A stretch of 64,000 bases of DNA from Thermoproteota archaeon. GTDB lineage: Archaea > Thermoproteota > Methanomethylicia > Methanomethylicales > Methanomethylicaceae. Below the pieces are notes generated by a model. It was not told the DNA's origin. It saw only the letters and a program-made list of their open reading frames with translations, and made no database searches. The DNA is taken from contig JAJHRG010000001.1 of NCBI GenBank assembly GCA_020832905.1, positions 64,809 to 128,808 of the forward strand. Direction: 5' to 3'. Positions 1 through 64,000 of this stretch are shown in pieces. The position numbers were made by a program, and so were the translations under genes. The number at the start of each line of letters is the position of its first letter. Position 1 is the first letter of the stretch.

Positions 1-37
1 TTGAACCAATTGATTTTATTAATCCTTCTAATGACAT
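1..37 (-). CDS. 5' end (about 12 codons) of the gene immediately downstream of rpoB, truncated by the window edge. By the conserved archaeal rpoH-rpoB-rpoA1 order this is expected to be RNA polymerase subunit A'.
   Basis: ATG at 37..35 lies two nt after the rpoB stop. The call rests on position only; the fragment is too short to recognise. Confidence 0.3.
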   Translation of the reverse strand, partial: MSLEGLIKSIGS

Positions 38-39
38 TA

Positions 40-3357
<3,318 letters not shown>

Positions 3358-3361
3358 AATA

Positions 3362-3601
3362 TCACCATGGAACTACATATCTATATGCTATAGCTTCTCC
3401 TGCAATTTCACTTTTTCTTATAATCATTATTACATCACCTGGTTTAGCACCTAAAGCTTTACACATAGGATCATTCTTTCTTATCCATGGAAGTTGTTCT
3501 TTTCTTATACCATAGGTCTTTTTAAGGTTTTCTACTTCTTCTTTAGAGAGAATTCTAGCTTTAGGAACTAATTCATGTTTAAAAATATCAAACTTTACCA
3601 A
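3362..3601 (-). CDS. rpoH: RNA polymerase subunit H (Rpo5)
   Basis: FKHELVPKARILSKEEVENLKKTYGIRKEQLPWIRKNDPMCKALGAKPGDVIMIIRKSEIAGEAIAYRYVV matches the RpoH family. The six-frame ORF extends to 3730 but would overlap the tRNA-Tyr gene. The likely start is the TTG at 3601, giving about 80 aa, the canonical size. Confidence 0.7.
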   Translation of the reverse strand: MVKFDIFKHELVPKARILSKEEVENLKKTYGIRKEQLPWIRKNDPMCKALGAKPGDVIMIIRKSEIAGEAIAYRYVVPW

Positions 3602-3673
3602 TAACTCATCACCAACCCGAGTAGAAAGTAGGCATATTTTGAGAAATTTTTCTAGTTTATAAAGTTTCCTATT

Positions 3674-3813
3674 GTGGTCCCGCCCGCCGGATTTGAACCA
3701 GCGACCACCCGGTTTATGCCCAGCTGGCACAGATTCATCTTAATGCCATTTGGCAATATCATCTGTGCGACAATGGTCTACAGCCGGGCGCTCTACCGCT
3801 GAGCTAGGGCGGG
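3674..3813 (-). tRNA. tRNA-Tyr (anticodon GUA) with an intron of about 64 nt at the canonical 37/38 position; CCA is encoded
   Basis: Read on the minus strand: CCCGCCC-UA-GCUC-AGCGGUA-GAGC-G-CCCGG-CUGUAG[intron]A-CCGGG-UGGUC-GCUGG-UUCAAAU-CCGGC-GGGCGGG-A-CCA. The C1:G72 pair is the archaeal/eukaryal Tyr identity element. A further 3 nt on each side (GGU/ACC) can also pair. Confidence 0.8.
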
Positions 3814-3859
3814 ACCAATTTTAAATTAGAAACTTTTTTATTTAAGTTTTTTTTAATAT

Positions 3860-5020
3860 TTAAGGTCTTACACCAAGAACTAAGGAAATATTAACTATTT
3901 TTCCAGTTCTAAATATACCAATATTTACCTCTTGACCTGGTTTTTTATTTCTCTCAATATAAGATAATAATTCTTCCATATTTTTAATAATATGATTATC
4001 TATAGAGATAATAATATCTCCATCTGCATAAATTTGTTTTCCAGCAATTGTAATAATTTTTGTTCCTCCTTTTATACCAGCTTTTTCTGCAGGACTACCT
4101 TTAGCAACTGATTGTACTAGAACACCATATGTAAAATTAATTCCTATAGCCTTAGCTATATTATAGTCAATATCAATTCCACTTATTCCAATATATGGAT
4201 GATCATATTTTCCTTTTTTTACTAAATCATCTATTTCTCTAATTAATGTATCAGAAGGAATAGCAAATCCTACATTTTGTGCTCCCGGAATAATTGCAGT
4301 AGTTATACCAACAACTCTTCCATAAGCATCTAATAATGGTCCACCAGAATTACCTGGATTTATTGGTGTAGTAATTTGTATTAAATCTGCTAACAAATAA
4401 CTTCCTGTTATTTCAGTAGTTATAGCTCTTCCTAATTGACTTACTATACCAGATGTAAGTGTTGACTGAAGACCATAAGGATTTCCAACTGCAATAACAA
4501 AATCTCCAACTCTTAAAGTTGATGATGAGATAACAGGTAATGGTATTAATTTTTCTTTAGGTGCATAAACTTTCAATATTGCTAAATCACTATATTGATC
4601 TTTTCCTATAATATCAAAGGGATATGCTTCTCCATCAAAAAAAGTAACTGAGCCATTTACCATATTATTAACTACATGAAAATTTGTAACAATAAGTGGT
4701 TCTCCAGTTAAATTAACAATAAATCCTGAACCTATTACTTCACTATAATAATTAGTAAATATATCTTTTACAATATTAAAGCCCTTAATCATAACTACAG
4801 AGCACTTTACCTTTTCATAAATATCAGATAAACTAACATTAACTTGCTGATTTATAATTTGAATATTACTTTCTCTTAATTCAAGAAATGAAATTTTTTT
4901 CTTAAGAGAATCAATTTCTGACATTAGATTTTGTATTTCATTATAAGAAATAGCATAACCAATATATGCTCCAATAATAAATAATAGAAGAGATAATGAA
5001 ATTACTTGCTTAGTCTCCAT
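3860..5020 (-). CDS. HtrA/DegP-family serine protease (trypsin-like S1C plus PDZ) with an N-terminal membrane anchor and coiled coil
   Basis: Catalytic-triad context TNFHVV, DLAILKV and GNSGGPLLD. A PDZ-like C-terminal region. An N-terminal hydrophobic segment. Confidence 0.85.
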   Translation of the reverse strand: METKQVISLSLLLFIIGAYIGYAISYNEIQNLMSEIDSLKKKISFLELRESNIQIINQQVNVSLSDIYEKVKCSVVMIKGFNIVKDIFTNYYSEVIGSGFIVNLTGEPLIVTNFHVVNNMVNGSVTFFDGEAYPFDIIGKDQYSDLAILKVYAPKEKLIPLPVISSSTLRVGDFVIAVGNPYGLQSTLTSGIVSQLGRAITTEITGSYLLADLIQITTPINPGNSGGPLLDAYGRVVGITTAIIPGAQNVGFAIPSDTLIREIDDLVKKGKYDHPYIGISGIDIDYNIAKAIGINFTYGVLVQSVAKGSPAEKAGIKGGTKIITIAGKQIYADGDIIISIDNHIIKNMEELLSYIERNKKPGQEVNIGIFRTGKIVNISLVLGVRP

Positions 5021-5077
5021 AATCGTATATTCGGTAAAGCTTATTAAAATGTTTTCTAATTTCTTAAATTAGCTTTA

Positions 5078-5155
5078 GCCCCGATAGTATAGCCCGGCCT
5101 AGAATGCTGGCCTGTCGAGCCAGCGACCCGGGTTCAAATCCCGGTCGGGGCGCCA
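5078..5155 (+). tRNA. tRNA-Asp (anticodon GUC); CCA is encoded
   Basis: GCCCCGA...CUGGC-CUGUCGA-GCCAG...CCGGG-UUCAAAU-CCCGG-UCGGGGC-G-CCA. This is a cloverleaf with a long D-loop. Confidence 0.8.
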
Positions 5156-5225
5156 TATTTTTATATTTTTAAGAAAGAAAAAATAGTCTTATTTTTGATA
5201 ATATTTTTAAGTTGGTGATAAATTA

Positions 5226-6740
5226 TTGAGTAAAGAAAAAGTAAGATTAGCATATTCTGCTCTATATCTAGCATTACAAGGATTAATATCTTCAATACTT
5301 GGAATAATTTATTTTGCATTTATTGCAAGACTTTTATTAGAAGTATCAGATTTAGGAAAAATAGTATCAATTTCAATATTTTCTGATCTCTTAGTAACAT
5401 TAACAACACTTTCAATTTCATCAGCAATTACTAAGTATTTTTCTGAAAGTATAGGCAAGGGAGATAAGGAAGAAGCATATGGTATTATAGCAAATGGTTT
5501 TAAGTTTTTACTACTTTCTTCTATATTAAGTAGTATAGTTTGTATAATATTTGCTAAACAAATATCTTTAGTTTTTTTAAAAAATTCAGAAGATTTCTTT
5601 TATTTTTGGTTATTATCAATTCATATATTCTTTATAATTCTATCTCAAGTATTTACTTCTGTAATATATGCAACACAAATGTTTAAAGAATATTTTATCA
5701 TATACACATTATCAAATTCTACCAAGACATTTGTATCAATAATATTATTGAAAATAGGATTTGGAGTAATTGGAGTAATAATTGCTTGGATTACTAGTAG
5801 TTTCTTACTTCTTGTAGTTTCAATAATATTTTCTAAAAATTTATTAAAAATAAGAAAAGGATACTTTCCATTTAAAACTATGTTAAAGTATTCCATTCCA
5901 ATTTATGGTTCTTCTATTATTTCTTATTTTCAATCAACCATAGATAAGTACATATTATTGTTATTAATAGATCCAGAGGCACTTGGATTATATGCTCCAG
6001 CAGTAACTGCTATGGCATATGTAGCTGGATTTTCAGGATATATTACATCAGCAATTTTTCCAAAAATATCAGAACTTTTTGGTAAAAAAGATTTAATTAC
6101 TATGTCTAAAAGTCTAAAGGAAGCTTCTAGATATTCTTCTATAATTTATATTCCATTAGCATTTGGCTTAGCTGCTGTTGCTATTCCTACAATAGATCTT
6201 TTTGCAGGAAGTCGATATTTAGAAGGAGGATTACCATTAATGATATTAGCATTAACATCAATAATATTACCAATTAATAATACCTTAGGAATTTATTTTG
6301 CTTCAATTGGTAATACTAAGGTATTTTTTATTTCATCATTATTTTCACTTATTATGGAAAGTATTTTATCACTAATGATAATTCCAAAATTAAGTATAAT
6401 AGGTGCAGCATTAAGTAGAGGTTTATCAGTATTTTTTAGTTTTATTGTTTTTTTAATTTACTTAGATAATAAAAAAATTATAGATTGGAAGACTTTTTCA
6501 AAGATTTCTTTTGTTTCATTATTAATGAGTATAGTAGTATATTGTTTAACATTAATTATTTATTCTAAGTATTTTCTTCCAATTTATATAATGATAGGTG
6601 GTATAATCTATATTATATTAATACTCAAATTTAGAATTATAAATAAAAATGATATTGAGCTTATCTTAAGCTTATTTCCAGAAAAAATTAGAAATAAACT
6701 TAAGATAATAATTCATAGATTTTCTCTTTTATCCAGTTAA
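5226..6740 (+). CDS. Polysaccharide/oligosaccharide flippase of the MOP (Wzx/MATE-like) superfamily; possibly an AglR-like N-glycosylation flippase
   Basis: 504 aa with about 12-14 predicted TM helices and a glycine-rich hydrophobic composition typical of Wzx. TTG start. Adjacent to a GT2 gene. Confidence 0.6.
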   Translation: MSKEKVRLAYSALYLALQGLISSILGIIYFAFIARLLLEVSDLGKIVSISIFSDLLVTLTTLSISSAITKYFSESIGKGDKEEAYGIIANGFKFLLLSSILSSIVCIIFAKQISLVFLKNSEDFFYFWLLSIHIFFIILSQVFTSVIYATQMFKEYFIIYTLSNSTKTFVSIILLKIGFGVIGVIIAWITSSFLLLVVSIIFSKNLLKIRKGYFPFKTMLKYSIPIYGSSIISYFQSTIDKYILLLLIDPEALGLYAPAVTAMAYVAGFSGYITSAIFPKISELFGKKDLITMSKSLKEASRYSSIIYIPLAFGLAAVAIPTIDLFAGSRYLEGGLPLMILALTSIILPINNTLGIYFASIGNTKVFFISSLFSLIMESILSLMIIPKLSIIGAALSRGLSVFFSFIVFLIYLDNKKIIDWKTFSKISFVSLLMSIVVYCLTLIIYSKYFLPIYIMIGGIIYIILILKFRIINKNDIELILSLFPEKIRNKLKIIIHRFSLLSS

Positions 6741-7698
6741 AATTACCATTAATGATATTCTTTTTGTGAAAAATTTCTTCATAAATTTTTCTACCAAATT
6801 CATCATCATTTTTAACCTTTAATATTATAGAATTTGGATGTAATTTTCCTTCTTTTATTAATCCATCTTTATCACCATCAATTATTCCTATAATTGGAAT
6901 ATCAAATCTTTCTAAGATGTCTCCTACAATAGATGTAGTATCATCACCTACTGTTACAGCACAACATATACCTTCTTCTATAAACTTAAAAATATCATAA
7001 CCAGCATGTTCTATATAAGCAATTTTCTCTTTTTTAACCATAGGAATATATGCTCTTTTACTTACTTCATCTCTTAATAGAGAAATTGAATCAATTTTTG
7101 CATTTTTTAAATCAATTTTTCCAATTTTCTCAATACCATGTTTTTTAATCTCTACACCTTTTATATCAATAATATTACCATTTTCACAAACTATAACTAC
7201 ATTATCATCTCTAACTTTTCCAACTATTATACCATTAATTAATAACCAATCTCCAATTTCAGTTGCTAATACTTTCCTATATTCTCTATTTCCATCTATC
7301 CAATAATTATTTCCAAAATCTATTCCTTTCATTAAATTAAATTTTAAATCATTAGCAATTCTTTTAGCTATGTCTTTTATTTCTTCATTAATATAAGCAA
7401 CAGTATGAGTATTTGTTTCTATTCCCATTATAGGATATTTAATTTTCTTTGAAAGATGCCAAATATCAGCAAGCATTCGATTAACTGATGTTGTATGTGT
7501 TGCACTAATAACTAAATCAAAATTCTCTTTATTTATCCAATCTACAAATCTTTCTTTTAAGATAATAACATTACTAATATTATTATCCATCATAGCAATT
7601 CTTCCCATAGTTCCTGCTACAACACAACATAACTCTCCATAATTTTTTATAACATCTATAATACGATTTGCCCAACCATTATCAAAAATTTTTGACAT
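6700..7698 (-). CDS. Conserved hypothetical protein of unknown function
   Basis: Long ORF with no family recognisable by eye. The start is probably the ATG at 7698 (MSKIFDNGW...) rather than the upstream TTG of the ORF track. That choice leaves room for the divergent GT2 promoter. Confidence 0.45.
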   Translation of the reverse strand: MSKIFDNGWANRIIDVIKNYGELCCVVAGTMGRIAMMDNNISNVIILKERFVDWINKENFDLVISATHTTSVNRMLADIWHLSKKIKYPIMGIETNTHTVAYINEEIKDIAKRIANDLKFNLMKGIDFGNNYWIDGNREYRKVLATEIGDWLLINGIIVGKVRDDNVVIVCENGNIIDIKGVEIKKHGIEKIGKIDLKNAKIDSISLLRDEVSKRAYIPMVKKEKIAYIEHAGYDIFKFIEEGICCAVTVGDDTTSIVGDILERFDIPIIGIIDGDKDGLIKEGKLHPNSIILKVKNDDEFGRKIYEEIFHKKNIINGNFNWIKEKIYELLS

Positions 7699-7763
7699 AT
7701 GAAATCTTAAGCAAATTCTCATTATCATTAAAGATAAAAAATTCAAAGAGTGATATATTATTT

Positions 7764-8465
7764 ATGGTTAAAATTTCTGTTATCATTCCTACATATAATG
7801 AAGAAAAAAATATTGCACGTATACTTTATTGTTTATCAAAACAAACATTACCAAGAAAGAATTATGAAATTATAGTAGTTGATGGTGGAAGTAAAGATAG
7901 AACTATAGAAATTGCATCAAAATATGCAGATAAAGTTATAATGCAAAAAAGTAAAGGTGTAGGAGGAGCAAGAAATGATGGTGCTATAATTGCAAAAGGA
8001 GAAATTCTTGTTCATACAGATGCAGATGTTATTGTAGAGAAAGATTGGCTTGAAAATATATTAAAAAATTTTCATAATGATGTAATAGCAGTATGTGGAA
8101 TAGAAGAACCATTAGAGAATGAAATAAAATATAGAATACTTTACATTATTATAAATTTAATTACATATATAGCAGCAAAAATAGGAATTGTATGGACAAG
8201 AGGTACAAACACTGCAGTACGTAGGGATATTTTTTTAAAAATTGGAGGTTATAAGGATTATCCTATATGTGATGATGGAGAATTAGGATTAAGATTAAGA
8301 AAAATTGGTAAAGTGGTTTATTCTAATAAAATTATTGTAAAAGTATCATTAAGAAGATTTAAGAAATATGGAATATTAAAAGTAATTAAAGAATGGATAA
8401 AAGGAGATATAATGATTCTCATGGGAAAAAGACCTTATGCTAAATATCACAAAGAAATATATTAA
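7764..8465 (+). CDS. Family 2 glycosyltransferase (dolichyl-phosphate sugar transferase-like)
   Basis: VSVIIPTYNEEKNIARIL, VDGGSKDRT and DADV motifs mark the GT-A fold. The start is taken at MVKISVII, the ATG at 7764. Confidence 0.85.
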   Translation: MVKISVIIPTYNEEKNIARILYCLSKQTLPRKNYEIIVVDGGSKDRTIEIASKYADKVIMQKSKGVGGARNDGAIIAKGEILVHTDADVIVEKDWLENILKNFHNDVIAVCGIEEPLENEIKYRILYIIINLITYIAAKIGIVWTRGTNTAVRRDIFLKIGGYKDYPICDDGELGLRLRKIGKVVYSNKIIVKVSLRRFKKYGILKVIKEWIKGDIMILMGKRPYAKYHKEIY

Positions 8466-8603
8466 ATATTAGTCATTATTCCACTTAATTATATTACTGA
8501 AACCAGTCCTAAAGAACAAAAATCCCTTTTGGAAGGTTGAATTCAACTTCTTCTTTGATTTTTAATATGTAACCTTTAGTATTTTTCAATTAAAACCTAG
8601 ATA

Positions 8604-8678
8604 CGGGTCCGCCGGGATTTGAACCCGGGACCTTCGGCTCCGAAGGCCGACGCGCTATCCATGCTGCGCTACGGACCC
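8604..8678 (-). tRNA. tRNA-Arg (anticodon UCG)
   Basis: Minus strand: GGGUCCG-UA-GCGC-AGCAUGGAUA-GCGC-G-UCGGC-CUUCGGA-GCCGA-AGGUC-CCGGG-UUCAAAU-CCCGG-CGGACCC-G. There is no encoded CCA. Confidence 0.8.
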
Positions 8679-8736
8679 ATAATAGAAATTGAAAAAGTTT
8701 AATATTAACATTCCTAATTAATAAGTGGGAATAAAA

Positions 8737-9039
8737 ATGTCAAAAAATGAAGAAAAATCAAATAAAGAACTTGTATTACCTACAGAAGGACAAGTAGTTG
8801 GGATTATAGTTCAGCTTTTAGGTTTTAATAGAGTTAAAGTGAAATGTGCTGATGGTAAGACTAGAATATGTAGAATTCCAGGAAAAATGATAAAAAAAGT
8901 TTGGTTAAAAGAAGGAGATGTTGTTTTAGTTGCACCATGGGAATTTCAATATGATGAAAAAGGTGATATTATATGGCGTTATGAAAAAAATGAAATTAAA
9001 GAATTAAAAGAAAGAGGATTATTGGGAGTATTAGCTTAA
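8737..9039 (+). CDS. eif1a: Translation initiation factor 1A (aIF-1A)
   Basis: S1-like OB domain with GQVVGIIVQLLGFNRVKVKCADGKTRICRIPGKMIKKVWLKEGDVVLVAPWEFQ. Followed by the conserved Rio1 and KH genes. Confidence 0.9.
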   Translation: MSKNEEKSNKELVLPTEGQVVGIIVQLLGFNRVKVKCADGKTRICRIPGKMIKKVWLKEGDVVLVAPWEFQYDEKGDIIWRYEKNEIKELKERGLLGVLA

Positions 9040-9050
9040 AGTTGATTATA

Positions 9051-9809
9051 ATGTGGAAAGATGATATTACTAGAGAAATTGAAAAAAGAAGATTAAAAAT
9101 AAGAAAAGATGAAGATTTATTTGAAACTGTTGAAGAAGTTTTTGATACTCGTACTTTAATGGCACTTTATAAAATAATAAATAAAGGTATTATAAGTGAA
9201 ATGAGAGGAGTAGTAAAAAGTGGAAAAGAGTCAAGAGTTTATTGGGCAAAAGATAAGAATGATAATGATCTTGCAGTTAAAATATATCTTACATCATCTA
9301 TGGAATTTAGAAAAGGTATATTTCAATATATTCAAGGAGATCCAAGATTTAAAGTAGTAAAAGATTATAGGAAAATCATATACACTTGGGCGCAAAAAGA
9401 ATTTAAAAATCTTCAAATTGCTTATGATGCAGAAGTTTCAGTACCAAGACCAATATATGTTTATGAAAATATTTTAGTAATGGAATTTATAGGAGAGGAT
9501 GGAGTACCTGCACCATTATTAAGAGATTTACCTACATTAAATATAGAATTATTTAATCAAATAATAGAATCTATTAAGAAGCTTTATAATAAGGCAAAAT
9601 TAGTACATGCAGATTTAAGTGAATATAACATCATGGTGAATAATAATAAAATTTATATTATAGATTTTGGACAAGCAGTAACACTTGAACATCCTATGAG
9701 TTATGAATTTTTACTAAGAGATATTAGAAATATTGTAAGATTTTTTAGAAAAAGTGGAATTGAAGTTCCAGATGATGAGGCGATATTAAAATGGATAAAG
9801 GAAGCATAA
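9051..9809 (+). CDS. rio1: RIO-type serine/threonine protein kinase (Rio1)
   Basis: RIO domain: SGKESRVYWA, LAVKIY, LVHADLSEYNIMV and IDFGQAV. Canonical position after aIF1A. The ATG at 9051 is preferred over the TTG at 9042. Confidence 0.85.
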   Translation: MWKDDITREIEKRRLKIRKDEDLFETVEEVFDTRTLMALYKIINKGIISEMRGVVKSGKESRVYWAKDKNDNDLAVKIYLTSSMEFRKGIFQYIQGDPRFKVVKDYRKIIYTWAQKEFKNLQIAYDAEVSVPRPIYVYENILVMEFIGEDGVPAPLLRDLPTLNIELFNQIIESIKKLYNKAKLVHADLSEYNIMVNNNKIYIIDFGQAVTLEHPMSYEFLLRDIRNIVRFFRKSGIEVPDDEAILKWIKEA

Positions 9810-10387
9810 ATAGAATTTATTTAAAAATACCATTAGATAGAATTGGTGTAGTAATTGGAGAAGGAGGAGAAGTAAAAAGTGAAATTGAAAAAAGAACAGA
9901 AACAAAAATTCATATTGATAGTAAGACTGGAGAAGTTATAATAGAACCATCTTCAGAAAAATGTAATCCTGCAAATATTTTAAAAGCAAAAGATGTAATA
10001 ACAGCTATTGCATTAGGATTTAGTCATGAAAGAGCTTTTAGATTATTTGAAGAAAATCAAGTTTTAGATGTTATAAATTTAAAAGAAATAATAGGAAGTG
10101 AAAGAGAGAAATTAATAAGAATTAAAGGAAGAATAATTGGAGAAAAAGGAAAAACAAGAAGAATTATAGAAGAACAGACAGGAGCTTATGTTTCAGTTCA
10201 TGAAAATACAGTAGCAATAATAGGAGATTATGAAGAAGTAAGAGTAGCTAGAGAAGCCATAGAAATGCTTATAAAAGGAATGCAACATGCAACAGTTTAC
10301 AGATTTTTAAATAGAAAACACTTTGAATTAAAGAAAAGAGAAATTTCATTATGGGAAGAAAGAATTGAATTAAAGGAGGATACATAA
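9791..10387 (+). CDS. KH-domain RNA-binding protein (archaeal Dim2/Pno1 homologue)
   Basis: Two KH motifs (IGVVIGEGGEVKSEIEKRT and IIGEKGKTRRIIEEQTGA). This is the conserved third gene of the aIF1A-Rio1-KH cluster. Confidence 0.8.
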   Translation: MDKGSINRIYLKIPLDRIGVVIGEGGEVKSEIEKRTETKIHIDSKTGEVIIEPSSEKCNPANILKAKDVITAIALGFSHERAFRLFEENQVLDVINLKEIIGSEREKLIRIKGRIIGEKGKTRRIIEEQTGAYVSVHENTVAIIGDYEEVRVAREAIEMLIKGMQHATVYRFLNRKHFELKKREISLWEERIELKEDT

Positions 10388-11931
10388 TGTCTAGTGAGAA
10401 ATTTAAAGCTATTTCTGTTGCTGATTTTTTCTATAAAAATAGAGAAATTGCAGGATTTGATAATCCTGTAAGAGCAACATATACAATAATTAGAGAGCTT
10501 GTAGAAAATGCACTTGATGCTTGTGAGCAATACTCTATATTACCAGATATAAGAGTAAAACTAATAGATGAAGGAAACTCAATATATAGATTAATAGTAG
10601 AAGATAATGGAATTGGAATACCTTATGAACAAATACCTTATGCTTTTGGACAAGTATTATTTGGATCTAAATATACATTAAGACAAAGTAGAGGTATTTT
10701 TGGACTTGGAGGAAAGATGGCAGTTTTATATGGTCAAATAACAGCTCATAGTAATGTTAAAGTAACTTCAAGTCAAGGTGGATATGAAAAATATATGTTT
10801 GAATTATGTATAAATATTCAGGAAAATAAGCCAATAATAAAGAAAAAAGAAATTAAACCAAATCCTGGTAGATGGAGAGGAACTATAGTAGAAATTAAAT
10901 TTGAAGGAGATTATACTAGAGCAAAACCAAAAATTATAGAGTATTTTAGACAAACATCAATAATTTTACCTTATGCAAATATTTTATTTATAGATCCTGA
11001 TGGTGTACTTTATAGATTTGATAGAATAACAACAGTAATGCCTAAGCCTCCTAAAGAAGTAAAACCTCATCCTCATGGAGTAGATATAGAAATGATTAAT
11101 AGAATGATTAATACAAGTAGATGTTCTACTTTACTTGATTTTTTAGTAAATAACTTCCATAGAGTTGGAGTTGCTACAGCATTAAAATTTCTAAAAAGTG
11201 TAAAAATTGATCCAGAAACAAATCCAAGAGATTTAAAACCTGAAGATATTGTAAAATTAGTAAATAAAATGAAAACCTATGATAAATTTAGACCACCTGA
11301 TCCTAATTGTTTATCATGTATTGGTCCTGAATTACTTAAAGCAGGAATTATTAGAGAATTTAATCCTGAGTTTGTAGCAGTAACTCAAAGAAAACCATCT
11401 GCTTATTCTGGTCATCCATTTATAGTTGAGGCTGCTATAGCTTATGGAGGAAGAATACCAATAACTTCTGCAGATGAAATTCTAGTATATAGATTTGCAA
11501 ATAAAATCCCATTACTTTATGATCTACATAATGATGTAACAATGAAAGTTATTAAGAAAATAAATTGGAAAAGATATAAAATTGATTTAGGTAATATGCC
11601 ATTAGCATTTTTTGTTCATATATGTTCTACTAAAATACCATATAAAACTGTAGGAAAAGAGTATATTGCAGATAGACCTGAAGTTGAATATGAAATAGAA
11701 TGGGCATTAAAAACATGTGCAAGAAAATTAAGAATATATTTATCAAAAAAAGAAAAAATGAATATTGCACATAGAAGATATGCTATTATTGAAAAATACT
11801 TGCCAATAATTTCACAAATATCTACAGAACTTGCAAATGAAAATACTCCACCAAATTATGAAAAAATCTTAAAGAGGTTACAAGTATATGCAGAAGGAAG
11901 TGAACAAAGAAGTATTATCCAAGTTAGTTGA
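10387..11931 (+). CDS. top6B: DNA topoisomerase VI subunit B
   Basis: GHKL ATPase Bergerat fold: ELVENALDA, DNGIGI and GLGGKMAVLYG. 514 aa with a transducer domain. Confidence 0.9.
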   Translation: MSSEKFKAISVADFFYKNREIAGFDNPVRATYTIIRELVENALDACEQYSILPDIRVKLIDEGNSIYRLIVEDNGIGIPYEQIPYAFGQVLFGSKYTLRQSRGIFGLGGKMAVLYGQITAHSNVKVTSSQGGYEKYMFELCINIQENKPIIKKKEIKPNPGRWRGTIVEIKFEGDYTRAKPKIIEYFRQTSIILPYANILFIDPDGVLYRFDRITTVMPKPPKEVKPHPHGVDIEMINRMINTSRCSTLLDFLVNNFHRVGVATALKFLKSVKIDPETNPRDLKPEDIVKLVNKMKTYDKFRPPDPNCLSCIGPELLKAGIIREFNPEFVAVTQRKPSAYSGHPFIVEAAIAYGGRIPITSADEILVYRFANKIPLLYDLHNDVTMKVIKKINWKRYKIDLGNMPLAFFVHICSTKIPYKTVGKEYIADRPEVEYEIEWALKTCARKLRIYLSKKEKMNIAHRRYAIIEKYLPIISQISTELANENTPPNYEKILKRLQVYAEGSEQRSIIQVS

Positions 11932-12967
11932 ATTAGGAAAAGAAATTTATAAGCAAATAGAAAGAGGAGAATTTCCTAAGATAAAAATTCCAATAAGAAG
12001 TACATCAAATATTATATTTGATAGAACACTAAATCAATTAATTTTAGGACCAGAAGTTTCTGAAAGAAGTGCAGGAAATATAAAGCAAATAAGATCTTTA
12101 GCTCAATTTTTATGGGTTGCAGCATTTGCAAAAAAACTTATAGAAGAAGGAAAGAGTAGTACATTAAGAGATTTATTTTATCATTCTCTTAATTATGAAA
12201 TAAGATTTAGAAAACAAATAGAATCAAATGAAACAGTAGCAGATTTAGAAGCATATCTAGGAGTACCCAGAGAAAGTTTTAATATATTTCCAAAGGAAAG
12301 AGCTTCAATATTTGGAGATATTACAATTGAATATACAACACCTGAAACACATAAAGGAGTAAGAGTAAATTTAAGTTCAAATCCTGATGGAGTAATGATA
12401 GGACTTTCAGTTGCTCATTCAGAATTTATATCATGTAATGCAGATAAGGTTTTTGTAATAGAAAAAAATGCAATATTTAGAAGATTTATAGAAGAAAGAG
12501 TACATGTAAAGTTTAATGCAATACTAATAGATACTGCAGGACAAGCACCTAGAATGGCAAGATTACTAATAAGAAGATTAAATGAAGAACTTGGTCTACC
12601 AGTCTATATACTTACAGATGCAGATCCATGGGGTATGCATATTGCTATGGTTATAATAAAAGGATCTGCAAATGCAGCTCATTTAAGAGAATTAACAACA
12701 CCAAAAGCAAAATGGATCGGATTATGGGCTACTGATATAAGAAGATTTAATTTACCATCTTTTCCTCTTTCAAAACTTGATGAAGAAAGAATAAAAAAAC
12801 TTGAAGAAGATCCAAGATATAGAGATTTTGAGTGGCAATGTGAATTACAGGAATTTAAAAAAATAAAAAGAAGAGCTGAACTTGAAAGTTTTAGTGCTTA
12901 TGGATTAAATGCTATAGTTGAAAAATACCTACCAAAGAAGCTAAAAATTATAGAAGAAATAAGTTAA
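11888..12967 (+). CDS. top6A: DNA topoisomerase VI subunit A (Spo11-like)
   Basis: 5Y-CAP and Toprim region with YILTDADPWG. 359 aa. Lies directly after, and overlaps, top6B. Confidence 0.9.
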   Translation: MQKEVNKEVLSKLVELGKEIYKQIERGEFPKIKIPIRSTSNIIFDRTLNQLILGPEVSERSAGNIKQIRSLAQFLWVAAFAKKLIEEGKSSTLRDLFYHSLNYEIRFRKQIESNETVADLEAYLGVPRESFNIFPKERASIFGDITIEYTTPETHKGVRVNLSSNPDGVMIGLSVAHSEFISCNADKVFVIEKNAIFRRFIEERVHVKFNAILIDTAGQAPRMARLLIRRLNEELGLPVYILTDADPWGMHIAMVIIKGSANAAHLRELTTPKAKWIGLWATDIRRFNLPSFPLSKLDEERIKKLEEDPRYRDFEWQCELQEFKKIKRRAELESFSAYGLNAIVEKYLPKKLKIIEEIS

Positions 12968-13011
12968 TATGCGTAAAGTTTAATATGGCTTATTGAATTC
13001 AATTTAGTTGA

Positions 13012-13088
13012 GCCGCGGTAGCTCAGCCTGGTAGAGCGGCGGGCTGTTAACCCGTCGGTCGAAGGTTCGAGTCCTTCCCGCGGCGCCA
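13012..13088 (+). tRNA. tRNA-Asn (anticodon GUU); CCA is encoded
   Basis: GCCGCGG-UA-GCUC-AGCCUGGUA-GAGC-G-GCGGG-CUGUUAA-CCCGU...GAAGG-UUCGAGU-CCUUC-CCGCGGC-G-CCA. Confidence 0.85.
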
Positions 13089-13389
13089 CTTTCTATTTTT
13101 ATTTGTATAAAAGGAATATATGGTTGTATTTTTATTATATTATTCTAGATGATGAGAGGCTAATGTTCCTAGGTATATAGATGCAGAAAAAATAGTTTTA
13201 TTAAAGGATTACTGATTAACTTTTCAAGATGAAATCAAAATAAAAAACTTTAAATTATTTAAAAAATAAATATTAATTGTATGTGCTTTATTGGAGCTCC
13301 ATTTATTTATATAGATGTAGAAAAGATTTTAAGTGAAGAAGAAACTAAAGAAGGAATTAAAATAACTAAGGAAAATAAAAAGCCCATAA

Positions 13390-13911
13390 TTGCTATTCCA
13401 TTATGCAAATAATATGTCAATTGAAAGCTTTAAATTAGCAGATAATGAAATACTAATAATGAAAGGAAAAAATGGATTATTAGGAATTGCAAAAGCTAAA
13501 GGTATAAATAAAGTTATTATAGAAAGTTTTGAAAAAGAAATGGAATTAATAGTTAATCCAGAAGATATTATTGTAGTTTCATGCTTTAGTAATAATGAAA
13601 AATTTATAAATGGAATAGCATGTATGATTTATTTAATTAAAGAAATAGGAATACCTCTTATTTCATTTCCTAAGGAAAGAAAAACTTCATTTATTCCTAA
13701 TATGCTAATAGCCATAGGAAAAAACATTATCTTAACTACAAAAATAGAACCAGGAAAAGAAAAACAAAATATGTTATGTGTCACTAAAGATTTTGATAAT
13801 ATGGAAGTTATCTCAAATAATGAAGAAATAGTAATAAAAGGAATTGATAAAAAGAAGGTAAATATTTTTAAAATTAATCAACCTCACATACAATATATGA
13901 ATAATTACTAA
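13390..13911 (+). CDS. Hypothetical protein
   Basis: 173-aa ORF with no recognisable motif. The start is uncertain (MSIESFKL at 13414 is possible). A 46-codon ORF (13281-13421) in another frame overlaps its 5' end. Confidence 0.35.
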   Translation: MLFHYANNMSIESFKLADNEILIMKGKNGLLGIAKAKGINKVIIESFEKEMELIVNPEDIIVVSCFSNNEKFINGIACMIYLIKEIGIPLISFPKERKTSFIPNMLIAIGKNIILTTKIEPGKEKQNMLCVTKDFDNMEVISNNEEIVIKGIDKKKVNIFKINQPHIQYMNNY

Positions 13912-14506
13912 ATCTATATTTCTTCCATGATAATATTCTTATTGGACTTTTATATAATGGACATTCTAAAACTAATGTATGATATTCACCATTTTCTCCT
14001 AATGGATCAATATTTTTATTCTTACTAAGAAAATAATCTAAAGTATCTTTTGATAATATAAAACCAAGCCATTCTTCACTTAAAATATTATTATCAATAC
14101 ATATTATCATCGCTTTAAATTTCTCCTCCATCATTTCTTTTAATATATCTAATGAAGACCTATGAAAAATTGGTTCAATAATAGATATATTAAGCTTTTT
14201 ACATATATTCTCTAACCATTTAACATGATCTTCTATAAAAACATCTCCACCAACTAGTATATCAATATTCATTCTATTGAGAAAATTAATAAAATTATCT
14301 ATACCATTTTTTAAATTAATAATAAATAATTGTTTATTCATTTTTTCTGCAATTTTTTTAAGAGCATTTATATTTTCTAAATGACCACTTGGTCTATTAA
14401 AAGTGGTAATAAATGTAATTAAATAGTTAATAGGAATACCTAATTTTTCTACTAAGTAAATAGAATATAGTGAATCTTTTCCAGAGAAAAGAGCAGCTCC
14501 TTTCAT
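13874..14506 (-). CDS. PP-loop ATP pyrophosphatase of the MJ0570 family (diphthine-ammonia ligase Dph6-like), paralogue 1
   Basis: N-terminal FSGKDS PP-loop and the family signature GENGEYHTLVLECP. Confidence 0.7.
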   Translation of the reverse strand: MKGAALFSGKDSLYSIYLVEKLGIPINYLITFITTFNRPSGHLENINALKKIAEKMNKQLFIINLKNGIDNFINFLNRMNIDILVGGDVFIEDHVKWLENICKKLNISIIEPIFHRSSLDILKEMMEEKFKAMIICIDNNILSEEWLGFILSKDTLDYFLSKNKNIDPLGENGEYHTLVLECPLYKSPIRILSWKKYRFSNYSYIVCEVD

Positions 14507-14596
14507 TTTTATTCATAAAATAGTTAAAATTAATAAAATAAAAAATTTTGGAAAAAATAATTAGAATGTTTGTATAATTATTAAATGGGGTTAAAA

Positions 14597-15235
14597 ATGT
14601 CTGAAATAATTGTCAAATGGTTAGGACATGCAAGTTTTCAAATAAAAACAGATAATAAAATAATCTATATTGATCCATATGAAGGAGAATATGAAGAAAA
14701 AGCAGATATTATACTAGTTACTCATTCACATTATGATCATTGTGATACTTCAAAAATTAAAAAAATAACAAAAAAAGAAACAGTAATAATTGCACCTGAA
14801 GAATGTGCAAAGAAAATTAATGCAAAATCAATAAAGCCAGGAGAAAAAATGACAATTAATGGAATAATCATTCAAGCAGTTCATGCATATAATGTTAGAC
14901 GTTTTAGATCTCCAGGAGTTCCATTTCATCCAAAGGGATTTGGTGTTGGTTACTTAATAACTATAGGAGATAAAACAATTTATCATGCAGGAGATACTGA
15001 TTTTATTCCTGAAATGAAAGAACTAAAGAATATTACACTAGCTTTACTTCCAAGTGGAGGTACATATACAATGGACAATCCAGAAGCTGCTGAAGCTACT
15101 ATAACAATTAATCCAAAAATTGTAATTCCAATGCATAGATGGGATACAAATCCAGAAGAATTTAAGAAGAAAGTAGAAGAAAAATCAAACATAAAAGTTG
15201 TAATACTTAATCCTGGTGAAGTCTATAAGCTATAA
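14597..15235 (+). CDS. Metallo-beta-lactamase-fold hydrolase
   Basis: LVTHSHYDHCD zinc-binding motif and a downstream HAGDT. About 210 aa. Confidence 0.75.
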   Translation: MSEIIVKWLGHASFQIKTDNKIIYIDPYEGEYEEKADIILVTHSHYDHCDTSKIKKITKKETVIIAPEECAKKINAKSIKPGEKMTINGIIIQAVHAYNVRRFRSPGVPFHPKGFGVGYLITIGDKTIYHAGDTDFIPEMKELKNITLALLPSGGTYTMDNPEAAEATITINPKIVIPMHRWDTNPEEFKKKVEEKSNIKVVILNPGEVYKL

Positions 15236-15864
15236 TGAGTGAAATAAAGTTTTATAGTGAAAAAACAGGAAAGTACTATAGACTTATAAGTACAAGTACT
15301 TGGCCATATCTAGAAATTTCAGGAATAAGAATGCATAGAGCAGATGATGTTGATCCAAAAACAGATGCTGAATTAAAAATAAAAGCACTTGGAAGAGTTT
15401 ATGGAAGAGTTTTAGACTGTTGTACAGGTTTAGGGTATACTGCTATTTTATTAGCAAATAAAAAAAGTGTAAATGAAGTAATAACAATAGAAAAAGATGA
15501 AAATGTAATAATGATTGCTAAACAAAATCCATATTCAAAACCTCTTTTTGAAAATAGTAAAATAAAGCTTATAATTGGAGATGCTTTTGAAGAAATAAAA
15601 AAATTTGAAGATAAATATTTTAATTTTATAGTACATGATCCACCTAGAATAAGTATTGCTCATGAGCTTTACTCTTTAGAATTTTATAAACAACTTTATA
15701 GAGTATTAAAAGACAATGGTAGAATATTACATTATGTTGGAAGACCAGGAATAAGACAAGGTAAGAATTACATAAAAGGAATAATTAATAGATTAAGAAT
15801 GGCAGGATTTAGAAGAATTAAAATGATTGATTATGCTTTAAGTCTATTAATTGAAAAAATATAA
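15235..15864 (+). CDS. Class I SAM-dependent methyltransferase (DPPR motif; N6-adenine/N2-guanine-type)
   Basis: Motif I VLDCCTGLGYTA and motif IV HDPPR. Confidence 0.6.
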   Translation: MSEIKFYSEKTGKYYRLISTSTWPYLEISGIRMHRADDVDPKTDAELKIKALGRVYGRVLDCCTGLGYTAILLANKKSVNEVITIEKDENVIMIAKQNPYSKPLFENSKIKLIIGDAFEEIKKFEDKYFNFIVHDPPRISIAHELYSLEFYKQLYRVLKDNGRILHYVGRPGIRQGKNYIKGIINRLRMAGFRRIKMIDYALSLLIEKI

Positions 15865-15890
15865 ATAGTATGGATGGATAATCCATACAT

Positions 15891-16373
15891 ATGTCAGAAA
15901 ATATAAAAAGAAGAGCAAAAATTCTTACAGAAATTGCTTTATTTTCTGCAATAAGTGGAATAGGTGCTATGATTCCTATACCAAGTCCAATTGGTTCTAT
16001 AGCTTTAGATTCTTTTCCAGGATATTTTATGGCACTTTGGAGAGGAAAAATAGAAGGAGCATTAGTATGTGCTATTGGACATTTACTTTCTGCAATAAGA
16101 GCTGGATTTCCATTAGGATTACTTCATATAGCCATAGCCTTACTTATGGCTATTGTTGGATTAACTATAGCAATTATTAAAAATAAATATGGAATTACTA
16201 TGGGTCTTATAGGTGGTATAATTTTAAATACAATAGGAGTAATAATTGTAGTACCAGTTTTAGGATGGGGAGCAATTATAGTAATTACACCAATATTATT
16301 CTTAGCTTCTTTAATAAATGCAATCATAGCAGGAATAATATATAAAATATTAGTGAAGATTTATGTTAAGTAA
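15891..16373 (+). CDS. Small polytopic membrane protein resembling an ECF-transporter substrate-capture (S) component
   Basis: 160 aa with about 5 TM helices, Gly/Ile-rich, no soluble domain. It lies head-to-tail with a PurM-like gene, next to the cobamide salvage cluster. Confidence 0.45.
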   Translation: MSENIKRRAKILTEIALFSAISGIGAMIPIPSPIGSIALDSFPGYFMALWRGKIEGALVCAIGHLLSAIRAGFPLGLLHIAIALLMAIVGLTIAIIKNKYGITMGLIGGIILNTIGVIIVVPVLGWGAIIVITPILFLASLINAIIAGIIYKILVKIYVK

Positions 16374-17100
16374 CTTCAGAGATATATTAATAAAAAAATT
16401 AGGAAATTATTTTTTAATTATAAGTTGTGATTCTTCAGGAGCAATTGGTCCAAAGAATGGAGATTTTCTAAAAGTTAATGGGGAAATTTTAGGAAAATAT
16501 ATGGTAAGAAGTGCTTTAATGGAAATTTTATCTGTAAAAGCAAAACCAATATGTATATCTTGTGGATTAGGTGTAGAGCCAGAACCAACTGGAGAAAGTA
16601 TAATTAAAGGAATAAAAGAAGAAATGATAAAAGTAGGACTTAATCCTAATGAAGATCTTGTTATAAGTACTGAAAAGAATTTTCCAACTAATCAAACAGG
16701 ACTTGGTATTACTGCTATAGGATTTGCTTCAAAAAAAGATTTACTTATTGGAAAATCAAAAAAGAATGATTTAATTATTAGTATTGGTTTACCTTCAGTT
16801 GGAAAAGAAGTTTTAGAAAATAAAGATAGTATTGTAGATATTGATGATGTATTAACTCTATTGTCTATGGATTTTATTCATGGAATTATTCCAGTTGGTT
16901 CTAAAGGAATATTGTATGAGGCAAACATATTAGCAAGAGAATCAAATCTTAAATTAAGACTTTTTAATGATATAAAATTAGATTTAAAGAAATCTGCTGG
17001 ACCAAGCACTGTTATACTTGTTACATTAAGAGAAAAATATATTGATATTATTAAAAGTAAGATTAAGAAACCAATACATAAAATAGCAACTTTAATTTAG
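16363..17100 (+). CDS. AIR-synthase-related (PurM/ThiL-like) protein; possible small-molecule kinase
   Basis: 245 aa with glycine-rich segments (CDSSGAIGPKNG, GLGVEPEPTGE) that recall the PurM-like fold. No confident family assignment. Confidence 0.35.
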   Translation: MLSNFRDILIKKLGNYFLIISCDSSGAIGPKNGDFLKVNGEILGKYMVRSALMEILSVKAKPICISCGLGVEPEPTGESIIKGIKEEMIKVGLNPNEDLVISTEKNFPTNQTGLGITAIGFASKKDLLIGKSKKNDLIISIGLPSVGKEVLENKDSIVDIDDVLTLLSMDFIHGIIPVGSKGILYEANILARESNLKLRLFNDIKLDLKKSAGPSTVILVTLREKYIDIIKSKIKKPIHKIATLI

Positions 17101-17720
17101 TTTTTTATTTTTAATTTCTCCATATATTCTCTTGCCTTTAAATATTCATCAAAAGTATTTATATTAAAAACTACTTCAAAATTATTCATAATTAAGTATA
17201 TTTCCTCAATATATTTTTCATCAATTTTTGTCTTATCAATAATATTTATACCACATGGAACAAATTCTTCATTATTAATTTTTATTATATAAGTTGGTAT
17301 TAAATTATAGCTTAATAAGTTCTTTAAAGGTGTTATTACAGTAAGAGAAGGTTTTTTCTCTTCTATGTATTTATTAATAATGAAATTAATAATTTCTGAT
17401 GTGATAAATGGAAGATCTGCTGATATTACAATAAAATATTTACCATTAGAATTCTTTATTGCAAACTTCATATCCTCATGATAATCTCTTCCACTTGTTT
17501 CTAATATGTTAATTCCCTTAATTGATTTTAGATAATTTTTTGTATTTACAGTATTAGGAGAAACAGTTACAATGATCTTATCTATAAATGAAGAATTTTT
17601 TACTGCATTTATTACTCTTTCAATTAAAGTTATTCCTCCTAATTTTAATAATGGTTTTTCAATTTTAATATTCATTCTTGAACTTTTTCCACCAGCCATT
17701 ATAATTGCAGTAAATTTCAT
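17097..17720 (-). CDS. cobY: MobA-like NTP transferase; candidate adenosylcobinamide-phosphate guanylyltransferase (archaeal CobY)
   Basis: N-terminal AIIMAGGKSSRM and EKPLLKLGG, the nucleotidyltransferase signature. First gene of the salvage operon. Confidence 0.55.
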   Translation of the reverse strand: MKFTAIIMAGGKSSRMNIKIEKPLLKLGGITLIERVINAVKNSSFIDKIIVTVSPNTVNTKNYLKSIKGINILETSGRDYHEDMKFAIKNSNGKYFIVISADLPFITSEIINFIINKYIEEKKPSLTVITPLKNLLSYNLIPTYIIKINNEEFVPCGINIIDKTKIDEKYIEEIYLIMNNFEVVFNINTFDEYLKAREYMEKLKIKN

Positions 17721-17721
17721 T

Positions 17722-18453
17722 TTAAAACCCCATTAATAATAATAGTAATAAACAAATTATTCTTGAAAATTCATTTGTACAACCAAGCATATCTCCACTA
17801 ATACAATTAAAAATCTTATGTAAAATATTAGTCCAAATTACTGAAAATAATATAATTGAAATAAAGATAATAAAGACTTTAGGATTAATAATTATAATAA
17901 CTAATGGTAATAATGAGCCAAGAACTATATTTCTATATTTTTTCTCCTTAAATTTTACTATAAAGATTTTTCCTATACCAAATTCACATGGTTTTCCTAT
18001 AAAGCTAACTAATAAAATTGATAATTTTGCAAATGTTTCAGCAATTATTAGAGAAATAAGAATATTTTTTATTAGTGAAATTAAGATAAAACTCATAGAT
18101 AATACTGCATATAGCAAAAAGAAACCACCAATACCATGATGTTTATCATGTAATATTTTTAGTTTTTCATTTTTACTTCCTCTAAACATTATTGCATCAC
18201 CTAAATCTAGTACACCATCTAAATGATGTAAACCTGTAATTATTAATAAACAAAAAAGTGTAAGTAATCCTGCTAATAACTTTGGAAAGAATATAAATAA
18301 AATAGTACCAAATAAACCACTAATAGTACCAATTATTGCTCCAACTAAAGGAAAGAAGTATGCATAATATGCAATTTCTTCTATATTACTACTATTAACT
18401 GGAATTATTGTTAAAAAGGAAATAACTGAAATAAATCCCTTTAATATTTTCAT
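17722..18453 (-). CDS. cobS: Adenosylcobinamide-GDP ribazoletransferase (cobalamin synthase)
   Basis: 243 aa polytopic membrane protein. The N-terminus FISVISFLTIIPV and the overall hydrophobicity pattern are typical of CobS. Confidence 0.65.
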   Translation of the reverse strand: MKILKGFISVISFLTIIPVNSSNIEEIAYYAYFFPLVGAIIGTISGLFGTILFIFFPKLLAGLLTLFCLLIITGLHHLDGVLDLGDAIMFRGSKNEKLKILHDKHHGIGGFFLLYAVLSMSFILISLIKNILISLIIAETFAKLSILLVSFIGKPCEFGIGKIFIVKFKEKKYRNIVLGSLLPLVIIIINPKVFIIFISIILFSVIWTNILHKIFNCISGDMLGCTNEFSRIICLLLLLLMGF

Positions 18454-19568
18454 TTTTTTCTTTCCTCAATCATATAAGAGTACATTTTACTCGATACTCC
18501 TGCTAATAATCCACCTATAACATCATCAATAAAAGGAGGTAAATTCTTTAAAATACCTGGTTTCTTTCTATCAAATCTATAAAATTCAAAAAGTCCATTA
18601 TATCCTGCAATATACATTGCAATAGAAATTCCTAAAATTTCATCAGCAACTAAATTTACAGGATCTTTTTTGTAATTCTCAGCACTCATATTAGGAATTA
18701 ATCCTCTTTCTCCATCTTCATTCAGTCTAAGACCTGCTATTACTAATGAGCTTACATTTATATCATCCATTACTTCTAATAAAATTCTTTTGAAAATTTC
18801 TTTAGCTTCTTCTTTTGAATAATTAGGATGTGGTACATAAATTTCCATAGCAGTTGAAATTAAATCTTCAAGTAGTATACCACGTTCTTTTAATCTTAAT
18901 AAGAGTTTTCTTTCAGTTTTTATATTATTGCATATTAGTGCATTATTTAAAGCATCTTCAACACATGAAGCAATTAACCATCCTAATTCAGTTGCACTAC
19001 CTGCATATTCTATAGCATTTCCTTTTCCTAGAGATGCTATAGCTAAAGCATCTGATGATGTACCAGTTGCTTGTTCATAACTTATAAAACTTCTTATATC
19101 AAAAGATGAAAGAACTTTACATTTAGCTTCTGTGATTGTTGTAATAGCATTAACCATACAACTTTCTGTCATTTCTCTATCAACAATAACAATAATATTA
19201 ATAGTACCAATATTAGGAATTTTAGTTTTTCTCATTATATTCCAATCTGTTATTGATAATGCATTTGAAATTCCTGCAGTAACAATTGCTAATACTTTTA
19301 TATTAGAAGATTCTTTTTTTGCAATTCCTGCTTTCATAAGATCTGCTCCAGTCATTAAGCATATAGCATTACTATCTACATTTTTAGATTTATAATATGC
19401 AATAGGATCATAATAGAAATCTTCTGGTATCCATAAATTTATTATCTTATTAGAAAATCTTAATCCTCCATTTATTGGAGCTGAGCTTAATACTTTAATT
19501 GGTTTTTTACTTTCAATAATAATATATTCCTTACTTATACTTACTTCTATATCATCAAAAAATATCAT
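18450..19568 (-). CDS. cbiZ: Fusion protein: adenosylcobinamide amidohydrolase (CbiZ) domain plus a C-terminal PgpA/CobZ-like (alpha-ribazole-phosphate phosphatase) domain
   Basis: The N-terminal 250 aa are CbiZ-like. The C-terminal 120 aa end in PPFIDDVIGGLLAGV, which matches the DDxxAG signature of the PgpA/CobZ family. Confidence 0.55.
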   Translation of the reverse strand: MIFFDDIEVSISKEYIIIESKKPIKVLSSAPINGGLRFSNKIINLWIPEDFYYDPIAYYKSKNVDSNAICLMTGADLMKAGIAKKESSNIKVLAIVTAGISNALSITDWNIMRKTKIPNIGTINIIVIVDREMTESCMVNAITTITEAKCKVLSSFDIRSFISYEQATGTSSDALAIASLGKGNAIEYAGSATELGWLIASCVEDALNNALICNNIKTERKLLLRLKERGILLEDLISTAMEIYVPHPNYSKEEAKEIFKRILLEVMDDINVSSLVIAGLRLNEDGERGLIPNMSAENYKKDPVNLVADEILGISIAMYIAGYNGLFEFYRFDRKKPGILKNLPPFIDDVIGGLLAGVSSKMYSYMIEERKK

Positions 19569-20455
19569 AATATCACCTCTAATAGTGAAAAAATAATAAT
19601 AGAAATGATAGCAGAAATAGTAAATATTTTTAAAGCATCTTTAATTTTCTCTAATGATGGTAATTCTTTTCCTCCTTCAATATAATATTCATTAGGTTTT
19701 CTAAGCCATATATTTAATGCTCCAGCCATTGATGCCATAGGCCATCCTGCATTTTTACTTTTAGTAAAAGAATGAAATCTTATAGTTGTAGTAATAGAAT
19801 TTTTCCAATTCTTCCTTAATATAAAAGCAGAAATAGTAAATAATAAAAAGCTAATTCTAGCAGGAATATAATTTGCTAAGGTATCTAATTTTGCAGAAAA
19901 CCAACCAAATTTAATATAACGTTCATTTTTATATCCAACCATTGAATCTAATGTATTTATAACTCTATATGCAACTGCACCTGGAAGACCAAAAATTACA
20001 TAATAAAATATAGGAGATAAAAATCCATCAACAAATCCTTCTGCAATTGTTTCAATTGTAGCTGATGCAATATGAGGTTTATCTAATGTTTTTGTATCTC
20101 TTCTTACAACTAATGATAAAAATCTTCTTGATAACTCTATATCTGTATTCATATATTTCATTATTGGAATAACATGTTTAAACATACTATTAAATGCAAA
20201 AGTCATTTTCAATATTAAAACAGATAAAATAAATTCTAACCACCATATGTTAATTAATTTTATTAAAAATGTAAAAGATGTAAATAAAATAATTGAAGAT
20301 ACTGCAAGTAAAGTACCTGCTAATCTTTCATTTTTTATTTTTCTAAAATAATTCTCCATTTTTTCTATAAATTTTCCAATCCAAACTGTAAGATGAAAAT
20401 AATTTGGAGGCTCTCCAAATATTAAATCAATTAAAAAAGAAATAATTAATATCAA
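19565..20455 (-). CDS. cbiB: Adenosylcobinamide-phosphate synthase (CbiB/CobD membrane protein)
   Basis: N-terminal LIDLIFGEPPNYFHLTVWIGKFI is the HPV-x-WIG-like CbiB signature. Polytopic membrane protein. Confidence 0.8.
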   Translation of the reverse strand: MILIISFLIDLIFGEPPNYFHLTVWIGKFIEKMENYFRKIKNERLAGTLLAVSSIILFTSFTFLIKLINIWWLEFILSVLILKMTFAFNSMFKHVIPIMKYMNTDIELSRRFLSLVVRRDTKTLDKPHIASATIETIAEGFVDGFLSPIFYYVIFGLPGAVAYRVINTLDSMVGYKNERYIKFGWFSAKLDTLANYIPARISFLLFTISAFILRKNWKNSITTTIRFHSFTKSKNAGWPMASMAGALNIWLRKPNEYYIEGGKELPSLEKIKDALKIFTISAIISIIIFSLLEVIL

Positions 20456-21819
20456 GGAGGAATCACTTCCAATACTTCTTTTCTTTTTTTTAGAATTTCT
20501 TCAGGATCTACTTTTTTAGCATCAATATCTACTAGTTTTTTAATTAATAAATTTACAACATCTTTTCTATGAATCCATATACAATCAGTACATGACCATA
20601 CTAATCTACCATTCTCTCTTTCTATGAATTTTCCTCCAGTAATATTATCTAGACATGGATAAAAATGACAAAAACAAAAACTACAATCTTCAACTTTTAA
20701 ATGACATTTCTTTTCAATACATATTGGATTATTTGGATAGAGTTTTTTCATTGAATAAATTATATTCTTTAAAGCTTTAATTAAAACAAGATTTTCTTCT
20801 TCTTTTCTTACTGCTATTCTAATGTAAGGTTCATTTAGTCCTCTTACTGAACTTAATTCTCTAATTAAAATAGCATATGATAATAATCTCCACTTCAAAT
20901 TTTTTGGTGAAAAACCACTTTTATTTATATTAATCATAAAGAAGTTTGTACTTGATGGAATTGGAACTAAACCATTAATTGATTTTATATTATTGAAAAG
21001 TTTTTCTTTTTCATTAAATATTTTCTTTTTTGAATATTTTAAAAAATCTAAGTCTTCTAAAGCAGATATCGCAGCTAATTCTTCTAAAGTACCTATTCTC
21101 CAGCTTATAGCAGTTTGATTAAATTTTTCAGCAAGACTTGAATGACATAAAGCATAGCCAACTCTCAGACCAGGAAAACCAAATGCTTTTGTAAGAGATC
21201 TTAAAACAAAAAGATTCCTAAAATCTAGTGTTAATGAGGCAAATGTTTTACTATTTTCAGAAAGCTCATAATATGCTTCATCAACTATTACAAAAATTCC
21301 TTTCTTTTCTGCAATTTCAATAATTTCAATAATTTTTTCATAATCTAAAATTTCACCAGTAGGATTATTTGGATTACAAAGAATAACACCACTAATTTCA
21401 TTATTTTTTACTATATCTAAAATTTTTTCTAAATTTATTTTGATTCCAATTGGTTCAATAAAAATAGCTTTTAATCCTAATGCTTTTACTACTACTTCAT
21501 ATTCACTAAATGTTGGTGTAGGAATTACTACTGATTTCTTAAAAAATCTTGTAAGTATAGAATGAATGAGTTCTGTTACTCCACATCCAACTATAATATT
21601 ATCACAAGGAAGATTAACATAATTAGCTATTGCTTTTCTTAATTTAGAATAATTTTTATCAGGATAATATTTTATAAGATGTAATGATGACTTAATTACT
21701 TCAATAACCTTAGGTGGAGGACCATATGGATTTATATTTGAACTAAAATCAATTATATTATTAGGAGATATTCCAATTTTATTAGAAATCTCAAAAACAT
21801 CTCCACCATGATCTATCAT
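20452..21819 (-). CDS. cobD: L-threonine-O-3-phosphate decarboxylase (class I/II aminotransferase fold) with a Cys-rich C-terminal extension of about 95 aa
   Basis: The N-terminus MIDHGGDVFE resembles the HGG start of Salmonella CobD. The PLP-fold body carries the LTKAFGFPGLRVGY lysine region. The C-terminal tail carries 9 Cys (CIEKKCH...CSFCFCHFYPC...SCTDCIW). Confidence 0.7.
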   Translation of the reverse strand: MIDHGGDVFEISNKIGISPNNIIDFSSNINPYGPPPKVIEVIKSSLHLIKYYPDKNYSKLRKAIANYVNLPCDNIIVGCGVTELIHSILTRFFKKSVVIPTPTFSEYEVVVKALGLKAIFIEPIGIKINLEKILDIVKNNEISGVILCNPNNPTGEILDYEKIIEIIEIAEKKGIFVIVDEAYYELSENSKTFASLTLDFRNLFVLRSLTKAFGFPGLRVGYALCHSSLAEKFNQTAISWRIGTLEELAAISALEDLDFLKYSKKKIFNEKEKLFNNIKSINGLVPIPSSTNFFMININKSGFSPKNLKWRLLSYAILIRELSSVRGLNEPYIRIAVRKEEENLVLIKALKNIIYSMKKLYPNNPICIEKKCHLKVEDCSFCFCHFYPCLDNITGGKFIERENGRLVWSCTDCIWIHRKDVVNLLIKKLVDIDAKKVDPEEILKKRKEVLEVIPP

Positions 21820-22475
21820 TTTCTTATCACCATAAATTCTCTTATTTTTAACATATAACGATTCCATTTTTCTAAGATCTCATAATCTTTTACAATTATT
21901 CTTCCTTTCATTATTGGAGCATCTAGTACTAAAGTATGATATTCTCCATATTCTCCACAAAAATCAATAGAAGAAAATTCCTTTATTACATCTTTATCAA
22001 TTATTTTTCCAATTAAATCTTTACTAAGTTTATTAGTATCTAAATCACATATAAGTGCTTTAATTCCATAATTTATTTCATTAATTAAAATATCATAAGA
22101 ATTACCCCATAATGGAGCATAAATATTAATATTATTTTCTTTACATAAATTTTCATACCAATTTAATTGTTCTATTGAACTTATATTCCCAACTATTATA
22201 CAATTAATATTAAGTTTTGAAAAAAGATTACTTAATTGTTTATATTCTTTTCCTTTTTCTAAATGTAATACATAAAGTGGAATTCCTATTAAATTAGCAA
22301 TAGTTTTTACAATATGAATATTAATTTCATGTATATTAGGTCTTGGAAAATCATGAGTATTAAATAAGAGATAATTAACTGATAATCCATTTTCCTTAGC
22401 TTTTATAATAGAGAAGATAGAATCCTTTCCACCAGAGAAAAATGCCAAAACTTTTAAATCTTTTTTATATTTCAT
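21816..22475 (-). CDS. PP-loop ATP pyrophosphatase of the MJ0570 family (Dph6-like), paralogue 2
   Basis: FFSGGKDS PP-loop and GEYGEYHTLVLDAP signature. Embedded in the cobamide salvage operon. Confidence 0.7.
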   Translation of the reverse strand: MKYKKDLKVLAFFSGGKDSIFSIIKAKENGLSVNYLLFNTHDFPRPNIHEINIHIVKTIANLIGIPLYVLHLEKGKEYKQLSNLFSKLNINCIIVGNISSIEQLNWYENLCKENNINIYAPLWGNSYDILINEINYGIKALICDLDTNKLSKDLIGKIIDKDVIKEFSSIDFCGEYGEYHTLVLDAPIMKGRIIVKDYEILEKWNRYMLKIREFMVIRK

Positions 22476-22481
22476 TTTTCT

Positions 22482-23423
22482 TCACTTAATATCTTTATTA
22501 CCTAAGTAAAAACCACAATATTTACAGCGTATACCATTAACTGGAGATTTACAATATGGACATGATTTTTCATTTTCTTTTGCTTTTGGAGGTAAACCAA
22601 AAATTTCTTTATACAATTTAAAAAAGTAAATTTGTTCTCTATCCCAAAATCTTATATTTTCTTTTAAAGCTTCTTTTTCAATTTCTTCTACTTCTTCCTT
22701 ATTAAGCATTTTTAATAAAATACTTGATATATTTGTACTTCCACTTCCAATTTCTATAGGTTGTTTATCTCGCCATGCTATTTCAGAAAAACCAAAATTA
22801 TCTAATATACATCTTAAAATCCATTTTCCATATACTTTTCCATTTTTCTTATTTATTTTCCATTCATAAGGTATCTTTTTTGCAAATTCAATTATTTCTT
22901 CATTAAGAAAAGGCTGAATGATTTCTATTCCTAATGCTTTTCCAATTATTCCTGATGAGAAATACCAATTTTTTATTAAAAATTCTGTATATTTACTTAA
23001 TTCTTCTCTATTCATACTTATCATGTAATCATAACCTGCAAAAAGCTCATCTCCTCCATCACCAGTAATTACTTTTCTTATTCCTTCTTCTTTAAATTCT
23101 TTTAATGCAATATATATAGAGATATCATTTCTTATTTCAATATGATCAAAAGTTTTAGTTATTTTTATAATATCTCTTATAGCATTAATGGCTTCTTCTA
23201 ATCCATATTTTCTAATCTTATGTTTAATTCCTAATTTTTTAGAAACAATTACTGAATACTTTTCATCATCTCCTTTATTAAATATAGCAGTAATACTATA
23301 AATTTTAAAATATTTTGATGTAATAATTGCTAATAAGCTACTGTCTATACCACCTGAAAGTAATATTCCCTCAGGATTATAACTTCTTATTACTTTAGAT
23401 AATAAATTAACTAATTCAAACAT
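22482..23423 (-). CDS. Asparagine-synthetase-like synthetase domain protein (PP-loop, no glutaminase domain) with a C-terminal zinc ribbon
   Basis: LLSGGIDSS PP-loop and DGGDELFAGY match the AsnB C-domain motifs. C-terminal CPYCKSPVNGIRCKYCG. Confidence 0.65.
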   Translation of the reverse strand: MFELVNLLSKVIRSYNPEGILLSGGIDSSLLAIITSKYFKIYSITAIFNKGDDEKYSVIVSKKLGIKHKIRKYGLEEAINAIRDIIKITKTFDHIEIRNDISIYIALKEFKEEGIRKVITGDGGDELFAGYDYMISMNREELSKYTEFLIKNWYFSSGIIGKALGIEIIQPFLNEEIIEFAKKIPYEWKINKKNGKVYGKWILRCILDNFGFSEIAWRDKQPIEIGSGSTNISSILLKMLNKEEVEEIEKEALKENIRFWDREQIYFFKLYKEIFGLPPKAKENEKSCPYCKSPVNGIRCKYCGFYLGNKDIK

Positions 23424-24222
23424 AATAATTTTCCTCTTTTTTATTATTTCTTTTTGGTATTATAATTGGATAATTTTCAAACCATTTTATAGCAGCATTA
23501 ATTCCATATACTTCATAAATAAGTTTTTCATTAATTATATCTCTTGGTCTTCCCATTGCTACTATTTTACCATTATTTAAAACAATAATTTTATCACAAT
23601 ATGATGATACTAAATCAATTTCATGAGCAGTTATTATTACAATTTTATTTTTTCTACTTAAAGATTTTAATATCTCCATTACTTCAATTCTATATTTTAA
23701 ATCAAGATAAGCAATTGGCTCATCAAGTAAAATAATATCTGTTCTTTGTACAAGAGATTTAGCTATAAGAACTCTTCTTTGTTCACCACTACTTAAAGTA
23801 GTAAAATCTCTATCATAAAGATGATATACTTTAAGTAACTTAAGAAATTTTTCAGCAATTTTTATATCTTCTTCTTTTTCCCACCAAAAACTTTCTGTTC
23901 TATTTCTACAACCCATAAGAACAACTTCATAAACTTTCATATTAAATCCATTTGGCCAATTAGGAAGTAAAGCTGAAACAATTTTTGAATATTCACTATT
24001 AGTATACTCATTTATAGATTTTCCAAATACTATAATTCTTCCTTTTGGAATTATACTTCGTGCAATACATTTTAAAAGAGTAGTTTTTCCTGCACCATTT
24101 GGTCCAATAATTCCTAACATTTCTCCTTTATTTACTTCAAATTTTATATTCTCTAAAATTTTTGATGAATTAAAATAAACAGTTATTCCATCTACAATAA
24201 TTTCACATTTCATATTTACCAC
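23416..24222 (-). CDS. ABC transporter ATP-binding protein (BtuD/FepC-type, corrinoid/siderophore importer)
   Basis: Walker A GPNGAGKTTLL, signature LSSGEQRR, Walker B ILLDEP. Confidence 0.85.
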   Translation of the reverse strand: MVNMKCEIIVDGITVYFNSSKILENIKFEVNKGEMLGIIGPNGAGKTTLLKCIARSIIPKGRIIVFGKSINEYTNSEYSKIVSALLPNWPNGFNMKVYEVVLMGCRNRTESFWWEKEEDIKIAEKFLKLLKVYHLYDRDFTTLSSGEQRRVLIAKSLVQRTDIILLDEPIAYLDLKYRIEVMEILKSLSRKNKIVIITAHEIDLVSSYCDKIIVLNNGKIVAMGRPRDIINEKLIYEVYGINAAIKWFENYPIIIPKRNNKKEENYYV

Positions 24223-25219
24223 CCTTCTTCATTAAAAGATAAATAAAAAATGGTACACCTATCATAGATGTAATAGTACTAATTGGTATTTCACCAAATG
24301 GATTAATGTAACTTTTAACAATATTATCAGATACTAATAATAGAAATGAACCAGTAAGACCTCCTAAAGGTAATACAAATCGATTATCTGAAGAAATCAT
24401 TAATCTAATCATATGTGGAGCTACTAAACCTACAAATCCTATTATTCCACTAAAAGCTATACAAGAAGAAACACATAAACTTGAAATTAATAACATTAAA
24501 ATCCATAATCTTTTTGCATTTATTCCAAGTTGTAAAGCATGTTCTTCACCTAATAGTAGAATATTAAGATCTCTTGCATTAATAAGAAGAAAAATAGAAC
24601 AAAAAGCAACTATTGGAAATGTAATTATAACATTAGACCATTTTGATGTAGAAAAAGAGCCATAAATCCAATAGATTATTCCATGAGCTTTTTCTTGAGC
24701 TAATGTAATTATAAGTATAAGAATAGCATTTGCTAAAATACCAACTGCAATACCTGCAAGAATAAAACCAATAGGATCTGCTTTTGCTTTTTTTGCTAAA
24801 AATATTGTTAATAAAATTGAAGAAATACCTCCAAGAAATGCAAAAAAAGGAATAAAATGTATTGATATATTTGGTAGTAAAAATGCAATAGTTGCACCAA
24901 GAGCTGCACCAGAGGACATTCCTGTAATATAAGGATCTGCTAATGGATTTCTTGTTAAAGATTGAATAACACCACCAGAAATTCCAAGAGAAAAACCTGT
25001 AATCATAGTAAATAAAGCTCTTGGAAGTCTATAGTTAAATATAATAGTACTTATTGTTTTATTTTTCTCAGGATTAATCAAATTTTCAAAAACTTCCATT
25101 GGAGATAATAGAAAAGAACCTATCATTAATGAAAATAAAAATGATATAAAAAGAAGAATAGATAAAGAAGATGAATAAATTAATAGTTTTATTTTTCTTT
25201 GTTTTGCTAATCTTAGCAT
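24203..25219 (-). CDS. ABC transporter permease, FecCD/BtuC family
   Basis: 338 aa with about 9-10 TM helices. The Gly-rich region and overall profile match BtuC/FecCD. Confidence 0.8.
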   Translation of the reverse strand: MLRLAKQRKIKLLIYSSSLSILLFISFLFSLMIGSFLLSPMEVFENLINPEKNKTISTIIFNYRLPRALFTMITGFSLGISGGVIQSLTRNPLADPYITGMSSGAALGATIAFLLPNISIHFIPFFAFLGGISSILLTIFLAKKAKADPIGFILAGIAVGILANAILILIITLAQEKAHGIIYWIYGSFSTSKWSNVIITFPIVAFCSIFLLINARDLNILLLGEEHALQLGINAKRLWILMLLISSLCVSSCIAFSGIIGFVGLVAPHMIRLMISSDNRFVLPLGGLTGSFLLLVSDNIVKSYINPFGEIPISTITSMIGVPFFIYLLMKKGGKYEM

Positions 25220-25222
25220 TAA

Positions 25223-26317
25223 CTATCGCCTAATTATATTCTCATAATTGCTTATGAAGTTAGGAACTGTAATATTGAATAATTGTGGATGAATAATATA
25301 TGCTAGTAATATAGTTGCATCAGTAATTCTTGGACCAGGTCTTTCTATTGCATTTGCTGCATTTTCTGTTAAAATATAAACTCTATTATTCTTTACAGCA
25401 TTAATTTCACTAAAACCTGGTATATTTTTTATATAATTTAATAATTCCTCAGGAGGTTTTGTAAGTGCCATTGAACTAAATATAATTACATCTGGATTTC
25501 TAGAAATAATTTCTTCAGGATTTGTAATAAACCATCCATTTTTATCATTAAATATATTAATTCCACCTGCTATTGATATTAATTCATTAGCATATGTTCC
25601 ATTTCCTGTTGTCCATAAAGGATCTAACCATACTAAGTATAATACTTTCTGTTTGGAAACTTTAGAAGTTTTAGAAGTTATTTCATTTATAGTATTTTTT
25701 ATTTGATTAATTAGTTTTTCTCCTTCTTCTAACTTTAAGGTTATTTTTGATATTTTATATATGTTATTTATTATTTCTTCTATACTTGGTGATTCTAATG
25801 CAATAACTGTAAGTCCAAATCCTTCTAAAGTTGATACAAATTTCTTTTGTAAACTTGCATCAATAAATACAATATCTGGATTTAAAGAAGCAATTTTTTC
25901 ACAATTAAGAGTAGTAACTCCACCAACTTCAGCAATTAATCCTTTTTCTTTTAGCTCTAAAACTAATTTTGGATAATTTGAATATTTATCTACACCTACA
26001 ATTTTATCAGAAAGATTAAGAGCAAATAACATTTCTGTTATTGAAGGAGTACATGATACTATACGCATAGGTTCTGAATTAATAGTAACAGTTCTTCCAA
26101 GAGCATCTTTTATTATTATTGGATAATAAAAGCTTTTGAATCTCTCTAATTCTTTTTTTGTAGAAGAAATTTCATCTATTAAGTTATTTAATTTATTGCC
26201 AAGAGAAGAAAGACTAAGATCTATATTGGAGATATTATTATTTATCGCAAAAATCATAGCAGTATTAATGACTCCTAATATTAGAGCAATAATAATTAAT
26301 GTAGATATGTATTTCAT
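25223..26317 (-). CDS. Periplasmic-type substrate-binding protein, class III (BtuF/FepB-like), membrane-anchored
   Basis: N-terminal signal/anchor. Bilobed SBP signatures (IVSCTPSITEMLFAL, VGVDKYS, PDIVF). Operon with the BtuC- and BtuD-like genes. Confidence 0.75.
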   Translation of the reverse strand: MKYISTLIIIALILGVINTAMIFAINNNISNIDLSLSSLGNKLNNLIDEISSTKKELERFKSFYYPIIIKDALGRTVTINSEPMRIVSCTPSITEMLFALNLSDKIVGVDKYSNYPKLVLELKEKGLIAEVGGVTTLNCEKIASLNPDIVFIDASLQKKFVSTLEGFGLTVIALESPSIEEIINNIYKISKITLKLEEGEKLINQIKNTINEITSKTSKVSKQKVLYLVWLDPLWTTGNGTYANELISIAGGINIFNDKNGWFITNPEEIISRNPDVIIFSSMALTKPPEELLNYIKNIPGFSEINAVKNNRVYILTENAANAIERPGPRITDATILLAYIIHPQLFNITVPNFISNYENIIRR

Positions 26318-26630
26318 TATAAATCACCATATGGATGGTATATCCATCCAAAAATTCTTATTAAAAAATCCTTTATATATTTTTAACTATTTTTAATATA
26401 ATTGGTGAAATATATGAAATTAAGATTAATTGTAGATGATAAAGAAATTTTTCTAAATGATTTTGTTAATAATATCTTAGGAAATATAATAATAAGTGCA
26501 GTAATGACTCTAAAAGGAGTAAATAAGAATTGGAAAAGTATTAAAATTGAAATTGAAAATGCTTAAAAATTCTAATTTAAAAATCATCCAAAAGGAATAA
26601 ATCTTACTTCTTTTTCTCTTCTTCATAGAA

Positions 26631-26705
26631 GGGCCCGTAGCTCAGCCAGGTCAGAGCGGCAGGCTCATAACCTGTTGGTCGAGGGTTCGAATCCCTCCGG
26701 GCCCA
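26631..26705 (+). tRNA. tRNA with CAU anticodon (elongator Met or Ile2/agmatidine substrate); no encoded CCA
   Basis: GGGCCCG-UA-GCUC-AGCCAGGUCA-GAGC-G-GCAGG-CUCAUAA-CCUGU-UGGUC-GAGGG-UUCGAAU-CCCUC-CGGGCCC-A. The G1:C72 pair means it is not the initiator. Confidence 0.8.
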
Positions 26706-26904
26706 TACTTTTAAATTAATATTAAAAGTATTAAATAAAAATTTAATTAGTAAGATTAAATTTTGTAGAATTTTATATGAAAAAAACAAATATTCTTTCC
26801 CTAGTTTTAAGTAAGAAAATAAAACATAATCATAAGTGATATTAAGAAATTTTAAACTCTCTAGTAATCAAAAGCATTAAAAATAAAAGAAAACTAATGG
26901 AAAT

Positions 26905-26935
26905 TTTAAGGCGCAACAAATATATTTAGGAAAGA
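26905..26935 (+). promoter_or_regulatory. Putative rRNA operon promoter (BRE/TATA-like AAATATATTTA) about 25 bp upstream of the start of the GC-rich leader
   Basis: An AT-rich TATA-like element at 26918-26928 lies just before the abrupt switch to a GC-rich structured leader at about 26945. Confidence 0.35.
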
Positions 26936-27111
26936 AAATAAAAAACTTGGCACGAACTGGCAATATCAACTTACGCCATAGCTCCGGCGGCGCTGGTCAG
27001 ACCTTACGGACGAAAGTCCGAGGGATGAATGACCGCCCTCCAGCTATGGCAATAATATGAGGACTTGAACAAACCAATGTGTAACACCATTGGTATGTTC
27101 AAGTCCTATAT

Positions 27112-27155
27112 GGGCCCAATACCCAATTGTGAAATATAGTTGGGGGTATAACAAC
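27112..27155 (+). other. 5' strand of the 16S rRNA processing stem (pairs with 28866-28909)
   Basis: 44-nt inverted repeat flanking the 16S. It is complementary except for a central mismatched block, consistent with a bulge-helix-bulge processing site. Confidence 0.7.
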
Positions 27156-27173
27156 CTACAGCCTTGCGGCTGT

Positions 27174-28858
<1,685 letters not shown>

Positions 28859-28865
28859 ACGAATG

Positions 28866-28909
28866 GTTGTTATACCCCCAACTATACACATAAATTGGGT
28901 ATTGGGCCC
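28866..28909 (+). other. 3' strand of the 16S processing stem
   Basis: Reverse complement of 27112-27155 apart from a central bulge. Confidence 0.7.
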
Positions 28910-28993
28910 ATAATGCTAATTTTTATGCAACTGAGGAGTTCTTACTCCTCAGTGAAGGGCGTAGTAAGGTTTATAACCTTACGATGATCGCCA

Positions 28994-29040
28994 TGCATAG
29001 GTCTTAGTCCCTTAGCATCTACCAGATTTTGGAATACTGG
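28994..29040 (+). other. 5' strand of the 23S rRNA processing stem (pairs with 32121-32168)
   Basis: CAUGCAUAGGUCUUAGUCCCUUAGCAUCUACCAGAUUUUGGAAUACUGG is complementary to the sequence following the 23S 3' end. Confidence 0.7.
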
Positions 29041-29193
29041 GCCTGACACACAGACGCCGGTTGGTGGATGGCTCGGCTCAGGCGCCGACGAAGGGCGCGG
29101 CAAGCGGCGATATGCTCCGGGGAGGCGCATGCAGCCTTCGATCCGGAGATCCCCGAATGGGACTTCCTGCCATGGGTTAATAGCCCATGGCGC

Positions 29194-29233
29194 TCGGGAA
29201 AAATAACCGGTATTACCGGTTATTTTTCCCGAG
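29194..29233 (+). repeat. 40-nt perfect palindrome (AT-rich hairpin) inside 23S domain I
   Basis: CUCGGGAAAAAUAACCGGUAUUACCGGUUAUUUUUCCCGAG. Its centre is GGUAUUACC. Confidence 0.8.
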
Positions 29234-29288
29234 TGGGAACCCCCCGAACGGAAACATCCAAGTAGGGGGAGGAAAAGAAACCAAAAGG

Positions 29289-29331
<43 letters not shown>

Positions 29332-29560
29332 GAATCCCTTTGCGATAAGCAAAGGGAGATGTAGGGTTCGGACACCCCCGTTAAAACCCTTCCTAGGGAA
29401 GCCGAAGTGGCCTGGAAAGGCCCGCCGTAGAGGGTGATAGCCCCGTAGGCGTAACCTAGGGGGGTTTGGGGGTGTTCCAGAGTACCACGCCTTGGTTGTG
29501 GCGTGGGAAGGTGGGAGTTACTAACTCCCAAGGCTAAATACGTCCTGAGTCCGATAGCGA

Positions 29561-29594
<34 letters not shown>

Positions 29595-29810
29595 GAGAGG
29601 GGAGTGAAAAGAGCCTGAAACCAACCGGCTACGTAGTGACGTGGCACGAAAGGGATGATTTCTACCGAAGGAGCCCTCCGAGAGGAGGTAGTACGAGGTA
29701 GAAGGACCGGTGTCACGTCTTCCGTTTTGGAGCACGGCCCAGGGAGTTCACCGGAGTGGCGAGCCTAAGGGGATCAACCCCGTAGGCGTAGGGAAACCGA
29801 CAGCCCGCAT

Positions 29811-29843
29811 CCACATTAAGTGGGTATTACCCACTTAATGTGG
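29811..29843 (+). repeat. 33-nt perfect palindrome (AT-rich hairpin) inside the 23S
   Basis: CCACAUUAAGUGGGUAUUACCCACUUAAUGUGG. Its centre, GGUAUUACC, is the same as that of the hairpin at 29194. Confidence 0.8.
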
Positions 29844-30503
29844 AGAGGGGCGGGGTCCGACGAGGGCCCGAATAGTCACTCCGGTGATAACCCGAAACCG
29901 AGCGATCTAGGCCTGGGCAGGGTGAAGCCAGGCGAAAGCCTGGTGGAGGCCCGCAGGGGTTCTGACGTGCAATTCGTTCCTCTGACCCAGGCCTAGGGGC
30001 AAAAGACCAATCAAGCTCGGTGATAGCTGGTTCCCCCCGAAGTGGGTCGCAGCCCAGCCCGCCCGGAGGTTGCTGGCGGGGTAGAGCTACCAATTGAGGG
30101 TGCGTGGGCCGAAAGGCCCAGCCCCTCTTTTGAACTCCGAACCTGCCAGCTCCGTAGATGGGCGGAGACGGGTTCCACGGGAAAAGCCTGTGGGCCGAGA
30201 GGGGAACAACCCAGACCCGGGTTAAGGCCCCTAAATGCTGGCTTAGTGTTAAGCCAAAGGGCGTCCCGGATCTGAGACAGCTGGGAGGTAGGCTTAGAAG
30301 CAGCCATCCTTTAAAGAGTGCGTAACAGCTCACCAGCCGAGATCCGGGGCCCCGAAGATTTTCGGGGCTAAGCCAGCTGCCGAGACCCGGGGGTAGACCC
30401 CGTCTGGGGTCTGCCGGTAGGGGGGCGCTCCGGTTGGGCAGAAGCTGGGCCGAAAGGTCCAGTGGACCAACCGGAGGTGCGGATCCTGGGGGTAGTAACA
30501 GCA

Positions 30504-30536
<33 letters not shown>

Positions 30537-31882
30537 CAGGGTTCCTCGGCAACGGTCGTCGGCCGAGGGTCAGCCGGTCCCTAAGGCGGCACATAGCTTG
30601 TCGCCGCCGATGGGGAAACTGGTTAATATTCCAGTGCCTTGGAGATCAGATGCGCTAACTCCTTTGCCTCGGGATAGGCCGAGCAGAGCCGCCGCTCTGC
30701 CTAACCTATCTAAGCCCGGGGAGTACCGTAATGGTGAGAACCGGGCGAAGATAGGGATGGGCCGACCGTAAGGTCGGTTCGGCCGATTCCTGGGGCCCAT
30801 GAAAAGGGAGTTAGTAAGAGATCTCCAAGACCGTACCGAGAACCGACACAGGTGCCCTGGATGAGCAGTCTAAGGCGTGTCGGGAGCACCCCAGGTCAGG
30901 GAACTCGGCAAATTGGCCCCGTACCTTCGGTAGAAGGGGTGCCTGGGTCTCTGGGCGAAAGCCTGGAGACCTAGGTCGCAGTGACAAGGGGGAGGCGACT
31001 GTTTAATAAAAACATAGGTCCCCGCAAGCCCGTAAGGGTGTGTACGGGGGCTGAATCCTGGCCACTGGCGGTCCGTGAAACCCGGGTTCAACCGGGCGAA
31101 GCGCCGCCGAAGGCCGGGAGTAACTCTGACTCTCTTAAGGTAGCCAAATGCCTTGTCGGGTAAGTTCCGACGTGCATGAATGGATCAACGACCTCCCCAC
31201 TGTCCCGACCTGGGGCCCGGTGAAGCCACCTCTTGGTGAAAAGTCCAAGTACTTCCAACGGGGGGATAAGACCCCGTGGAGCTTTACTGCAGCCTGCCGC
31301 TGGGATACGGCCATGATTGCAGAGCGTAGGTGGGAGTTGATGAAGTAGCTCCTCCGGGGGCTATGGAGACGCCAATGTAACACCACCCTTTCATGGCTGT
31401 ATCCCTTACCAGGCGGAAGCCTGGGACAACGGTTGGTGGGCAGTTCGGCTGGGGCGGCACGCCCTTGAAAAGATATCAAGGGCGCCCAAAGGTCGGCTCA
31501 GGCGGGTCAGAACTCCGCCGTAGAGGGCAAGGCCAAAAGCCGGCCTGATTGGACCCTTAACAGTAAGGGGTCCAAAGGCGAAAGCCTGGCCTAGCGACCG
31601 CTCGTGTCCCTTTTAGTAGGGGCCGGGCATGACAGAAAAGCTACCCCGGGGATAACAGAGCCGTCGCGGGCGAGAGTTCACATCGACCCCGCGGTTTGCT
31701 ACCCAGATGTCGGCTCTTCCCATCCTGGGGGTGCAGCAGCCCCCAAGGGTGGGGCTGCCCGCCCATTAAAGGGGAACGTGAGTTGGGTTTAGACCGTCGT
31801 GAGACAGGTCGGACTCTCCCTGTTGGAAGTGCTGGCTGCCTGAGGGGAAGGTGCGCCCAGTACGAGAGGAACGGCGCGCCGC

Positions 31883-31914
<32 letters not shown>

Positions 31915-32120
31915 TCGCCGGGCAGCCACGCCGCACGGGTTAACCGCTGAAAGCATCTAAGCGGGAAACCCTCCCCGAGACCAGGCAGCCATTCCACTCC
32001 CATTTGGGAGTGGACGAGGGCTCCCGTAGAACACGGGGTTGATGGGGCGGGGGTGTAAGCACCAAGGCCGAAAGGCCGAGGTGTTCAGCCCGCCGCTCCC
32101 AATCGCCCGAGGTGCAGGTC

Positions 32121-32168
32121 CAGTATTCCAAAATCTGGATGAAACTAAGGGATTAAGACCTATGCATG
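32121..32168 (+). other. 3' strand of the 23S processing stem
   Basis: Reverse complement of 28994-29040. Confidence 0.7.
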
Positions 32169-32199
32169 GCTCTAAGAAAAAATCCTAATTTTTGTTAGT

Positions 32200-32216
32200 T
32201 AACCTTATAAAATTTT
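32200..32216 (+). promoter_or_regulatory. TATA-box-like element (CTTATAAAATT) about 25 bp upstream of the RNase P RNA
   Basis: AT-rich element at the canonical archaeal -26 distance from the first nucleotide of the 32234 helix. Confidence 0.4.
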
Positions 32217-32233
32217 TATTCTTAAGTTCTTTT

Positions 32234-32566
32234 GCCAGGAGTAAGCAGCGAGTTGGTGGGTAGCCGACGGGCCCCATATAGGGGCCTGAGGAAACTCCAC
32301 CCTCCACGTAGGACCGCAGCGCCGTGAGGCGCAGGGGGAGACCCCTGCTCTTGGCACAGAAACGAGACGTGCGGAAGTGGATGTCTATGATGTGAAGAGT
32401 TATCTCTTCACTGAGTATACTTCCGCTTTCGTTGAAACGGCCAAGCTGCGGGGAGAAAGGGCAAATAGGAACCGATGAGGCCTACGCGAGGTTCGGGTAG
32501 CCCGAATAGTCGAATGCTACCTAAAACAGAAGGTGGGTTACGGCCAACACGCTGCTTACTCCTGGC
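32234..32566 (+). ncRNA. rnpB: RNase P RNA (archaeal type A-like)
   Basis: GC-rich 333-nt structured RNA closed by a 17-bp terminal helix (GCCAGGAGUAAGCAGCG / CGCUGCUUACUCCUGGC). P4 strands: GAGGAAACUCCACCCUCC (with the conserved bulged U) and ACAGAAGGUGGGUUACGG, which covaries against the E. coli ACAGAACCCGGCUUA. There is also GGGCAAAUAGGAACC, a P11/12-like CAAAUAGG. Confidence 0.8.
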
Positions 32567-32614
32567 ATTTATCTTTGAGAAAAATATTAATTATAAGTTT
32601 GAAAAGTTAATACT

Positions 32615-33427
32615 ATGAAAAAACATTTGATAATATTACTACTACTTTTCATTATCATAATACCATTAAGAGCACAAAACATAACAAATGCAGAAATTAA
32701 AATCTATAGAGATGGAATTACTCATGTAAAAATATCCATAGAATCTGATGAAATAACTCCTTATGTTATATTACAATTATTCTCTACAAATATTACTAAT
32801 ATTATAGCATATAATGAGAAGAAAGAACTTTTAGATTATAATATTGAAAATAATACAATCATAATTTATTCATTAGGATCTACTATAATTACACTAGAAT
32901 ATGATACTAGTGATTTAACTTATAAGCAAAAAGCCTTATGGACTTTTAGAATCAATACAACATTTCCAGTAAGTGTAATTTTTCCTGAAGATGCAATTAT
33001 TATGGGTATGAGTAGTATACCAAATTCTATTACTATAGATAATAGAACAATTAAAATGATTTTCTCTCCTGGATATTATGAAGTTAATTATGAAGTACCA
33101 ATAACTCAACTACCAATACAACAAGGTATTACTTTACCAATAAATATTATGATAATTATACCTATTATAATAATTATTATAATAATCATTATTATCATAA
33201 GATTTACAAAAAAGAGAAAAATTGAAGAAAAATTAAAAGATGATGAAAAGAAAATAATAAATTATTTAAAAAATAAGGGAAATAGAGCTTTAGAAGCTGA
33301 ATTAAGAAAAGCATTTCCTGAAATACCTAGAACAACTATGTGGAGATTATTAAGAAGATTAGAAAAACAAGGAATTATAGAAATAAAAAAAGTAGGAATG
33401 CAAAATTTAGTTGAACTTAAATTGTAA
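32615..33427 (+). CDS. Membrane-anchored protein: signal peptide, extracytoplasmic domain, one poly-Ile TM helix, cytoplasmic winged-helix (MarR/TrmB-like) domain
   Basis: N-terminal MKKHLIILLLLFIIIIPLRA. A TM helix IMIIIPIIIIIIIIIIII followed by a positively charged stretch. The C-terminal NYLKNKGNRALEAELRKAFPEIPRTTMWRLLRRLEKQGIIEIKKVG forms a wHTH. Confidence 0.6.
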   Translation: MKKHLIILLLLFIIIIPLRAQNITNAEIKIYRDGITHVKISIESDEITPYVILQLFSTNITNIIAYNEKKELLDYNIENNTIIIYSLGSTIITLEYDTSDLTYKQKALWTFRINTTFPVSVIFPEDAIIMGMSSIPNSITIDNRTIKMIFSPGYYEVNYEVPITQLPIQQGITLPINIMIIIPIIIIIIIIIIIIRFTKKRKIEEKLKDDEKKIINYLKNKGNRALEAELRKAFPEIPRTTMWRLLRRLEKQGIIEIKKVGMQNLVELKL

Positions 33428-34586
33428 ATTCCTTACTTACACTTATTCTTTCTCTAGTATTTTCTATCCATCCATTTATTGTAATTCTATATGTTCCTGG
33501 TAATAATATTTTGAAAGGTCCTTTGACTATTTTTTCTTCTATTGGAATTTTCATTTTTACAGTATCACCTGGATCTAATTTTGTAATTACTTGTAAGGTA
33601 ATAGGAGCATAATAAAGTATCCACTTATCATTTACTTTCTTTTCAATAATCATTCCATAAGCAGAATTAGGGAATAATATGGTATAATTGCCAATATTAG
33701 AAATTGTTATTTCAATGGTATTACCAGAAACTGAAACATTAAGTAATAGATATTTTTCTCCATTTGTTGTATATTTCATTTTATCAATAATTGGCATTAG
33801 ATTTCTTATTTTTCCAATAATATCTTCATAGTTTTTCATACCCTTTAATTTTTCCTTAATAGGAGCAAGAGTTTCAGTAATGTTTTTTCCACATTCTAGA
33901 CATTTTTTCTCTAAATTGTTAATATAATTATTAATTCTTAACATTGTTCTTTCTTGTGCTTGTAATTTTATCATTTTATTGACTTCATTAATGATTCTAT
34001 TTGCTTCTGCAATTCTTTTTGCTATTTCATCTTGAGGTAAAGAAGTATTTATTTGAGAAAGTAAATCATAAGCTTGTTTTATAAGTTGAGAAGCATTTTC
34101 AATTGTTTCATTAAGAGAAGATAATGTTGAATTTAATAATTCAAGACGAGCTAATGTACAATTAGCAACTAAGAATAAACCAGGAGCATATGGAGTATAT
34201 AAGTCTAAGAGTTCACTATGAATATCACGTAATATTTTTAATACTTCATTAGCTACACTAATACTAAGATTATAGTCTCCATTTTGATAAGCTTTATATG
34301 ATTCATTTAATAATTTTAATGCATTATTGAATATTGAAGAAAGATTTTCTACTTTAGCTTTTATAGATTCATTTGCCATTAAGCTACTATTAGCTTTTAT
34401 ATTATTAAGTAATGTTTCAATTCTATTTTTTGTCATTTCTGTTATACGTAGAAAGTTTTCAGTCTTAATTTTATCATCTTGTATAGTAGCAGTAATTGGT
34501 ACATTATTATAAGCACTTGTAAGAGTAGTAATTGGTATTAATGCTATAATTAATATTATTGGAATTATTAATCCATATAATCTCAT
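33417..34586 (-). CDS. Secreted or membrane-anchored coiled-coil protein of unknown function
   Basis: N-terminal hydrophobic anchor followed by about 250 aa of heptad-rich, N/L/K/E-rich sequence, and a C-terminal beta-rich domain with N-glycosylation-like NxS/T sequons. Confidence 0.5.
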   Translation of the reverse strand: MRLYGLIIPIILIIALIPITTLTSAYNNVPITATIQDDKIKTENFLRITEMTKNRIETLLNNIKANSSLMANESIKAKVENLSSIFNNALKLLNESYKAYQNGDYNLSISVANEVLKILRDIHSELLDLYTPYAPGLFLVANCTLARLELLNSTLSSLNETIENASQLIKQAYDLLSQINTSLPQDEIAKRIAEANRIINEVNKMIKLQAQERTMLRINNYINNLEKKCLECGKNITETLAPIKEKLKGMKNYEDIIGKIRNLMPIIDKMKYTTNGEKYLLLNVSVSGNTIEITISNIGNYTILFPNSAYGMIIEKKVNDKWILYYAPITLQVITKLDPGDTVKMKIPIEEKIVKGPFKILLPGTYRITINGWIENTRERISVSKEFTI

Positions 34587-34741
34587 ATTATCACCAAAAA
34601 TATAGAAAAAATACTTAAAAATAAGGAATATTGTGAAACAAAGTGTTTCATATTGATTGGAATTAACTAAAAAATGATTAGCAGAGAATTAATATCTATA
34701 AGCTTTATGAAATTTAAATAGCATAAAAAGGTTAAGAAATC

Positions 34742-36043
34742 ATGGAAGGACCATATCATATTGGAATTGATGATACTGATTCATTAACATATGGATGTAC
34801 AACTTATGTAGCAGCAAATATAATTGAAGAATTAATAAAAGAAGCAAATTTTATAGACTATCCAAATTTAATTAGGTTAAATCCTAATATTCCATGGAAA
34901 TCAAGAGGAAATGGTGCAATTTGCTTAAGATTTTACTCAAAAAAGAATGAATATGAATTAATGGATTTAGTATTAAAATATGTTGAAGAATATAGAGATA
35001 AATTAGATATAAAAAATCAGCCAGGAATTGTAATTCTTAAAGGTGATGTACCTAATATTATAAAGGAATTTGGAAAAAAAGCACTTAATGATGTAATAAC
35101 ATTAGATGAAACAATATCATTACTTAAGAAGATTAATACAATATATTATGGAATAAAAGAAGGAAGAGGATTAATAGGTGCACTTGCTGCAATAGGTAAT
35201 ACATTAGAAGAAGATCATACATTTGAATTAATAGTTTATAGAAAAAACTATAATAGAAAAAGAGAAGTAGATATAGAAAGTGTTATAAAATTTGATAGAG
35301 AGACTTTTCCTTTTACATTTAATAATATAGATTATGAAAGTGGTAGATTATTAATTACACCTCATGGTACAGATCCTGTACTATTTGGAGTAAGAGGAGA
35401 AGATCCTGAAATTTTAAAAATATCACTTAAAATTATAAAATTTAAAGATGCAGATAAATGGGTAATTTATAGAACAAATCAAGGAACTGATGCTCATTTT
35501 TTTGAATTTAAGAAAATAAAATCTCTAAAGCCATATCAAGTAGCAATTATAAAAGGAATAGTGAGTAAAAAACCAGTCTTTATAGAAGGAGGACATGTTA
35601 TATTTTCTATAGCTGATGATAGTGGAGAAATAGATGTAGCATGTTATGAACCCTCAGGAAATTTGAGAATGATAGTAATGGAATTAATGCCAGGAGATAA
35701 AGTAATAGTATATGGAGGAGTAAGACCATTAAATAATAAAATTACAATAAATTTAGAGAAATTAGAAATATTAGAACTAATTAATGAGCAATATATTAAT
35801 CCTATATGTCCAAAATGTAAAAAGTCTATGAAATCTGAAGGAAAAAATAAAGGATATGAATGTAAAAAATGTAAAATAAAAGTAAAAGAAAAAATGAAAA
35901 TTACAATTGAAAGAAAAATAAAAGAAGGAATATATCTTCCACCTCCAAGATCTATGAGACATTTAACAAAACCACCACAAAGATATGGAATGGAAAAAAG
36001 AAAATGGAATGGAATTGTAGAAGAGTTTTTTGGAAAATTTTAA
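34742..36043 (+). CDS. tiaS: tRNA(Ile2) 2-agmatinylcytidine synthetase
   Basis: The N-terminal HIGIDDTDSLTYGCTTYVAANIIEEL...LIRLNPNIPWKSRGNGAICL closely matches the TiaS kinase-like domain. C-terminal zinc ribbon CPKCKK...CKKCK. Confidence 0.85.
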   Translation: MEGPYHIGIDDTDSLTYGCTTYVAANIIEELIKEANFIDYPNLIRLNPNIPWKSRGNGAICLRFYSKKNEYELMDLVLKYVEEYRDKLDIKNQPGIVILKGDVPNIIKEFGKKALNDVITLDETISLLKKINTIYYGIKEGRGLIGALAAIGNTLEEDHTFELIVYRKNYNRKREVDIESVIKFDRETFPFTFNNIDYESGRLLITPHGTDPVLFGVRGEDPEILKISLKIIKFKDADKWVIYRTNQGTDAHFFEFKKIKSLKPYQVAIIKGIVSKKPVFIEGGHVIFSIADDSGEIDVACYEPSGNLRMIVMELMPGDKVIVYGGVRPLNNKITINLEKLEILELINEQYINPICPKCKKSMKSEGKNKGYECKKCKIKVKEKMKITIERKIKEGIYLPPPRSMRHLTKPPQRYGMEKRKWNGIVEEFFGKF

Positions 36044-36321
36044 ATAAAGATTTTTTTCAAATCTTCTGGATTTATATTCAATGGTGGAATGATTATATCT
36101 ACTTCTTTTAGTACTTCAGCTGGTCTTCCATTTTTCTTAATAAATTCATGAAGTTCTCTTAATGATATTAAAAATTCCTCAAATTTATTTTCCTTTAGCA
36201 TATTAAATAACTTTCTTCCTTCTTCTATTATGAAATCTTTATATTTAATATCTAATATAAATTTACCATTACCAGTTAGTAGTATAGTAATCTCAGAAAC
36301 ATTATCTAAGAAATTTTTCAT
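36040..36321 (-). CDS. Small hypothetical protein (93 aa)
   Basis: The ORF only; no recognisable motif. Confidence 0.3.
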   Translation of the reverse strand: MKNFLDNVSEITILLTGNGKFILDIKYKDFIIEEGRKLFNMLKENKFEEFLISLRELHEFIKKNGRPAEVLKEVDIIIPPLNINPEDLKKIFI

Positions 36322-36438
36322 AACTAAAATTAAAAAAATAAGAAATATTTCTTTTTATAGAAAAACTTATAAATTAGTCAAAATGGTTAAACATTTATAA
36401 GAGAGAATAGATTTCTTCTTCTATTGAGATAGAAGTAT

Positions 36439-36530
36439 AGCGGGGTGGGGTAGCCAGGTTATCCCGCGGGGCTCATATGTCCCGCTGGGAAACCCCGAGA
36501 TCGGTGGTTCAAATCCACCCCCCGCTACCA
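36439..36530 (+). tRNA. Initiator tRNA-Met (CAU) with a short intron of about 13 nt at 37/38; CCA is encoded
   Basis: AGCGGGG-UG-GGGU-AGCCAGGUUA-UCCC-GCGGGG-CUCAUA[UGUCCCGCUGGGA]A-CCCCGAG-AUC-GGUGG-UUCAAAU-CCACC-CCCCGCU-A-CCA. The A1:U72 pair and the three G:C pairs in the anticodon stem are archaeal initiator hallmarks. Confidence 0.75.
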
Positions 36531-36535
36531 ATTTA

Positions 36536-36832
36536 TTAAATTTTATTAACTAATTCATTAAAATCTCTAGCTAATTGTTTTAATTGTTCTTTTGTCCATG
36601 TTCTTCTTACTTCAACTAAATGCCTTATGATTTCAGCCATAATAATATCATTAGGATAGCCTTTTTTATGTATAAAATAACGATATAGTGTTGGTCTTGA
36701 TATTTTAGTAACTTTTGAAAGCCTATATATAGAACCATAAACTTCTAATAATTTTTCTAAGAATTTTATTCTATATTCATTTGGAATATATTGAGCAATT
36801 AAATAAAATATTGTTAATTTTTCATTATTCAT
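36536..36832 (-). CDS. Small HTH DNA-binding protein (98 aa)
   Basis: Central TKISRPTLYRYF-type helix-turn-helix. Confidence 0.5.
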   Translation of the reverse strand: MNNEKLTIFYLIAQYIPNEYRIKFLEKLLEVYGSIYRLSKVTKISRPTLYRYFIHKKGYPNDIIMAEIIRHLVEVRRTWTKEQLKQLARDFNELVNKI

Positions 36833-36850
36833 ATTTTTCTTTTAGTCTCT

Positions 36851-37043
36851 GACCCCTTTATTTCTATTGGATTGATTTCTAATAAAAAAGAAAGAAGTAT
36901 TCATTTGAGTAATTACTCTATACTTCTAGAGTAAAAGGTATTTATACTTCTAAAAACTAAGTAACAATTACACCATTTTTTATTTTAAAAAACAAAAAAC
37001 TAAATTATAAAAAATTCATTTTTCCAATAGAAATAAAGGGGTC
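36851..37043. repeat. Pair of perfect 21-bp inverted repeats (GACCCCTTTATTTCTATTGGA ... TCCAATAGAAATAAAGGGGTC) enclosing 151 bp of AT-rich DNA
   Basis: Exact reverse complements at 36851-36871 and 37023-37043. Confidence 0.85.
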
Positions 37044-37053
37044 CATGGGTCAA

Positions 37054-37079
37054 TTTATGTAAAATATATTTTACATAAA
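37054..37079. promoter_or_regulatory. 26-bp perfect palindrome TTTATGTAAAATATATTTTACATAAA. It is the first of five or more TGTAAA-type motif copies in this intergenic region; others are at 37137, 37535, 37566 and 37651.
   Basis: Self-complementary sequence. The motif ATGTAAA(T/A) recurs upstream of the 37712 gene. Confidence 0.6.
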
Positions 37080-37711
37080 CTAATTAGCTAGAAAATAAGT
37101 CATAAAACATTACTAACTTATTTTTCCCAAAATATAATGTAAAGATATTTTTACATAATTTCTTCTCTTTTCTCTTTCAAATAGTTCATAACTAACAATA
37201 CTATTTAAAAAGTACAAAACTTATCATGAATTCTAATATTTAAATTTTTCTTTTTTAGATTACTTTATTATAATAAGACTAAGAAGTCTGTTGTGTATTC
37301 GAGATCATTAAGTTCTTTATTTTCTGTTAGAAATATGCAGCATTCTTTTCCTCTGAAAACAGAAAGCAATAAGATAATAGTCTACTTTTCAATAAATCAA
37401 CATAAAAATAATAATAAGACAAATATTTATTGTGACTTTATATTTAACTCACAGTTCACAATTTTTATTCTTCTATTTCTATTAAAGTCTCAACTCACCC
37501 CTTCACTTCCACTGGAGAGAGAAAAGGAGGAAATTTTTATGTAAATTATGATTAAAAAACAGAAATTTTATGTAAATTATTTGCAAAAAAGTCGAAATCT
37601 AGCTTTTCTGATAATAATTTTCATAAATTTTTTAATCAGTTTTTACTTAAATGTAAATTGCAATATCTTCTTATATCTCACTTTGTAAACTACTAATTAG
37701 ATGAGTGAAAT

Positions 37712-38125
37712 ATGCGTAAACTAAAGATAGAATTTAGTAATAAAAATGGTAATAAAATTACAATAATTTGTAATGGTAATTTACCAAAGGAACAAATATT
37801 AAAATTAATTGAACTCTTTGAAAATAGTAGTGAAACTAAATCACAATTCACAAGAACTACTTTACGAGAAAGAATTTTAGATCTTATACTTAATGAATTT
37901 AATAATATTTGGTTTACAAGTAAAGATATTATTGATGCATATATCAAGAAGTATAATGAGTCTATTAAGCCTAGTACTATTTCAACATATCTTTCAAGAC
38001 TATATGATAATGGCTACTTAGAAAGAATTAGAGATAAAAAACACTGGAAGTATAAATTAATATCAAAGACTTCAACAAAAAATATAGAAAGTTATACAGA
38101 AAAGTTATGTGATGAAGATATTTAA
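37712..38125 (+). CDS. Hypothetical protein with a probable C-terminal winged-helix domain
   Basis: STISTYLSRLYDNGYLERIRDKKHWKYKL resembles the recognition helix and wing of PadR/MarR-like wHTH proteins. Confidence 0.4.
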   Translation: MRKLKIEFSNKNGNKITIICNGNLPKEQILKLIELFENSSETKSQFTRTTLRERILDLILNEFNNIWFTSKDIIDAYIKKYNESIKPSTISTYLSRLYDNGYLERIRDKKHWKYKLISKTSTKNIESYTEKLCDEDI

Positions 38126-38620
38126 CTATTTTCCTAAAATCATTTTCTTTACTTCATCAGGAACTGAATAAGTATATGGCCATGTACTTTCATCACGAAT
38201 TATTAATTTTCTTTCAGCTAATTTCTTTAGTAATCTTGCAACATGTTCTCTAGCTTTTCCTATACTTTGTGCAATTGGTGTAGCACTTCTTGTGCCAGGA
38301 TGTTCTATAAGATATTTTATTATAGCAATTTCAGTTGGATTTAAATCTTCTTTTTGATATTTTTGTTGTGTAACTTCTTTACTAATTTTCTTTTTCTCAA
38401 TATATTTTTCAGTTTTTTTACTTTCTATTTGCTCTTCTTTTTCATAAATTATTTCTTTTATTCTATCATTTATTCTTTGAATATCTAATCTTAATTTACT
38501 TATATCTGAATCAATAAAAGTGATATATTCTTCTATACGTCTTAATCTTTCAATAATATCACGTTTAATAAATGCTATTTCCATACGAAGTTCTTCTAGT
38601 ATTTCTTTTTCACTTAACAT
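38126..38620 (-). CDS. Winged-helix transcriptional regulator with an N-terminal coiled coil
   Basis: TEIAIIKYLIEHPGTRSATPIAQSIGKAREHVARLLKKLAERKLI is a wHTH of TrmB/MarR type. Confidence 0.55.
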   Translation of the reverse strand: MLSEKEILEELRMEIAFIKRDIIERLRRIEEYITFIDSDISKLRLDIQRINDRIKEIIYEKEEQIESKKTEKYIEKKKISKEVTQQKYQKEDLNPTEIAIIKYLIEHPGTRSATPIAQSIGKAREHVARLLKKLAERKLIIRDESTWPYTYSVPDEVKKMILGK

Positions 38621-38682
38621 TTATCATCAAATTAATAATACTTTTCTGTAATTTTTAAGTTTTTGGTTGTGACTAAATCACA

Positions 38683-39255
38683 TTATTTTATAAATTGTTT
38701 TGCAATTAAATCTATTTTAGTAATTATTCCTACAATTTTTCCATTTTCTTCTACTAATACTGCTGGTTTTCCAGATAATAGAATTTTTCCAACTTCTTCT
38801 ATACTAGTTTCAGCATTTATAACTGGAAATGGTTCTTCTCTTAAATCATATACTTTTTTATTTAACAAATTTTCTATTTTTTCATCTTTTATTTTGCTCA
38901 ATATACTTTCTTCTCTAATACTACCAATAAGTTTTTTATTTTGAAAAATTGGAAGCTGAGATATTCCATACTTCCACATTAGTTCTATTGCTTTTTCAAC
39001 AGTATCATTTGCATCTAATGATATAACTGGGCTACTCATTATGTGACGAGCTAAAAATTTCTTCTCACCAAGAACTTCATTTATTACATTTATTATTTTT
39101 CTTAATGTAGAAAGTCTTGGATCAACTGTTCCTCTTTCTATTCTTGCAATTAATGATTGACTTATACCTGCTCTTTTTGCTAATTCTTTTTGTGTTAATC
39201 CTGCTTTTTTTCTTAATCTTCTCAATTCTTGTGGTGTAATTAAGTTTACTACCAT
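38683..39255 (-). CDS. XRE-family HTH regulator fused to a CBS-domain pair
   Basis: LTQKELAKRAGISQSLIARIERG (HTH_XRE), followed by two CBS motifs. Confidence 0.8.
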   Translation of the reverse strand: MVVNLITPQELRRLRKKAGLTQKELAKRAGISQSLIARIERGTVDPRLSTLRKIINVINEVLGEKKFLARHIMSSPVISLDANDTVEKAIELMWKYGISQLPIFQNKKLIGSIREESILSKIKDEKIENLLNKKVYDLREEPFPVINAETSIEEVGKILLSGKPAVLVEENGKIVGIITKIDLIAKQFIK

Positions 39256-39307
39256 TATCTCTAAAATTAAATACTTAGTAAGAAATTAAAAAGTTATAGG
39301 TGAACAA

Positions 39308-41617
39308 ATGCAGAAAAGAGCAAAGATTTACGTACATGGCATGGTTCAAGGAGTTGGTTTTAGACCTTTTGTATATAATCTTGCACATATATATCAGCTT
39401 AAAGGTCAGGTTTCTAATTTAGGTGATGCTAGTGTTGAAATAATTGTAGAAGGAGAATATGAAAAAATAAAATTCTTTATAAATGATTTAGTAAGTAAGA
39501 AACCAAAAATTGCTAGAATTGATAGTATTGATGTAATTTGGGAAGAACCAACTAATGAATTTAAAGATTTTAAAATAGCAAAAAGTAATATTAAGAAAAT
39601 AAGTTTAAGCTCTGTGATCCCAGTAGATATTGGTATATGTGATTTATGTATCACAGATATTTTTAGTAATACTAGATGGCATTACTATCCATTTACATGT
39701 TGTTCACACTGTGGACCAAGATTCACAATTTTATATTCCTTACCATACGATAGAGAAAATACTTCTATGGTAGATTTTCCTTTTTGTTCTTATTGTAAAT
39801 CAGAATATGAAAATCCTAATGATAGAAGATATGATGCACAAGGAACTACATGTCCAATATGTGGTCCAAAAATGTTTCTCTTAGATAATAATGGAAATAT
39901 TATTGATGATGAAGATCCTATAAGAATAGCAGCTTCTTTACTAAAAGAAGGTAAAATAATTGCAGTTAAAGGAATTGGAGGTTTTCATATAGCTGTTGAT
40001 GCAACAAATGAAGATTCTGTATTAGAACTTAGAAAAAGAAGAAGAAGACCAAATCAACCATTTGCAGTAATGTCAAAATCAATAAATGAAGTAAAAAAAT
40101 TTGCTATTGTTTCAAAGGAAGAAGAAGATTTACTTAAATCTCCATATAAGCCTATTGTTATTCTTAAAAAATCACCTTCATATAATTTAGCTGAATCAGT
40201 TTCTCCTGGCTTAGATACAGTAGGGGTTATGTTGCCATATACTGGTATACATCTTTTATTACTAGAATTTTTTGGAAAAGAAGCTTTAGTAATGACAAGT
40301 GGGAATTATCCAGGAAGACCTATTGTAATTGATAATGATCAAGCAATTTCAGAACTTAAAGAAATTGTTGATTTCTTTCTTGTACATAATAGAAAAATAG
40401 TAAATAGATGTGATGACTCTGTTATAAAATTTGTAGAAAATACTCCTACTTTTCTTAGAAGGTCAAGAGGTTATACTCCTACATATTTAACAATTCCATG
40501 GACAAATAATGAAAATATTATTTCTGTTGGAGGAGAATTTAATGTAACTGGATCTATTGCAATAAAAAATCGCATTATTACTACACAACATATCGGGGAT
40601 GTAAGTGATCTAGATACTCTTAATTATTTAATTAGTGCATTAAATTTTTTAATTAAGGTATATGATATTAAGTTTTTTTCAAAAATAGCTCATGATTTAA
40701 ATCCTAATTTCTATACTACAAGATATGCAAAAGAACTTTCAGAACACATATCAGCAAAAACTATTCAAGTTCAACATCATCATGCTCATATGACCTCATT
40801 AATGATTGAACATGGTTTATCTCAAGATACTGAAATTATATGTATTACTATTGATGGATTTGGTTATGGAGCTGATGGAATGGCATGGGGTGGAGAAATT
40901 CTATTTGGAGGATATTCTAAGTTTAATAGAGTAGCTCAACTTCGTTATCAGCCAATGCCAGGAGGAGATTTATGTGCTTATTATCCTGCAAGATTTCTTG
41001 CAGCTATTCTTTCAACAATAATGGAAGACTCAGAAATTTTTAATTTATTTGAAAAAAAGTATATTAAATATTTAAGATATGGTGAAGATGAATTAAACAT
41101 AGTATTAAAACAATCAAAAAAGCCAGGAATAATTCACTCCTCTAGTATTGGAAGACTTTTAGATGCAATTGCTGTATTACTAGAAGTGGGACATTATAGA
41201 AGTTATGAAGGAGAATTGCCAATGAAATTAGAAGCACTTGCTAATCATGGAAAACCAATTAATATTAATTTAAATTTACCAGTAAAAAAGCAAAATAATA
41301 CTTATATTATAGATACTTCAGAATTTATATTATCTATTATTGAAAATATGAAATATTATTCAAAAGCTGATTTAGCATATGAAATTCATAAAACTTTAGG
41401 ATTAACATTTGGTAAATTAGCATGTGAAATAAGTGATGAAGTAGGTTGTAATATTATTGGTGTTTCTGGTGGTGCTGCTGTTAATAGTTTATTAATTAAG
41501 TATATGAAAAGTGAAATAACTAAAAATAAGAAGAAGTTTTTGCAACACATAATTCTTCCACCTGGTGATGGAGGTATTTCTATAGGTCAAATTGCTGTTG
41601 CATTAAACTGTGAGTAA
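39308..41617 (+). CDS. hypF: [NiFe]-hydrogenase maturation carbamoyltransferase HypF
   Basis: Acylphosphatase domain (VHGMVQGVGFRPFVY). Two Zn-finger CxxC pairs. YrdC-like (KGIGGFHIAVDATN). C-terminal Kae1/carbamoyltransferase domain. 769 aa. Confidence 0.9.
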   Translation: MQKRAKIYVHGMVQGVGFRPFVYNLAHIYQLKGQVSNLGDASVEIIVEGEYEKIKFFINDLVSKKPKIARIDSIDVIWEEPTNEFKDFKIAKSNIKKISLSSVIPVDIGICDLCITDIFSNTRWHYYPFTCCSHCGPRFTILYSLPYDRENTSMVDFPFCSYCKSEYENPNDRRYDAQGTTCPICGPKMFLLDNNGNIIDDEDPIRIAASLLKEGKIIAVKGIGGFHIAVDATNEDSVLELRKRRRRPNQPFAVMSKSINEVKKFAIVSKEEEDLLKSPYKPIVILKKSPSYNLAESVSPGLDTVGVMLPYTGIHLLLLEFFGKEALVMTSGNYPGRPIVIDNDQAISELKEIVDFFLVHNRKIVNRCDDSVIKFVENTPTFLRRSRGYTPTYLTIPWTNNENIISVGGEFNVTGSIAIKNRIITTQHIGDVSDLDTLNYLISALNFLIKVYDIKFFSKIAHDLNPNFYTTRYAKELSEHISAKTIQVQHHHAHMTSLMIEHGLSQDTEIICITIDGFGYGADGMAWGGEILFGGYSKFNRVAQLRYQPMPGGDLCAYYPARFLAAILSTIMEDSEIFNLFEKKYIKYLRYGEDELNIVLKQSKKPGIIHSSSIGRLLDAIAVLLEVGHYRSYEGELPMKLEALANHGKPININLNLPVKKQNNTYIIDTSEFILSIIENMKYYSKADLAYEIHKTLGLTFGKLACEISDEVGCNIIGVSGGAAVNSLLIKYMKSEITKNKKKFLQHIILPPGDGGISIGQIAVALNCE

Positions 41618-41756
41618 TTTATATTTTATTATTGTTCCTCTAGTAATTTCTATATGATGTATATTATTTAGTAAAAATATAGAGAAGTATTTAATTAAAA
41701 AACATTAGCTTATGGTGATTCTCTCTACTTTCTTTTTTGTGATTTTTATCATCTTA

Positions 41757-43538
41757 TTATATGTGATACAAAATTATTCCTAATAAAATTGTCACAATCA
41801 TTATAATCAATCCAGTTTTCTTTGCTTTTCTAATATTTTCATCAGTTACTTTCCAAAGTATTTCTAAGCCTTCATTACCTAAGAAATGCAAATTTTTTAG
41901 ATTTATTTTATAAAATTTTATAGAACATTCTTCCTTTTTTGTGTTTGCATCTTTTACTAATTCAATTACTTTTTTAATAATAGCTTCTTTATCAATATTT
42001 TTTCCTATTGGAATATATCCTTCTTTTATTTTCCATCCTACTACTACATGTGTATCAGTTGTTGCAACTTCTGAATTTTCATATCCCTCCTTCTCTAATG
42101 CAGCTATTATTTCTTCTCTTAATCCTTTTATCATATTATTTCCATCAAAGACTATATAAGCAGTTTTTTGTCCTTCTACATCTACTACCATTACCATTAT
42201 TCCTCCATCTCCAAATCCATCATGATATGAATAATTTTCAAATTTTGAACATGAAAATCCTACTAATGCCTTATCATATTTACTATTTTTTAATTCTTCA
42301 AGACATTCTTCTAATGTTTCTACAATATTTTTTTCATCTTCTTCTCTAAAATCAATATATGATGTATCTATTGCATTATGTGCATCTATTATTATTCCAT
42401 CAGAAAAACCTTTTTCAATAATCTTCTTCATACAAATATCATTAACTCTTTCTGGAAGATCTTCTGTTGGTATAGGTGCTCTACTTATTATAACTAATGG
42501 AATATTATTGAAAATTTGACAAGTAATAGTGATGTCTCCTTTCTTTTTTCTTATAGATTTTGATACTATACCATAATTATTACAATTATGTTCTATTGAT
42601 AGAACTGAATCAATTATGGCTTCACACTCTTTTGAAAATATTAAATCTTTTTCATGAGTTGATGGTGCATGAAAAATTATTGGTATAATTCCTTTTTCCT
42701 TAAGTCTTATTGCTAATTTACTAGGTAGATCACTACTTCCAACTTTCTTAAAAGGTCCAAAATGAATATTTGGTACTACTATTCTTCCAGAAATTTTCTT
42801 ACCTTTAAAATCAAGAATCTTGATTTCTGCATCTTTAGTTATTGAAACTATTTTCAATAATTTTTCTAATAATCTAGTTTTGTTCATCATCATTGCTTCT
42901 ATAAATCCTCTAAGTAATTTCAAAGTACTTAATCCTAAGATCTCCTTTCCAATTTTCTCTATATACTTCAAGTATATTATTGCTAAAGTAAAGGAGAAAA
43001 TAATCATAATAATAAAGCTTAATAAAGGTAATAGATAGTCTTTTTCTAAGAATTTCATTTGTATTATACGAAATGTTAACATTAGTAGTGGATGAATAAT
43101 ACTTGCAATGAATAGCTTCTTAGTATTTATTACTGTTAATGCTCCAATAACTATTCCATAAAATAATACAATTGATCCACATGTTATGAAATATATTCTT
43201 TCTAGTAATAGATTTTCATTTAGTATTTTGAATAATATCATACTAATTATTTCTACTACTCCAATTATTACTGTACCAATAAGTATAAGTCCAAGAACTC
43301 TTCTTCTATTGAAAAAACTATCTCTTAGAATACTACATAATATATAGCTACTTAGTATGCTAGAGATTAAGTAAACAAATATTGCCTCATATATTATTAT
43401 AAATAATGAAAACTTAGCTATAAGATAGTTCATTATACTTATGGTAGTACTAAATATAATTATTACCATTATAGTATAGCTTTCTTTAGGAATTCCAAAG
43501 ATACTTTTATATTTTTCAACAAATTTATCTGTTGACAA
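41757..43538 (-). CDS. Conserved archaeal polytopic membrane protein with a large cytoplasmic C-terminal domain (DUF2070-like)
   Basis: About 7 N-terminal TM helices, then about 330 aa of soluble domain, then a terminal TM helix. Function unknown. Confidence 0.5.
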   Translation of the reverse strand: MSTDKFVEKYKSIFGIPKESYTIMVIIIFSTTISIMNYLIAKFSLFIIIYEAIFVYLISSILSSYILCSILRDSFFNRRRVLGLILIGTVIIGVVEIISMILFKILNENLLLERIYFITCGSIVLFYGIVIGALTVINTKKLFIASIIHPLLMLTFRIIQMKFLEKDYLLPLLSFIIMIIFSFTLAIIYLKYIEKIGKEILGLSTLKLLRGFIEAMMMNKTRLLEKLLKIVSITKDAEIKILDFKGKKISGRIVVPNIHFGPFKKVGSSDLPSKLAIRLKEKGIIPIIFHAPSTHEKDLIFSKECEAIIDSVLSIEHNCNNYGIVSKSIRKKKGDITITCQIFNNIPLVIISRAPIPTEDLPERVNDICMKKIIEKGFSDGIIIDAHNAIDTSYIDFREEDEKNIVETLEECLEELKNSKYDKALVGFSCSKFENYSYHDGFGDGGIMVMVVDVEGQKTAYIVFDGNNMIKGLREEIIAALEKEGYENSEVATTDTHVVVGWKIKEGYIPIGKNIDKEAIIKKVIELVKDANTKKEECSIKFYKINLKNLHFLGNEGLEILWKVTDENIRKAKKTGLIIMIVTILLGIILYHI

Positions 43539-43610
43539 TCAATCTCCCAATACTCAATTAAGTAAAAAGAATAAAAACTTTATATCTACTTAGTAATTAA
43601 GTGAGTAATC

Positions 43611-44597
43611 TTGATCAGTATATACTGGAATAATGGAATAATTATTAAAATTAATGATTTTGAAATTATACTTGATCCTATTACTAATGTTAATAAAAAC
43701 TCATCAATATTTATATCTCATGCTCATAAAGATCATATTTATGGTTTACTAAATGAATATTGTTTAAAATACTCTACTCCTCAAACAATTGCTATAGGTG
43801 AAGTTTTAATAAATAAGAAAATAAAAAATATAGTACCTTGCAATTATGGTGAGAGTATAAAATTTCATAATTTAGAACTTCAACTTATAAATTCAGGTCA
43901 TGTTTTTGGATCAGCTGCTTTAATAATTAGAAGTAAGGATGTGACTCTACTATACACTGGAGATTTTAACTTTACAAAAACTCTGATACAAGAAGCAATA
44001 TCACCAATTGAGTGTGATATTATGATAGTAGAAGCAACATATGGCAAGCCAGGAATGGTTTTTCCACCACGTGAAGAAGTATACTTAGATATAATTTCAT
44101 GGGTTGCAAAAACAATTAATAATGGCTTTCTTCCCATACTTTTAGTTTATCCTTTAGGTAAAGCTCAAGAAATAACTAAACTCTTCAATAAGTTTTCTTC
44201 TATTCCTGTAGTTACACATCCTAAAATATCTAAGATAAATGAAGTAGTTAGAAATTTTGGTGAAAATTTAATTTTTTATGATTTAAATGAAGATGGAAAA
44301 GAATTAGTTGATAGTAGAGATTGTGTAGTTCTATTTCCTTTTAGCTATAATACAAATAGATTAAGAATTAAATACCCAAACTCTAAGATAGGTATTGTAA
44401 CTGGTTGGGCAATACTTTACAAAAATATAAAAAATGCTGATATCAGCTTTCCTTTAAGTTCTCATGCTGATTATCCTCAATTAATTAATTTTATTTCAAA
44501 ATGTAATCCAAAAAAAGTATTTACAGTTTATGGTTATACAAAAGAATTAGCAAGATCTTTAAGAAAAATTGGTATTGATGCAAGATCAATTATATGA
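43611..44597 (+). CDS. Metallo-beta-lactamase-fold protein, beta-CASP-like (putative RNA-processing nuclease)
   Basis: ISHAHKDH and a downstream GHVFGSA...LYTGDF and MIVEATYG, typical of the MBL plus beta-CASP arrangement. Confidence 0.55.
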   Translation: MISIYWNNGIIIKINDFEIILDPITNVNKNSSIFISHAHKDHIYGLLNEYCLKYSTPQTIAIGEVLINKKIKNIVPCNYGESIKFHNLELQLINSGHVFGSAALIIRSKDVTLLYTGDFNFTKTLIQEAISPIECDIMIVEATYGKPGMVFPPREEVYLDIISWVAKTINNGFLPILLVYPLGKAQEITKLFNKFSSIPVVTHPKISKINEVVRNFGENLIFYDLNEDGKELVDSRDCVVLFPFSYNTNRLRIKYPNSKIGIVTGWAILYKNIKNADISFPLSSHADYPQLINFISKCNPKKVFTVYGYTKELARSLRKIGIDARSII

Positions 44598-44843
44598 ATT
44601 TTAACCAAATATTAAATGTGCTAAAATTACACTTATAATTAATATTATACTACTAATAATAACATATACTGGTTTTATCTTTATACCATGTATTTCTTCT
44701 TCAAAGAATCTTATTAATCCTGCACCTGTTATTGGCATAGGTGCTTCTTTTTTTCTTTCTCTTTTTGGCATTTTTATCATATATTAAAGAAATCGATTCC
44801 TTTATTAATTTTATCCTCGAAAATATAATGAGGTAATATAGCT

Positions 44844-46172
44844 ATGAGTAAGGAGAAAATAGATCCTAAATTAGCTTATGAGAAAATTCTTAAATGCTTA
44901 GAAGCTCATCATGAAATGATGAAAAATGCTATTCCACTTATTGCTAGTGAAAATATTCCAAGTCCTGCTGTTAGAGAAGCTTTAGCAAGTGATTTTGGAA
45001 ATAGATATGCAGAAGGTTGGGTAGGTGAACGACTTTATGCAGGCTGTAAATACATAGATGAAGTAGAGTCAATTGCTATAGAACTTGGTAAGATACTATT
45101 TAATGCTGAATTTATTGATGTTAGACCTATTTCTGGTGTTATTGCTAATTTGGTTGCATTTTCAGCATTTGCCAATCCATATGATATTGCTTTTGCTCTA
45201 TCAATACCAACTGGTGGTCATATTAGTCATGGTAAAAAAACTATTGGAGGAACAGCTGGTGCTATAAGAGAATTAGAAATATATAATTATCCATTTGATG
45301 AAGAAAATTTCAATATTGATGTAGATAAAACTATTTCATTAATAAAAGAATTAGAGGCTAATGGAAAAAAACCAAAATTATTTATATTAGGTGCAAGTGT
45401 ATTTCTATTTCCACATCCTGTAAAAGAAATTGCAGATATTGCTAAAACTTATGATGCTAAAGTTATTTATGATGGAGCACATGTTGCAGGTCTTATAGCT
45501 GGAGGTATTTTTCAAGACCCTTTACGTGAGGGTGCTGATGTTTTTACTATGAGTACACATAAAACATTAGCAGGCCCTCAGCATGGTGCTATTGTCTCTT
45601 GGTCTAAGTATGCTGAAACTATAAAGAGAATTGTTTTTCCAGGTCTTGTAAGTAATCATCATCTTCATGCAGTTGCAGGTGTAGCCATAGCTTTTGCTGA
45701 AGCTATTAAGTTTTATAATGAGTATGCAAGAGCAATAGTATCAAATTCTAAAGCATTAGCACAAGCATTATATGAACTTGGTTTTGATGTATTATGTGAG
45801 AAAAAAGGATTTACAGAATCTCATATGATTCTTGTTGATGTTTCTAAGTATGGAAATGGATTTGAAGTAGAAAAGAAATTAGAAGAATGTAATATACTAG
45901 TAAATAGAAATCTTTTACCATATGATAAGAGAATGAAGAGGGATTATAGAGCACCTGGAGGAATAAGAATAGGTGTTCAAGAAGTAACACGATTAGGTAT
46001 GGGCAAATCAGAAATGATTGAAATTGCTAATTTAATGAAAATGGCTATAATAGATAAAAAAGATCCAAAAATTATTAGAGAAAAAGTAGTAGAATTAAGA
46101 AAGGACTTTCAAAAAGTAAAATATTGCTTCTCATCAATTAATGATGCTTATGAATATATAAGAATAAGGTAA
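44844..46172 (+). CDS. glyA: Serine hydroxymethyltransferase
   Basis: LIASENIPSPAVREALASDFGNRYAEGWVGERLYAGC and the PLP lysine region STHKTLAGPQHG. Confidence 0.9.
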   Translation: MSKEKIDPKLAYEKILKCLEAHHEMMKNAIPLIASENIPSPAVREALASDFGNRYAEGWVGERLYAGCKYIDEVESIAIELGKILFNAEFIDVRPISGVIANLVAFSAFANPYDIAFALSIPTGGHISHGKKTIGGTAGAIRELEIYNYPFDEENFNIDVDKTISLIKELEANGKKPKLFILGASVFLFPHPVKEIADIAKTYDAKVIYDGAHVAGLIAGGIFQDPLREGADVFTMSTHKTLAGPQHGAIVSWSKYAETIKRIVFPGLVSNHHLHAVAGVAIAFAEAIKFYNEYARAIVSNSKALAQALYELGFDVLCEKKGFTESHMILVDVSKYGNGFEVEKKLEECNILVNRNLLPYDKRMKRDYRAPGGIRIGVQEVTRLGMGKSEMIEIANLMKMAIIDKKDPKIIREKVVELRKDFQKVKYCFSSINDAYEYIRIR

Positions 46173-46178
46173 TGAAAA

Positions 46179-46463
46179 ATGAGTATAAATGAAGCACAAG
46201 AACTAATGCTAAAGATTTATGGTGAGCGAGATAAAAAGCGTGGTGCAGAAGGAACTTTTATTTGGCTTATTGAAGAAATAGGAGAATTAGCAGAAGCAAT
46301 AAGAAAGAAGGATGATAAGAGTATAAGAGAAGAAATGGCTGATGTTCTTGCATGGCTTTTTTCACTAGCAAATGTATTAAATATCGATTTATCTAAATGT
46401 TTTTTAGAGAGGTACTCAAAGTGTCCACGATGTAAAAATATTCCATGTAGTTGTAATTTCTAG
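46179..46463 (+). CDS. MazG-like nucleotide pyrophosphohydrolase (small, single domain) with a C-terminal Cys4 ribbon
   Basis: EEIGELAEAIRKKD...EEMADVLAWLFSLAN is the MazG EExxE/D signature. CPRCKNIPCSC at the C-terminus. Confidence 0.7.
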   Translation: MSINEAQELMLKIYGERDKKRGAEGTFIWLIEEIGELAEAIRKKDDKSIREEMADVLAWLFSLANVLNIDLSKCFLERYSKCPRCKNIPCSCNF

Positions 46464-46473
46464 GTGGGTAGTA

Positions 46474-47307
46474 GTGATTTATGTAAAGGATATAATGAAT
46501 AAAGATGTAGTGTATTTAGAGGTACCTGGTAATAGAAATGAATTTTTTAAAAAATTTATGGAGAAGAAAGTATCTGGTTTTCCAGTAGTAAAGAAAGGTA
46601 CAAAACAAATTATTGGAATAATTACAAGAGAAGATATATTAAAAAAAGGAGATGAAGAGCAAATTGCTCTTATTATGAATAAAAATGTTATAACAATTAC
46701 TCCAGAAACTCCTTTAGATGATTGTATAAAAATAATGAAAGAAAAAGGTTATAGAAGAATTCCTGTTGTTGTAGATAAAGAACTTGTTGGAATAATAACT
46801 ATAGGTGATATAGTGCATAAATTACTAGTAAAATCAACATCTAATCTAAAAGTTAAAGATTTAATGTCTCCAATAGGATTAGTTTGTTGGGATAATACTC
46901 CTTTAAATATAGTTGGAAAAATAATGATAATGACAAAATCACATGTAGCTTTATCTATTAATCGTAATGAACAAATTAATGGAATATTATCTTTAACTGA
47001 TTTAATAAAATATAGTGAAATTAGAATAGAGGAAAAAAAGACAGTTTTAAAAGCAGGATCTGAAGGACAAGAATGGGATTGGGAAACTACTTCTTTTCTC
47101 TTAATTACTAAGGGAAAAATAACCTTACCAGAAATACCTTTATATCAGGCAATATCTACTCCATGTATTACTATACTCGAAAATGCTAGTGTAAGTGAAT
47201 GTGCCATAAAGATGAAAAAATATGATGTTGATCAACTAGTTGTAGTAAATGCAAAAAATGAAATTCAAGGAATTATTTTTGATAGAGACTTACTAAAATC
47301 ATTGTGA
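46474..47307 (+). CDS. CBS-domain protein (four tandem CBS motifs)
   Basis: Repeated I/V-x-x-P-V-V-D/K patterns and hydrophobic beta-alpha-beta units. Confidence 0.7.
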   Translation: MIYVKDIMNKDVVYLEVPGNRNEFFKKFMEKKVSGFPVVKKGTKQIIGIITREDILKKGDEEQIALIMNKNVITITPETPLDDCIKIMKEKGYRRIPVVVDKELVGIITIGDIVHKLLVKSTSNLKVKDLMSPIGLVCWDNTPLNIVGKIMIMTKSHVALSINRNEQINGILSLTDLIKYSEIRIEEKKTVLKAGSEGQEWDWETTSFLLITKGKITLPEIPLYQAISTPCITILENASVSECAIKMKKYDVDQLVVVNAKNEIQGIIFDRDLLKSL

Positions 47308-50300
47308 CATAAATTCTTCTAATGATATTATCCTTCTCTTATTCTTAATTAGATCGTTTAAACTTCTCTCAATAAGCTCTATTTCTTGTTTTATAAAGTT
47401 ATCAAGATTAAATTCCTTAGCAAGAGAGTATGAAATATTAAGATATTTACTTATATTTCCTTCATGAACAGATAATACTAATTCATTATTACACTTTATA
47501 CATCTTCCCTTTAATGGAATTCTCCTATATTTTGCACCACATCTTGTACATCTAAATTTTTGAGTAAGAAATGCTCTAAAATTACCTACTAAATCAGGTA
47601 TAAAATGATGTTTTAATAATCTTTCTGCTACATCTTTTGCATCAACAGCACGTATTTTTATTGCTAAATTAAGTTGCTTCCTTACTTTTTCTTCCATATT
47701 TCTTATTTTATCATATTCTGTAACTAAAGGACCAGTATTTATATCATGATTATATATTGAAAAGTTTAAATTAATATACTGATCTTGTTTTCCTAATTTT
47801 TTCTTAACTATTTCTATAAACTTTAGAGCTTCACTTGGACTACTATATTCTTCACATAATGAATAAAATTCCAATGGTAGTCTTTCTACAACTTCAATAT
47901 TATGGCATTCATCATCTACTTCTGATGGGTCAATTATTACTGTTAATACTAATGGAGCATCCATTAATCCTCCTACTTTTTCTGGTAAGTAATGTCTAGA
48001 GAAATCTATTAATGCTTGTAATGCTAACATTATAGCATCTTCATCTCCATCACAATTTCTTCTCTTTGCAGCATGCCAAAATGGATGTGCATAACATACT
48101 GAGGCCTTCGTAAAGCCTATTATTCTACCTATAACTCCTGCAGAAGTATGAGGTGCTAATCCAATTACAAGATGACCTACTAAATCTTTATAACTATTAA
48201 GTCTATAATATGGTTCTAAACCATAAACCTCTTTTAAAAGTTCATCAACATAATTTGCTACTCTATATAAATACTTTGCACAACTTTCTGGTATTATAAT
48301 ATCTTGAACTTTAAGTTCTAATATCTGATCTTCACTTTTTAATTCATTACCTTTATAGTCTTTTGTATAGCCTAATTCTTTAAGTTTTTCTATACTTACT
48401 CCAATTTCTGATGGTTTAAAATGAGTTAAAGGAGCATTTGTTATATCGTATCTTATAGTTCCGTCTTTATAAATGAAAACTTTATGTTTACATCTTAGAA
48501 TTCCTTTTTCTATTATTTCTGGAATCTTTTTGGAATTACTTAGTCCTTTTACTCCTTTAATTACACTATCCTTACTAACACCAAATCTAGATAATTTTTC
48601 AAAGAAATCACTTATGGTAATTATTCTTTTATTATATGGAAGTATCTTAACTCCACATTTTTTACATACATCTTTTTCATAATAACTATTACAATTTTGA
48701 CAATAGTAAATTTGAATAGTTCGAATATTACATTTTCTACAAATATTTTCATAAGTTATCATATTACAGTTAGGACATTTTTTAAGTACAATTTCTACTT
48801 CTATCTCTCCTAATTGCATAGCTTTTACAATATTTCTTTGTGAACCACCTGCTAATCCTACTGGAAAGAGTACATGAACAGGTGGTTTCATGACCCTTTC
48901 TTTAGCTTTCTCAGGTCTTCCCATTCTAGCTCCTATAAAGGATCTTCCTTTAGCTTTTATTTTAATTCCACAACACTTACTAAGATATTCAATACTATCA
49001 CTAATTTTTTCATCATTAAGAATATTTTTAGAAGAAAATAAGGTCTCAATAATTTTTGAATCTTCAAAAGTTATTGTTTTTTCTTCTTTATTATATTTAT
49101 GTGGAATACATGCTTTTTCTAATATCTTCTTTAAGATTTCATTTTTTAAAGGAACCTTAGAATAATCCTTAACATTTCTTAACCATTCTTGAAGAACTTT
49201 TATTTCTTCAATACTTATATTCTCCCAAAAATAAGTGTATCTAGGATGTAATGGTATTTCTAATTTTTTGGAAATAATTAAAGCTTCTTCTTCATTTGGT
49301 TTATATAATAATGGATTATCAATAAATTCTTTTAATCGTTCTTTACTAATACCTAGTTCTATTGCTACTTTTTCAATATTTCCTTCTACTTTTCTTCTAA
49401 GTTCTTCTGCCCAAATTTCTTCACAATATCCTGGTGGCATTAATCTATGATTATTTTCTAAAAATTCTCCTATAGCAACTAACATATCTCCAAGAAAGAG
49501 GATTTCTTCAACATTATCTTTTACTTTTTTTGCAATTTCAACATTTTCTACTCTTATTACATCTCCATTCTTTAACTTAACAATTGGGCCTTCAATAGTA
49601 TCTACTGGTGTTATAGTTGCACTTTTTCCTGGTCTTTCTATTCTTAATTGAGTACCTATTGCAATAAAACTTTCTAATATAATCATAGTTGCTGGATTAA
49701 TTCCAACTGCAGCAAGTCCTGTATTTCTTGCACGGCCATATCTTAATCGAAATCCTCCAAATCTTGATGGATGTGAAAATATAGGTCTTCCTCCTACAAC
49801 ATCTACTAAATATTTATCATCAGGTTGGATTTTATTTTGATTTTCTTCATTTTCCTTAAATTTTATATTTAACCAACTCCAATCAAGTCCAATCTTTTCT
49901 ACAATCTTCTTTAGTTTTTCAGCTTTACCATAAATTCCATCATTTATAACTCTTAGAGCTCCTCCTCTTACATAATTTGTTTCTATTCTTTCAAGATTTC
50001 TATAAACTGAGACTTGATATTTATCTGTTGGAGGACCAGTTACCTCAACAGGTAAATAGCTTAGTATTCTCCTTAATTCATCATCTGATGGATGATACTG
50101 AAATCTTCCTACTTTTCTTTCATATAATCTTATTTCTTCAATAAATCTTCCTATTTCTTCATTAGTGATCTTATATCTATCTAAATGAAGAAGAATTCTT
50201 ATATAATCACCAAATACAACAGTAAGTGCTTGTTCAGTACCACCTGCAGACCTCATAGGTCCTGCATAGTATATTGCAAGATACTTACTTCCATCAAAAT

Positions 50301-50685
50301 TTCTTTTGATTCTAACACTTTCTATTCCTTGTAATGGTGCAGCAGTAATTCCCTCTGTCATAATGGCTAATGCTGCTCTTAAAGCTTTATCAGCAGCTAC
50401 TTCATCATTAAATTTACCAAATTTACCATTTATTATATCTTCTATTATTTTAAATGCAACTTCTTCTCTTGAAAATTTCTCTTTTAATTCTCTAATTCTT
50501 TTTCCTATTCCACTAATTCCAATTAATCCCTCAACTCTTGCAGCTAAATCTTCAGCTTTATAAATTTCAACATAAGGTTCAGGATCAAGTCCTTTACTTC
50601 TTGCTTTATTTGCAATTTCATATAGTTTATTTACATGATTAATTATATCATAAAAGTATTTCTGAGTATTAGCATCACAAATCAT
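47299..50685 (-). CDS. polD: DNA polymerase II (PolD) large subunit DP2
   Basis: 1128 aa. Catalytic NCDGDEDA motif. Multiple Zn-binding CxxC clusters (CPNCN...CRKCN, CQNCN...CKKCG, CTRCG...CIKCN). No intein. Confidence 0.95.
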   Translation of the reverse strand: MICDANTQKYFYDIINHVNKLYEIANKARSKGLDPEPYVEIYKAEDLAARVEGLIGISGIGKRIRELKEKFSREEVAFKIIEDIINGKFGKFNDEVAADKALRAALAIMTEGITAAPLQGIESVRIKRNFDGSKYLAIYYAGPMRSAGGTEQALTVVFGDYIRILLHLDRYKITNEEIGRFIEEIRLYERKVGRFQYHPSDDELRRILSYLPVEVTGPPTDKYQVSVYRNLERIETNYVRGGALRVINDGIYGKAEKLKKIVEKIGLDWSWLNIKFKENEENQNKIQPDDKYLVDVVGGRPIFSHPSRFGGFRLRYGRARNTGLAAVGINPATMIILESFIAIGTQLRIERPGKSATITPVDTIEGPIVKLKNGDVIRVENVEIAKKVKDNVEEILFLGDMLVAIGEFLENNHRLMPPGYCEEIWAEELRRKVEGNIEKVAIELGISKERLKEFIDNPLLYKPNEEEALIISKKLEIPLHPRYTYFWENISIEEIKVLQEWLRNVKDYSKVPLKNEILKKILEKACIPHKYNKEEKTITFEDSKIIETLFSSKNILNDEKISDSIEYLSKCCGIKIKAKGRSFIGARMGRPEKAKERVMKPPVHVLFPVGLAGGSQRNIVKAMQLGEIEVEIVLKKCPNCNMITYENICRKCNIRTIQIYYCQNCNSYYEKDVCKKCGVKILPYNKRIITISDFFEKLSRFGVSKDSVIKGVKGLSNSKKIPEIIEKGILRCKHKVFIYKDGTIRYDITNAPLTHFKPSEIGVSIEKLKELGYTKDYKGNELKSEDQILELKVQDIIIPESCAKYLYRVANYVDELLKEVYGLEPYYRLNSYKDLVGHLVIGLAPHTSAGVIGRIIGFTKASVCYAHPFWHAAKRRNCDGDEDAIMLALQALIDFSRHYLPEKVGGLMDAPLVLTVIIDPSEVDDECHNIEVVERLPLEFYSLCEEYSSPSEALKFIEIVKKKLGKQDQYINLNFSIYNHDINTGPLVTEYDKIRNMEEKVRKQLNLAIKIRAVDAKDVAERLLKHHFIPDLVGNFRAFLTQKFRCTRCGAKYRRIPLKGRCIKCNNELVLSVHEGNISKYLNISYSLAKEFNLDNFIKQEIELIERSLNDLIKNKRRIISLEEFMSQ

Positions 50686-51275
50686 AATGTTACCTCCAAT
50701 AAATTATATACTAAACTCATTCCTAGTGGTAATATAAAATTATCATCAAATTTAAAATCTACAATATCAAAAATAAAAAAACTTATTCCTAGTAGTATAG
50801 GAGTAGTAATCACATGAATGGAAAGTAATAAGTTAAGTAATATATATGAAATAAAAGTTACTGTTATCATACCCAAAAAACTTCCCTCTATGGTTTTATT
50901 TTTTATTCTATGCTTTCCTAATGCTATTCCACTAATTGCTGATATTGCATCTCCAATTAATGCTGATGTAATACCTATGATAATTGAATTTCTTGAAAAA
51001 AAGAAAACAATAATTAAAGCAGCTACACAAAAGTATATATATGATGCTAATGCAGTTTTTTCAAAACTTCTTATTATTTCTCCTGAAATCCTATTTAAGG
51101 GGAATAAAATAGGTGCTCTTATTCTTATAAATTCAAGAAAAATAAAAATTAATAATAATATTGAAAGATAAAAAATTGTTAAATCTTTTCCAAATAGAAC
51201 ATATATTATAGGTACTAGTACTCCTAAAATATGAAAAGTTTTTCTTACTAGTTCTTTTTTAATAGCTTTTTGCAT
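50682..51275 (-). CDS. Small polytopic membrane protein; possibly a CTP-transferase/dolichol-kinase-like enzyme (CDP-archaeol synthase candidate)
   Basis: 197 aa with about 6 TM helices and an N-terminal RKTFHILGVLVPIIY. Adjacent to the GGGP synthase gene. The family assignment is tentative. Confidence 0.35.
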   Translation of the reverse strand: MQKAIKKELVRKTFHILGVLVPIIYVLFGKDLTIFYLSILLLIFIFLEFIRIRAPILFPLNRISGEIIRSFEKTALASYIYFCVAALIIVFFFSRNSIIIGITSALIGDAISAISGIALGKHRIKNKTIEGSFLGMITVTFISYILLNLLLSIHVITTPILLGISFFIFDIVDFKFDDNFILPLGMSLVYNLLEVTL

Positions 51276-52017
51276 TCACTCCTTCCTCAATACCATCTAC
51301 AATATCTTTTAATAACTCTATATTATTTTCTAAAATTGTTCCTGTTACTATTATTTCAGCACCTGCTTTTGCTAGTTCTTTTGCTTGTTCTTTATTTTTT
51401 ATTCCTCCTCCAACTATTAAATGACTCTCATCTAACATTTCTCTAACATTTCTAACTATATTTGCTGGAATAGGCTCACTTGCTCCTGATCCTCTTTCAA
51501 GATAAATAAATCTCATACCCATATATTGAGCAGCAAGTGCATACATTGTAATAATCTCTGGTTTATCTATAGGTATTGGATTTGCTTGACTTACAAAACC
51601 AGCAGTTCCTCCTGGACTTATTATAATGTATGCAAGAGGAATTGCTTCTAAATTATATGATTTTATTATTCTTGCACTTATTGCTTGTGCTCCAGTTATA
51701 TAATAAGGATTCGAAGAATTTAAAACAGATAAGAACCATATAGCATCTGCATATTTAGAAATACTTGCAATATTTCCAGGAAATATTATAACTGGAAGAT
51801 CGGATCCATCTTTTAATCCCTTTATTATTTCATCTAATTTTTCACCAAGATATGTAGAACCTCCCACCATTATTGCTGTAGAACCTGCCTCCTTAATTAT
51901 CTTAGAAAGATACTTGGAATCTTCTGGATTACATTTTTCAGGGTCTATTAATGCAATATGAATACATCCTTTTTCCTTAATCTTAGATACTAGGTATTTT
52001 TCAACTCTTCTTAACAT
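51259..52017 (-). CDS. Geranylgeranylglyceryl phosphate synthase (PcrB/GGGPS family)
   Basis: TIM-barrel prenyltransferase signatures: FIYLERGSGASEPIP and IVGGGIKNKEQAKELAKAGAEIIVTG. Confidence 0.85.
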   Translation of the reverse strand: MLRRVEKYLVSKIKEKGCIHIALIDPEKCNPEDSKYLSKIIKEAGSTAIMVGGSTYLGEKLDEIIKGLKDGSDLPVIIFPGNIASISKYADAIWFLSVLNSSNPYYITGAQAISARIIKSYNLEAIPLAYIIISPGGTAGFVSQANPIPIDKPEIITMYALAAQYMGMRFIYLERGSGASEPIPANIVRNVREMLDESHLIVGGGIKNKEQAKELAKAGAEIIVTGTILENNIELLKDIVDGIEEGVNAKSY

Positions 52018-52275
52018 CTATTTTTTCACCACTCCATAATATTTATCAATGAACTTACCATAAGCATCAACAATATCTTCAACTTTTGTTATCTCTACTG
52101 TATCTGAGAGATTACATCTTCCACATTTTACTATAGCAACTCTTACTTCTTCGTTTTCTTCTTTATTAATAGATATAGTAAGATTTTTTCCTCCACAATT
52201 TGGACATACAAATATCTTAGGTAAAGTCTTCTTAACCTTTTTTACTATTACTTTTTTTCTTCTTCTTCCTCCCAT
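52018..52275 (-). CDS. Transcription elongation factor Elf1-like zinc-ribbon protein
   Basis: Basic N-terminus. CPNCGG...VKCGRC (C4 ribbon). 85 aa. Confidence 0.65.
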   Translation of the reverse strand: MGGRRRKKVIVKKVKKTLPKIFVCPNCGGKNLTISINKEENEEVRVAIVKCGRCNLSDTVEITKVEDIVDAYGKFIDKYYGVVKK

Positions 52276-52280
52276 AGAAC

Positions 52281-53339
52281 TCAGCCTATCTTTATTTTAC
52301 TCCATTTACTAACTATTATCTCTAAACCATCTACTCCAATTTTTGAATAACATCCATCTATTAATATTTTTGTTCCTTTTTTAACATTATAACTATATAA
52401 TAATTCAGCTTTATCTCCCCAAAAAATTACAGGAAGTGTAAAATCATCATCTTTTAAGATAATTTTAGCAAATTTTTTTCCTGTTTTTGTTTCTCTAAAT
52501 ATTGGATCATCATCAATTATGCCTTCAATGACTAGATTTTCCATATTTGGCTTTATATCTTTTAATTTATTTATATTTATTGGTATAGATAATATTTTTT
52601 CACAAGAAATTTTTACATCATTTTCATTATCTACATATATTTCAATATTTTCTCCAATATTTCTTATTCTTCCTCCTATAATTTCTACATAACATCCTTC
52701 AATTATTCTATGTAGAAATTCATCTGATGGATTCCAGATAAAAACTTTAATGTAGTTTTCTTCACTTTTTAAAATAAAATGCATTACTCTTCCTTCACTT
52801 CCATCTCTTTTCTTATATTTAACTAAATCATAAATTTTCCACACAATACCCTTGTATGTTTTTTCACTAATTATTTGAATTTCTCCTTTACTTCCAATAT
52901 GTACTTCTAGTAATCCATCAAAACTCTCTCTCGTATATGCTTGTTTTATTAAGATTTCTGTGCCTGGCTTAAGCTTATGTAGAAACTCTGCTTTATCATT
53001 CCAGACTACTAGAAGAGCTGAACCACTATCATCCCTTATAATAGCTTTTCCAATTTTTCCCTTTTCATTATCTTTCTTAATAAACTCTTTTACACCAAAT
53101 ACTCTGTCTACAGTCACAATTAATGTCACATTTTTCATCATTGGTACTAAATCTCCTATCTTAACCTTTATATCAGGCTTGAATTCTGATAAAGTAACTC
53201 CATAATCCTTTGCTATTAAATAAATTGCAACTTCATCATCTATTAAATAACCTAAGCTTTTCTTTTTCTCTTCAATAAGTTCTTTTAATTCTTTTTCACT
53301 TTTTCCTGTGATTTTCATTAAGTAGTCACTAATATTCAT
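52281..53339 (-). CDS. Replication protein A-like ssDNA-binding protein with multiple OB folds
   Basis: N-terminal wH-like region, then three repeats of an OB-fold pattern (for example VTLIVTVDRVFGVKEF...AIIRDDSGSALLVVWNDKAEF). Confidence 0.6.
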   Translation of the reverse strand: MNISDYLMKITGKSEKELKELIEEKKKSLGYLIDDEVAIYLIAKDYGVTLSEFKPDIKVKIGDLVPMMKNVTLIVTVDRVFGVKEFIKKDNEKGKIGKAIIRDDSGSALLVVWNDKAEFLHKLKPGTEILIKQAYTRESFDGLLEVHIGSKGEIQIISEKTYKGIVWKIYDLVKYKKRDGSEGRVMHFILKSEENYIKVFIWNPSDEFLHRIIEGCYVEIIGGRIRNIGENIEIYVDNENDVKISCEKILSIPININKLKDIKPNMENLVIEGIIDDDPIFRETKTGKKFAKIILKDDDFTLPVIFWGDKAELLYSYNVKKGTKILIDGCYSKIGVDGLEIIVSKWSKIKIG

Positions 53340-53360
53340 TCACGATCACACTAATACTTC

Positions 53361-53681
53361 TTAAATACTTTCTTTCTTCCATTCATTAATAAGTCTTGCA
53401 TAATCATCATCTGGTACTTCATAAACTTCATACTTTCCAGTTTTTTCAGCTATTGATTGTGCAATTATATGATAACATGTCTTACATTTTCTCCTTATAA
53501 CAACATTTATATAAAATTCATTACATTGACAATACATATTGGGAATTACAAAGTATTCTCTTTTCTTTCCTACGACTATCCATACTACTCTATTACTTGG
53601 CTTGAATATATACTTCTTTACCGATAGGGAATTAACTGCTTCTATTGCTTTTCTTAATTTTTCTCCATTTTCTTTCATTTC
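53361..53681 (-). CDS. Small SWIM-type zinc-finger protein
   Basis: CQCNEF...RKCKTCYHI is a CxC-x(n)-CxH SWIM motif. The start is probably internal (MKENGEKL). The longer ORF runs to 53747. Confidence 0.45.
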   Translation of the reverse strand, partial: EMKENGEKLRKAIEAVNSLSVKKYIFKPSNRVVWIVVGKKREYFVIPNMYCQCNEFYINVVIRRKCKTCYHIIAQSIAEKTGKYEVYEVPDDDYARLINEWKKESI

Positions 53682-53765
53682 TTCTTTAATACTCACATAA
53701 TTGAAATATGAGAAAGAAAAATAAATACTTCTTTCATTTATATCCATTTATTGTGGTGTTAATAA

Positions 53766-55136
53766 TTGAAATTTGATGTTGGAATAGTTGGTGCAGGACC
53801 TGCTGGAATGTTTGCAGCATATGAAATTGCAAATAAAAGTAAGCTCTCTGTAGTAGTAATAGATCAGGGCTATGATGTAGAAAAACGAGTATGTCCAGTA
53901 CAAAACTATAAAAAATGTACAAAATGTTCAATTTGTAGTATAATGAGTGGAGTAGGTGGAGCAGGTACATTATCTAGTGGTTTATTAAATCTTAGACCAG
54001 ATATAGGAGGTAATCTTCTAGAATTTGTTGATGAAAATGAAGCTAATAACTTAGTAAATTATGTGGACTCTATTTTTCTAAAATATGGTGCACCTGAGCA
54101 TGTATTTCGTGGAGATACTGAGGAAGCTATGGAATTACAAAGAAAAGCAGCATCTGTTGGAATTAAATTTATACCAATTACTCAACGTCATATAGGAACT
54201 GATAGAGCTCCTTTGGTTATAAAGAATTTTAAAAAAGATTTAGAAAAATTAAATGTAAAATTTCTTCTTGAAACTAAAGTAGAAGATGTAAGAAAAAATC
54301 AAATAATATTAGAAGATCATAGAATTATTGAATGTAAGTACATATTATTAGCTCCAGGAAGAGTTGGAGCAGATTGGGCTAAAAAATTAGCTCAAAGACT
54401 TGGTATACCAACAAAACCAGAACCTATAGATGTTGGTGTTAGAGTTGAAGTACCAGCATTTGTAATGGATCCTGTAATTGCTGTAAGTAGAGATCCAAAA
54501 TTTCACATATATACTGATACATATGATGATTTTGTAAGAACATTTTGTGTAAATCATCGTGGTTTTGTTGTTAAAGAAGTATATGATAGTTTTGTTGGTG
54601 TTAATGGACACTCAATGGCTGGTAAGCTCTCAGAAAATAGCAATTTTGCTCTTCTTGTAAGAATAACTCTTACAGAACCTGTTGAGGATACCACTGCCTA
54701 TGGTATGTCTATTGTACAACAAGCTACTATACTTGGTGGTGGAGAACCATTAATACAAAGATTAGGTGATTTAAGAATGGGTAGAAGATCTACATGGAAT
54801 AGAATATCTCATAGTCATATAGTTCCTACTCTAAAATCTGCTACTCCAGGTGATATAGCTATGGCAATGCCACATAGAATTGTTTCTGATATACTTGAAG
54901 CTTTAGAAAAACTAGATGAAATAATACCTGGTGTAGCCTCATCTTCTACATTACTTTATGCACCTGAAATAAAATTCTCAGCAAATAGATTTCAAGTTAA
55001 TAAGAACTTTGAAACACCTGTTGAAAATATATTTGTTGCAGGAGATGGTGTAGGACTTTCTCGAGGTCTAGTGTGTGCAGCTGCAACAGGTATTCTTGCT
55101 GCACGAGGTATTCTTAGAAAAGAAGGAATTATTTAA
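53766..55136 (+). CDS. FAD-dependent oxidoreductase (COG2509-like) with a Cys cluster
   Basis: N-terminal GIVGAGPAGMFAAYE (the Rossmann dinucleotide-binding GxGxxG). CPVQNYKKCTKCSICS. The C-terminal GDGVGLSRG is a flavoprotein signature. Confidence 0.7.
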   Translation: MKFDVGIVGAGPAGMFAAYEIANKSKLSVVVIDQGYDVEKRVCPVQNYKKCTKCSICSIMSGVGGAGTLSSGLLNLRPDIGGNLLEFVDENEANNLVNYVDSIFLKYGAPEHVFRGDTEEAMELQRKAASVGIKFIPITQRHIGTDRAPLVIKNFKKDLEKLNVKFLLETKVEDVRKNQIILEDHRIIECKYILLAPGRVGADWAKKLAQRLGIPTKPEPIDVGVRVEVPAFVMDPVIAVSRDPKFHIYTDTYDDFVRTFCVNHRGFVVKEVYDSFVGVNGHSMAGKLSENSNFALLVRITLTEPVEDTTAYGMSIVQQATILGGGEPLIQRLGDLRMGRRSTWNRISHSHIVPTLKSATPGDIAMAMPHRIVSDILEALEKLDEIIPGVASSSTLLYAPEIKFSANRFQVNKNFETPVENIFVAGDGVGLSRGLVCAAATGILAARGILRKEGII

Positions 55137-55148
55137 TTACTTTTGTTA

Positions 55149-55223
55149 TGGGGCTGCCCGGATTTGAACCGGGGTCACGAGGGCCCGAGCCTCGCAGTCT
55201 AGACCAAGCTAGCCTACAGCCCC
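55149..55223 (-). tRNA. tRNA-Pro (anticodon CGG)
   Basis: Minus strand: GGGGCUG...CGAGG-CUCGGGC-CCUCG-UGAC-CCCGG-UUCAAAU-CCGGG-CAGCCCC-A. The D-arm is atypical (CUAG self-complementary segments). Confidence 0.7.
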
Positions 55224-55296
55224 ATTTTCTATATATCTTTTATATATTCTTTCTACCTATATTTTTGTATATATTCCTAATTTATGGTGTAGTACG

Positions 55297-55995
55297 TTGG
55301 AAACAACTAAGGAATATCTACTAAAGAGGATAATAGGTGAAATAGTACTATCTGATATACCTGGTGAAGCTATGAGACGTTGGAGAGAGATTTTTGGAAT
55401 TTCTCAATTAGAATTAGCAAAAAAAATGAAAGTTTCTCCTTCTGTAATAAGTGATTATGAAGGAGGTAGACGAAAATCTCCAGGCTCTATATTTATAAAA
55501 CGCTATGTTAGTTCACTTATAGAAATAGATGAAGAAAAAGGAGGTAAAATATTAGAAAGATTTTCAGTAATATCAAAATCTCGTTCTGATGCTATTTTGG
55601 ATATTTGTGAATTTTCATCACCAATTGTATTAGAGAAGTTAGTAAAAGCAGTTGATGGTGAATTTATTGTATATGAAGAACTCTCATCAAAATATATTTT
55701 AGGATATACTGTAGTAGATAGTATAAAAGCTATTATGTCTATGTCAGGTTCAGATTTTATTCAGCTTATTGGTTCTACATCTGAAAGAGCAATAATATTT
55801 ACTAATACTTCTACTGGAAGATCTCCAATGGTGGCTATTCGTGTAGCACCTATTAAGCCATCAGCAGTTATACTACATGGCATAAGGAAATTAGATAAAT
55901 TAGCTGTAGAATTAGCTAAAATAGAAAGAATTCCTTTAATTATATCAAAAAAAGAAAATATTAAGGAACTTATTGATTCATTACATAGGATATAA
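55297..55995 (+). CDS. XRE-family HTH transcriptional regulator with an uncharacterised C-terminal domain
   Basis: ISQLELAKKMKVSPSVISDYEGG (HTH_XRE). The remainder has no assignable fold. Confidence 0.6.
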   Translation: METTKEYLLKRIIGEIVLSDIPGEAMRRWREIFGISQLELAKKMKVSPSVISDYEGGRRKSPGSIFIKRYVSSLIEIDEEKGGKILERFSVISKSRSDAILDICEFSSPIVLEKLVKAVDGEFIVYEELSSKYILGYTVVDSIKAIMSMSGSDFIQLIGSTSERAIIFTNTSTGRSPMVAIRVAPIKPSAVILHGIRKLDKLAVELAKIERIPLIISKKENIKELIDSLHRI

Positions 55996-56044
55996 TATTT
56001 TCGTTTTTTGTCGATTATAAAAATAGTCAAAAAACGAAAATATT
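55995..56044. terminator. 16-bp perfect inverted repeat hairpin (ATATTTTCGTTTTTTG...CAAAAAACGAAAATAT) with T-runs; a terminator and/or operator between the XRE gene and the mevalonate-entry operon
   Basis: Exact reverse-complement arms separated by 18 nt. Oligo-T tracts on both strands. Confidence 0.5.
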
Positions 56045-56089
56045 ATATATCTACATTACTATAATTCTTAACACATATGTGGTGATAAC

Positions 56090-57151
56090 TTGAAGCCAAT
56101 AATAGATGTAGTTATATCTGGTTGGGGCTCATATATACCTATTTACAGACTTCCTGTTGAGGAAATTGCAAGAATTTGGGGCACATCAGTAGATCATATT
56201 AAACGTGAATTATTAATATACGAAAAATCTATTGCTGGAATTGATGAAGATGTTGCAACAATAGCTGTTGAAGCTGCAAAAAATTCTCTAAAAAGAGCAA
56301 AAATAAATCCTAGTGAACTTGGAGCAGTTTTTGTTGGAACTGAAACAAAGCCATATGCTGTAAAACCTACTGGTACTATAGTTGCTGAAGCAATAGGAGC
56401 AACTCCAAAAATATTAGCTGCTGATTTTGAATTTGCATGTAAAGCAGGAACGGAATGTCTTCAATGTTGTATAGCTCTTGTTGGATCAAATATGATAAAA
56501 TATGGAATGGCAATTGGTGCTGATGTAGCTGAAGGAGCACCTGCAGATCCACTAGAATATTCTGCAGGAAGTGGAGGTACTGCTATAATTGTTGGAAATA
56601 AAAATTATGAAAAAGAACCAGTAGCTCTACTTGAAGGTTCTGTATCTTATGTTACTGATACTCCTGATTTTTGGAGAAGACCAAAAGAAAGTTATCCTTC
56701 TCATGCTGAAGCTTTTACAGGAGATCCTGCTTATTTTAAACATACTATTTCTGCAACAAAATTACTAATGGAAGAACTTGGATTAAGACCTTCTGATTTC
56801 AAATATGCTGTTTTTCATCAGCCAAATGGAAAATTTCCATTAAGAGTAGCAAAGATGTTAGGTTTTAATAGAGAGCAAATAGAATGCGGACTTATTGTTC
56901 CATATGTAGGTAATCTTTATTCTGGCTCCTCATTAACTGGTTTTTCAGCTGTATTAGATATTGCAATGCCAGGTGATAGAATATTATTAGTAAGCTATGG
57001 TTCTGGTGCAGGAAGTGATGCTTTTAGTTTTATTGTACAAGATGGTATTATTGCTAAGAGAGATAATGCTCCAAAAGTTATGGATTATATTAAGAGAAAG
57101 AAAACAATTGATTATGCAATTTATTGTAAATTAAGAGGGAAAATTTGGTGA
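56090..57151 (+). CDS. Hydroxymethylglutaryl-CoA synthase (archaeal HMGCS)
   Basis: Thiolase-fold initiation-enzyme motifs: the active-site Cys in the [14 protein letters not shown] region, FHQPNGKFP and YVGNLYSGS. First gene of the conserved HMGCS/thiolase/DUF35 trio. Confidence 0.8.
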
Positions 57152-57155
57152 GATC

Positions 57156-58313
57156 ATGAGAAAAGTTGCTATAATAAGTTATGGAATGACAAAAGTTGAT
57201 AGACATTGGAATAAATCCTTAAGAGATTTATTTAGTGAAGCTACTTTAAAGGCTTTAAGTAGAGTTGATATACCAAAAGTAGATGCTATATTTGTTGGTA
57301 ATATGTGTGCATCAGATTTATGTGATCAAAATAATATAGGAACTTTAATTGCAGATCATATTGGCATGATTTCAATTCCTGCATATAGAATAGAAGCTGC
57401 ATGTGGCTCAGGAGGTGCTGCATTACACTGTGGTTTTATGGCAGTAAGCTCAGGAATATTTGATATTGTTATAGTTGGTGGTGTAGAAAAGCTTACTGAT
57501 GGTACTGGGAAAAAAGTAACACTTTCTCTTGGAAAAGCAGCAGATTTTGAATATGAAGTTTTTTATGGAATTACTTTTGCAAGTTTAAATGCACTTATAA
57601 TGAGAAGATATATGGAAGTATATAAAGTACCAAGAGATGCTTTTGCTGATTTTGCTGTATTAATGCATAAAAATGGTGCAAAAAATCCTTATGCTCAATT
57701 ACAATTTGAAATTGATAGAGAAACTGTTTTAAAATCTGAAGATATCGCAGATCCAATAAAATTATATGATTGTTCTCCAATTGGTGATGGTGCAGCTGTT
57801 GTTATTCTTTGTCCATTAGAAGATGCTTCAAAATATAGTGATAGTTTTGTTGAAATAGCTGGAATAGGAAGTGCAACAGATACCATTGATATTGCATCAA
57901 GAGAAGATTTATTATTATTTAAATCAACTCTTATAGCAGCTAATAATGCTTATAAAATGGCAAAAGTTTCTCCTTCTGATATTGACTTAGTTGAAATACA
58001 TGATGCTTTTACTATAAATGCTGCATTATCTTTAGAAGCTTTAGGTTTTTCTAAAAGAGGTGAATTTGATAAACTTCTTTATGATGGTGCTTTTGAACCA
58101 GATGGAATAATACCAGTAAATCTAAGTGGCGGTTTAAAATCAAGAGGACATCCTGTTGGTGCTACTGGAGTTTATCAAGTAGCTGAAATTACAATGCAAT
58201 TATTAGGAGAAGCTGGAAAAAATCAATTAAAAAATGCTGAAATTGGTTTAGCTCAAAATATGGCTGGTGTTGCTTCTAATTCATTTGTAACTATATTAAG
58301 GAGGTATAAGTGA
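57156..58313 (+). CDS. Acetoacetyl-CoA thiolase (SCP-x-type archaeal thiolase)
   Basis: Thiolase fold with the nucleophilic Cys (GNMCASD) and C-terminal catalytic His/Cys regions (GHPVGATG). Confidence 0.8.
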   Translation: MRKVAIISYGMTKVDRHWNKSLRDLFSEATLKALSRVDIPKVDAIFVGNMCASDLCDQNNIGTLIADHIGMISIPAYRIEAACGSGGAALHCGFMAVSSGIFDIVIVGGVEKLTDGTGKKVTLSLGKAADFEYEVFYGITFASLNALIMRRYMEVYKVPRDAFADFAVLMHKNGAKNPYAQLQFEIDRETVLKSEDIADPIKLYDCSPIGDGAAVVILCPLEDASKYSDSFVEIAGIGSATDTIDIASREDLLLFKSTLIAANNAYKMAKVSPSDIDLVEIHDAFTINAALSLEALGFSKRGEFDKLLYDGAFEPDGIIPVNLSGGLKSRGHPVGATGVYQVAEITMQLLGEAGKNQLKNAEIGLAQNMAGVASNSFVTILRRYK

Positions 58314-58714
58314 TGTCTGTTCCAAGATATTGGAGATGTATACCTCAAAGAATAAAAATGGAAGCTCTAAAGTGTAAATCTTGTGGTAAAACAATTTATC
58401 CTCCTAGAGCAAGATGCATATATTGTGGAGGAAATGACTTTGAAACTTATGTAATACCAGAAAAAGGGCGACTAATTTCATTTAGTATTATTCGCCATGC
58501 ACCAATTGGCTTTGAACATACTACACCATATGTTGTTGGAATAGTAGAATTTGAAAATGGTTTAAGAATATCTTCTCAAATTACTGATGTTGATATAAAT
58601 GAACTAAAAATTGGAATGGAAGTAGAACAGGTTTTTAGAAAAGTAACTGAAGATGGCAAATCAGGAATAATACAATATGCTATAAAATTTAGACCAATTT
58701 TTCAAAATATTTAA
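58310..58714 (+). CDS. DUF35 OB-fold/zinc-ribbon scaffold protein of the thiolase-HMGCS complex
   Basis: CKSCGKTIYPPRARCIYCGG rubredoxin-like ribbon followed by an OB fold. Translationally coupled to the thiolase gene. Confidence 0.8.
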   Translation: MMSVPRYWRCIPQRIKMEALKCKSCGKTIYPPRARCIYCGGNDFETYVIPEKGRLISFSIIRHAPIGFEHTTPYVVGIVEFENGLRISSQITDVDINELKIGMEVEQVFRKVTEDGKSGIIQYAIKFRPIFQNI

Positions 58715-58739
58715 TTATTCTCTATTTTTCTATTTCTTT

Positions 58740-61022
58740 TTGTTGGTGAAAAAATTGCGAAAAGAAGATTCATTAGAATCAGTTTTGTCATCAATCTCAA
58801 ATAAAATCAGAATAGAGATTTTAAAACTAATAAATAGAGAAGGTCCACTTTCATTTACTGAAATTATGGAAAAATTACAAATGGATCCAAAAATACATGC
58901 TGGAAAATTTGGTTATCATCTTAAAATGCTAAATGAAGCTGGATTAATTGCATCAGATGAATCTACTGGAAAATATTATTTAACATCATTAGGTCAGGAA
59001 GTTTCAAATTTTATATACAATATTGAAGATTTTGTAAATAAGAAGAAAAGCGAAATGCTAGTAAGAACTTCAAGTTTAACAATAGAACCATTTGATAGGA
59101 AAAAAATTGTAGAAGCACTAGTTCGTGAAGCTAATATGCCAAGAAGATTAGCTGATAGTATATCAAAAGAGGCTGAAGAAAGATTAAAGAAATCACAAAT
59201 AAAGTATCTAACTGCTGCACTAATAAGAGAATTTGTAAATGCTATTCTTTTGGAAAAAGGACTTGAAGAATATAGACATGTTCTAACAAGACTTGGACAA
59301 CCTGTTTATGATGTTACAATTACAATAAAAAATACAGCAAAACTTGGAGATCCTTCACCAGAAATAATACACTCTATTGCTGGTAATTCTGTACTTGAAG
59401 AGTATATGCTATTAAAAGTTCTTCCTAGGACTATTGCAGATGCACATTTATGTGGTATGATTCATTTAAATAATGCTAATTATTGGGTTTTAAGACCTGC
59501 AAATATTTTTCATGATATAAGACTAATATTAAATGATAAAATATCCATAAATGATTTTGTTCTTCCATATCCTAATAAGCCTATAACTTTTAAAGAAGCT
59601 TTATTTATGGTAAATGCCTTATTAAAGCAAACTATGAGTTATGTATCTGTAGCTCAATCAATTCCATTTTTTAATATTTTTTTAGCTCCATTTGCTAAAG
59701 GAGTAGATGAGAAAGAAATTAAGAAATTGTTTAGAGAGTTTATTTTTAATTTAAATCTAATATTAGGTTGTCATATTCCAAAAGTTTCTTTTGAACTTGA
59801 ATTTGGAATACCTGATTTCTTAGAGAATGTAAAATGTATTGGAGTAGATGGAAAGCAGTATACTTATGGTGATTTTTTTGATGAATCTATTAGAATATAT
59901 AATATACTAATTGAAGTTTTATCTGAAACAGATGGTATTTCAAAACCATTATTAAATCCAGCTTTATTCATAAAGATTAGAAAAAAAGGTAAATTACTTG
60001 ATAAGTTTTATGAAATACTAGTAAGAACATGTCAATTAGCAAGAAAATGGGGTAATGTATATTTTATAAATCAGGAAATACCATGGCAAACTGAAAATGT
60101 TTCCTATAATTTAGATTTATCAAGAGTTGATTCTATAAGTAATTGGGAATATGATACCATAAGAGTTGGTGTATTAGATAATGTTACAATAAATTTACCT
60201 AGAATTGCTTATGAAGCAAAAGGTGATGATGAGCGTTTAAAAGAAAAATTATATGAAATTATGGAAATTGCAATAGAAGCATTAAATATAAAGAAACAAG
60301 TAATGGAGGAAATGATATTTATAGATGGTATAATTCCACTATTTAAAAAGAATGTAAATGGAAGTAGCTACTTTAGGTTAAAGACATCTCCAGGCATAAT
60401 AAGTTATGTTGGTCTTTTTGAAGCATTAAAGTATCATACTGGTAATAGTATTTCAGAGGATAATAGTGCACTTAAACTTGCAAAAGATTTAATATCAATA
60501 ATAGCAGATTGTTGTAGTAAAGCATCTATAAGAGTTCTTCCTTCTAGTATGGTTTCTGAACCTGTTAGTAAAAGATTATTAAATCTAGATATTAAGTATG
60601 GATACATTAAACCTAAGGATATTCTATATTATACTGAATGTTCTAATCTTCCATTATATTTAGCTATAGAGCTTAAGACTAGATTAAAAATAGAAGAAGA
60701 ATTTCAAAAGCTAACTAAAGGAGGTCATTTATTTGATTTTAGACTTGAAGAACCATTTCCTACAGAAGAAGTATTAGCTAATTATACAAAAAGAATAATA
60801 GAGACAACTCAACTTGGCATATTTACATTTACTAGAAGTTATACATATTGTTGGAAATGTAAAACTATAAGCTATGGAACTCATATTAGATGTCCTAATT
60901 GTGGTTATGATGGAGATAAATTAGCAGTATATACTAAGGTATATGGTAGAAATAAACCATCTATATTCTGGAATCAAGAAGAAAAAGACTTCATAGCAAT
61001 TTCAAAATCATTTATTTTGTAA
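58740..61022 (+). CDS. Class III (anaerobic) ribonucleotide reductase-like protein with an N-terminal winged-helix domain and ATP-cone
   Basis: wHTH (LSFTEIMEKL...GYHLKMLNEAGLI). ATP-cone (TIEPFDRKKIVEALVREANMPRRLADSISKEAEERL). A barrel segment TINLPRIAYEAKGD reminiscent of NrdD. C-terminal CWKC...CPNCG ribbon. There is no clear RxxGY glycyl-radical motif. Confidence 0.5.
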   Translation: MLVKKLRKEDSLESVLSSISNKIRIEILKLINREGPLSFTEIMEKLQMDPKIHAGKFGYHLKMLNEAGLIASDESTGKYYLTSLGQEVSNFIYNIEDFVNKKKSEMLVRTSSLTIEPFDRKKIVEALVREANMPRRLADSISKEAEERLKKSQIKYLTAALIREFVNAILLEKGLEEYRHVLTRLGQPVYDVTITIKNTAKLGDPSPEIIHSIAGNSVLEEYMLLKVLPRTIADAHLCGMIHLNNANYWVLRPANIFHDIRLILNDKISINDFVLPYPNKPITFKEALFMVNALLKQTMSYVSVAQSIPFFNIFLAPFAKGVDEKEIKKLFREFIFNLNLILGCHIPKVSFELEFGIPDFLENVKCIGVDGKQYTYGDFFDESIRIYNILIEVLSETDGISKPLLNPALFIKIRKKGKLLDKFYEILVRTCQLARKWGNVYFINQEIPWQTENVSYNLDLSRVDSISNWEYDTIRVGVLDNVTINLPRIAYEAKGDDERLKEKLYEIMEIAIEALNIKKQVMEEMIFIDGIIPLFKKNVNGSSYFRLKTSPGIISYVGLFEALKYHTGNSISEDNSALKLAKDLISIIADCCSKASIRVLPSSMVSEPVSKRLLNLDIKYGYIKPKDILYYTECSNLPLYLAIELKTRLKIEEEFQKLTKGGHLFDFRLEEPFPTEEVLANYTKRIIETTQLGIFTFTRSYTYCWKCKTISYGTHIRCPNCGYDGDKLAVYTKVYGRNKPSIFWNQEEKDFIAISKSFIL

Positions 61023-61023
61023 A

Positions 61024-61356
61024 TTATTTTGAAGTAAGTAATATTATAGCTTGAGCAATATCTCCTTTTGTAGCTTCTAGTGCTTTTCTAGCTTCTTCAA
61101 AACTTCTTCCTGTTTGTGCAGCTACTAATTGTATATCTTCTTCAGGAATTTCAATTTTCTCTTCTTCTTTTTCTTCTCCAATTACTTGATAGATTTTTTG
61201 TCCTCCTATTTTCATAATCATAACATGTGGATTCTTTATTGTGATTTTCTTATCTTTTGTTATGAATATTACTTCTTCAACTCCTTGTATTTCTTCTACT
61301 TCCATTCCCATTTTTTGCATTAATCTTCTAGCTTCTCTTGGACTAATTTTCTTCAT
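61024..61356 (-). CDS. nac: Nascent polypeptide-associated complex protein (NAC alpha, with a UBA domain)
   Basis: NAC domain (KKITIKNPHVMIMKIGGQKIYQVIG) and the C-terminal UBA-like GRSFEEARKALEATKGDIAQAI. Confidence 0.85.
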   Translation of the reverse strand: MKKISPREARRLMQKMGMEVEEIQGVEEVIFITKDKKITIKNPHVMIMKIGGQKIYQVIGEEKEEEKIEIPEEDIQLVAAQTGRSFEEARKALEATKGDIAQAIILLTSK

Positions 61357-61837
61357 CTACACCACTCCTCACTTTTACTGCAATTCCATTTTTAAATCGC
61401 ATCATTTCACGCCCACTTAGTAGAGATTTTCCTACAGCAATAACATTTCCTTTTGAATCTACTATAATTACTTCTTCTCCTGGTCTTATTTCTTCATCAC
61501 AAATTAATACATGTTTTGAAAATAAATTTCTTCCTTTTTTTAAAAATTCTATAGCCTCATCTTTTACACATACTCTATATTTTGGATATGGTAATGCTAA
61601 AATAAGACGTTTTGCACCTTCTATACTTAATGCTAAATAACCATCATTTGTTCTTAAAGTTGCTAGTAATTTTCCATTATGATATATATTCTTTATTTTT
61701 CCTGTTCTTTTAGATCTTATAACCATTACTTCTTCTGGAAAAAGAATTTGCCCACATCCTTTTCCAAATTGAAGATCTGCAATTGCTCTTATTTTTATTA
61801 ATTCATCTTTTGTTATATTACTAAGCATAAATTCCAC
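61343..61837 (-). CDS. PUA-domain RNA-binding protein
   Basis: The C-terminal pseudobarrel pattern PGEEVIIVDSKGNVIAVGKSLLSGREM is typical of PUA. Confidence 0.55.
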   Translation of the reverse strand: MEFMLSNITKDELIKIRAIADLQFGKGCGQILFPEEVMVIRSKRTGKIKNIYHNGKLLATLRTNDGYLALSIEGAKRLILALPYPKYRVCVKDEAIEFLKKGRNLFSKHVLICDEEIRPGEEVIIVDSKGNVIAVGKSLLSGREMMRFKNGIAVKVRSGVDEEN

Positions 61838-62984
61838 TTGATAATACTTTTCCTTTACTTTTTCTTAAGATTTTTTCTATTGCCTTAAGGAAATCTTCTT
61901 TTATTACATATTCTCTATTATCTCTTATTGCAAACATTCCTGCTTCAGTACATATTGCCTTAATATCTGCACCTGTTGCTCCTTCAGTTATTTTGGCTAA
62001 CTCTTTGGCTAATTCTTTTATATCCTCTTTTATATTCATTTTTGATATGTATATCTTAAATATTGCTTCTCTTCCTGTTAAATTTGGAAGAGGTACTTCT
62101 ATTATTCTATCAAATCTTCCTGGTCTTAATAATGCAGGATCTAATAAGTCTATTCTATTTGTTGCAGCTATAATCTTTACATCTCCTCTAGGATTAAATC
62201 CATCAAGTTCACTTAATAATTGTAATAGTGTTCTATGGACTTCTCTTTCACCACTTGTACTAATATCTGTTCTTTTTCCTCCTATGGCATCTATTTCATC
62301 TATAAAAACAATTGATGGTGCTTTCATTCTTGCAAATTGAAATAATTCTCTAACAAGTCTAGCACCTTCCCCAATATATTTTTGAACAAGCTCAGAAGCA
62401 ACAACTTTTATAAATGTTGCTTTTGTTTGACTTGCTACTGCTTTTGCTAATAATGTTTTACCACAACCAGGTGGACCATATAATAATACTCCTTTTGGTG
62501 GATCAATTCCTATTTTCTCAAATAACTGTGGCTTAAGTAATGGTAGTTCTATAAGCTCTCTTATTTCCCTAATTTGTTCATCTAATCCTCCTATATCATT
62601 ATAACTTACATTAGGAGACTCAATTACCTCCATCACTTTAATATATGTATCTAATTGATCTGGTAAAACTTCTACAACTGCAAAATTTCTTTGACTTAAA
62701 GCTACTCTTTTTCCTACAGCTAATTTCTTAATATCTACATTTCTTGAAACATTAACTATAAATGATGGTCCTGTAGAACTTTTTACAATTACTCTTCCAT
62801 CTTCTAGTATATCACTAATATATCCTTCTATATATGGAGGAGTTGTTAATCTTTCTATTTCTTCTCTTAAAAATTGAATTTCACGTAATAATCTTTCTCT
62901 CTCATAATACCAATCTCTTCTTTCAGCTTCTAAATCTAATATTCTTTGTTCTAATTTTTTTAATGTATTATCTTCAGAACTCAT
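61821..62984 (-). CDS. pan: Proteasome-activating nucleotidase (AAA+ ATPase)
   Basis: N-terminal coiled coil. Walker A GPPGCGKTLLAKAVA. Walker B IVFIDEIDA. The second region of homology. Confidence 0.9.
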   Translation of the reverse strand: MSSEDNTLKKLEQRILDLEAERRDWYYERERLLREIQFLREEIERLTTPPYIEGYISDILEDGRVIVKSSTGPSFIVNVSRNVDIKKLAVGKRVALSQRNFAVVEVLPDQLDTYIKVMEVIESPNVSYNDIGGLDEQIREIRELIELPLLKPQLFEKIGIDPPKGVLLYGPPGCGKTLLAKAVASQTKATFIKVVASELVQKYIGEGARLVRELFQFARMKAPSIVFIDEIDAIGGKRTDISTSGEREVHRTLLQLLSELDGFNPRGDVKIIAATNRIDLLDPALLRPGRFDRIIEVPLPNLTGREAIFKIYISKMNIKEDIKELAKELAKITEGATGADIKAICTEAGMFAIRDNREYVIKEDFLKAIEKILRKSKGKVLSSGIYA

Positions 62985-63028
62985 TTTTACCCCAATATTT
63001 ATTTATTACTGAAAATAATTAATAAACA

Positions 63029-63526
63029 GTGCTTTTTATGAATTGCGAAATATGTGGAAGAAAAATTAATAATCCAATAAGAATTGAAATTGATAAATCT
63101 ATACTAAATGTATGTAGAGATTGTTCAAAATTTGGTACAATAGTAACTGAAAGGAAAATTAGTAAACCAAAGCAAATATCAAAACCAATTACTACTAATT
63201 TAAAGAAAGAAATTGATACAGAAGAAGAAATAGTAGAAAACTTTGGAGAAATAATAAGGAAAAGAAGAGAGGAATTAAATATTACAAGAGAAGAATTAGC
63301 AAAGAAATTAGGAGAAAAAGAATCTGTTATTAGAAGAATAGAAAATTGTGAAATTTATCCTCCACATGATTTACTAGTAAAAATAGAAAAATTATTAAAA
63401 ATTTCATTAAGAAGAAAAATTGAAAAAATTACTGAAGTAAACATTCCTAATATAAATTTAACACTAGGAGATATAGCTATAGTAAAAGAAGGAAAGAAGA
63501 AAAATAGTGGGCCGAGCCGGACTTGA
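63029..63526 (+). CDS. Multiprotein bridging factor 1 homologue (Zn ribbon plus HTH_XRE)
   Basis: N-terminal CEICGRKI...CRDCSKFG ribbon. The C-terminal HTH LNITREELAKKLGEKESVIRRIE. The 3' end overlaps tRNA-Val on the opposite strand. Confidence 0.8.
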   Translation: MLFMNCEICGRKINNPIRIEIDKSILNVCRDCSKFGTIVTERKISKPKQISKPITTNLKKEIDTEEEIVENFGEIIRKRREELNITREELAKKLGEKESVIRRIENCEIYPPHDLLVKIEKLLKISLRRKIEKITEVNIPNINLTLGDIAIVKEGKKKNSGPSRT

Positions 63527-63581
63527 ACCGGCGACCCCCGCCGTGTAAGGGCGGTATCCTACCAGGCTAGACCATCGGCCC
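63508..63581 (-). tRNA. tRNA-Val (anticodon UAC)
   Basis: Minus strand: GGGCCGA-UG-GUCU-AGCCUGGUA-GGAU-A-CCGCC-CUUACAC-GGCGG-GGGUC-GCCGG-UUCAAGU-CCGGC-UCGGCCC-A. Confidence 0.8.
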
Positions 63582-63607
63582 AAAAGAAAATAATACTTTT
63601 TCCTAAT

Positions 63608-64000
63608 TTAAAGATTTTGCATTTTTAATCTTTTTTCTATTTCTGAAATTTTTATTTTCAAAATTGTTACTATTTCATCATTTCTAATATTGTCGAGTCT
63701 TTTTCCACAATGTGGACATTGAAAATTTAATTCCATTGCCTCCTCAAAAGTATATCTATTTTTTTGATGATCAGGACATGCAAAAAACATATTATTCATT
63801 TCATAATTAAGACGATCTTTTAATTTTGCTAAAACCTTTTTTCTTATTGAATTTATAAGTATATTAATACCTGTTGGATTTATTCTCCAATAATACTTAT
63901 ACCATCCAATTTCTCTATCCTTTTCTCTTCTGTACAATACAAAGTTTTTATCAAATAGTTGATATAATATTCTTCTTAAATTATTTATCTTCATACCAGT
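63608..64000 (-). CDS. tfe: Transcription factor E (TFIIE-alpha homologue), possibly truncated at the window edge
   Basis: A winged-helix region, then the Zn ribbon FACPDHQKNRYTFEEAMELNFQCPHCGKRL with the TFE-typical RYTFEEA. The ORF reaches the last bases of the window. Confidence 0.65.
   Translation of the reverse strand, partial: TGMKINNLRRILYQLFDKNFVLYRREKDREIGWYKYYWRINPTGINILINSIRKKVLAKLKDRLNYEMNNMFFACPDHQKNRYTFEEAMELNFQCPHCGKRLDNIRNDEIVTILKIKISEIEKRLKMQNL

Follow-up and report, generated by a model that had tools for sequence, protein, structure and literature searches.

The stretch of DNA analysed here, 64 kb long and referred to below as the window, comes from an uncultured Methanomethylicia/'Verstraetearchaeota' archaeon. 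It carries ten minus-strand genes between 17097 and 26317, packed without real intergenic gaps, each overlapping its neighbour or separated from it by 1-6 nt. A check of the ORF coordinates and family profile searches confirmed this cobamide and importer cluster, as proposed in a first-pass annotation whose gene identities proved right on their profile scores. The features discussed are the following:

13874-14506, minus: DUF71-B12-type PP-loop protein, paralogue b (PF01902 115.6 bits; PAB0415 family 196 bits; motif GENGEYH)
14585-15235, plus: metallo-beta-lactamase-fold hydrolase (Pfam)
15235-15864, plus: SAM methyltransferase (Pfam)
15872-15888, unstranded: second palindrome copy, GGATGGATAATCCATAC, 2 nt upstream of the cblT-like ATG
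15891-16373, plus: CblT-like ECF-type S-component, predicted alpha-ribazole/lower-ligand importer (PF12822 39.4 bits)
16363-17100, plus: CblS-like PurM-fold protein, predicted alpha-ribazole kinase (weak PF00586 match)
17097-17720, minus: CobY-like adenosylcobinamide-phosphate guanylyltransferase (PF12804, NTP_transf_3; TIGR00454 127 bits)
17722-18453, minus: CobS, cobamide-5'-phosphate synthase (TIGR00317 146.8 > 110)
18450-19568, minus: CbiS, a fusion of CbiZ amidohydrolase and CobZ alpha-ribazole-phosphate phosphatase (profile matches)
19565-20455, minus: CbiB, adenosylcobinamide-phosphate synthase (NF002281 340 > 273; TIGR00380 253 > 166)
20452-21867, minus: CobD, L-threonine-phosphate decarboxylase of the MmCobD type (TIGR01140 280.6 vs 290.55)
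21816-22475, minus: DUF71-B12-type PP-loop ATPase, paralogue a (PF01902 146.9 bits; motif GEYGEYH)
22482-23423, minus: AsnB-C, a PP-loop ATPase consisting of the Asn_synthase C-domain only (PF00733), with a C-terminal CxxC..CxxC zinc ribbon
23416-24222, minus: BtuD-like ABC ATPase (PF00005)
24203-25219, minus: BtuC-like FecCD-family permease (PF01032 310 bits)
25223-26317, minus: BtuF-like Peripla_BP_2 binding protein, first gene of the operon (PF01497 131.9 bits)
26333-26349, unstranded: palindrome GGATGGTATATCCATCC, candidate operator, 15 nt upstream of the btuF-like ATG

The fusion of CbiZ to a phosphatase is borne out on a single ORF, with PF01955 matching residues 21-206 (167.7 bits) and TIGR03161 matching residues 226-364 (164.1 > 152.5); the profile for the whole enzyme, NF038002 'bifunc_CbiS', gives 244.3 against a cut-off of 250. 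CobD ends in a Cys-rich metal-binding domain (PF04071, residues 388-448, 59.8 bits), and the CobY-like protein matches NF045495 over its full length with 115 bits, under the cut-off of 250. Equivalog cut-offs in the NCBIfam profile search were missed, narrowly or clearly, by CobY, CbiS, CobD and BtuFCD. The same ten-gene order, including the placement of CobY after CobS, recurs in other Methanomethylicia (L004, L010, L011 and L012) at 47-84% identity.

No homologues of CobA, CobT, CobU, CbiP/CbiA, CbiG, CbiJ or CbiF-type methylases were found in the 64-kb window, in agreement with the earlier remark that no de novo corrin genes are visible, and no adenosyltransferase gene was found within it. 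Away from the rRNA genes, the remaining ORFs that reach 110 aa either belong to housekeeping families or have no family match.

Proposed import and rebuilding of corrinoids

For the most part the cluster follows the standard route by which archaea salvage cobinamide; it depends on CbiZ, their normal enzyme for this purpose. As we infer the substrates and the order of the steps, the BtuFCD-type ABC importer would bring in cobinamide or other corrinoids, and an adenosyltransferase encoded outside the window would adenosylate them; the CbiZ domain of CbiS would then hydrolyse adenosylcobinamide to adenosylcobyric acid. CobD would convert threonine or threonine phosphate into aminopropanol phosphate, CbiB would attach the latter, and CobY would add GMP. 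Alpha-ribazole would enter via the CblT-like ECF S-component and be phosphorylated by the CblS-like PurM-fold kinase, a route replacing CobT, after which CobS would join the two halves and the CobZ domain of CbiS would remove the phosphate.

The import-CbiZ-CbiB/CobD-CobY-CobS-CobZ logic of the first-pass annotation appears right overall. Of the "scavenge-and-rebuild module" that it described, salvage stands, but remodelling is unsupported because archaeal CbiZ is predicted to be unable to cleave complete cobamides (PMC3541065). Nor is the module complete, since the adenosyltransferase needed to provide the CbiZ substrate is absent from the locus. The compact operon is also less unusual than claimed, given that CbiS, the Cys-rich CobD, DUF71-B12 and the gene order are all known or recurrent.

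It is possible, although we regard it as unlikely, that the cluster is instead the late (nucleotide-loop) part of a full de novo cobamide pathway, with ring genes elsewhere and salvage as a side function, in which case the locus would be unremarkable. DUF71-B12 is present in de novo operons too (L091), and the 64-kb window is just a part of a genome with a largest contig of 650 kb or more. Against this reading, no ring-synthesis gene lies within these 64 kb. The importer, CbiZ and the CblT/CblS-like pair, moreover, are specific to salvage, and they share transcription or regulation with the other genes. We read the locus, with good confidence, as a corrinoid (cobamide) salvage regulon, a judgement that extends to the whole explanation, including the PP-loop proteins and the regulation described below. 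Within this explanation, the family assignments, the synteny and the enrichment of the motif are demonstrated results.

For the importer, it is the gene context only that points to a corrinoid as substrate. The BtuF-like protein, which has a membrane anchor at its N terminus, scores 93.8 bits on NCBIfam BtuF, and the two top NCBIfam matches of the permease are BtuC models (236.6 and 218.8 bits), while the ATPase scores 199.5 bits on the heme ABC ATPase model and 181.2 bits on the corrinoid one; all of these values are under the respective cut-offs. An importer of heme or siderophores, with an incidental neighbourhood of cobamide genes, would fit the best match of the ATPase, the slightly higher score of the binding protein on the IsdE heme-binding model than on BtuF, and the shortfall at the BtuF, BtuC and BtuD cut-offs. 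We nevertheless consider it very unlikely, given that the permease prefers BtuC models, that the importer forms the promoter-proximal part of one overlapping operon in several lineages, and that BtuF homologues are the second commonest gene downstream of the B12-associated palindrome.

The first-pass annotation was silent on the source of the lower-ligand nucleotide, for which the adjacent pair at 15891-17100, convergent with cobY, is a plausible answer. This ECF S-component and PurM-fold protein look like CblT/CblS alpha-ribazole salvage, which would account for the missing CobT. The AF2 model of the CblS-like protein (pLDDT 95) gives Foldseek matches to HypE, PurM, ThiL and SelD with E~1e-14. 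The CblS-like gene and the ECF S-component are always paired, and in Halanaerobaculum a 50%-identical homologue of the former stands with an ECF S-component in a cbi/cob operon without CobT. The pair also shares its palindrome with the btuF operon. Whether the metallo-beta-lactamase and methyltransferase genes upstream (14585-15864) belong to the cobamide system is uncertain: they are syntenic with the cluster in L004, and weak hints of membership come from a metallo-beta-lactamase gene adjoining AsnB-C in L064 and from a fusion of DUF71-B12 with a methyltransferase (P0307).

PP-loop proteins of the cluster

AsnB-C and one or two DUF71-B12 paralogues are conserved extra members, giving two to three PP-loop ATP pyrophosphatases. 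Two of these had already been noticed in the operon, with their role left blank; their presence stands, and one belongs to the DUF71-B12 subfamily predicted in 2012 by de Crecy-Lagard et al. (PMC3541065), while the other, AsnB-C, is its conserved partner. Both DUF71 copies have the B12-type histidine signature. In paralogue a, alignment to PF0828/3RJZ places His where Dph6 has its catalytic Glu, and the Dph6 equivalog score is 121.7 vs 197.3. Paralogue b, outside the operon, probably belongs to the cobamide system as well: it is syntenic in L004, and DUF71b-type genes flank BtuF across the palindrome motif in many metagenome loci. In AsnB-C (22482-23423) the family profile search found no glutaminase domain; the protein has invariant SGGxD[ST], TGDGGDELFAGY and CxxC..CxxCG motifs (alignment A1), and its nearest solved structure is AsnB (1ct9, E 6e-39).

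Of 80 species loci, 36 link AsnB-C to DUF71 and/or cobamide genes: a DUF71 gene lies at most 10 kb away in 29 (adjacent in 22), and 31 have cobamide or Btu genes in the vicinity. AsnB-C is solitary in the other 44, including those of all ammonia-oxidising Thaumarchaeota. In the AsnB-C tree the linked loci are scattered over most clades, and the solitary genes of Nezhaarchaeales and Hadesarchaea have the palindrome upstream. Database names ('asparagine synthase', 'diphthamide synthase') would make the two operon genes housekeeping passengers, namely an asparagine and a diphthamide synthetase without any tie to cobamides. We find this scarcely credible in view of the absent glutaminase domain, the replacement of the Dph6 catalytic Glu by His, Dph6 and AsnB equivalog scores far under the cut-offs, a linkage to cobamide genes conserved over archaeal and bacterial phyla, and the common operator, which also occurs upstream of PP-loop genes elsewhere.

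As to their chemistry, we infer that these proteins most likely use ATP to adenylate a corrinoid carboxylate and then form an amide, which would allow deamidated or incompletely amidated salvaged corrinoids to be re-amidated. Inside cob operons, B12-type DUF71 occurs fused with CobD, with CbiP and with itself. The sole AsnB-C + DUF71 fusion and the sole DUF71 + glutaminase fusion examined have the motif of the Dph6 type instead of the B12 type, so that for the B12-type enzymes no fusion is direct support for the use of ammonia. The hypothesis of 2012 was a different one, namely that DUF71-B12 replaces or complements CbiZ in cleaving or processing complete cobamides such as pseudo-B12, in keeping with the reported anticorrelation of DUF71-B12 and CbiZ in bacteria, while archaea may have both (PMC3541065). 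Applied to the PP-loop proteins here, it seems rather improbable: hydrolysis is not a known chemistry of PP-loop ATPases (reviewer comment), DUF71 and CbiZ occur together in bacterial loci L031 and L038, and the amidotransferases CbiP and CbiA that adjoin or are fused to DUF71 (including in L085) suggest ligase-type chemistry.

A palindrome at two promoters

A cobalamin riboswitch had been suspected upstream of the BtuF-like gene, and it is absent: none reached the Rfam gathering score anywhere in the window, and none was found at E<=10 in 26100-27200. Both promoters have instead the palindrome GGATGG-N5-CCATCC, lying just downstream of a TATA-like box at 26333-26349 and 4 nt downstream of the AT-rich AAAAAATATAAATAG at 15872-15888. 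The 64 kb hold 2 matches with at most 2 mismatches, against 0.07 expected, and the fetched genome loci hold 17 matches against 2.1 in shuffles; the palindrome precedes BtuF in L004, L010, L011, L012, L005 and L058. In metagenomes, scanned only with an exact 17-mer closely related to the palindrome of the window, 81 of 120 sites face a B12-linked gene family (BtuF, ECF S-component, DUF4430, NrdD, corrinoid proteins, wHTH-DUF4443), and the geometry of TATA box, motif and ATG is consistent.

Control of both transcription units appears to act on the DNA itself: GGATGG-N5-CCATCC, placed between the TATA box and the start site, would be bound by a protein, presumably a repressor. In other archaea the binder is likely a wHTH-DUF4443 (PH0730-like) protein, our candidate regulator. 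Its gene forms part of the cobamide clusters L005, L054 and L058, and in L037 and L080 no more than about 2 kb separate it from AsnB-C; the 64-kb window has no DUF4443 homologue.

Comparison with known systems

The closest system is the CbiZ-dependent salvage of Halobacterium and Methanosarcina (Woodson & Escalante-Semerena 2003-2005), which likewise has CbiZ, CbiB, CobY, CobS, CobD and CobZ, a linked BtuFCD-type corrinoid importer and no CobU-type kinase. The present locus differs in being a single overlapping operon with extra PP-loop genes, a CblT/CblS-like pair in place of CobT and a palindromic promoter element.

Single components have counterparts, too. CbiS of Methanopyrus kandleri has been described as a bifunctional CbiZ and alpha-ribazole-phosphate phosphatase (J Bacteriol 2006; NCBIfam NF038002) and shares the two-domain architecture; the present protein, predicted to have both activities, scores above the CobZ equivalog cut-off but, at 244.3, just under the 250 of NF038002. 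MmCobD (MM2060) of Methanosarcina mazei, described as an L-Thr kinase/L-Thr-P decarboxylase with metallocentres (Tavares et al. 2018, 2019), resembles our CobD by domain make-up, a PLP aminotransferase-fold decarboxylase with a C-terminal Cys-rich PF04071. With the DUF71-B12 subfamily (PMC3541065) the locus shares the PF01902 fold, His for the Dph6 Glu in E-x-G-E-[FY]-H, and clustering with btuFCD and cbiB, whereas it has two paralogues, the operon copy reading EYGEYH rather than ENGEYH, and an AsnB-C-only partner, which is not among the cluster members named in the paper's text. CblT/CblS alpha-ribazole salvage in Listeria innocua and Geobacillus kaustophilus (Gray & Escalante-Semerena 2010; Mattes & Escalante-Semerena 2017) has the same ECF-type S-component followed by a small ATP-utilising protein, in or beside cobamide genes of organisms without CobT. 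CblS has been reported mostly in Firmicutes, whereas the pair here is archaeal, and it is likened to theirs by its arrangement.

An archaeal 'CBL-box' was reportedly mentioned by Rodionov et al. in 2003. With it and with bacterial cobalamin riboswitch regulons, the present regulon shares uptake systems, salvage enzymes and B12-independent ribonucleotide reductase, but the element here is a promoter DNA palindrome, unlike the RNA element of the riboswitches. The locus combines, in sum, a mostly known pathway with conserved ATP-using enzymes and a common DNA control site that is found across many uncultured archaea.

Operon make-up and neighboring genes

The window is archaeal, with a G+C content of about 26%, rising to 60% in the rRNA operon (27175-32122); the locus also occurs in one JGI metagenome contig and two SRA assemblies. 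Ten open reading frames fill 17097-26317 on the minus strand, and adjacent frames overlap or lie 1-6 nt apart, the layout expected for a single operon. ORF calls and profile searches with Pfam and NCBIfam, by which the families were assigned, confirmed the ten genes that the first-pass annotation had read from the sequence.

Genes of the operon, in transcription order
25223-26317, minus: Peripla_BP_2 binding protein (PF01497), first gene
24203-25219, minus: FecCD permease (PF01032); its top NCBIfam matches are BtuC
23416-24222, minus: ABC ATPase (PF00005)
22482-23423, minus: asparagine-synthetase protein with the C-domain only and a C-terminal zinc ribbon (AsnB-C)
21816-22475, minus: PP-loop protein of PF01902 (DUF71), 146.9 bits
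20452-21867, minus: CobD with a PF04071 Cys-rich domain; TIGR01140, 280.6 bits
19565-20455, minus: CbiB, 340 bits, above cut-off
18450-19568, minus: CbiZ-CobZ fusion; passes the CobZ equivalog, falls below the 'bifunc_CbiS' cut-off
17722-18453, minus: CobS, above cut-off
17097-17720, minus: CobY-like nucleotidyltransferase, full-length match below cut-off

The FecCD-type permease, the cluster-A binding protein and the ATPase thus lie within one operon, and since the NCBIfam models for BtuC, BtuF and BtuD all remain under their own cut-offs, with heme and siderophore models scoring similarly, we infer a corrinoid substrate from gene context. The CobY-like protein matches NF045495 over positions 3-187 of 195 (E 2.7e-33; 115 bits, cut-off 250) and TIGR00454 at 127 bits (cut-off 174.7). 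A scan with cobamide proteins from other loci found no CobA, CobT, CobU, CbiP/CbiA, CbiG, CbiJ or CbiF-type gene in the window, so that the claimed lack of de novo corrin genes holds across all 64 kb. Outside the rRNA genes, every other ORF of 110 aa or more is either housekeeping (among them RNA polymerase, topoisomerase VI, PolD, HypF, SHMT and the NrdD-like reductase) or without a family match. The order BtuF-BtuC-BtuD-AsnBC-DUF71-CobD-CbiB-CbiS-CobS-CobY is shared with other Methanomethylicia/Thermoproteota MAGs (homologous loci L004, L010, L011 and L012), whose AsnB-C proteins are 47-84% identical to that of the window.

Archaea ordinarily use cobinamide through CbiZ, which hydrolyzes AdoCbi to AdoCby for rebuilding through CbiB. 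In the fusion protein, the CbiZ amidohydrolase domain is N-terminal (PF01955, 167.7 bits, residues 21-206) and the PgpA-like CobZ domain C-terminal (TIGR03161, 164.1 bits, above the 152.5 cut-off, residues 226-364; PF04608, 42.1 bits), while the full-length CbiS equivalog NF038002 scores 244.3 bits for a cut-off of 250. The reading as an import and salvage pathway is therefore essentially right, and of the proposed "scavenge-and-rebuild" scheme the salvage half stands by the CbiZ route; the remodeling half is a proposal, since archaeal CbiZ, by the prediction in PMC3541065, would not cut complete cobamides.

Beyond the cobY end of the operon, a pair of genes converges on cobY and is preceded by a further group.

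Genes beyond the cobY end of the operon
13874-14506: second DUF71 paralogue (copy b), PF01902, 115.6 bits; syntenic in L004
14585-15235: metallo-beta-lactamase-fold hydrolase; syntenic in L004
15235-15864: SAM methyltransferase, adjoining the hydrolase and near the second DUF71 copy; syntenic in L004
15891-16373, plus: ECF-type S-component (PF12822), CblT-like; convergent on cobY
16363-17100, plus: 245-aa CblS-like protein with a weak AIRS match; convergent on cobY

The 245-aa protein has no NCBIfam match, a PDB sequence search was negative, and no Pfam or NCBIfam model bears the name CblS. Its AlphaFold (AF2) model has a pLDDT of 95 and is matched by Foldseek to HypE, PurM, SelD and the kinase ThiL (E about 1e-14), all members of the ATP-dependent PurM superfamily. 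The S-component always precedes the gene of the 245-aa family, and the pair is kept in L004, L008 and L009. In Halanaerobaculum tunisiense (L008), a 50%-identical homologue and its S-component are flanked by CobU and CbiP within a complete cbi/cob operon, and neither the fetched L008 stretch nor the window contains CobT. Such an arrangement has been described for CblT and CblS, which transport and phosphorylate alpha-ribazole in Firmicutes that lack CobT. Predicted fold and context together suggest that 16363-17100 encodes a CblS-like putative alpha-ribazole kinase; if this is correct, the source of the lower-ligand nucleotide, a gap in the first-pass annotation, would be accounted for.

Several RNA genes of the window also have unusual features. 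At 1684 nt, the 16S rRNA match (27175-28858, plus) is longer than the archaeal model of 1478 positions, and the excess points to an intron or insertion of about 200 nt. The 16S-23S spacer is 180 nt long without a tRNA, the RNase P RNA (32248-32552) directly follows the 23S gene, and no 5S gene was found in the window. Two tRNA matches are unusually long, at 3678-3813 (minus, 136 nt) and 36439-36530 (plus, 92 nt), presumably owing to introns; the latter reads a CAU anticodon and lies just downstream of the gene for TiaS, the agmatidine synthetase (34742-36043).

PP-loop proteins with a proposed part in corrinoid salvage

AsnB-C is a 313-aa protein whose alignment to AsnB 1ct9 is confined to residues 208-506 of the latter, and it gives no GATase Pfam match; it lacks the N-terminal class-II glutaminase domain, and its PP-loop is intact, with LLSGGIDSS (SGGxDS) invariant in an alignment of 24 homologues. 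It fails the AsnB equivalogs by a wide distance (NF006949, 141 against 499; TIGR01536, 104.5 against 267). It is absent from the cluster members named in the text of the 2012 DUF71 paper (PMC3541065), and our literature search found no paper tying an asparagine-synthase-like gene to corrinoid salvage.

To examine linkage, 24 homologues were aligned, one genome per species was scanned, and 80 loci were annotated by phmmer with the window proteins. In 29 of the 80 loci, AsnB-C has a DUF71 gene within 10 kb, which in 22 is directly adjacent; cobamide-specific genes are near it in 28, BtuF or BtuC in 23, and at least one of these three classes in 36. The linked loci, scattered over most clades of the AsnB-C neighbor-joining tree, include archaea (Methanomethylicia, Bathyarchaeia, Hadarchaeota, Asgard archaea) and bacteria (Dehalococcoidia, Deltaproteobacteria, Nitrospirota, Clostridia, Omnitrophota). 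The gene is solitary in ammonia-oxidizing Thaumarchaeota, Methanophagales and Nezhaarchaeales.

The neighboring DUF71 protein belongs to a family that De Crecy-Lagard et al. 2012 divided into Dph6 and "DUF71-B12" groups, the latter defined by clustering with btuCDF/cbiB and by ENGE[FY]H in place of EGGE/DxE (PMC3541065). Clustering with btuFCD and/or cbiB is present in the window and in other loci. Copy a (21816-22475) has the PP-loop FFSGGKDS and the motif GEYGEYH, in which N is replaced by Y and the His is kept, and copy b (13874-14506) a shortened PP-loop, FSGKDS, with GENGEYH; aligned to PF0828/3RJZ, the His faces the Glu of the Dph6 motif EGGEFE. Judged by these motifs, both copies are of the B12 type.

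Fusions were sought exhaustively by phmmer, with the DUF71 protein of the operon as query. Within bacterial cob operons, B12-type DUF71 is fused to a CobD-type aminotransferase (protein representative P0350) and to a CbiP-type cobyric acid synthase (P0400); it is also fused to a SAM methyltransferase (P0307) or a second DUF71 (P0295). Among B12-type or unclassified DUF71 proteins (P0307, P0399, P0423, P0336), the partners are a SAM methyltransferase and radical-SAM domains, and one protein reaches 2455 aa. A concatenated AsnB-C and DUF71 query returned single-domain proteins only.

Two fusions were considered as evidence that B12-type enzymes use ammonia and were set aside: AsnB-C with DUF71 (P0309) and DUF71 with a GATase1 glutaminase (P0389) both carry the Dph6-type motif EGGE[FL]E. 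The GATII-AsnB-DUF71 fusions cited in PMC3541065 can thus not be assumed to be of the B12 type.

A CbiA-type amidotransferase lies in a string with AsnB-C and/or BtuFCD in the Bathyarchaeia-type loci L085 (4463-6837) and L117 (1440-2822), and L085 has no further ring-synthesis genes nearby; this gene hints at under-amidated corrinoids as salvage substrates.

PP-loop enzymes of AsnB/DUF71-type families adenylate a carboxylate and then form an amide. Given this chemistry and the neighbors CbiB, CobD, CbiP and CbiA, the simplest guess would be that AsnB-C and DUF71-B12 would form amides on corrinoid carboxylates, repairing or completing the side-chain amidation of salvaged corrinoids; ammonia would serve as amide donor, in a step parallel to CbiP/CbiA of the de novo route. 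Amidation by these proteins, reached by analogy with their families, is a tentative reading to which we give rather less than even chances. The 2012 work guessed at a CbiZ-like role for DUF71-B12 and left the function open (PMC3541065); such a role is possible, but it fits PP-loop chemistry less well than amide formation.

A promoter palindrome and its candidate regulon

A cobalamin riboswitch upstream of the btuF-like gene, suggested earlier as worth seeking, is not there: covariance models of the RF00174 clan gave no match in the whole window at gathering score, nor in 26100-27200 at E<=10. We know of no cobalamin riboswitches in archaea. What the promoter does carry is a perfect palindrome, TGGATGGTATATCCATCCA, at 26332-26350, after a TATA-like box and 15 nt ahead of the start codon of the btuF-like gene. 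A second copy with one mismatch (15871-15889) is separated by 4 nt from the preceding AT-rich stretch AAAAAATATAAATAG and by 2 nt from the following ATG of the cblT-like gene. The 64 kb contain no match beyond these two, where 0.07 are expected, and in looser scans of the window neither the DUF71b/MBL promoter nor the region ahead of the NrdD-like gene gave an extra copy.

The palindrome is kept upstream of BtuF in relatives of quite different G+C. Among the fetched genome loci, it precedes BtuF, CobZ or CbiB in Bathyarchaeia and Hadarchaeota and solitary AsnB-C genes in Nezhaarchaeales and Hadesarchaea, with 17 matches in total against 2.1 in shuffles. As an independent test, metagenome contigs were scanned for the exact 17-mer GGATGGATAATCCATCC, and genes within 150 nt that are directed away from it were clustered.

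Families facing the 17-mer in metagenome loci (families found once are left out)
ECF-S-like membrane protein, about 210 aa (also in cobamide clusters L054, L056, L085): 37 loci
BtuF: 24 loci
wHTH + DUF4443 protein: 8 loci
NrdD: 4 loci
DUF4430-PKD surface protein: 4 loci
HTH-ATP-cone-NrdD: 3 loci
ECF ATPase: 3 loci
B12-binding corrinoid protein: 2 loci

In all, 81 of the 120 sites face a family with a tie to B12, be it direct or by repeated association with cobamide clusters. A few nt separate the end of the TATA box from the palindrome, and the start codon lies 1-20 nt beyond it, a geometry typical of an archaeal repressor site. Widely conserved at promoters, the palindrome appears to define a candidate B12 regulon. 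Rodionov et al. 2003 reportedly mention in their abstract a "CBL-box" belonging to a hypothetical B12 regulator of archaea, so the GGATGG-N5-CCATCC motif may have been described already.

The commonest gene directly downstream, 1-10 nt away, encodes the membrane protein of about 210 aa (PF07155, ECF S-component-like; L054 7546-8313, L056 8602-9246, L085 3834-4442; 37 of 120 metagenome loci), which may be an archaeal corrinoid-specific S-component. The wHTH-DUF4443 protein, homologous to PH0730 (PDB 2P8T), is the best candidate regulator, because it lies inside cobamide clusters (L005 6863-7519, L054 10042-10710, L058 4376-5029) or within about 2 kb of AsnB-C (L037 3850-4413, L080 7781-8404); its own promoter bears the GGATGGATAATCCATCC palindrome in eight metagenome loci. 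The window has no homologue of either family. A regulator of the PH0730/DUF4443 type would repress the salvage genes through the GGATGG-N5-CCATCC operator. The combined proposal, that AsnB-C and DUF71-B12 provide an unrecognized ATP-pyrophosphatase amidoligase step and that a pan-archaeal B12 regulon stands under such a repressor, is speculative, and we would sooner expect it to fail than to hold as a whole.

Two further genes of the window deserve mention. The NrdD-like anaerobic ribonucleotide reductase (58740-61022, plus) combines an ATP-cone with an HTH (DUF7347/HTH_5) at its N-terminus; homologues of the same architecture have the B12 palindrome upstream in three metagenome loci, whereas the window gene is without it. 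A 50-aa ORF (MKLRLIVDDKEIFLNDF..., 26414-26566, plus), divergent from the btuF-like operon across the palindrome, has no Pfam match; gene calls include it in both L001 and L004, and in L004 (Methanomethyliaceae) its protein sequence is conserved.

Interest of the locus and comparison with known systems

Cobamide exchange shapes anaerobic and geothermal communities, and methyl-reducing Methanomethylicia rely on corrinoid proteins. The core pathway is textbook; the interest of the locus is in its conserved uncharacterized PP-loop pair or trio, its archaeal CblT/CblS-like pair and its widely conserved promoter palindrome. Three unsettled items are bundled here in one small, experimentally tractable unit: the function of DUF71-B12, unsettled since 2012; a second PP-loop partner enzyme, found from Asgard and TACK archaea through Dehalococcoidia, generally considered to be corrinoid salvagers; and a DNA-level archaeal B12 regulon with a named candidate regulator family (PDB 2P8T). 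The operator would also offer a simple handle for finding new B12-related genes in uncultured archaea.

Compared with glutamine-hydrolyzing AsnB, the window protein shares the PP-loop synthetase domain but lacks the glutaminase domain and the equivalog score. The 15891-17100 pair has the CblT/CblS arrangement of Firmicutes, with the S-component just upstream of the putative kinase gene, beside cobamide genes that do not include CobT, and the 245-aa protein is likened to characterized CblS (L. innocua, G. kaustophilus) by fold and context, not by sequence. The compactness and the phosphatase fusion, singled out as notable by the first-pass annotation, are both familiar: the gene order recurs in Methanomethylicia MAGs, and the fusion has the CbiS architecture, with its predicted activities, modeled by NCBIfam NF038002. 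A bifunctional CbiS (CbiZ plus alpha-ribazole-phosphate phosphatase) was reportedly characterized in Methanopyrus kandleri in 2006, and CobD with its PF04071 Cys-rich domain can be likened to Methanosarcina mazei MM2060, reportedly a CobD with metal centers. With the known CbiZ route, CbiS, a CobD of the M. mazei type and a recurring gene order, the core of the locus belongs to an already known type of salvage system.

Follow-up and report, generated by a model that had tools for sequence, protein, structure and literature searches.

The window, by which we mean the whole 64-kb stretch of a Methanomethylicia-type MAG that was analyzed, contains a ten-gene unit on the minus strand that runs from 26317 to 17097 in the order btuF-btuC-btuD-AsnBL-DUF71-cobD-cbiB-cbiS (cbiZ+cobZ)-cobS-cobY (Table 1). 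Its genes overlap by 4 to 20 nt or are separated by gaps of 1–6 nt (the largest is 6 nt), and the BtuD-like gene overlaps the start of AsnBL by 8 nt. The true cobD start is probably Met17 (position 21819), which would create a 4 nt ATGA overlap with the DUF71 stop codon; in locus L163 the cobD gene call also begins 4 nt before the DUF71 stop. Judging from this spacing, AsnBL and DUF71 almost certainly share a transcript with the cobamide salvage genes. The first-pass annotation had placed two PP-loop genes between cobD and a btuD-like gene, and genes and flanks are indeed found there, on the minus strand, with the BtuD-like ATPase gene upstream of the pair and cobD downstream; by sequence, both products should be PP-loop enzymes of the adenylate-forming type embedded in a cobamide salvage operon. 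The BtuC-like gene is kept together with BtuF and BtuD genes in related loci. Just beyond the operon, the two grounds for reading positions 15891–17100 as CblT/CblS are a Pfam ECF S-component match and recurrence beside cobamide genes; an NCBIfam search of this region for such an identity gave zero matches.

Table 1. Genes of the ten-gene unit and the second PF01902 paralogue (window positions)
Feature	Position	Strand	Support
BtuF-like substrate-binding protein (operon gene 1)	25223..26317	-	PF01497, E 3e-38
BtuC-like permease	24203..25219	-	PF01032 FecCD (precomputed annotation)
BtuD-like ABC ATPase	23416..24222	-	PF00005; corrinoid/heme ABC ATPase models
AsnBL, 313 aa	22482..23423	-	PF00733 Asn_synthase, E 7e-35
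DUF71-B12-type PP-loop ATP pyrophosphatase, copy 1, 219 aa	21816..22475	-	PF01902 Diphthami_syn_2, E 8e-43
CobD (L-threonine-phosphate decarboxylase)	20452..21867	-	TIGR01140, 280.6 bits (narrowly short of the equivalog cut-off, 290.55); C-terminal Cys-rich PF04071, E 2.5e-16
CbiB (adenosylcobinamide-phosphate synthase)	19565..20455	-	PF03186, E 6e-87; TIGR00380, 253 bits
CbiS (CbiZ amidohydrolase + CobZ phosphatase fusion)	18450..19568	-	NF038002, 244 bits (narrowly short of the cut-off, 250); PF01955, PF04608
CobS	17722..18453	-	TIGR00317, 147 bits
CobY-type adenosylcobinamide-phosphate guanylyltransferase (operon end)	17097..17720	-	TIGR00454, 127 bits; NF045495, 115 bits
Second DUF71-B12-type paralogue (PAB0415-like), 2.6 kb past operon end	13874..14506	-	PF01902, E 3e-33

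The two PP-loop proteins

AsnBL consists of an AsnB-type synthetase (PP-loop) domain with the motifs LLSGGIDSS and TGDGGDELFAGY, followed by a C-terminal CPYC...CKYC zinc ribbon (CxxC...CxxC). Pfam finds PF00733 and no GATase domain in it, in agreement with the initial description of a glutaminase-less AsnB-type domain with a zinc ribbon, and its N-terminus lies just 22 residues ahead of the PP-loop (the family is 300–330 aa in length). An AF2 model (pLDDT 95.8) has the C-terminal domain of AsnB as its best PDB match (1ct9, TMq 0.75), and the fold (TMq 0.72–0.75 with E. coli 1ct9 and human ASNS), the PP-loop, the E348-region motif and an equivalent of K449 are shared with AsnB. In 118 AsnBL homologues SGGxDS, GDxxDELFAGY, K200 (AsnB K449) and the four cysteines are invariant; in the alignment AsnB E348 corresponds to D122 (TGDGGDELFAGY region). 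AsnBL keeps the catalytic machinery of a PP-loop enzyme that forms adenylates and presumably uses an AsnB-like acyl-adenylate mechanism. It differs from AsnB in the absence of the N-terminal glutaminase, in the extra zinc ribbon and at D384 and R387, which we take to be the aspartate-binding residues of AsnB/ASNS and whose counterparts in the alignment are Ser156 and a position that varies. Its scores are far below the AsnB equivalog cut-offs (141.3 bits against 499 for NF006949, 104.5 against 267 for TIGR01536), and with the glutaminase absent and D384/R387 lost, a glutamine-hydrolyzing asparagine synthetase B is rejected. The next-best structural matches are β-lactam synthetase, carbapenam synthetase and the lasso-peptide cyclases. 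These glutaminase-inactive AsnB homologues form amide bonds by AsnB-type adenylation without glutamine hydrolysis, but their substrates are small molecules or peptides and they still have an N-terminal domain, in degenerate form, whereas AsnBL has no such domain and lies in a corrinoid context.

The other protein of the pair was initially assigned to the MJ0570/Dph6 family. It does belong to PF01902, and it has about 30% identity to Dph6/MJ0570/PH1257 and identical ATP-binding residues, but its motifs and scores indicate that it is a member of the DUF71-B12 subgroup and not a Dph6 orthologue. It has the PP-loop FFSGGKDS and the motif GEYGEYHTLV, and reads GEYGEYHT where MJ0570 and PH1257 have GEGGEFET. 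In Dph6 this motif is EGG(E/D)xE188 with catalytic Glu188, and a histidine takes its place in DUF71-B12 (de Crecy-Lagard et al. 2012, Biol Direct 7:32; PMC3541065). Both window copies have this histidine (GExGE[YF]H signature), and both fall below the cut-off of 197.3 bits for Dph6_archaeal TIGR03679 (the operon copy with 121.7 bits, the second copy with 94.2). His188 is present in every AsnBL-adjacent DUF71 protein in which the motif region is visible and in all of the best 120 profile matches, and among homologues of the operon copy there is a steep fall in score between the His-type (193 bits) and the Glu-type (109 bits). The published consensus is ENGE[F/Y]H and the operon copy has EYGEYH, but the tyrosine that replaces asparagine is at a position that varies across all surveyed loci. 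Like AsnBL, the operon copy retains the catalytic machinery expected of an adenylate-forming PP-loop enzyme. It shares the PF01902 fold, PP-loop and GExGE[YF]H with the DUF71-B12 subgroup/COG2102 (including P. furiosus PF0295 and the NCBIfam PAB0415 family), whose clustering with btuFCD and cbiB is matched by the window operon; unlike Dph6, it has a B12 rather than a translation context, and its subfamily is also found in bacteria, which to our knowledge have no diphthamide.

The second PF01902 paralogue (motif GENGEYHT) was correctly located in the first-pass annotation, and it occupies an equivalent position in a close relative (L101), but the suggestion that one copy can serve diphthamide synthesis is not supported, as neither has the Dph6 GEGGEFE. 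Its best NCBIfam match is PAB0415_fam (196 bits); an HMM built from AsnBL-adjacent DUF71 proteins does not separate it from MJ0570 (176 and 178 bits), so the basis for calling it B12-type is the His motif together with that best match. A diphthamide role therefore cannot be assumed for it. No third PF01902 copy was found within the window, and the genuine Dph6 gene must lie outside it.

Linkage to cobamide genes, riboswitches and fusions

At first neither family was credited with a part in corrinoid metabolism, and this is wrong for PF01902: in 2012 comparative genomics delineated the DUF71-B12 subgroup and connected it with B12 salvage, with a CbiZ-like role as the proposal (PMC3541065). That paper is silent on an AsnB-like partner such as the one with which the window copy is paired. 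Literature from 2013 onward yielded, as experimental follow-up, just citations and a 2016 "function unknown" table entry. No report of an AsnBL-B12 link was found in the searchable open-access literature; PMC2667541, considered as a report connecting AsnB with B12, concerns another gene context.

The B12 link of AsnBL is nevertheless as strong as that of DUF71-B12. In 32 of 80 species genomes, cobamide genes (DUF71-B12, btuFC, cbiB, cobD, cobS, cbiZ, cobY, cobT or cobU) are found no more than 10 kb from an AsnBL relative; these genomes include archaea (Thermoproteota, Bathyarchaeia, Hadarchaeota, Acidilobus) and bacteria (Dehalococcoidia, Desulfobacterota, Nitrospirota, Omnitrophota, Clostridia). 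A linkage unique to this genome had been named at the outset as a finding that would speak against the proposed corrinoid role; the survey shows instead that the linkage is shared by many phyla of archaea and of bacteria. The next gene after AsnBL is DUF71-B12 in 28 of the 97 cases, and cobD is the immediate upstream neighbor of AsnBL in six loci. The B12-linked loci are scattered through the AsnBL tree, with the exception of one ammonia-oxidizer clade in which the sole B12 neighbor is methylmalonyl-CoA mutase (six loci). At loci without B12 neighbors the adjacent genes (ADH, TauE, GatB, CysRS, enoyl-CoA hydratase, radical SAM, FBPase and Ham1) point to no alternative function. Among 80 metagenome DUF71-B12 loci, many of them on short contigs, 29 have btuF, 26 cobS, 23 cobU and 19 cobT.

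In 13 loci of bacterial type, on bacterial MAGs or on metagenome contigs that bear a riboswitch, the operon with AsnBL begins with a cobalamin riboswitch (RF00174). L029 is one of these, with the riboswitch immediately 5′ of the AsnBL and DUF71 genes. In addition, both proteins are found fused to corrinoid-related domains: DUF71-B12 to a BtuF-like domain (L020), and AsnBL to CobY in a Thermoprotei MAG (adjoining cobS), to a BtuF-like domain (P0403), and, in the oomycetes Aphanomyces spp., to an MMACHC/CblC-like domain (a match of E about 4e-4 to 5e-5). Riboswitch control and these fusions favor a corrinoid substrate.

Public annotation calls the pair "asparagine synthase" and "diphthine--ammonia ligase", in bacteria as well, and these names are the argument for housekeeping enzymes of asparagine and diphthamide synthesis that sit in the operon by chance. 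This reading is already contradicted by the low equivalog scores of both proteins, by the missing glutaminase domain, the lost aspartate ligands and the His188 signature, by diphthamide-free bacteria that carry the pair under B12 riboswitches, and by linkage that recurs across phyla; the two families are widely misannotated.

Predicted reaction and alternatives

A role in cobamide metabolism is thus very probable, and we infer that the substrates belong to the corrinoid class. For the predicted reaction, side-chain (re)amidation is the best and most economical candidate chemistry, a tentative choice at somewhat less than even odds. Those AsnB and Dph6 family members that have been characterized use ammonia to turn a carboxylate into a carboxamide, and the determinants that have been lost are the aspartate ligands in AsnBL and Dph6 E188 in DUF71. 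AsnBL and DUF71-B12 would then make up an accessory cobamide (B12) salvage module whose direct target is the imported corrinoid. Each enzyme would bind a corrinoid with a free side-chain carboxylate, which would be adenylated by ATP with release of PPi, and free ammonia would displace AMP to give the carboxamide. In this way corrinoids that are deamidated or incompletely amidated would be repaired or completed with the use of ATP and NH3, and they could then be handled correctly by the CbiZ/CbiB and nucleotide-loop enzymes of the operon; if the two proteins divide this labor, the division is one that we infer. Their functional analogues would be CbiA/CobB and CbiP/CobQ, glutamine-dependent enzymes of de novo synthesis with an unrelated fold. 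AsnBL and the operon DUF71 have no Pfam or NCBIfam match to the CbiA/CobQ family, and CbiA and CbiP were never found in AsnBL/DUF71-B12 loci, which leaves the cluster free of redundancy. The oomycete fusion also favors side-chain chemistry, since in that setting, as far as we know, complete cobalamin is the only form handled. On the other hand, in AsnB homologues without a working glutaminase (β-lactam synthetase, carbapenam synthetase and lasso-peptide cyclases) an amine takes the place of ammonia, which counts against ammonia-dependent re-amidation, as does the ammonia-oxidizer clade that is nearly devoid of B12 neighbors. DUF71-B12 occurs without AsnBL in 63 of 80 loci, and the two need not share a substrate. 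The literature searched holds no evidence for deamidated corrinoids as physiological salvage substrates. Overall, we give a probability of about 0.3 to the reading in which AsnBL is a previously unrecognized corrinoid-processing enzyme of archaea, bacteria and B12-using eukaryotes that, with DUF71-B12, carries out ATP-dependent repair by corrin side-chain re-amidation.

The salvage of cobamides is regarded as a closed pathway of transport, CbiZ, CbiB/CobD, CobY or CobU, CobS and a phosphatase, and two conserved, riboswitch-regulated, ATP-using enzymes lie in the middle of it. Most B12-requiring microbes rely on salvage, including methylotrophic methanogens such as the Methanomethylicia-type organism of the window, organohalide respirers and many sediment anaerobes. 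If re-amidation is correct, this cofactor-repair system would extend B12 salvage and trafficking by a new step, and with such additional repair or activation the set of environmental corrinoids that count as usable would change; the MMACHC-like fusion hints that similar chemistry may exist in eukaryotic B12 handling.

One property of AsnBL that re-amidation does not require is its tight tracking of cbiB/cobD, present in 9/9 DUF71-B12 loci with AsnBL and in 4/27 without it (Fisher p = 7.6e-6). This fits the conversion of cobyric acid to cobinamide-phosphate. AsnBL would in that case adenylate the f-propionate carboxylate of (adenosyl)cobyric acid for attack by aminopropanol phosphate (from CobD) or aminopropanol, acting either together with membrane-bound CbiB, as its soluble and ATP-using partner, or as a parallel cobinamide(-phosphate) synthetase, and DUF71-B12 would have a separate role. 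The cobD gene just upstream in six loci, the recurrent cbiB-cobD-AsnBL trios (L023, L032, L103, L118, L123 and L155), the fusion of AsnBL to CobY, which uses the CbiB product, and the coupling of carboxylates to amines that is typical of its glutaminase-less structural neighbors all agree with such a step. So does AsnBL in ammonia-oxidizing archaea, for which de novo cobalamin synthesis is reported, as the step is common to synthesis and salvage. However, CbiB with CobD is regarded as genetically sufficient in model organisms that have no AsnBL, no nucleotide-loop assembly is known in the oomycetes that carry the MMACHC-like fusion, and the conserved AsnBL-DUF71 pair is left unexplained. We regard a function at the CbiB step as rather unlikely.

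Less likely again is the role proposed in 2012, in which DUF71-B12 (with AsnBL as its helper) replaces bacterial CbiZ or opens salvage of pseudo-B12 and other complete cobamides, the aminopropanol-nucleotide loop being removed to give cobyric acid. DUF71-B12 and CbiZ are strictly anticorrelated in bacterial genomes (PMC3541065). In our loci CbiZ has a match in 0/23 of those DUF71-B12 loci that contain CobU (taken as a proxy for bacterial origin), and CobY-type (archaeal) loci mostly have CbiZ; a cobyric acid product would suit the cbiB/cobD link as well. But amide hydrolysis needs no ATP, and a PP-loop enzyme would have to run backwards. CbiZ, DUF71-B12 and AsnBL lie in one operon here and in many archaeal loci, and DUF71-B12 is often in cobU-cobT-cobS clusters, with cbiB/cobD absent nearby in 23 of 36 long loci.

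The pair might instead modify a cobalamin-handling peptide or protein, for example the "cobopeptide" of the radical SAM protein CbpB, rather than a corrinoid. Dph6 acts on a protein and certain AsnB homologues cyclize peptides, and in two loci (L019 and L155) CbpB (TIGR04163, 714 bits) and a conserved gene for a 35–38 aa peptide lie between AsnBL and DUF71-B12; in a third (L020) CbpB is just upstream of AsnBL. These are just 3 of about 100 AsnBL loci and the window has none, and the fusion partners are corrinoid-binding or -processing domains, not peptide-recognition domains, so a peptide or protein substrate seems very improbable.

No in-frame AsnBL::DUF71 fusion was seen in 160 loci or in the best 120 AsnBL matches. 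The AsnB::DUF71 fusions described in Methanohalophilus mahii and Methanosalsum zhilinae (PMC3541065) carry a glutaminase domain, which AsnBL does not, and are the sole DUF71 copy in those genomes (PMC3541065 supplementary Table S1); they are thus presumably Dph6 and not of the B12 type. They were rejected as support for glutamine- or ammonia-dependent amidation by the B12 subgroup and serve only as a precedent for joint action of the two domains, with a domain order (AsnB-synthetase-DUF71) that is the same as the usual AsnBL-DUF71-B12 gene order.

The operon and its two PP-loop proteins

The window, part of an archaeal contig, has a GC content of ∼26% and carries a cobamide salvage operon whose ten gene assignments (see table) agree with independent gene calls and whose junctions are overlaps of 4–20 nt or gaps of 1–6 nt. 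The first-pass annotation had placed two PP-loop genes inside this operon; both lie where it put them, and every motif it quoted was found as stated. One encodes a PF01902 protein and the other, here called AsnBL, a glutaminase-less AsnB-type synthetase domain with a zinc ribbon. Were cobD to start at Met17 (21819), the start called in surveyed locus L163, it would share an ATGA overlap with the PF01902 stop codon. CobD residues ∼388–448 form a C-terminal Cys-rich PF04071 "zf-like" domain, as in the bifunctional CobD (L-Thr kinase/decarboxylase) that Methanosarcina mazei has; among the CobD proteins encoded beside AsnBL in other loci, some have the PF04071 tail and some do not.

Features of the window (coordinates without a locus label) and of surveyed loci
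Feature	Position	Strand	Remarks
Operon: btuF-like, btuC, btuD, AsnBL, PF01902, cobD, cbiB, cbiS, cobS, cobY	26317 to 17097	-	Ten genes
AsnBL	22482-23423	-	313 aa; AsnB-like
PF01902 gene	21816-22475	-	219 aa
cobD	20452-21867	-	PF04071 Cys-rich tail
cbiS	between cbiB and cobS	-	cbiZ+cobZ
Second PF01902 paralog	13874-14506		
MBL-fold hydrolase (PF13483) and SAM-dependent methyltransferase	14585-15864	+	
ECF-transporter S component (PF12822)	15891-16373	+	
245-aa protein	16363-17100	+	Weak AIR-synthase-like match; overlaps S component gene
16S-23S rRNA operon	27175-32122	+	GC about 60%
Archaeal RNase P RNA	32248-32552	+	Immediately downstream of rRNA operon
tRNA match	3678-3813	-	136 nt
DUF71-B12::BtuF-like fusion	L020 4962-6398	+	Omnitrophota
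Conserved 35–38 aa peptide	L019 3273-3389, L155 1914-2030, L020 2349-2456	+	..RKKC.A.GTGLSHY.L..K

De Crecy-Lagard et al. 2012 (PMC3541065) divided DUF71/COG2102 into Dph6 and "DUF71-B12", the latter taking in every bacterial member as well as the second archaeal copies; DUF71-B12 genes adjoin btuCDF in 75 of 102 cases and cbiB in 18 of 102, and the diagnostic difference is EGG(E/D)xE188 in Dph6 but ENGE(F/Y)H188 in DUF71-B12. By its sequence, the operon PF01902 protein is DUF71-B12 and not Dph6: GEYGEYHT aligns with GEGGEFET of MJ0570 and PH1257, the Dph6_archaeal score is 121.7 bits (cut-off 197.3), and there is a sharp step between its His-type homologs (at least 193 bits) and the Glu-type (at most 109 bits). 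The second paralog has the motif GENGEYHT, and its top family is PAB0415 (196 bits), with just 94 bits for Dph6_archaeal. By these motifs and family scores both copies are B12-type, and they lend no support to the first-pass idea that one of them can serve diphthamide synthesis; no third PF01902 copy was found within the window. The B12 link of DUF71-B12 is already known, as a prediction. Its function was entered as unknown in a 2016 review, and we found no later literature on it. The cautious 2012 proposal was a role like that of CbiZ, or another one in the salvage of pseudo-B12 (PMC3541065); we consider the CbiZ-like role improbable, as its chemistry fits poorly with an ATP pyrophosphatase and the window operon itself contains CbiZ.

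AsnBL, which shares 100% identity with an NCBI protein of a "Candidatus Verstraetearchaeota archaeon" MAG (Methanomethylicia), consists of the entire AsnB C-terminal synthetase domain followed by a CxxC...CxxC ribbon, with the glutaminase domain absent. Its AF2 model is of high confidence (pLDDT 95.8) and has AsnB, human ASNS, carbapenam synthetase, and beta-lactam synthetase as top structural matches. All 118 homologs compared keep the PP-loop, GDxxDELFAGY (AsnB E348 region), K200 (AsnB K449), and the four Cys unchanged, and the ribbon is kept in 17 of 17 bacterial homologs inspected, so that AsnBL is, to judge from these residues, an active-looking adenylating enzyme. It is not an asparagine synthetase: the two aspartate ligands of AsnB, D384 and R387, have Ser156 and a variable residue as their counterparts, and AsnBL scores far under the AsnB equivalog cut-offs.

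Neighborhoods, riboswitches, and fusions

A scan with an AsnBL profile, one genome per species, gave at the least >550 relatives, and 80 loci were kept. Their genes were taken as longest ORFs labeled by BLAST with the window operon proteins, a crude gene calling that makes the survey counts approximate. Cobamide genes lie near AsnBL in 32 of the 80. L001 and L002 have a ten-gene order identical to that of the window, and bacterial AsnBL neighbors include CobT, CobU, CobC, CobA, and TonB-dependent receptors. The B12-linked loci are scattered throughout the AsnBL tree except for one Nitrososphaeria clade, and no shared alternative theme was found among the AsnBL loci without B12 neighbors. Loci L074–L076 and L078–L080 (Nitrososphaeria and relatives, ammonia-oxidizer-type) have AsnBL without cobamide-synthesis neighbors and methylmalonyl-CoA mutase (PF01642) within a few kb of it; in several of them AsnBL adjoins an ABC ATPase.

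In the reverse scan (DUF71-B12 profile against metagenomes), AsnBL adjoins DUF71-B12 in 17 of 80 loci. Over all loci, the immediate downstream neighbor of AsnBL is DUF71-B12 in 28 of 97 cases and the immediate upstream neighbor is cobD in six. Of the DUF71-B12 loci that span 8 kb or more, cbiB/cobD is present in 9/9 with AsnBL versus 4/27 without it (Fisher p = 7.6e-6); CbiA and CbiP were never found in the surveyed AsnBL/DUF71-B12 loci. In 13 loci (L015, L018, L024, L029, L030, L032, L036, L039, L054, L099, L108, L118, and L123), the operon with AsnBL is preceded by a cobalamin riboswitch on its own strand, and in L029 it is directly 5′ of the AsnBL-DUF71 pair.

The AsnBL profile, run in an exhaustive HMM search against 1.84 billion representatives, returned 963 matches at E ≤ 1e-30, among which are three kinds of fusion, with CobY, BtuF-like, and MMACHC/CblC-like partners. 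CobY::AsnBL occurs in P0278 and P0357; the cluster of P0278 includes RLF22728.1, whose gene directly follows cobS in a Thermoprotei MAG. P0403 has a BtuF-like domain and AsnBL in one 1484-aa eukaryote-like protein. Two oomycetes, Aphanomyces cochlioides and A. euteiches, have proteins in which an N-terminal domain precedes a full AsnBL, zinc ribbon included; this domain matches MMACHC/CblC alone in Pfam and PDB (E 4.5e-5; E about 4e-4 over residues 13–154). In L020, DUF71-B12 is itself in-frame with a BtuF-like PF01497 domain, straight after AsnBL, which implies that the BtuF fold is used to bind corrinoids in the cytoplasm. These independent fusions point to a corrinoid substrate and, in the case of the eukaryotic one, to complete cobalamin.

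A separate btuF follows the L020 fusion. The MMACHC/CblC-like::AsnBL proteins (∼600 aa) are the P0352 cluster (A. cochlioides KAG9405926.1; A. euteiches) and P0401. The fungus Coemansia, where a NIF phosphatase domain accompanies it, and the green alga Myrmecia bisecta each have an AsnBL-like domain as well; these two may be gene-model fusions.

Candidate roles in cobamide salvage

We put at roughly 90% the probability that the AsnBL and DUF71-B12 pair belongs to cobamide salvage, in which it would be accessory, since the operon already encodes all recognized salvage steps. An AsnBL-B12 link was not found in the literature, although our search reached few subscription journals and an earlier mention is possible. 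The AsnB and PF01902 families form acyl-adenylates, and characterized members then use ammonia to give a carboxamide. The most economical reading, a tentative one, is that of the first-pass annotation: the pair would use ATP and NH3 to (re)amidate corrinoids with free side-chain carboxylates. A rival reading, which we regard as unlikely, has AsnBL activating the cobyric acid f-carboxylate for linker attachment; it is supported by how tightly AsnBL tracks cbiB/cobD and by the CobY fusion. A peptide-modifying role is suggested by only three loci, which have a small peptide gene and the gene for CbpB, a radical SAM/SPASM enzyme matching TIGR04163 "rSAM_cobopep" (714 bits).

The peptide gene lies just upstream of the CbpB gene in L019, L155, and L020; the unit is between AsnBL and DUF71-B12 in the riboswitch-type cobamide clusters of L019 and L155 and between cobD and AsnBL in L020, and it looks like a RiPP-like system within B12 salvage operons. 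A small (∼250 aa) activase/MoaA-like radical SAM protein is encoded in L012, L019, L028, L034, L121, L126, L152, and L155; its gene is between btuF and btuC in five of these eight loci and between DUF71 and btuF in L019 and L155, while in L034 two copies of it adjoin DUF71. L012, L026, L121, and L123 share an AhbD/NirJ-like radical SAM/SPASM protein.

Other features of the window

The ECF S component and 245-aa genes are convergent with the operon end; in L003, L026, and L101, too, the S component or the whole pair adjoins cobamide genes. Since cobT is absent from the window operon, the two might serve alpha-ribazole salvage as a CblT/CblS-like pair; neither has an NCBIfam match. The MBL-fold hydrolase and methyltransferase genes separate the second DUF71-B12 copy from the S component, an arrangement kept only in the close relative L101. 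The tRNA probably contains an intron, because its match spans 136 nt. The GC content of the rRNA operon, ∼60% versus 26% for the genome, suggests a thermophile.

Follow-up and report, generated by a model that had tools for sequence, protein, structure and literature searches.

The window, by which we mean the whole 64 kb stretch of DNA that was analysed, carries on its forward strand an rRNA operon with rnpB, the gene for RNase P RNA, directly behind it. RNase P RNA is the ribozyme that removes the 5′ leaders of tRNAs. The archaeal 16S rRNA (27175-28858, +) was located by an Rfam scan, and the 23S rRNA, the upstream neighbour of rnpB, was recovered at 29038-32122 (+) as a full-model match to RF02540 (2902 bits). 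The predicted full RNase P RNA transcript, of archaeal type A and 333 nt long, was placed at 32234-32566 (+) from the Rfam core, the flush terminal helix and the positions of the promoter and a T-tract. The 180-nt spacer between 16S and 23S proved free of tRNA genes, and the whole 64 kb free of 5S rRNA; Rfam and tRNA scans agreed on this over the window, as had a sequence-only reading made beforehand. The G+C content was approximately 26% for the genome and 57-61% for the RNAs, and such an AT-rich genome with GC-rich RNAs would be the pattern usual for a hyperthermophile.

The two arms of the 23S processing stem (28990-29045 and 32115-32170) form a 56-nt inverted repeat that is 89% complementary, and the joined arms folded with −97 kcal/mol (z = −16.9). 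The 3′ arm (32115-32170, +) was delimited by the inverted repeat, the fold and motif conservation, and has CCTATGCATGG (32159-32169) at its distal end. Because the stem occupies these positions, the terminal helix of the RNase P RNA, P1, begins 63 nt past it; counted from the Rfam 3′ end of the 23S rRNA (32122) the distance is 111 nt. The figure of 115 nt from stem to RNA given in the sequence-only reading was corrected in this way.

Relatives were collected with two patterns. A CR-IV/CR-V pattern yielded 66 loci from species-representative genomes, and a clade-specific pattern yielded 29 metagenome loci. Both patterns lie inside the RNase P RNA, and the sample of archaea is biased thereby. 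The nearest named relative was locus L029, from a metagenome-assembled genome (MAG) of Candidatus Methanomethyliaceae SKYB85, with 87% identity in the RNase P RNA, 90% in the 23S and 93% in the 16S rRNA. The nearest metagenome loci, L081 and L083, were 95% identical to the window in the RNase P RNA. On these identities the organism is regarded as an uncultured member of the Thermoproteota with kinship to Methanomethylicia-like MAGs.

The rRNA operon has a separate and different promoter (AACAAATATATTTA, approximately 26915-26928), which is kept in L081. Two hairpins stand in the rRNA leader. The first (26975-27050) is GC-rich, spans about 76 nt and has an internal loop; the second (27060-27107) is a near-perfect 20-bp hairpin. 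L081 has kept the leader sequence too, and the fold of the region gives z = −8.9. For the first hairpin, the H/ACA sRNA family Pab19 scored 24.5 bits (E = 0.036), short of its gathering score of 55; the region may be a processing element or a guide RNA embedded in the leader.

The 16S rRNA contains, just after ...ACCAGCCCCGCGAG, an AT-rich insertion (27657-27860) with a length of about 190 nt. It is closed by an 18-nt inverted repeat (27686-27703 / 27847-27864, 94% complementary) and is probably an rRNA intron. The 16S rRNA of L081 is of similar length and may share the insertion; that of L029 is about 160 nt shorter and apparently lacks it. In 23S domain I, a perfect 20-bp hairpin (CTCGGGAAAAATAACCGGTA / TACCGGTTATTTTTCCCGAG, 29193-29233) is inserted relative to the Rfam model. 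The 23S genes of L081 (approximately 2868-3671), L083 (approximately 6125-6928) and L089 (approximately 3029-3780) carry an insertion of about 750-800 nt at the equivalent of window position 31134. This is a probable intron of protein-coding length, from which the window 23S differs in having none.

Further downstream lies the gene for TiaS, the tRNA-Ile2 agmatidine synthetase (34742-36043, +; four Pfam domains). An intron-containing tRNA with a CAU anticodon (36439-36530, +), given no assignment by ARAGORN, was found 400 nt downstream of it and may be tRNA-Ile2, the substrate of TiaS itself. Another tRNA, with an intron of about 60 nt (3678-3813, −), was detected by Rfam (52.7 bits) and missed by ARAGORN.

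Identity and fold of the RNase P RNA

In the Rfam scan of the whole window the archaeal type A model RF00373, whose gathering score is 84, matched 32248-32552 (+) with 230 bits (E = 1.9e-67). The match was full-length, covering model positions 1-288 of 288. A permissive Rfam scan of 32100-32700 (E up to 10) returned no SRP RNA and no other credible family, the runner-up families staying below 19 bits (E > 0.1). The sequence-only reading had named the feature an RNase P RNA and had proposed a covariance-model comparison of RF00373 with SRP RNA. RF00373 prevailed, all blocks from CR-I to CR-V were aligned, and the SRP model went unmatched. SRP RNA or another RNA family was rejected on the strength of the RF00373 match together with the lack of an SRP match, either at gathering thresholds or at E up to 10.

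The conserved blocks are named after Chen and Pace 1997. CR-I (GAGGAAACUCCACCC, 32288-32302, +) contains the P4 5′ strand with the bulged U32296; it was placed by the Rfam alignment and is invariant in relatives. CR-V (ACAGAAGGUGGGUUAC, 32526-32541, +) contains the P4 3′ strand and was placed by the Rfam alignment and the sequence. Within these blocks AAC[U]CCACC (32293-32301) pairs with GGUGGGUU (32532-32539) entirely by Watson-Crick pairs around the bulged U, so that the P4 pairing described in the sequence-only reading holds. P4 departs from the Rfam consensus (AAgUCCcCC / GGgGGcUU) in two pairs, each altered on both strands, g-c to C-G and c-g to A-U. These double changes were judged against the Rfam consensus only, P4 being invariant in the five sequences aligned. 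P4 barely varies in the fetched set because the genome-scan pattern fixed its 3′ strand and the metagenome matches are close relatives.

In the specificity domain, the CR-II block (GCACAGAAACGA, 32354-32365, +; J11/12) aligned to conserved consensus positions, and the CR-III block (GUUGAAACGGCC, 32431-32442, +) was placed by the Rfam alignment and is invariant in the aligned relatives. Their cores (ACAGAAA for CR-II and UGAAACGG for CR-III) flank P12. The P12 apical region (32387-32416, +) contains the GA-rich, kink-turn-like motifs AUGAUG (32387-32392) and CUGAGU (32411-32416), corresponding to the consensus GAuGAUg...cuGAg; these are presumably bound by L7Ae. The CR-IV block (UAGUCGAAUGC, 32507-32517, +) was placed by the Rfam alignment and aligned relatives.

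The segment CAAAUAGG (32462-32469, +) had been read from sequence as a P11/12-like block. The Rfam consensus structure line instead assigns it to the catalytic domain, where it comprises the end of P15, the A-rich strand of the internal loop and the start of P16. In that structure, the surrounding sequence (GGGCAAAUAGGAACC...GGUUCGGGUAGCCC) aligns with a nested hairpin made up of P15, the internal loop and P16. This element is reduced or absent in type M.

The feature is a canonical archaeal type A RNase P RNA gene, in which all sequence-level defining features tested here were found. RNAs of this type act on pre-tRNA and assemble with the proteins Pop5, Rpp30, Rpp21, Rpp29 and L7Ae. It resembles type A RNAs such as those of Pyrococcus and Methanothermobacter in the full model, the bulged-U P4, CR-II and CR-III, the P15/P16 hairpin and the P12 kink-turn-like motif. 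It differs from them by 14 additional base pairs in P1, by the two P4 pairs and by its position directly behind the 23S gene. The type T (minimal) RNase P RNA of Thermoproteaceae likewise comes from Thermoproteota with 16S-23S operons, rRNA introns and no linked 5S, but is reduced, whereas the RNA in the window retains the full specificity domain (P10-P12, CR-II, CR-III).

Gene order around rnpB in related archaea

The gap between the 23S 3′ end and the Rfam start of rnpB was measured for loci with both genes on the same strand. It was 125 nt in the window, 123 nt in L081 and L083, 74 nt in L029, 72 nt in L089, 115 nt in L030, 148 nt in L073/L087, 140 nt in L090/L095 and 95-102 nt in the Bathyarchaeia loci L002, L043, L013 and L025. 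Tight adjacency (72-148 nt) was thus present in about 11 distinct relatives, drawn from Methanomethylicia-like Thermoproteota and one Bathyarchaeia clade. Other relatives were looser, with rnpB on the same strand 0.4-4.6 kb downstream of the 23S gene and unrelated genes between them (M32 carboxypeptidase, DUF2284, CbiM/ABC transporter, phosphoglycerate mutase). The inserted genes are unrelated to RNase P or rRNA, and a functionally related gene between the two was discarded on these grounds. In L094, rnpB was convergent with the rRNA operon. No 23S gene was found in the upstream sequence at hand for L055, L071, L072 and near-duplicates, or L091, nor in that for many Bathyarchaeia, Methanobacteriaceae and Hadarchaeota.

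When a rough neighbour-joining tree was built from only about 300 nt of RNase P RNA, on the pattern-biased sample, the tightly linked loci came out in several separate subclades. Such a distribution agrees with an adjacency that was ancestral and was later interrupted by insertions. The adjacency is a conserved gene order and no oddity of a single genome. The sequence-only reading had called the linkage unusual; it is not peculiar to one genome, given tight adjacency in several lineages, and what stands of that description is that no earlier report was found. The literature search for rnpB linked to an archaeal rRNA operon was incomplete in its coverage, and its empty result is weak evidence of novelty.

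The linked Methanomethylicia-like and Bathyarchaeia loci (L029, L081/L083, L002, L013, L025, L043) share with the window the P4 variant, the 16S-23S-rnpB order, the TATA distance and the motif CCTATGCAYGG, and differ from it in a shorter P1 extension (5-11 bp). L029 is, by estimate, apparently less AT-rich than the window outside the rRNA genes. CCTATGCAYGG, which in the window occupies the distal end of the 23S stem (32159-32169), was also seen in L029, L030, L002, L013, L025, L043, L081 and L089, and is thus common to Methanomethylicia-like and Bathyarchaeia loci though the remaining spacer differs.

Exact-protein look-ups with TiaS and FecCD identified the same organism in four other assemblies (JGI, Logan, ENA), and the sequence is present in JGI 3300045883, SRR10916987, SRR25522540 and ERZ27247216. 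The stretch from the 23S end through the spacer and rnpB to the start of the downstream gene showed 100% identity with the window in three of the assemblies, which are independent and come from different samples. Three independent assemblies of this organism (L096, L097 and L098) break inside the 23S 3′ end, their starts corresponding to window positions 32034-32083, and in these rnpB and the downstream genes are the sole link between the rRNA operon and the remaining genome.

Probable promoter, terminal helix and predicted transcript ends

A TATA-like box (CTTATAAAA, 32204-32212, +) occupies −30 to −22 relative to G32234. The interval between box and predicted start (32213-32233, +) contains a T5 tract (32213-32217) and a T4 tract (32230-32233), and ends in a T(−1)/G(+1) pyrimidine-purine step at the predicted start. 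For comparison, 35 non-redundant loci were searched for their best TTTAT-type 8-mer over the 60 nt that precede the first base pair of P1. In about 80% of these it began at −32 to −25, with or without a nearby 23S gene; examples are TTTATTAA (L029), TTTATAAG (L081), TTTATCTT (L047, L067), CTTAATCA (L002) and CTTATACC (L051). Archaeal TATA boxes are centred approximately 26-27 nt upstream of the start site. The fixed distance of the box, taken with this spacing, puts the start of transcription roughly at the outer 5′ end of the extended P1. The element had been noted from the sequence as an rnpB TATA element about 25 bp upstream, and with an equivalent at the same position in most of the related loci, CTTATAAAA is probably a real rnpB promoter. 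On the other side of the gene, a T-rich tract (TTTATCTTT, 32568-32576, +) lies directly 3′ of P1 and is a candidate rnpB terminator. T-rich sequence was found at the same place after P1 in several relatives.

P1 is formed by GCCAGGAGTAAGCAGCG (32234-32250, +), which is perfectly complementary to CGCTGCTTACTCCTGGC (32550-32566, +) over 17 bp, or 18 bp if T32233-A32567 is counted. Proceeding inwards, a conserved A.A mismatch is followed by five further pairs (GTTGG/CCAAC). The outer 14 nt of the 5′ strand (32234-32247) are outside the Rfam model, and the helix reaches 14 bp past it. The minimum-free-energy fold of the 333 nt was closed by this helix (−172.5 kcal/mol, z = −9.9). No bulge-helix-bulge motif was found in P1, the only irregularity being the conserved 1x1 A.A mismatch; a processing stem of the kind that encloses the 16S and 23S rRNAs was rejected for P1, a helix without bulges.

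The sequence-only reading had described a perfect 17-bp helix, long for a P1, and the comparison bears this out. The flanks of the Rfam core pair in all 33 non-redundant relatives, extending P1 by 2-15 bp (median 5). The extension is longest in the window (14 bp, or 15 with the T-A pair), followed by L081, L083 and L030 (11 bp). The extension sequences differ, being GCCAGGAGTAAGCA in the window, GGGGCAAGCGG in L081/L083, GGGCTGGATGG in L030 and TGGTTG in the linked Bathyarchaeia. Between the window and L081 a T-A pair of P1 becomes C-G, a compensatory change, and L083 has G-U. That pairing is kept while the sequences change is a good indication that the extension belongs to the RNA. Among relatives P1 varies in length, which argues against a fixed mechanistic requirement. 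The long P1 is a variable, lineage-specific extension and no distinct device, and stabilisation or protection of the RNA ends at high temperature would be its most economical explanation.

These observations suggest the following route. Initiation from the TATA box at 32204-32212 would fall at about G32234, where P1 begins, and transcription would stop in the T-rich tract just past C32566, where P1 ends. The primary transcript would thus already be flush-ended and fully paired, and should need little or no end trimming. On this model rnpB is most likely a short transcription unit of its own. Its adjacency to the 23S gene would have been inherited, being common to several related Thermoproteota lineages and broken elsewhere by insertions of unrelated genes. 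The 17-bp P1 would be a lineage-specific lengthening of a helix that is extended by 2-11 bp in all relatives, and plausibly, in a hyperthermophile whose genome is very AT-rich, stabilises the RNA and protects its ends. We consider it quite probable, on the sequence evidence, that this account is correct as a whole: a type A rnpB transcribed as its own unit, with inherited 23S adjacency and a P1 lengthened in its lineage.

Other explanations and significance

The main competing explanation is that rnpB is a third cistron of the rRNA operon, its RNA coming mostly from read-through of the strong rRNA promoter and being cut at the base of the long P1, with the TATA box in a minor or auxiliary role. 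Co-regulation or read-through co-transcription had been raised in the sequence-only reading. The shared strand and the very short distance from the 23S gene at around a dozen loci speak for this. The rRNA polymerase must also transcribe at least the 3′ arm of the 23S stem, which ends 33 nt before the TATA box of the window. In L029 and L089 the TATA box starts 1 nt past the 23S stem and only about 30 nt separate the stem from P1, and no T run of at least 4 was found between the 23S stem and rnpB in L002, L013 and L025. In those genomes it is therefore plausible that some transcripts read through into rnpB. Oligo-T is a termination signal for archaeal RNA polymerase. In the window, unlike those spacers, a T5 tract between the 23S stem and the TATA box (32189-32193, +) is a candidate terminator of the rRNA transcript. 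Together with the T5 and T4 tracts at 32213-32217 and 32230-32233 it stands ahead of rnpB; these tracts could stop the rRNA transcript, but runs of this kind are to be expected by chance at 26% G+C.

The TATA-like box at a fixed distance from P1, in linked and unlinked loci alike, argues that the promoter is the general route to RNase P RNA, and its conservation makes co-transcription unnecessary. Where unrelated genes intervene between 23S and rnpB in relatives, RNase P RNA evidently does not depend on the operon. The perfect P1 offers no bulge-helix-bulge site, so the splicing endonuclease that acts on rRNA stems would not be expected to release RNase P RNA from a longer transcript. With its own TATA-like box at the sequence level and no bulge-helix-bulge stem, rnpB does not look like an operon cistron. 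The spacer tRNAs and 5S rRNAs of bacterial and Euryarchaeota rRNA operons are similar in being small stable RNAs of translation on the same strand, approximately 100 nt from a large rRNA. In contrast to rnpB, with its conserved TATA box and a helix free of processing motifs, they lack separate promoters and are freed by processing. Taken together, we regard the third-cistron arrangement as unlikely; if true, it would couple the supply of RNase P RNA to ribosome synthesis. Similarly doubtful is a broader version, a 16S-23S-rnpB unit in which read-through contributes a substantial share of the RNase P RNA, P1 serves in release or end protection and possibly in circularisation, and the TATA box is a basal internal promoter. 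In that case the supply of a tRNA-processing ribozyme would be tied to ribosome synthesis.

A flush, long P1 could also hold the two RNA ends next to each other so that they are ligated into a circular RNase P RNA, its length reflecting that need. Circular junctions are reported for the SRP and RNase P RNAs of Thermococcus barophilus (bioRxiv 10.64898/2026.03.23.713588), an archaeal ligase of the Rnl3 type makes structured small RNAs circular (PMC12153264), and the predicted ends in the window are exactly flush in the 18-bp helix. For the present RNA this would be an argument by analogy with Thermococcales. The P1 extensions of close relatives measure 2-5 bp, so the length is not a conserved requirement, and a flush helix is equally explained by transcription starting and stopping at the ends of P1. 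Circularisation as the reason for the long helix is accordingly rated very unlikely.

Metagenome assemblies commonly break, or form chimeras, at rRNA operons, and three related contigs start inside the 23S gene. The identical junction in three independent assemblies is the reason for discarding an assembly chimera at the rRNA boundary, and the same gene order in many relatives agrees with that. Equally, the 230 bits of the RNaseP_arch model, with the next permissive matches below 19 bits (E > 0.1), leave scarcely any room for another structured RNA such as SRP RNA. We attach a negligible probability to misidentity of the RNA or a chimeric 23S junction. An independently transcribed type A rnpB behind the 23S gene is the reading that we prefer.

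RNase P RNA is a textbook ribozyme, and the main value of the locus is practical and comparative. Since rnpB extends 14 nt beyond the Rfam match on each side, automatic annotation can be expected to truncate P1 in this lineage. Methanomethylicia-like archaea and one clade of Bathyarchaeia have kept the 16S-23S-rnpB order, for which no report was found. In these archaea rnpB is a short single-copy anchor tying poorly assembled or poorly binned rRNA operons to the adjoining protein-coding genes. A promoter that lies directly behind the 23S stem, and in some relatives touches it, offers a compact natural case for work on how archaeal transcription terminates, on promoter occlusion, and on whether stable RNAs may be co-regulated.

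Follow-up and report, generated by a model that had tools for sequence, protein, structure and literature searches.

The window, a 64-kb stretch of DNA (64,000 nucleotides) that was analysed as a whole, contains a gene for a 760-aa protein that combines the body of a class III RNR with an N-terminal wHTH. Annotation pipelines name this protein and its relatives, here called the family, 'anaerobic ribonucleoside-triphosphate reductase'. The locus raises the question of whether such a protein reduces nucleotides or regulates the genes that do. For most archaea no regulator of RNR transcription is known, because NrdR is essentially bacterial.

Domain architecture

The gene and its features are listed by position in the window, strand, description and basis.

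58740..61022, +, whole gene: wHTH, ATP-cone-like domain, putatively catalytically dead NrdD body and Zn ribbon; 760 aa, TTG start
58779..59012, +, N-terminal ArsR-like wHTH, residues 14-91 (Pfam DUF7347/HTH_5/HTH_20, PDB profile matches, AF2)
59055..59285, +, ATP-cone-like domain, 'VRTS' variant, residues 106-182 (Pfam ATP-cone, match spanning 106-178)
59349..60980, +, NrdD-type alpha/beta barrel body, residues 204-747 (Pfam NRDD, AF2, Foldseek)
59502..59504, +, Asn255 at the betaA active-site Cys position (E. coli C175, T4 C79, T. maritima C125) (alignments)
60117..60125, +, Leu460-Ser461-Arg462, remnant of the finger-loop M[GC]CR with Ser for the thiyl Cys (HMM alignments, column counts)
60186..60227, +, TINLPRIAYEAKGD, residues 483-496, kept NrdD signature strand/helix (alignments)
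60849..60902, +, CxxC...CxxC zinc ribbon (CWKC...CPNC), C704/C707/C718/C721 (column counts)
60933..60953, +, TKVYGRN, residues 732-738, degenerate glycyl-radical loop remnant (alignments)
58681..58691, +, TATAAAATTTA, candidate archaeal TATA box, possibly the gene's own promoter (sequence reading only)

Other gene callers start the ORF at GTG 58746 (758 aa) or TTG 58755 (755 aa; predicted protein 100% identical). TATAAAATTTA lies within the 3' end of a DUF35 gene, approximately 50 nt 5' of the family gene start.

Pfam searches matched NRDD at 238 bits and ATP-cone (PF03477) at 34.4 bits (cutoff 25.8). The ArsR-like wHTH, ATP-cone, NrdD-like barrel and CxxC...CxxC ribbon of the original prediction are confirmed; the strings that it quoted are all present. 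The protein scored 222.4 bits against the NCBIfam NrdD equivalog TIGR02487, under the cutoff of 326.35. The AF2 model (pLDDT 87) found its best Foldseek matches among class III RNRs (E 1e-25 to 1e-17, TM to target ~0.64-0.73), and the protein is predicted to adopt an NrdD-type 10-stranded alpha/beta barrel fold. Class II NrdJ, which the original prediction had named as an alternative, and other glycyl-radical enzymes were rejected, as searches of PDB sequences and folds favour class III by far.

Loss of catalytic residues

Residues at the catalytic positions were counted in 119 family orthologues and 40 canonical archaeal NrdDs. The betaA cysteine is, to our knowledge, conserved across all known RNRs. 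It is present in 40/40 canonical NrdDs and in 0/119 family members, where the position is occupied by Glu (54), Asp (27), Asn (23), Thr (6) and others; the query has Asn255. The finger-loop motif with the thiyl-radical Cys of class III RNR is MGCR or MCCR (PMC9669993). In HMM alignments E. coli C384 and the 'mgcR' of S. thermophilus align to S461 of the query, which stands in L-S-R. Among the 119 orthologues this column contains Ser (53), Cys (34), Thr (8), Glu (8) and Leu (7), and Arg462 of the remnant is invariant. The HMM and MAFFT placements of the finger loop differ by 8 residues, and neither contains a conserved Cys.

The glycyl-radical loop is likewise altered. All 40 canonical NrdDs have the Gly and all 40 follow it with Tyr. 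In the 119 orthologues the radical Gly column is Gly (58), Ala (45), Asn (8) or Ser (3), and the next residue is Lys or Arg and never Tyr. The replacement of RxxGY by TKVYGRN noted in the original prediction was borne out at residues 732-738. In the alignment of the catalytic residues, which it had proposed as a check, Gly736 does align with the radical Gly, but in a non-canonical context with Arg at the position of the obligatory Tyr, and both the betaA and the thiyl Cys are absent. The loss of these two cysteines, which had been overlooked, is a stronger argument than the Gly loop.

All three catalytic residues are kept in 40/40 canonical archaeal NrdDs, and none of the 119 orthologues has all three. 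More broadly, 94/152 columns that are invariant in canonical NrdD are lost in the family, including 11/11 in the Gly loop. T4 Asn311 was considered as an additional lost catalytic residue and dismissed, since it is missing from canonical archaeal NrdDs too, and these have the same R-x-G-S context as the family. Other parts of the body are kept. N485-L-P-R, within TINLPRIAYEAKGD, varies neither in the family nor in canonical NrdD, and the zinc ribbon cysteines C704, C707, C718 and C721, the only invariant cysteines of the family, are present in 119/119. Since an essential catalytic residue is not expected to vary between orthologues, the variable finger-loop and Gly positions count against a working RNR. 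We propose from these alignments that family proteins do not reduce nucleotides and are not RNRs.

Distribution and conservation

At least 543 species genomes of Methanomethylicia, Bathyarchaeia and Asgard contain a relative. Intact ORFs of ~750-770 aa with conserved synteny are found across Thermoproteota and Asgard, and the gene lies within an old syntenic block. The mean column identity of the family is 53-56%, and 62 diverse family sequences share 49 invariant and ~100 nearly invariant columns. By region, conservation peaks at 0.78 in the ATP-cone-like domain; the alphaA/alphaB region reaches 0.66, the wHTH 0.63, and the former Gly loop comes last with 0.42. The alignments indicate that the family is under purifying selection and is not decaying. 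A literature search found no prior description of the family. One of its hosts, Methanosuratincola petrocarbonis LWZ-6 (CP130488.1), is in culture. Other complete genomes with a family gene are those of M. verstraetei LCB70 (CP186953.1), Atabeyarchaeia (CP147779, CP147780) and Bathyarchaeota (CP070828, CP070759, CP070730).

The wHTH and ATP-cone-like domains

The N-terminal domain matches DUF7347 (36.6 bits, cutoff 27.6), HTH_5 (31.3, cutoff 22) and HTH_20 (31.2, cutoff 27) in Pfam, and HlyU, CadC and ArsR among PDB profiles. AF2 places helices at residues 22-34, 39-45 and 50-66 and a wing at 70-81. The predicted recognition helix carries DAG[KR]F[GA]YHL, which is invariant in the family and nearly invariant across phyla, as would be expected if it recognises DNA. 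Because residues 1-100 contain no Cys, a metal-sensing ArsR identity was rejected.

The ATP-cone-like domain has a beta-hairpin plus helices in the AF2 model. The K-R dyad of the canonical V-x-K-R-D-G hairpin is replaced by V108-R-T-S111, and the canonical NrdD beside the family gene in one locus (L010) has this 'VRTS' variant too. Since the canonical phosphate-binding dyad is missing, binding of ATP or dATP by this domain is uncertain. The segment with the P. copri specificity-site residues E290 and N298 did not align to the family.

RNR genes and activases near the family gene

In 24/80 species loci, all from Bathyarchaeia, the family gene is directly upstream of a glutaredoxin and canonical nrdD operon. 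In these loci and in two more (L009 and L010) the family gene is followed on the same strand by a glutaredoxin or thioredoxin-like gene and a canonical NrdD. The neighbouring NrdDs carry an SMCCR or SQCCR finger loop and RVVGY or RITGY, and they score 559 (L009), 521 (L010) and 531 bits (L038) against TIGR02487. Apart from nrdD and grx, no conserved partner enzyme was seen near the family gene in the loci examined.

No RNR gene was found within 8-10 kb of the family gene in the window or in the Methanomethylicia and Asgard loci examined, and the large ORFs of the window include no other RNR. The original prediction's observation that no NrdG activase is adjacent holds throughout the 64-kb window, where no ORF of at least 90 aa has the CxxxCxxC radical-SAM motif. 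A radical-SAM gene ~8 kb downstream in an orthologous locus (L001) was considered as NrdG and rejected; it encodes a SPASM family TIGR04084 protein. A homologue search seeded with canonical NrdD returned only its nearest relatives, mostly from Bathyarchaeia, and a literature search returned nothing on a canonical RNR or NrdG of Methanomethylicia.

A candidate operator

A conserved two-hexamer motif, TATACAGAATTTTATACA, which was derived from related Bathyarchaeia only, stands in the grx-nrdD promoter of these organisms, and a TATA-like box follows ~8-10 nt downstream of it. Scanning 1.3 Mb of loci with a PWM gave 26 matches of at least 14 bits. Of these, 23 are just downstream of the family gene, and they include loci that were left out of PWM building. 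The exact 17-mer was found in 80 metagenome loci, 23/80 being the same grx-nrdD promoter. The other 57/80 have no common flanks and look random, and a wider regulon drawn from them was discarded. The motif is also upstream of a canonical nrdD that does not adjoin a family gene (L215). It is absent from two nrdD promoters of lineages in which no family gene is visible (L213 and L214, the latter Archaeoglobus-like), a weak comparison with n=2 and AT-rich sequence.

Within the window, TRTAYA-N6-TRTAYA occurs 10 times against 10.5 expected, which is no enrichment. TATACA-N6-TATACA with 2 mismatches occurs 35 times against 20.6 expected, with none intergenic or convincing, and the sole PWM match falls in a coding region. 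TATACAGAATTTTATACA is a candidate operator of the family protein, and another factor could own the motif.

Proposed function and alternatives

The explanation that we favour, and regard as probable, is that family proteins are transcription factors which sense nucleotides and act as dimers. Derived from a dead NrdD, they would fill in archaea the role that NrdR has in bacteria. The family would have originated when the catalytic subunit of an archaeal class III RNR was duplicated, the ancestor being a double-Cys, thioredoxin- or glutaredoxin-linked NrdD with a 'VRTS' ATP-cone. The wHTH would then have been fused to the N-terminus and the radical and redox machinery lost. The fold of NrdD was kept, as were the alphaA/alphaB region, through which dimers form, the ATP-cone-like domain and the zinc ribbon. 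Binding of a (d)NTP at the retained allosteric module or modules would reposition the two wHTH domains. Beside the grx-nrdD BRE/TATA, and probably at other promoters, the pair would recognise two TRTAYA hexamers that stand 12 bp apart, and expression of the real reductase would thereby be tuned. We infer DNA binding and a ligand, as well as activation or repression and targets in the Methanomethylicia genome.

Some features would fit a class III RNR that still works, by a divergent radical mechanism or an alternative one, among them the full-length NrdD fold, the intact Zn ribbon, the retained NLPR and GG motifs and the Gly that aligns with the radical Gly in the query and about half of the orthologues. 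However, the finger-loop position varies among Ser, Cys, Thr, Glu and Leu, about half of the orthologues have Ala or Asn in place of the Gly, and the window has no activase. Together with the missing betaA and finger-loop cysteines, variation at all three positions, the shortfall of 222 against 326 bits and the tandem arrangement with canonical NrdD in Bathyarchaeia, this makes a working enzyme very unlikely, and the 'divergent or non-glycyl-radical RNR' of the original prediction was given up. Loss of catalytic residues and a poorly conserved C-terminal tail might instead mark a functionless pseudogene or paralogue in decay. That explanation is effectively refuted by conservation, namely the intact ORFs in at least 543 species genomes, their synteny, and the invariant and nearly invariant columns of the 62 sequences.

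The protein might also act without catalysis on a true RNR by protein-to-protein contact, as an NrdD heterodimer or by effector buffering, with a wHTH that is incidental or serves protein contacts. The alphaA/alphaB dimer region and the cone are the best conserved parts and resemble the adjacent canonical NrdD, and the tandem with nrdD in Bathyarchaeia suits this idea. A recognition helix nearly invariant across phyla, an operator-like motif conserved in the adjacent promoter and persistence of the family in lineages without a nearby nrdD argue against it, and we regard it as unlikely. The family-specific invariant polar residues H258, D259, Q306, N312, N444, Q450, R462, N485 and K518 line the former active-site strands. 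They could make up a new active site instead of a sensor pocket, and raise the prospect that the old barrel was neo-functionalised for non-radical nucleotide chemistry, perhaps in a bifunctional protein like RbkR or BirA. Yet no activity is known for such a constellation, ligand binding or fold stability explains the retained residues equally well, and nrdD and grx are the only conserved neighbours; a new enzyme is therefore improbable.

The transcription factor that we favour may have a still larger role. It is possible, and we suggest it tentatively, that the family is an ancient, vertically inherited master regulator of dNTP supply in Methanomethylicia, Bathyarchaeia and Asgard, in which a dead RNR uses its old allosteric sites to read the (d)NTP pool and acts through the fused wHTH. 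If true, it would be the NrdR counterpart that has been missing from archaea, and the first transcription factor made from an RNR catalytic subunit. It would also show clearly how an essential radical enzyme can turn into a pseudoenzyme sensor and keep its allosteric apparatus. A widespread RNR-derived wHTH protein beside nrdD is a testable regulator candidate that comes with a candidate operator. The label 'anaerobic ribonucleoside-triphosphate reductase' can suggest a class III RNR where a genome has none, and such mislabelling can distort phylogenies of RNR as well as metabolic reconstructions for Asgard and TACK archaea.

Comparison with known systems

The nearest known proteins are the class III RNRs NrdD, especially the archaeal double-Cys NrdD2/NrdD3-like enzymes. 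They have the same fold (Foldseek E 1e-25, TM ~0.7) and share the 'VRTS' cone, the alphaA/alphaB region, the NLPR and GG motifs and the 4-Cys zinc ribbon. The family differs in lacking the betaA Cys, the finger-loop Cys or cysteines and the conserved Gly-Tyr loop, and in its extra wHTH. The family is clearly homologous to the archaeal double-Cys NrdD lineage and is probably a duplicate of it.

NrdR, the RNR-specific transcriptional repressor of bacteria, is reported from most bacteria and from only some archaea (PMC9110341). The logic proposed for the family matches it, with an ATP-cone-type sensor, a DNA-binding domain and paired boxes at nrd promoters. NrdR, however, consists of an N-terminal zinc ribbon and an ATP-cone in ~150 aa, whereas the family protein, in the order wHTH, cone, NRDD and Zn ribbon, is 5x larger at 760 aa and carries a whole dead RNR body. 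Outside the cone there is no homology, and a profile search gave no NrdR family match for the 760-aa protein. The family would bind DNA by its wHTH and not by a zinc ribbon, and NrdR boxes are unrelated to the two TRTAYA hexamers 12 bp apart of the candidate operator. The original prediction had also offered a 'regulatory/pseudo-enzyme derivative of the NrdR type'; the regulatory pseudo-enzyme agrees with these results, but descent from NrdR does not, as only the ATP-cone-like module is common to both.

The N-terminal domain resembles the ArsR/SmtB wHTH regulators such as HlyU and CadC, as its HTH_5, HTH_20 and PDB profile matches indicate. Those regulators are stand-alone dimers of ~100 aa, whereas the family wHTH is fused to a 660-aa sensor body and is without the metal Cys. 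Reuse of enzyme folds has precedents in NrtR, a Nudix-related regulator of NAD (PMC2330246), and RbkR, an archaeal riboflavin kinase/regulator (PMC5397151). In both, the fold of a pathway enzyme serves as an effector sensor joined to a wHTH, often beside the target genes. We know of no report of an RNR catalytic subunit as the sensor domain of a transcription factor. NrtR and RbkR use other folds in other pathways, whereas the donor of the family would be the RNR catalytic subunit itself.

Gene and domain architecture

The window is archaeal and low in GC (~27%), a GC-rich rRNA operon included. The gene under study and the domains of its product are as follows.

58740-61022, + strand: NrdD-like ORF, intact, 760 aa, TTG start
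residues 14-91: ArsR-like wHTH (Pfam DUF7347, 36.6 bits; HTH_5; HTH_20)
residues 106-178: ATP-cone (Pfam, 34.4 bits)
residues 204-747: NRDD (Pfam, 238 bits)

Other gene callers start the ORF at GTG 58746 (758 aa) or TTG 58755 (755 aa). P0001, from a 'Candidatus Verstraetearchaeota' (Methanomethylicota) MAG, matches the protein at 100% identity. The original observation was confirmed: Pfam recovered the wHTH, ATP-cone and NrdD body, every sequence string cited was found in the protein, and the reported lack of a nearby activase held, as the CxxxCxxC radical-SAM motif is absent from all window ORFs of at least 90 aa. No RNR or activase gene was found within the 64-kb window, and no second RNR among its large ORFs, which encode RpoB, HypF, DUF2070, PolD DP2 and others instead.

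RNR fold without RNR chemistry

The NrdD-like protein is an RNR by fold, not by chemistry. An AlphaFold2 model, with 62 sequences of its family (orthologous wHTH-fused NrdD-like proteins) as input, is confident (pLDDT 87, pTM 0.77), and every one of its top PDB matches is a class III RNR (P. copri, S. thermophilus, T. maritima and T4; E 2e-25 to 2e-17). Class I/II RNRs rank far behind, as do the remaining glycyl-radical enzymes, which removes class II as a better match. On the NCBIfam NrdD equivalog the protein reaches 222 bits, below the cutoff of 326. Catalytic positions were examined in an alignment of 119 full-length family members and in a second alignment that mixed 41 family members with 40 canonical archaeal NrdDs and E. 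coli NrdD, with the finger-loop motif defined as in PMC9669993.

Catalytic positions in canonical NrdD, the family (n = 119) and the NrdD-like protein
betaA Cys (E. coli C175, T4 C79, Tm C125): canonical, Cys 40/40; family, Cys 0/119 (E/D/N/T); NrdD-like protein, Asn255
Finger-loop thiyl Cys (MGCR/MCCR): canonical, Cys 40/40; family, S53/C34/T8/E8/L7; NrdD-like protein, Ser461 (L-S-R)
Radical Gly, then Tyr: canonical, Gly 40/40 and Tyr 40/40; family, G58/A45/N8/S3, then K/R; NrdD-like protein, Gly736, then Arg

Two independent HMM alignments place the finger-loop Cys on L460-S461-R462; MAFFT displaces the loop by 8 residues, and a conserved Cys is absent there too. Only 3/119 family members combine the finger-loop Cys with the Gly, and the same three lack the betaA Cys. 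Apart from the four zinc-ribbon cysteines, no Cys is invariant. Furthermore, 94/152 columns invariant in canonical NrdD are lost, including all 11 of the C-terminal Gly loop. Because the putative catalytic positions differ among orthologues they cannot be catalytic, which excludes known RNR chemistry; the family protein is very probably catalytically dead.

A divergent or non-glycyl-radical RNR, one option of the original prediction, is therefore rejected: the three catalytic positions are lost or variable family-wide and the equivalog cutoff is missed. Since the Gly loop, thiyl Cys, betaA Cys and equivalog score all fail as defining NrdD tests, the protein should not be filed or annotated as an RNR. 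Decay to a pseudogene is ruled out by the size and constraint of the family. Relatives occur in at least 543 genomes (one genome per GTDB species scanned); hosts among the genomes listed are Methanomethylicia, Bathyarchaeia, Culexmicrobium, Hecatellales and, in Asgard, Prometheo/Loki-, Odin-, Baldr-, Jord-, Frey- and Atabeyarchaeia. Complete genomes with the gene include Methanosuratincola verstraetei LCB70 and M. petrocarbonis LWZ-6, the latter in culture. Across 62 diverse members 49 columns are invariant and ~100 nearly so. Conservation peaks in the ATP-cone-like domain (0.78), the alphaA/alphaB region (0.66), which is the dimer and specificity site of NrdD, and the wHTH (0.63), where DAG[KR]F[GA]YHL is near-invariant in the predicted recognition helix. 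It is lowest in the erstwhile Gly loop (0.42) and the tail (0.24). This pattern is that expected of a sensor and DNA-binding protein, the opposite of that in the NrdD enzyme.

Several canonical archaeal NrdDs among the homologues (P0186-P0201; Archaeoglobales and others) have lengths of 1137-1172 aa, and their NRDD body contains inserted intein/LAGLIDADG domains (PF14528, PF14890, PF05204).

Synteny and linkage to canonical nrdD

The gene belongs to an old block of synteny, whose members in order are a FAD-dependent protein, an HTH_3 protein, HMG-CoA synthase, thiolase, DUF35, the family gene, (grx/trx, canonical nrdD), pyrB(-)/pyrI(+), NAC(-), PUA(-), PAN(-) and MBF1(+). The block spans 53766-63526 here and recurs in loci L001-L092, its order deeply conserved in Methanomethylicia, Bathyarchaeia and Asgard. 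The DUF35 gene precedes the family gene by 25-90 nt in the window, all Methanomethylicia loci and several Asgard loci. This adjacency to the mevalonate-pathway operon is conserved. The HTH_3 protein (55297-55995, + strand, 232 aa) is retained upstream of the HMGCS operon throughout these lineages; in Odin, Baldr and Culexmicrobium loci its gene lies directly upstream of the NrdD-like gene, at 50-140 nt. One locus, L075 (DATKLC010000012.1), labelled 'Candidatus Krumholzibacteriaceae bacterium', has the NrdD-like gene followed by pyrB/pyrI, NAC, PUA and MBF1; this archaeal gene set means that the contig is probably mis-binned.

In 24/80 species loci, all Bathyarchaeia, two same-strand genes come immediately after the family gene: one encodes a small redoxin, which is either a glutaredoxin (PF00462) or thioredoxin-like with CPKC, and the next is a second NRDD gene. 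L009 and L010, both metagenome loci, share the arrangement. This second NRDD gene is fully canonical, with an SMCCR/SQCCR finger loop, an RVVGY/RITGY radical loop and scores of 518-646 bits (NRDD) and 521-559 bits (TIGR02487). These genomes therefore own a real NrdD, genetically linked to the dead paralogue. The unusual 'VRTS' ATP-cone and a 'YLSAPLIRELV...LLERGLE' helix are common to the family and the L010 neighbour NrdD, which suggests that the family arose when this adjoining archaeal NrdD lineage was duplicated.

A candidate operator at the grx-nrdD promoter

The intergenic regions between the family gene and grx/nrdD conserve TATACAGAATTTTATACA ~8-10 nt upstream of a TATA-like TCTAAAAATCTAAAATA, with an SD-like GAGGTG and ATG ~50 nt downstream. 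The candidate operator consists of two TRTAYA hexamers with starts 12 bp apart; some loci have an inverted variant, TATACA-N6-TGTATA. A PWM built from 17 sites was scanned against 1.3 Mb of fetched loci. 23/26 matches at or above 14 bits lie at the grx-nrdD promoter position, four of them in non-training loci (L005, L041, L069, L073), the Bathyarchaeia loci with the motif being phylogenetically related. The exact 17-mer occurs at 80 loci in metagenome contigs; 23 are grx-nrdD promoters with shared flanks and the remainder are unrelated random matches. On a Bathyarchaeota chromosome where canonical nrdD lies apart from the family gene (L215), the motif is ~125 nt upstream of nrdD, with the caveat of a masked N-run close by. 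It is absent from two nrdD promoters of lineages without a visible family gene (n=2), and the hexamer pair is not enriched within the 64-kb window.

The case for the motif as operator of the family protein is circumstantial, and the motif could belong to another factor. Its position abutting BRE/TATA is compatible with activation or repression alike.

A second conserved non-coding element, (A/G)TGTTAATTT, lies ~21 nt (about two helical turns) upstream of the TATACA motif in L038, L042, L055, L057, L087 and others, and in L094-L168; at some loci the element and the 3' end of the NrdD-like ORF overlap.

Candidate promoter and corrinoid cluster in the window

58681-58691: TATA-like TATAAAATTTA, candidate promoter of the NrdD-like gene
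17097-26317, - strand: corrinoid uptake/salvage cluster, Peripla_BP_2/FecCD/ABC_tran (BtuFCD-like), CbiZ(+PgpA), CbiB, CobS

The NrdD-like gene could be driven from its own promoter at this element; the alternative would be co-transcription with the mevalonate-pathway genes. Further members of the corrinoid cluster are a MobA/CobY-like NTP transferase and a CobD-like aminotransferase that carries a Cys-rich domain; diphthamide-synthase-like and Asn-synthase-like genes break the cluster up. Its presence suggests a supply of AdoCbl, which would serve corrinoid methyltransferases and possibly a class II RNR, and makes an AdoCbl-dependent class II RNR elsewhere in the genome at least plausible.

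Other features of the window

27175-32552: 16S-23S rRNA operon (with RNase P RNA), GC ~0.59-0.61 vs background 0.24-0.33
32248-32552: RNase P RNA, directly after 23S
3678-3813, - strand: tRNA match, 136 nt
36439-36527, + strand: tRNA match, 89 nt
34742-36043, + strand: TiaS, tRNA-Ile agmatidine synthetase
39308-41617, + strand: HypF, hydrogenase maturation factor
47299-50685, - strand: PolD large subunit DP2

A GC-rich rRNA operon on a low-GC background is typical of a thermophile. The 16S match is 1684 nt long vs 1478 nt for the model, an excess that suggests a ~200-nt insertion or intron. From their match lengths, both tRNA genes probably contain introns. TiaS, HypF and DP2 are ordinary archaeal housekeeping genes.

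Proposed function and comparison with known systems

The other option of the original prediction, a regulatory pseudo-enzyme, gains support from the family-wide residue analysis, the tandem canonical nrdD and the candidate operator. On balance we favor the family protein as a regulator of nrd transcription that senses nucleotides. Full-text literature yielded no account of an NrdD clade that is fused to an HTH or catalytically dead, with RNR phylogeny and extension papers (PMC9531940, PMC9669993, PMC3019208, PMC2795772, PMC4493059), DUF7347 and PF24038 covered and most subscription journals outside coverage.

The family is homologous to NrdD and differs from it in the Gly loop, thiyl Cys, betaA Cys and equivalog score. 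As for the predicted 'NrdR type', the proposed logic would be shared, a cone-type nucleotide sensor with a DNA-binding domain at nrd promoters, but the family is unrelated to NrdR and the likeness would be one of analogy. The same design logic is found in the enzyme-derived regulators NrtR and RbkR.
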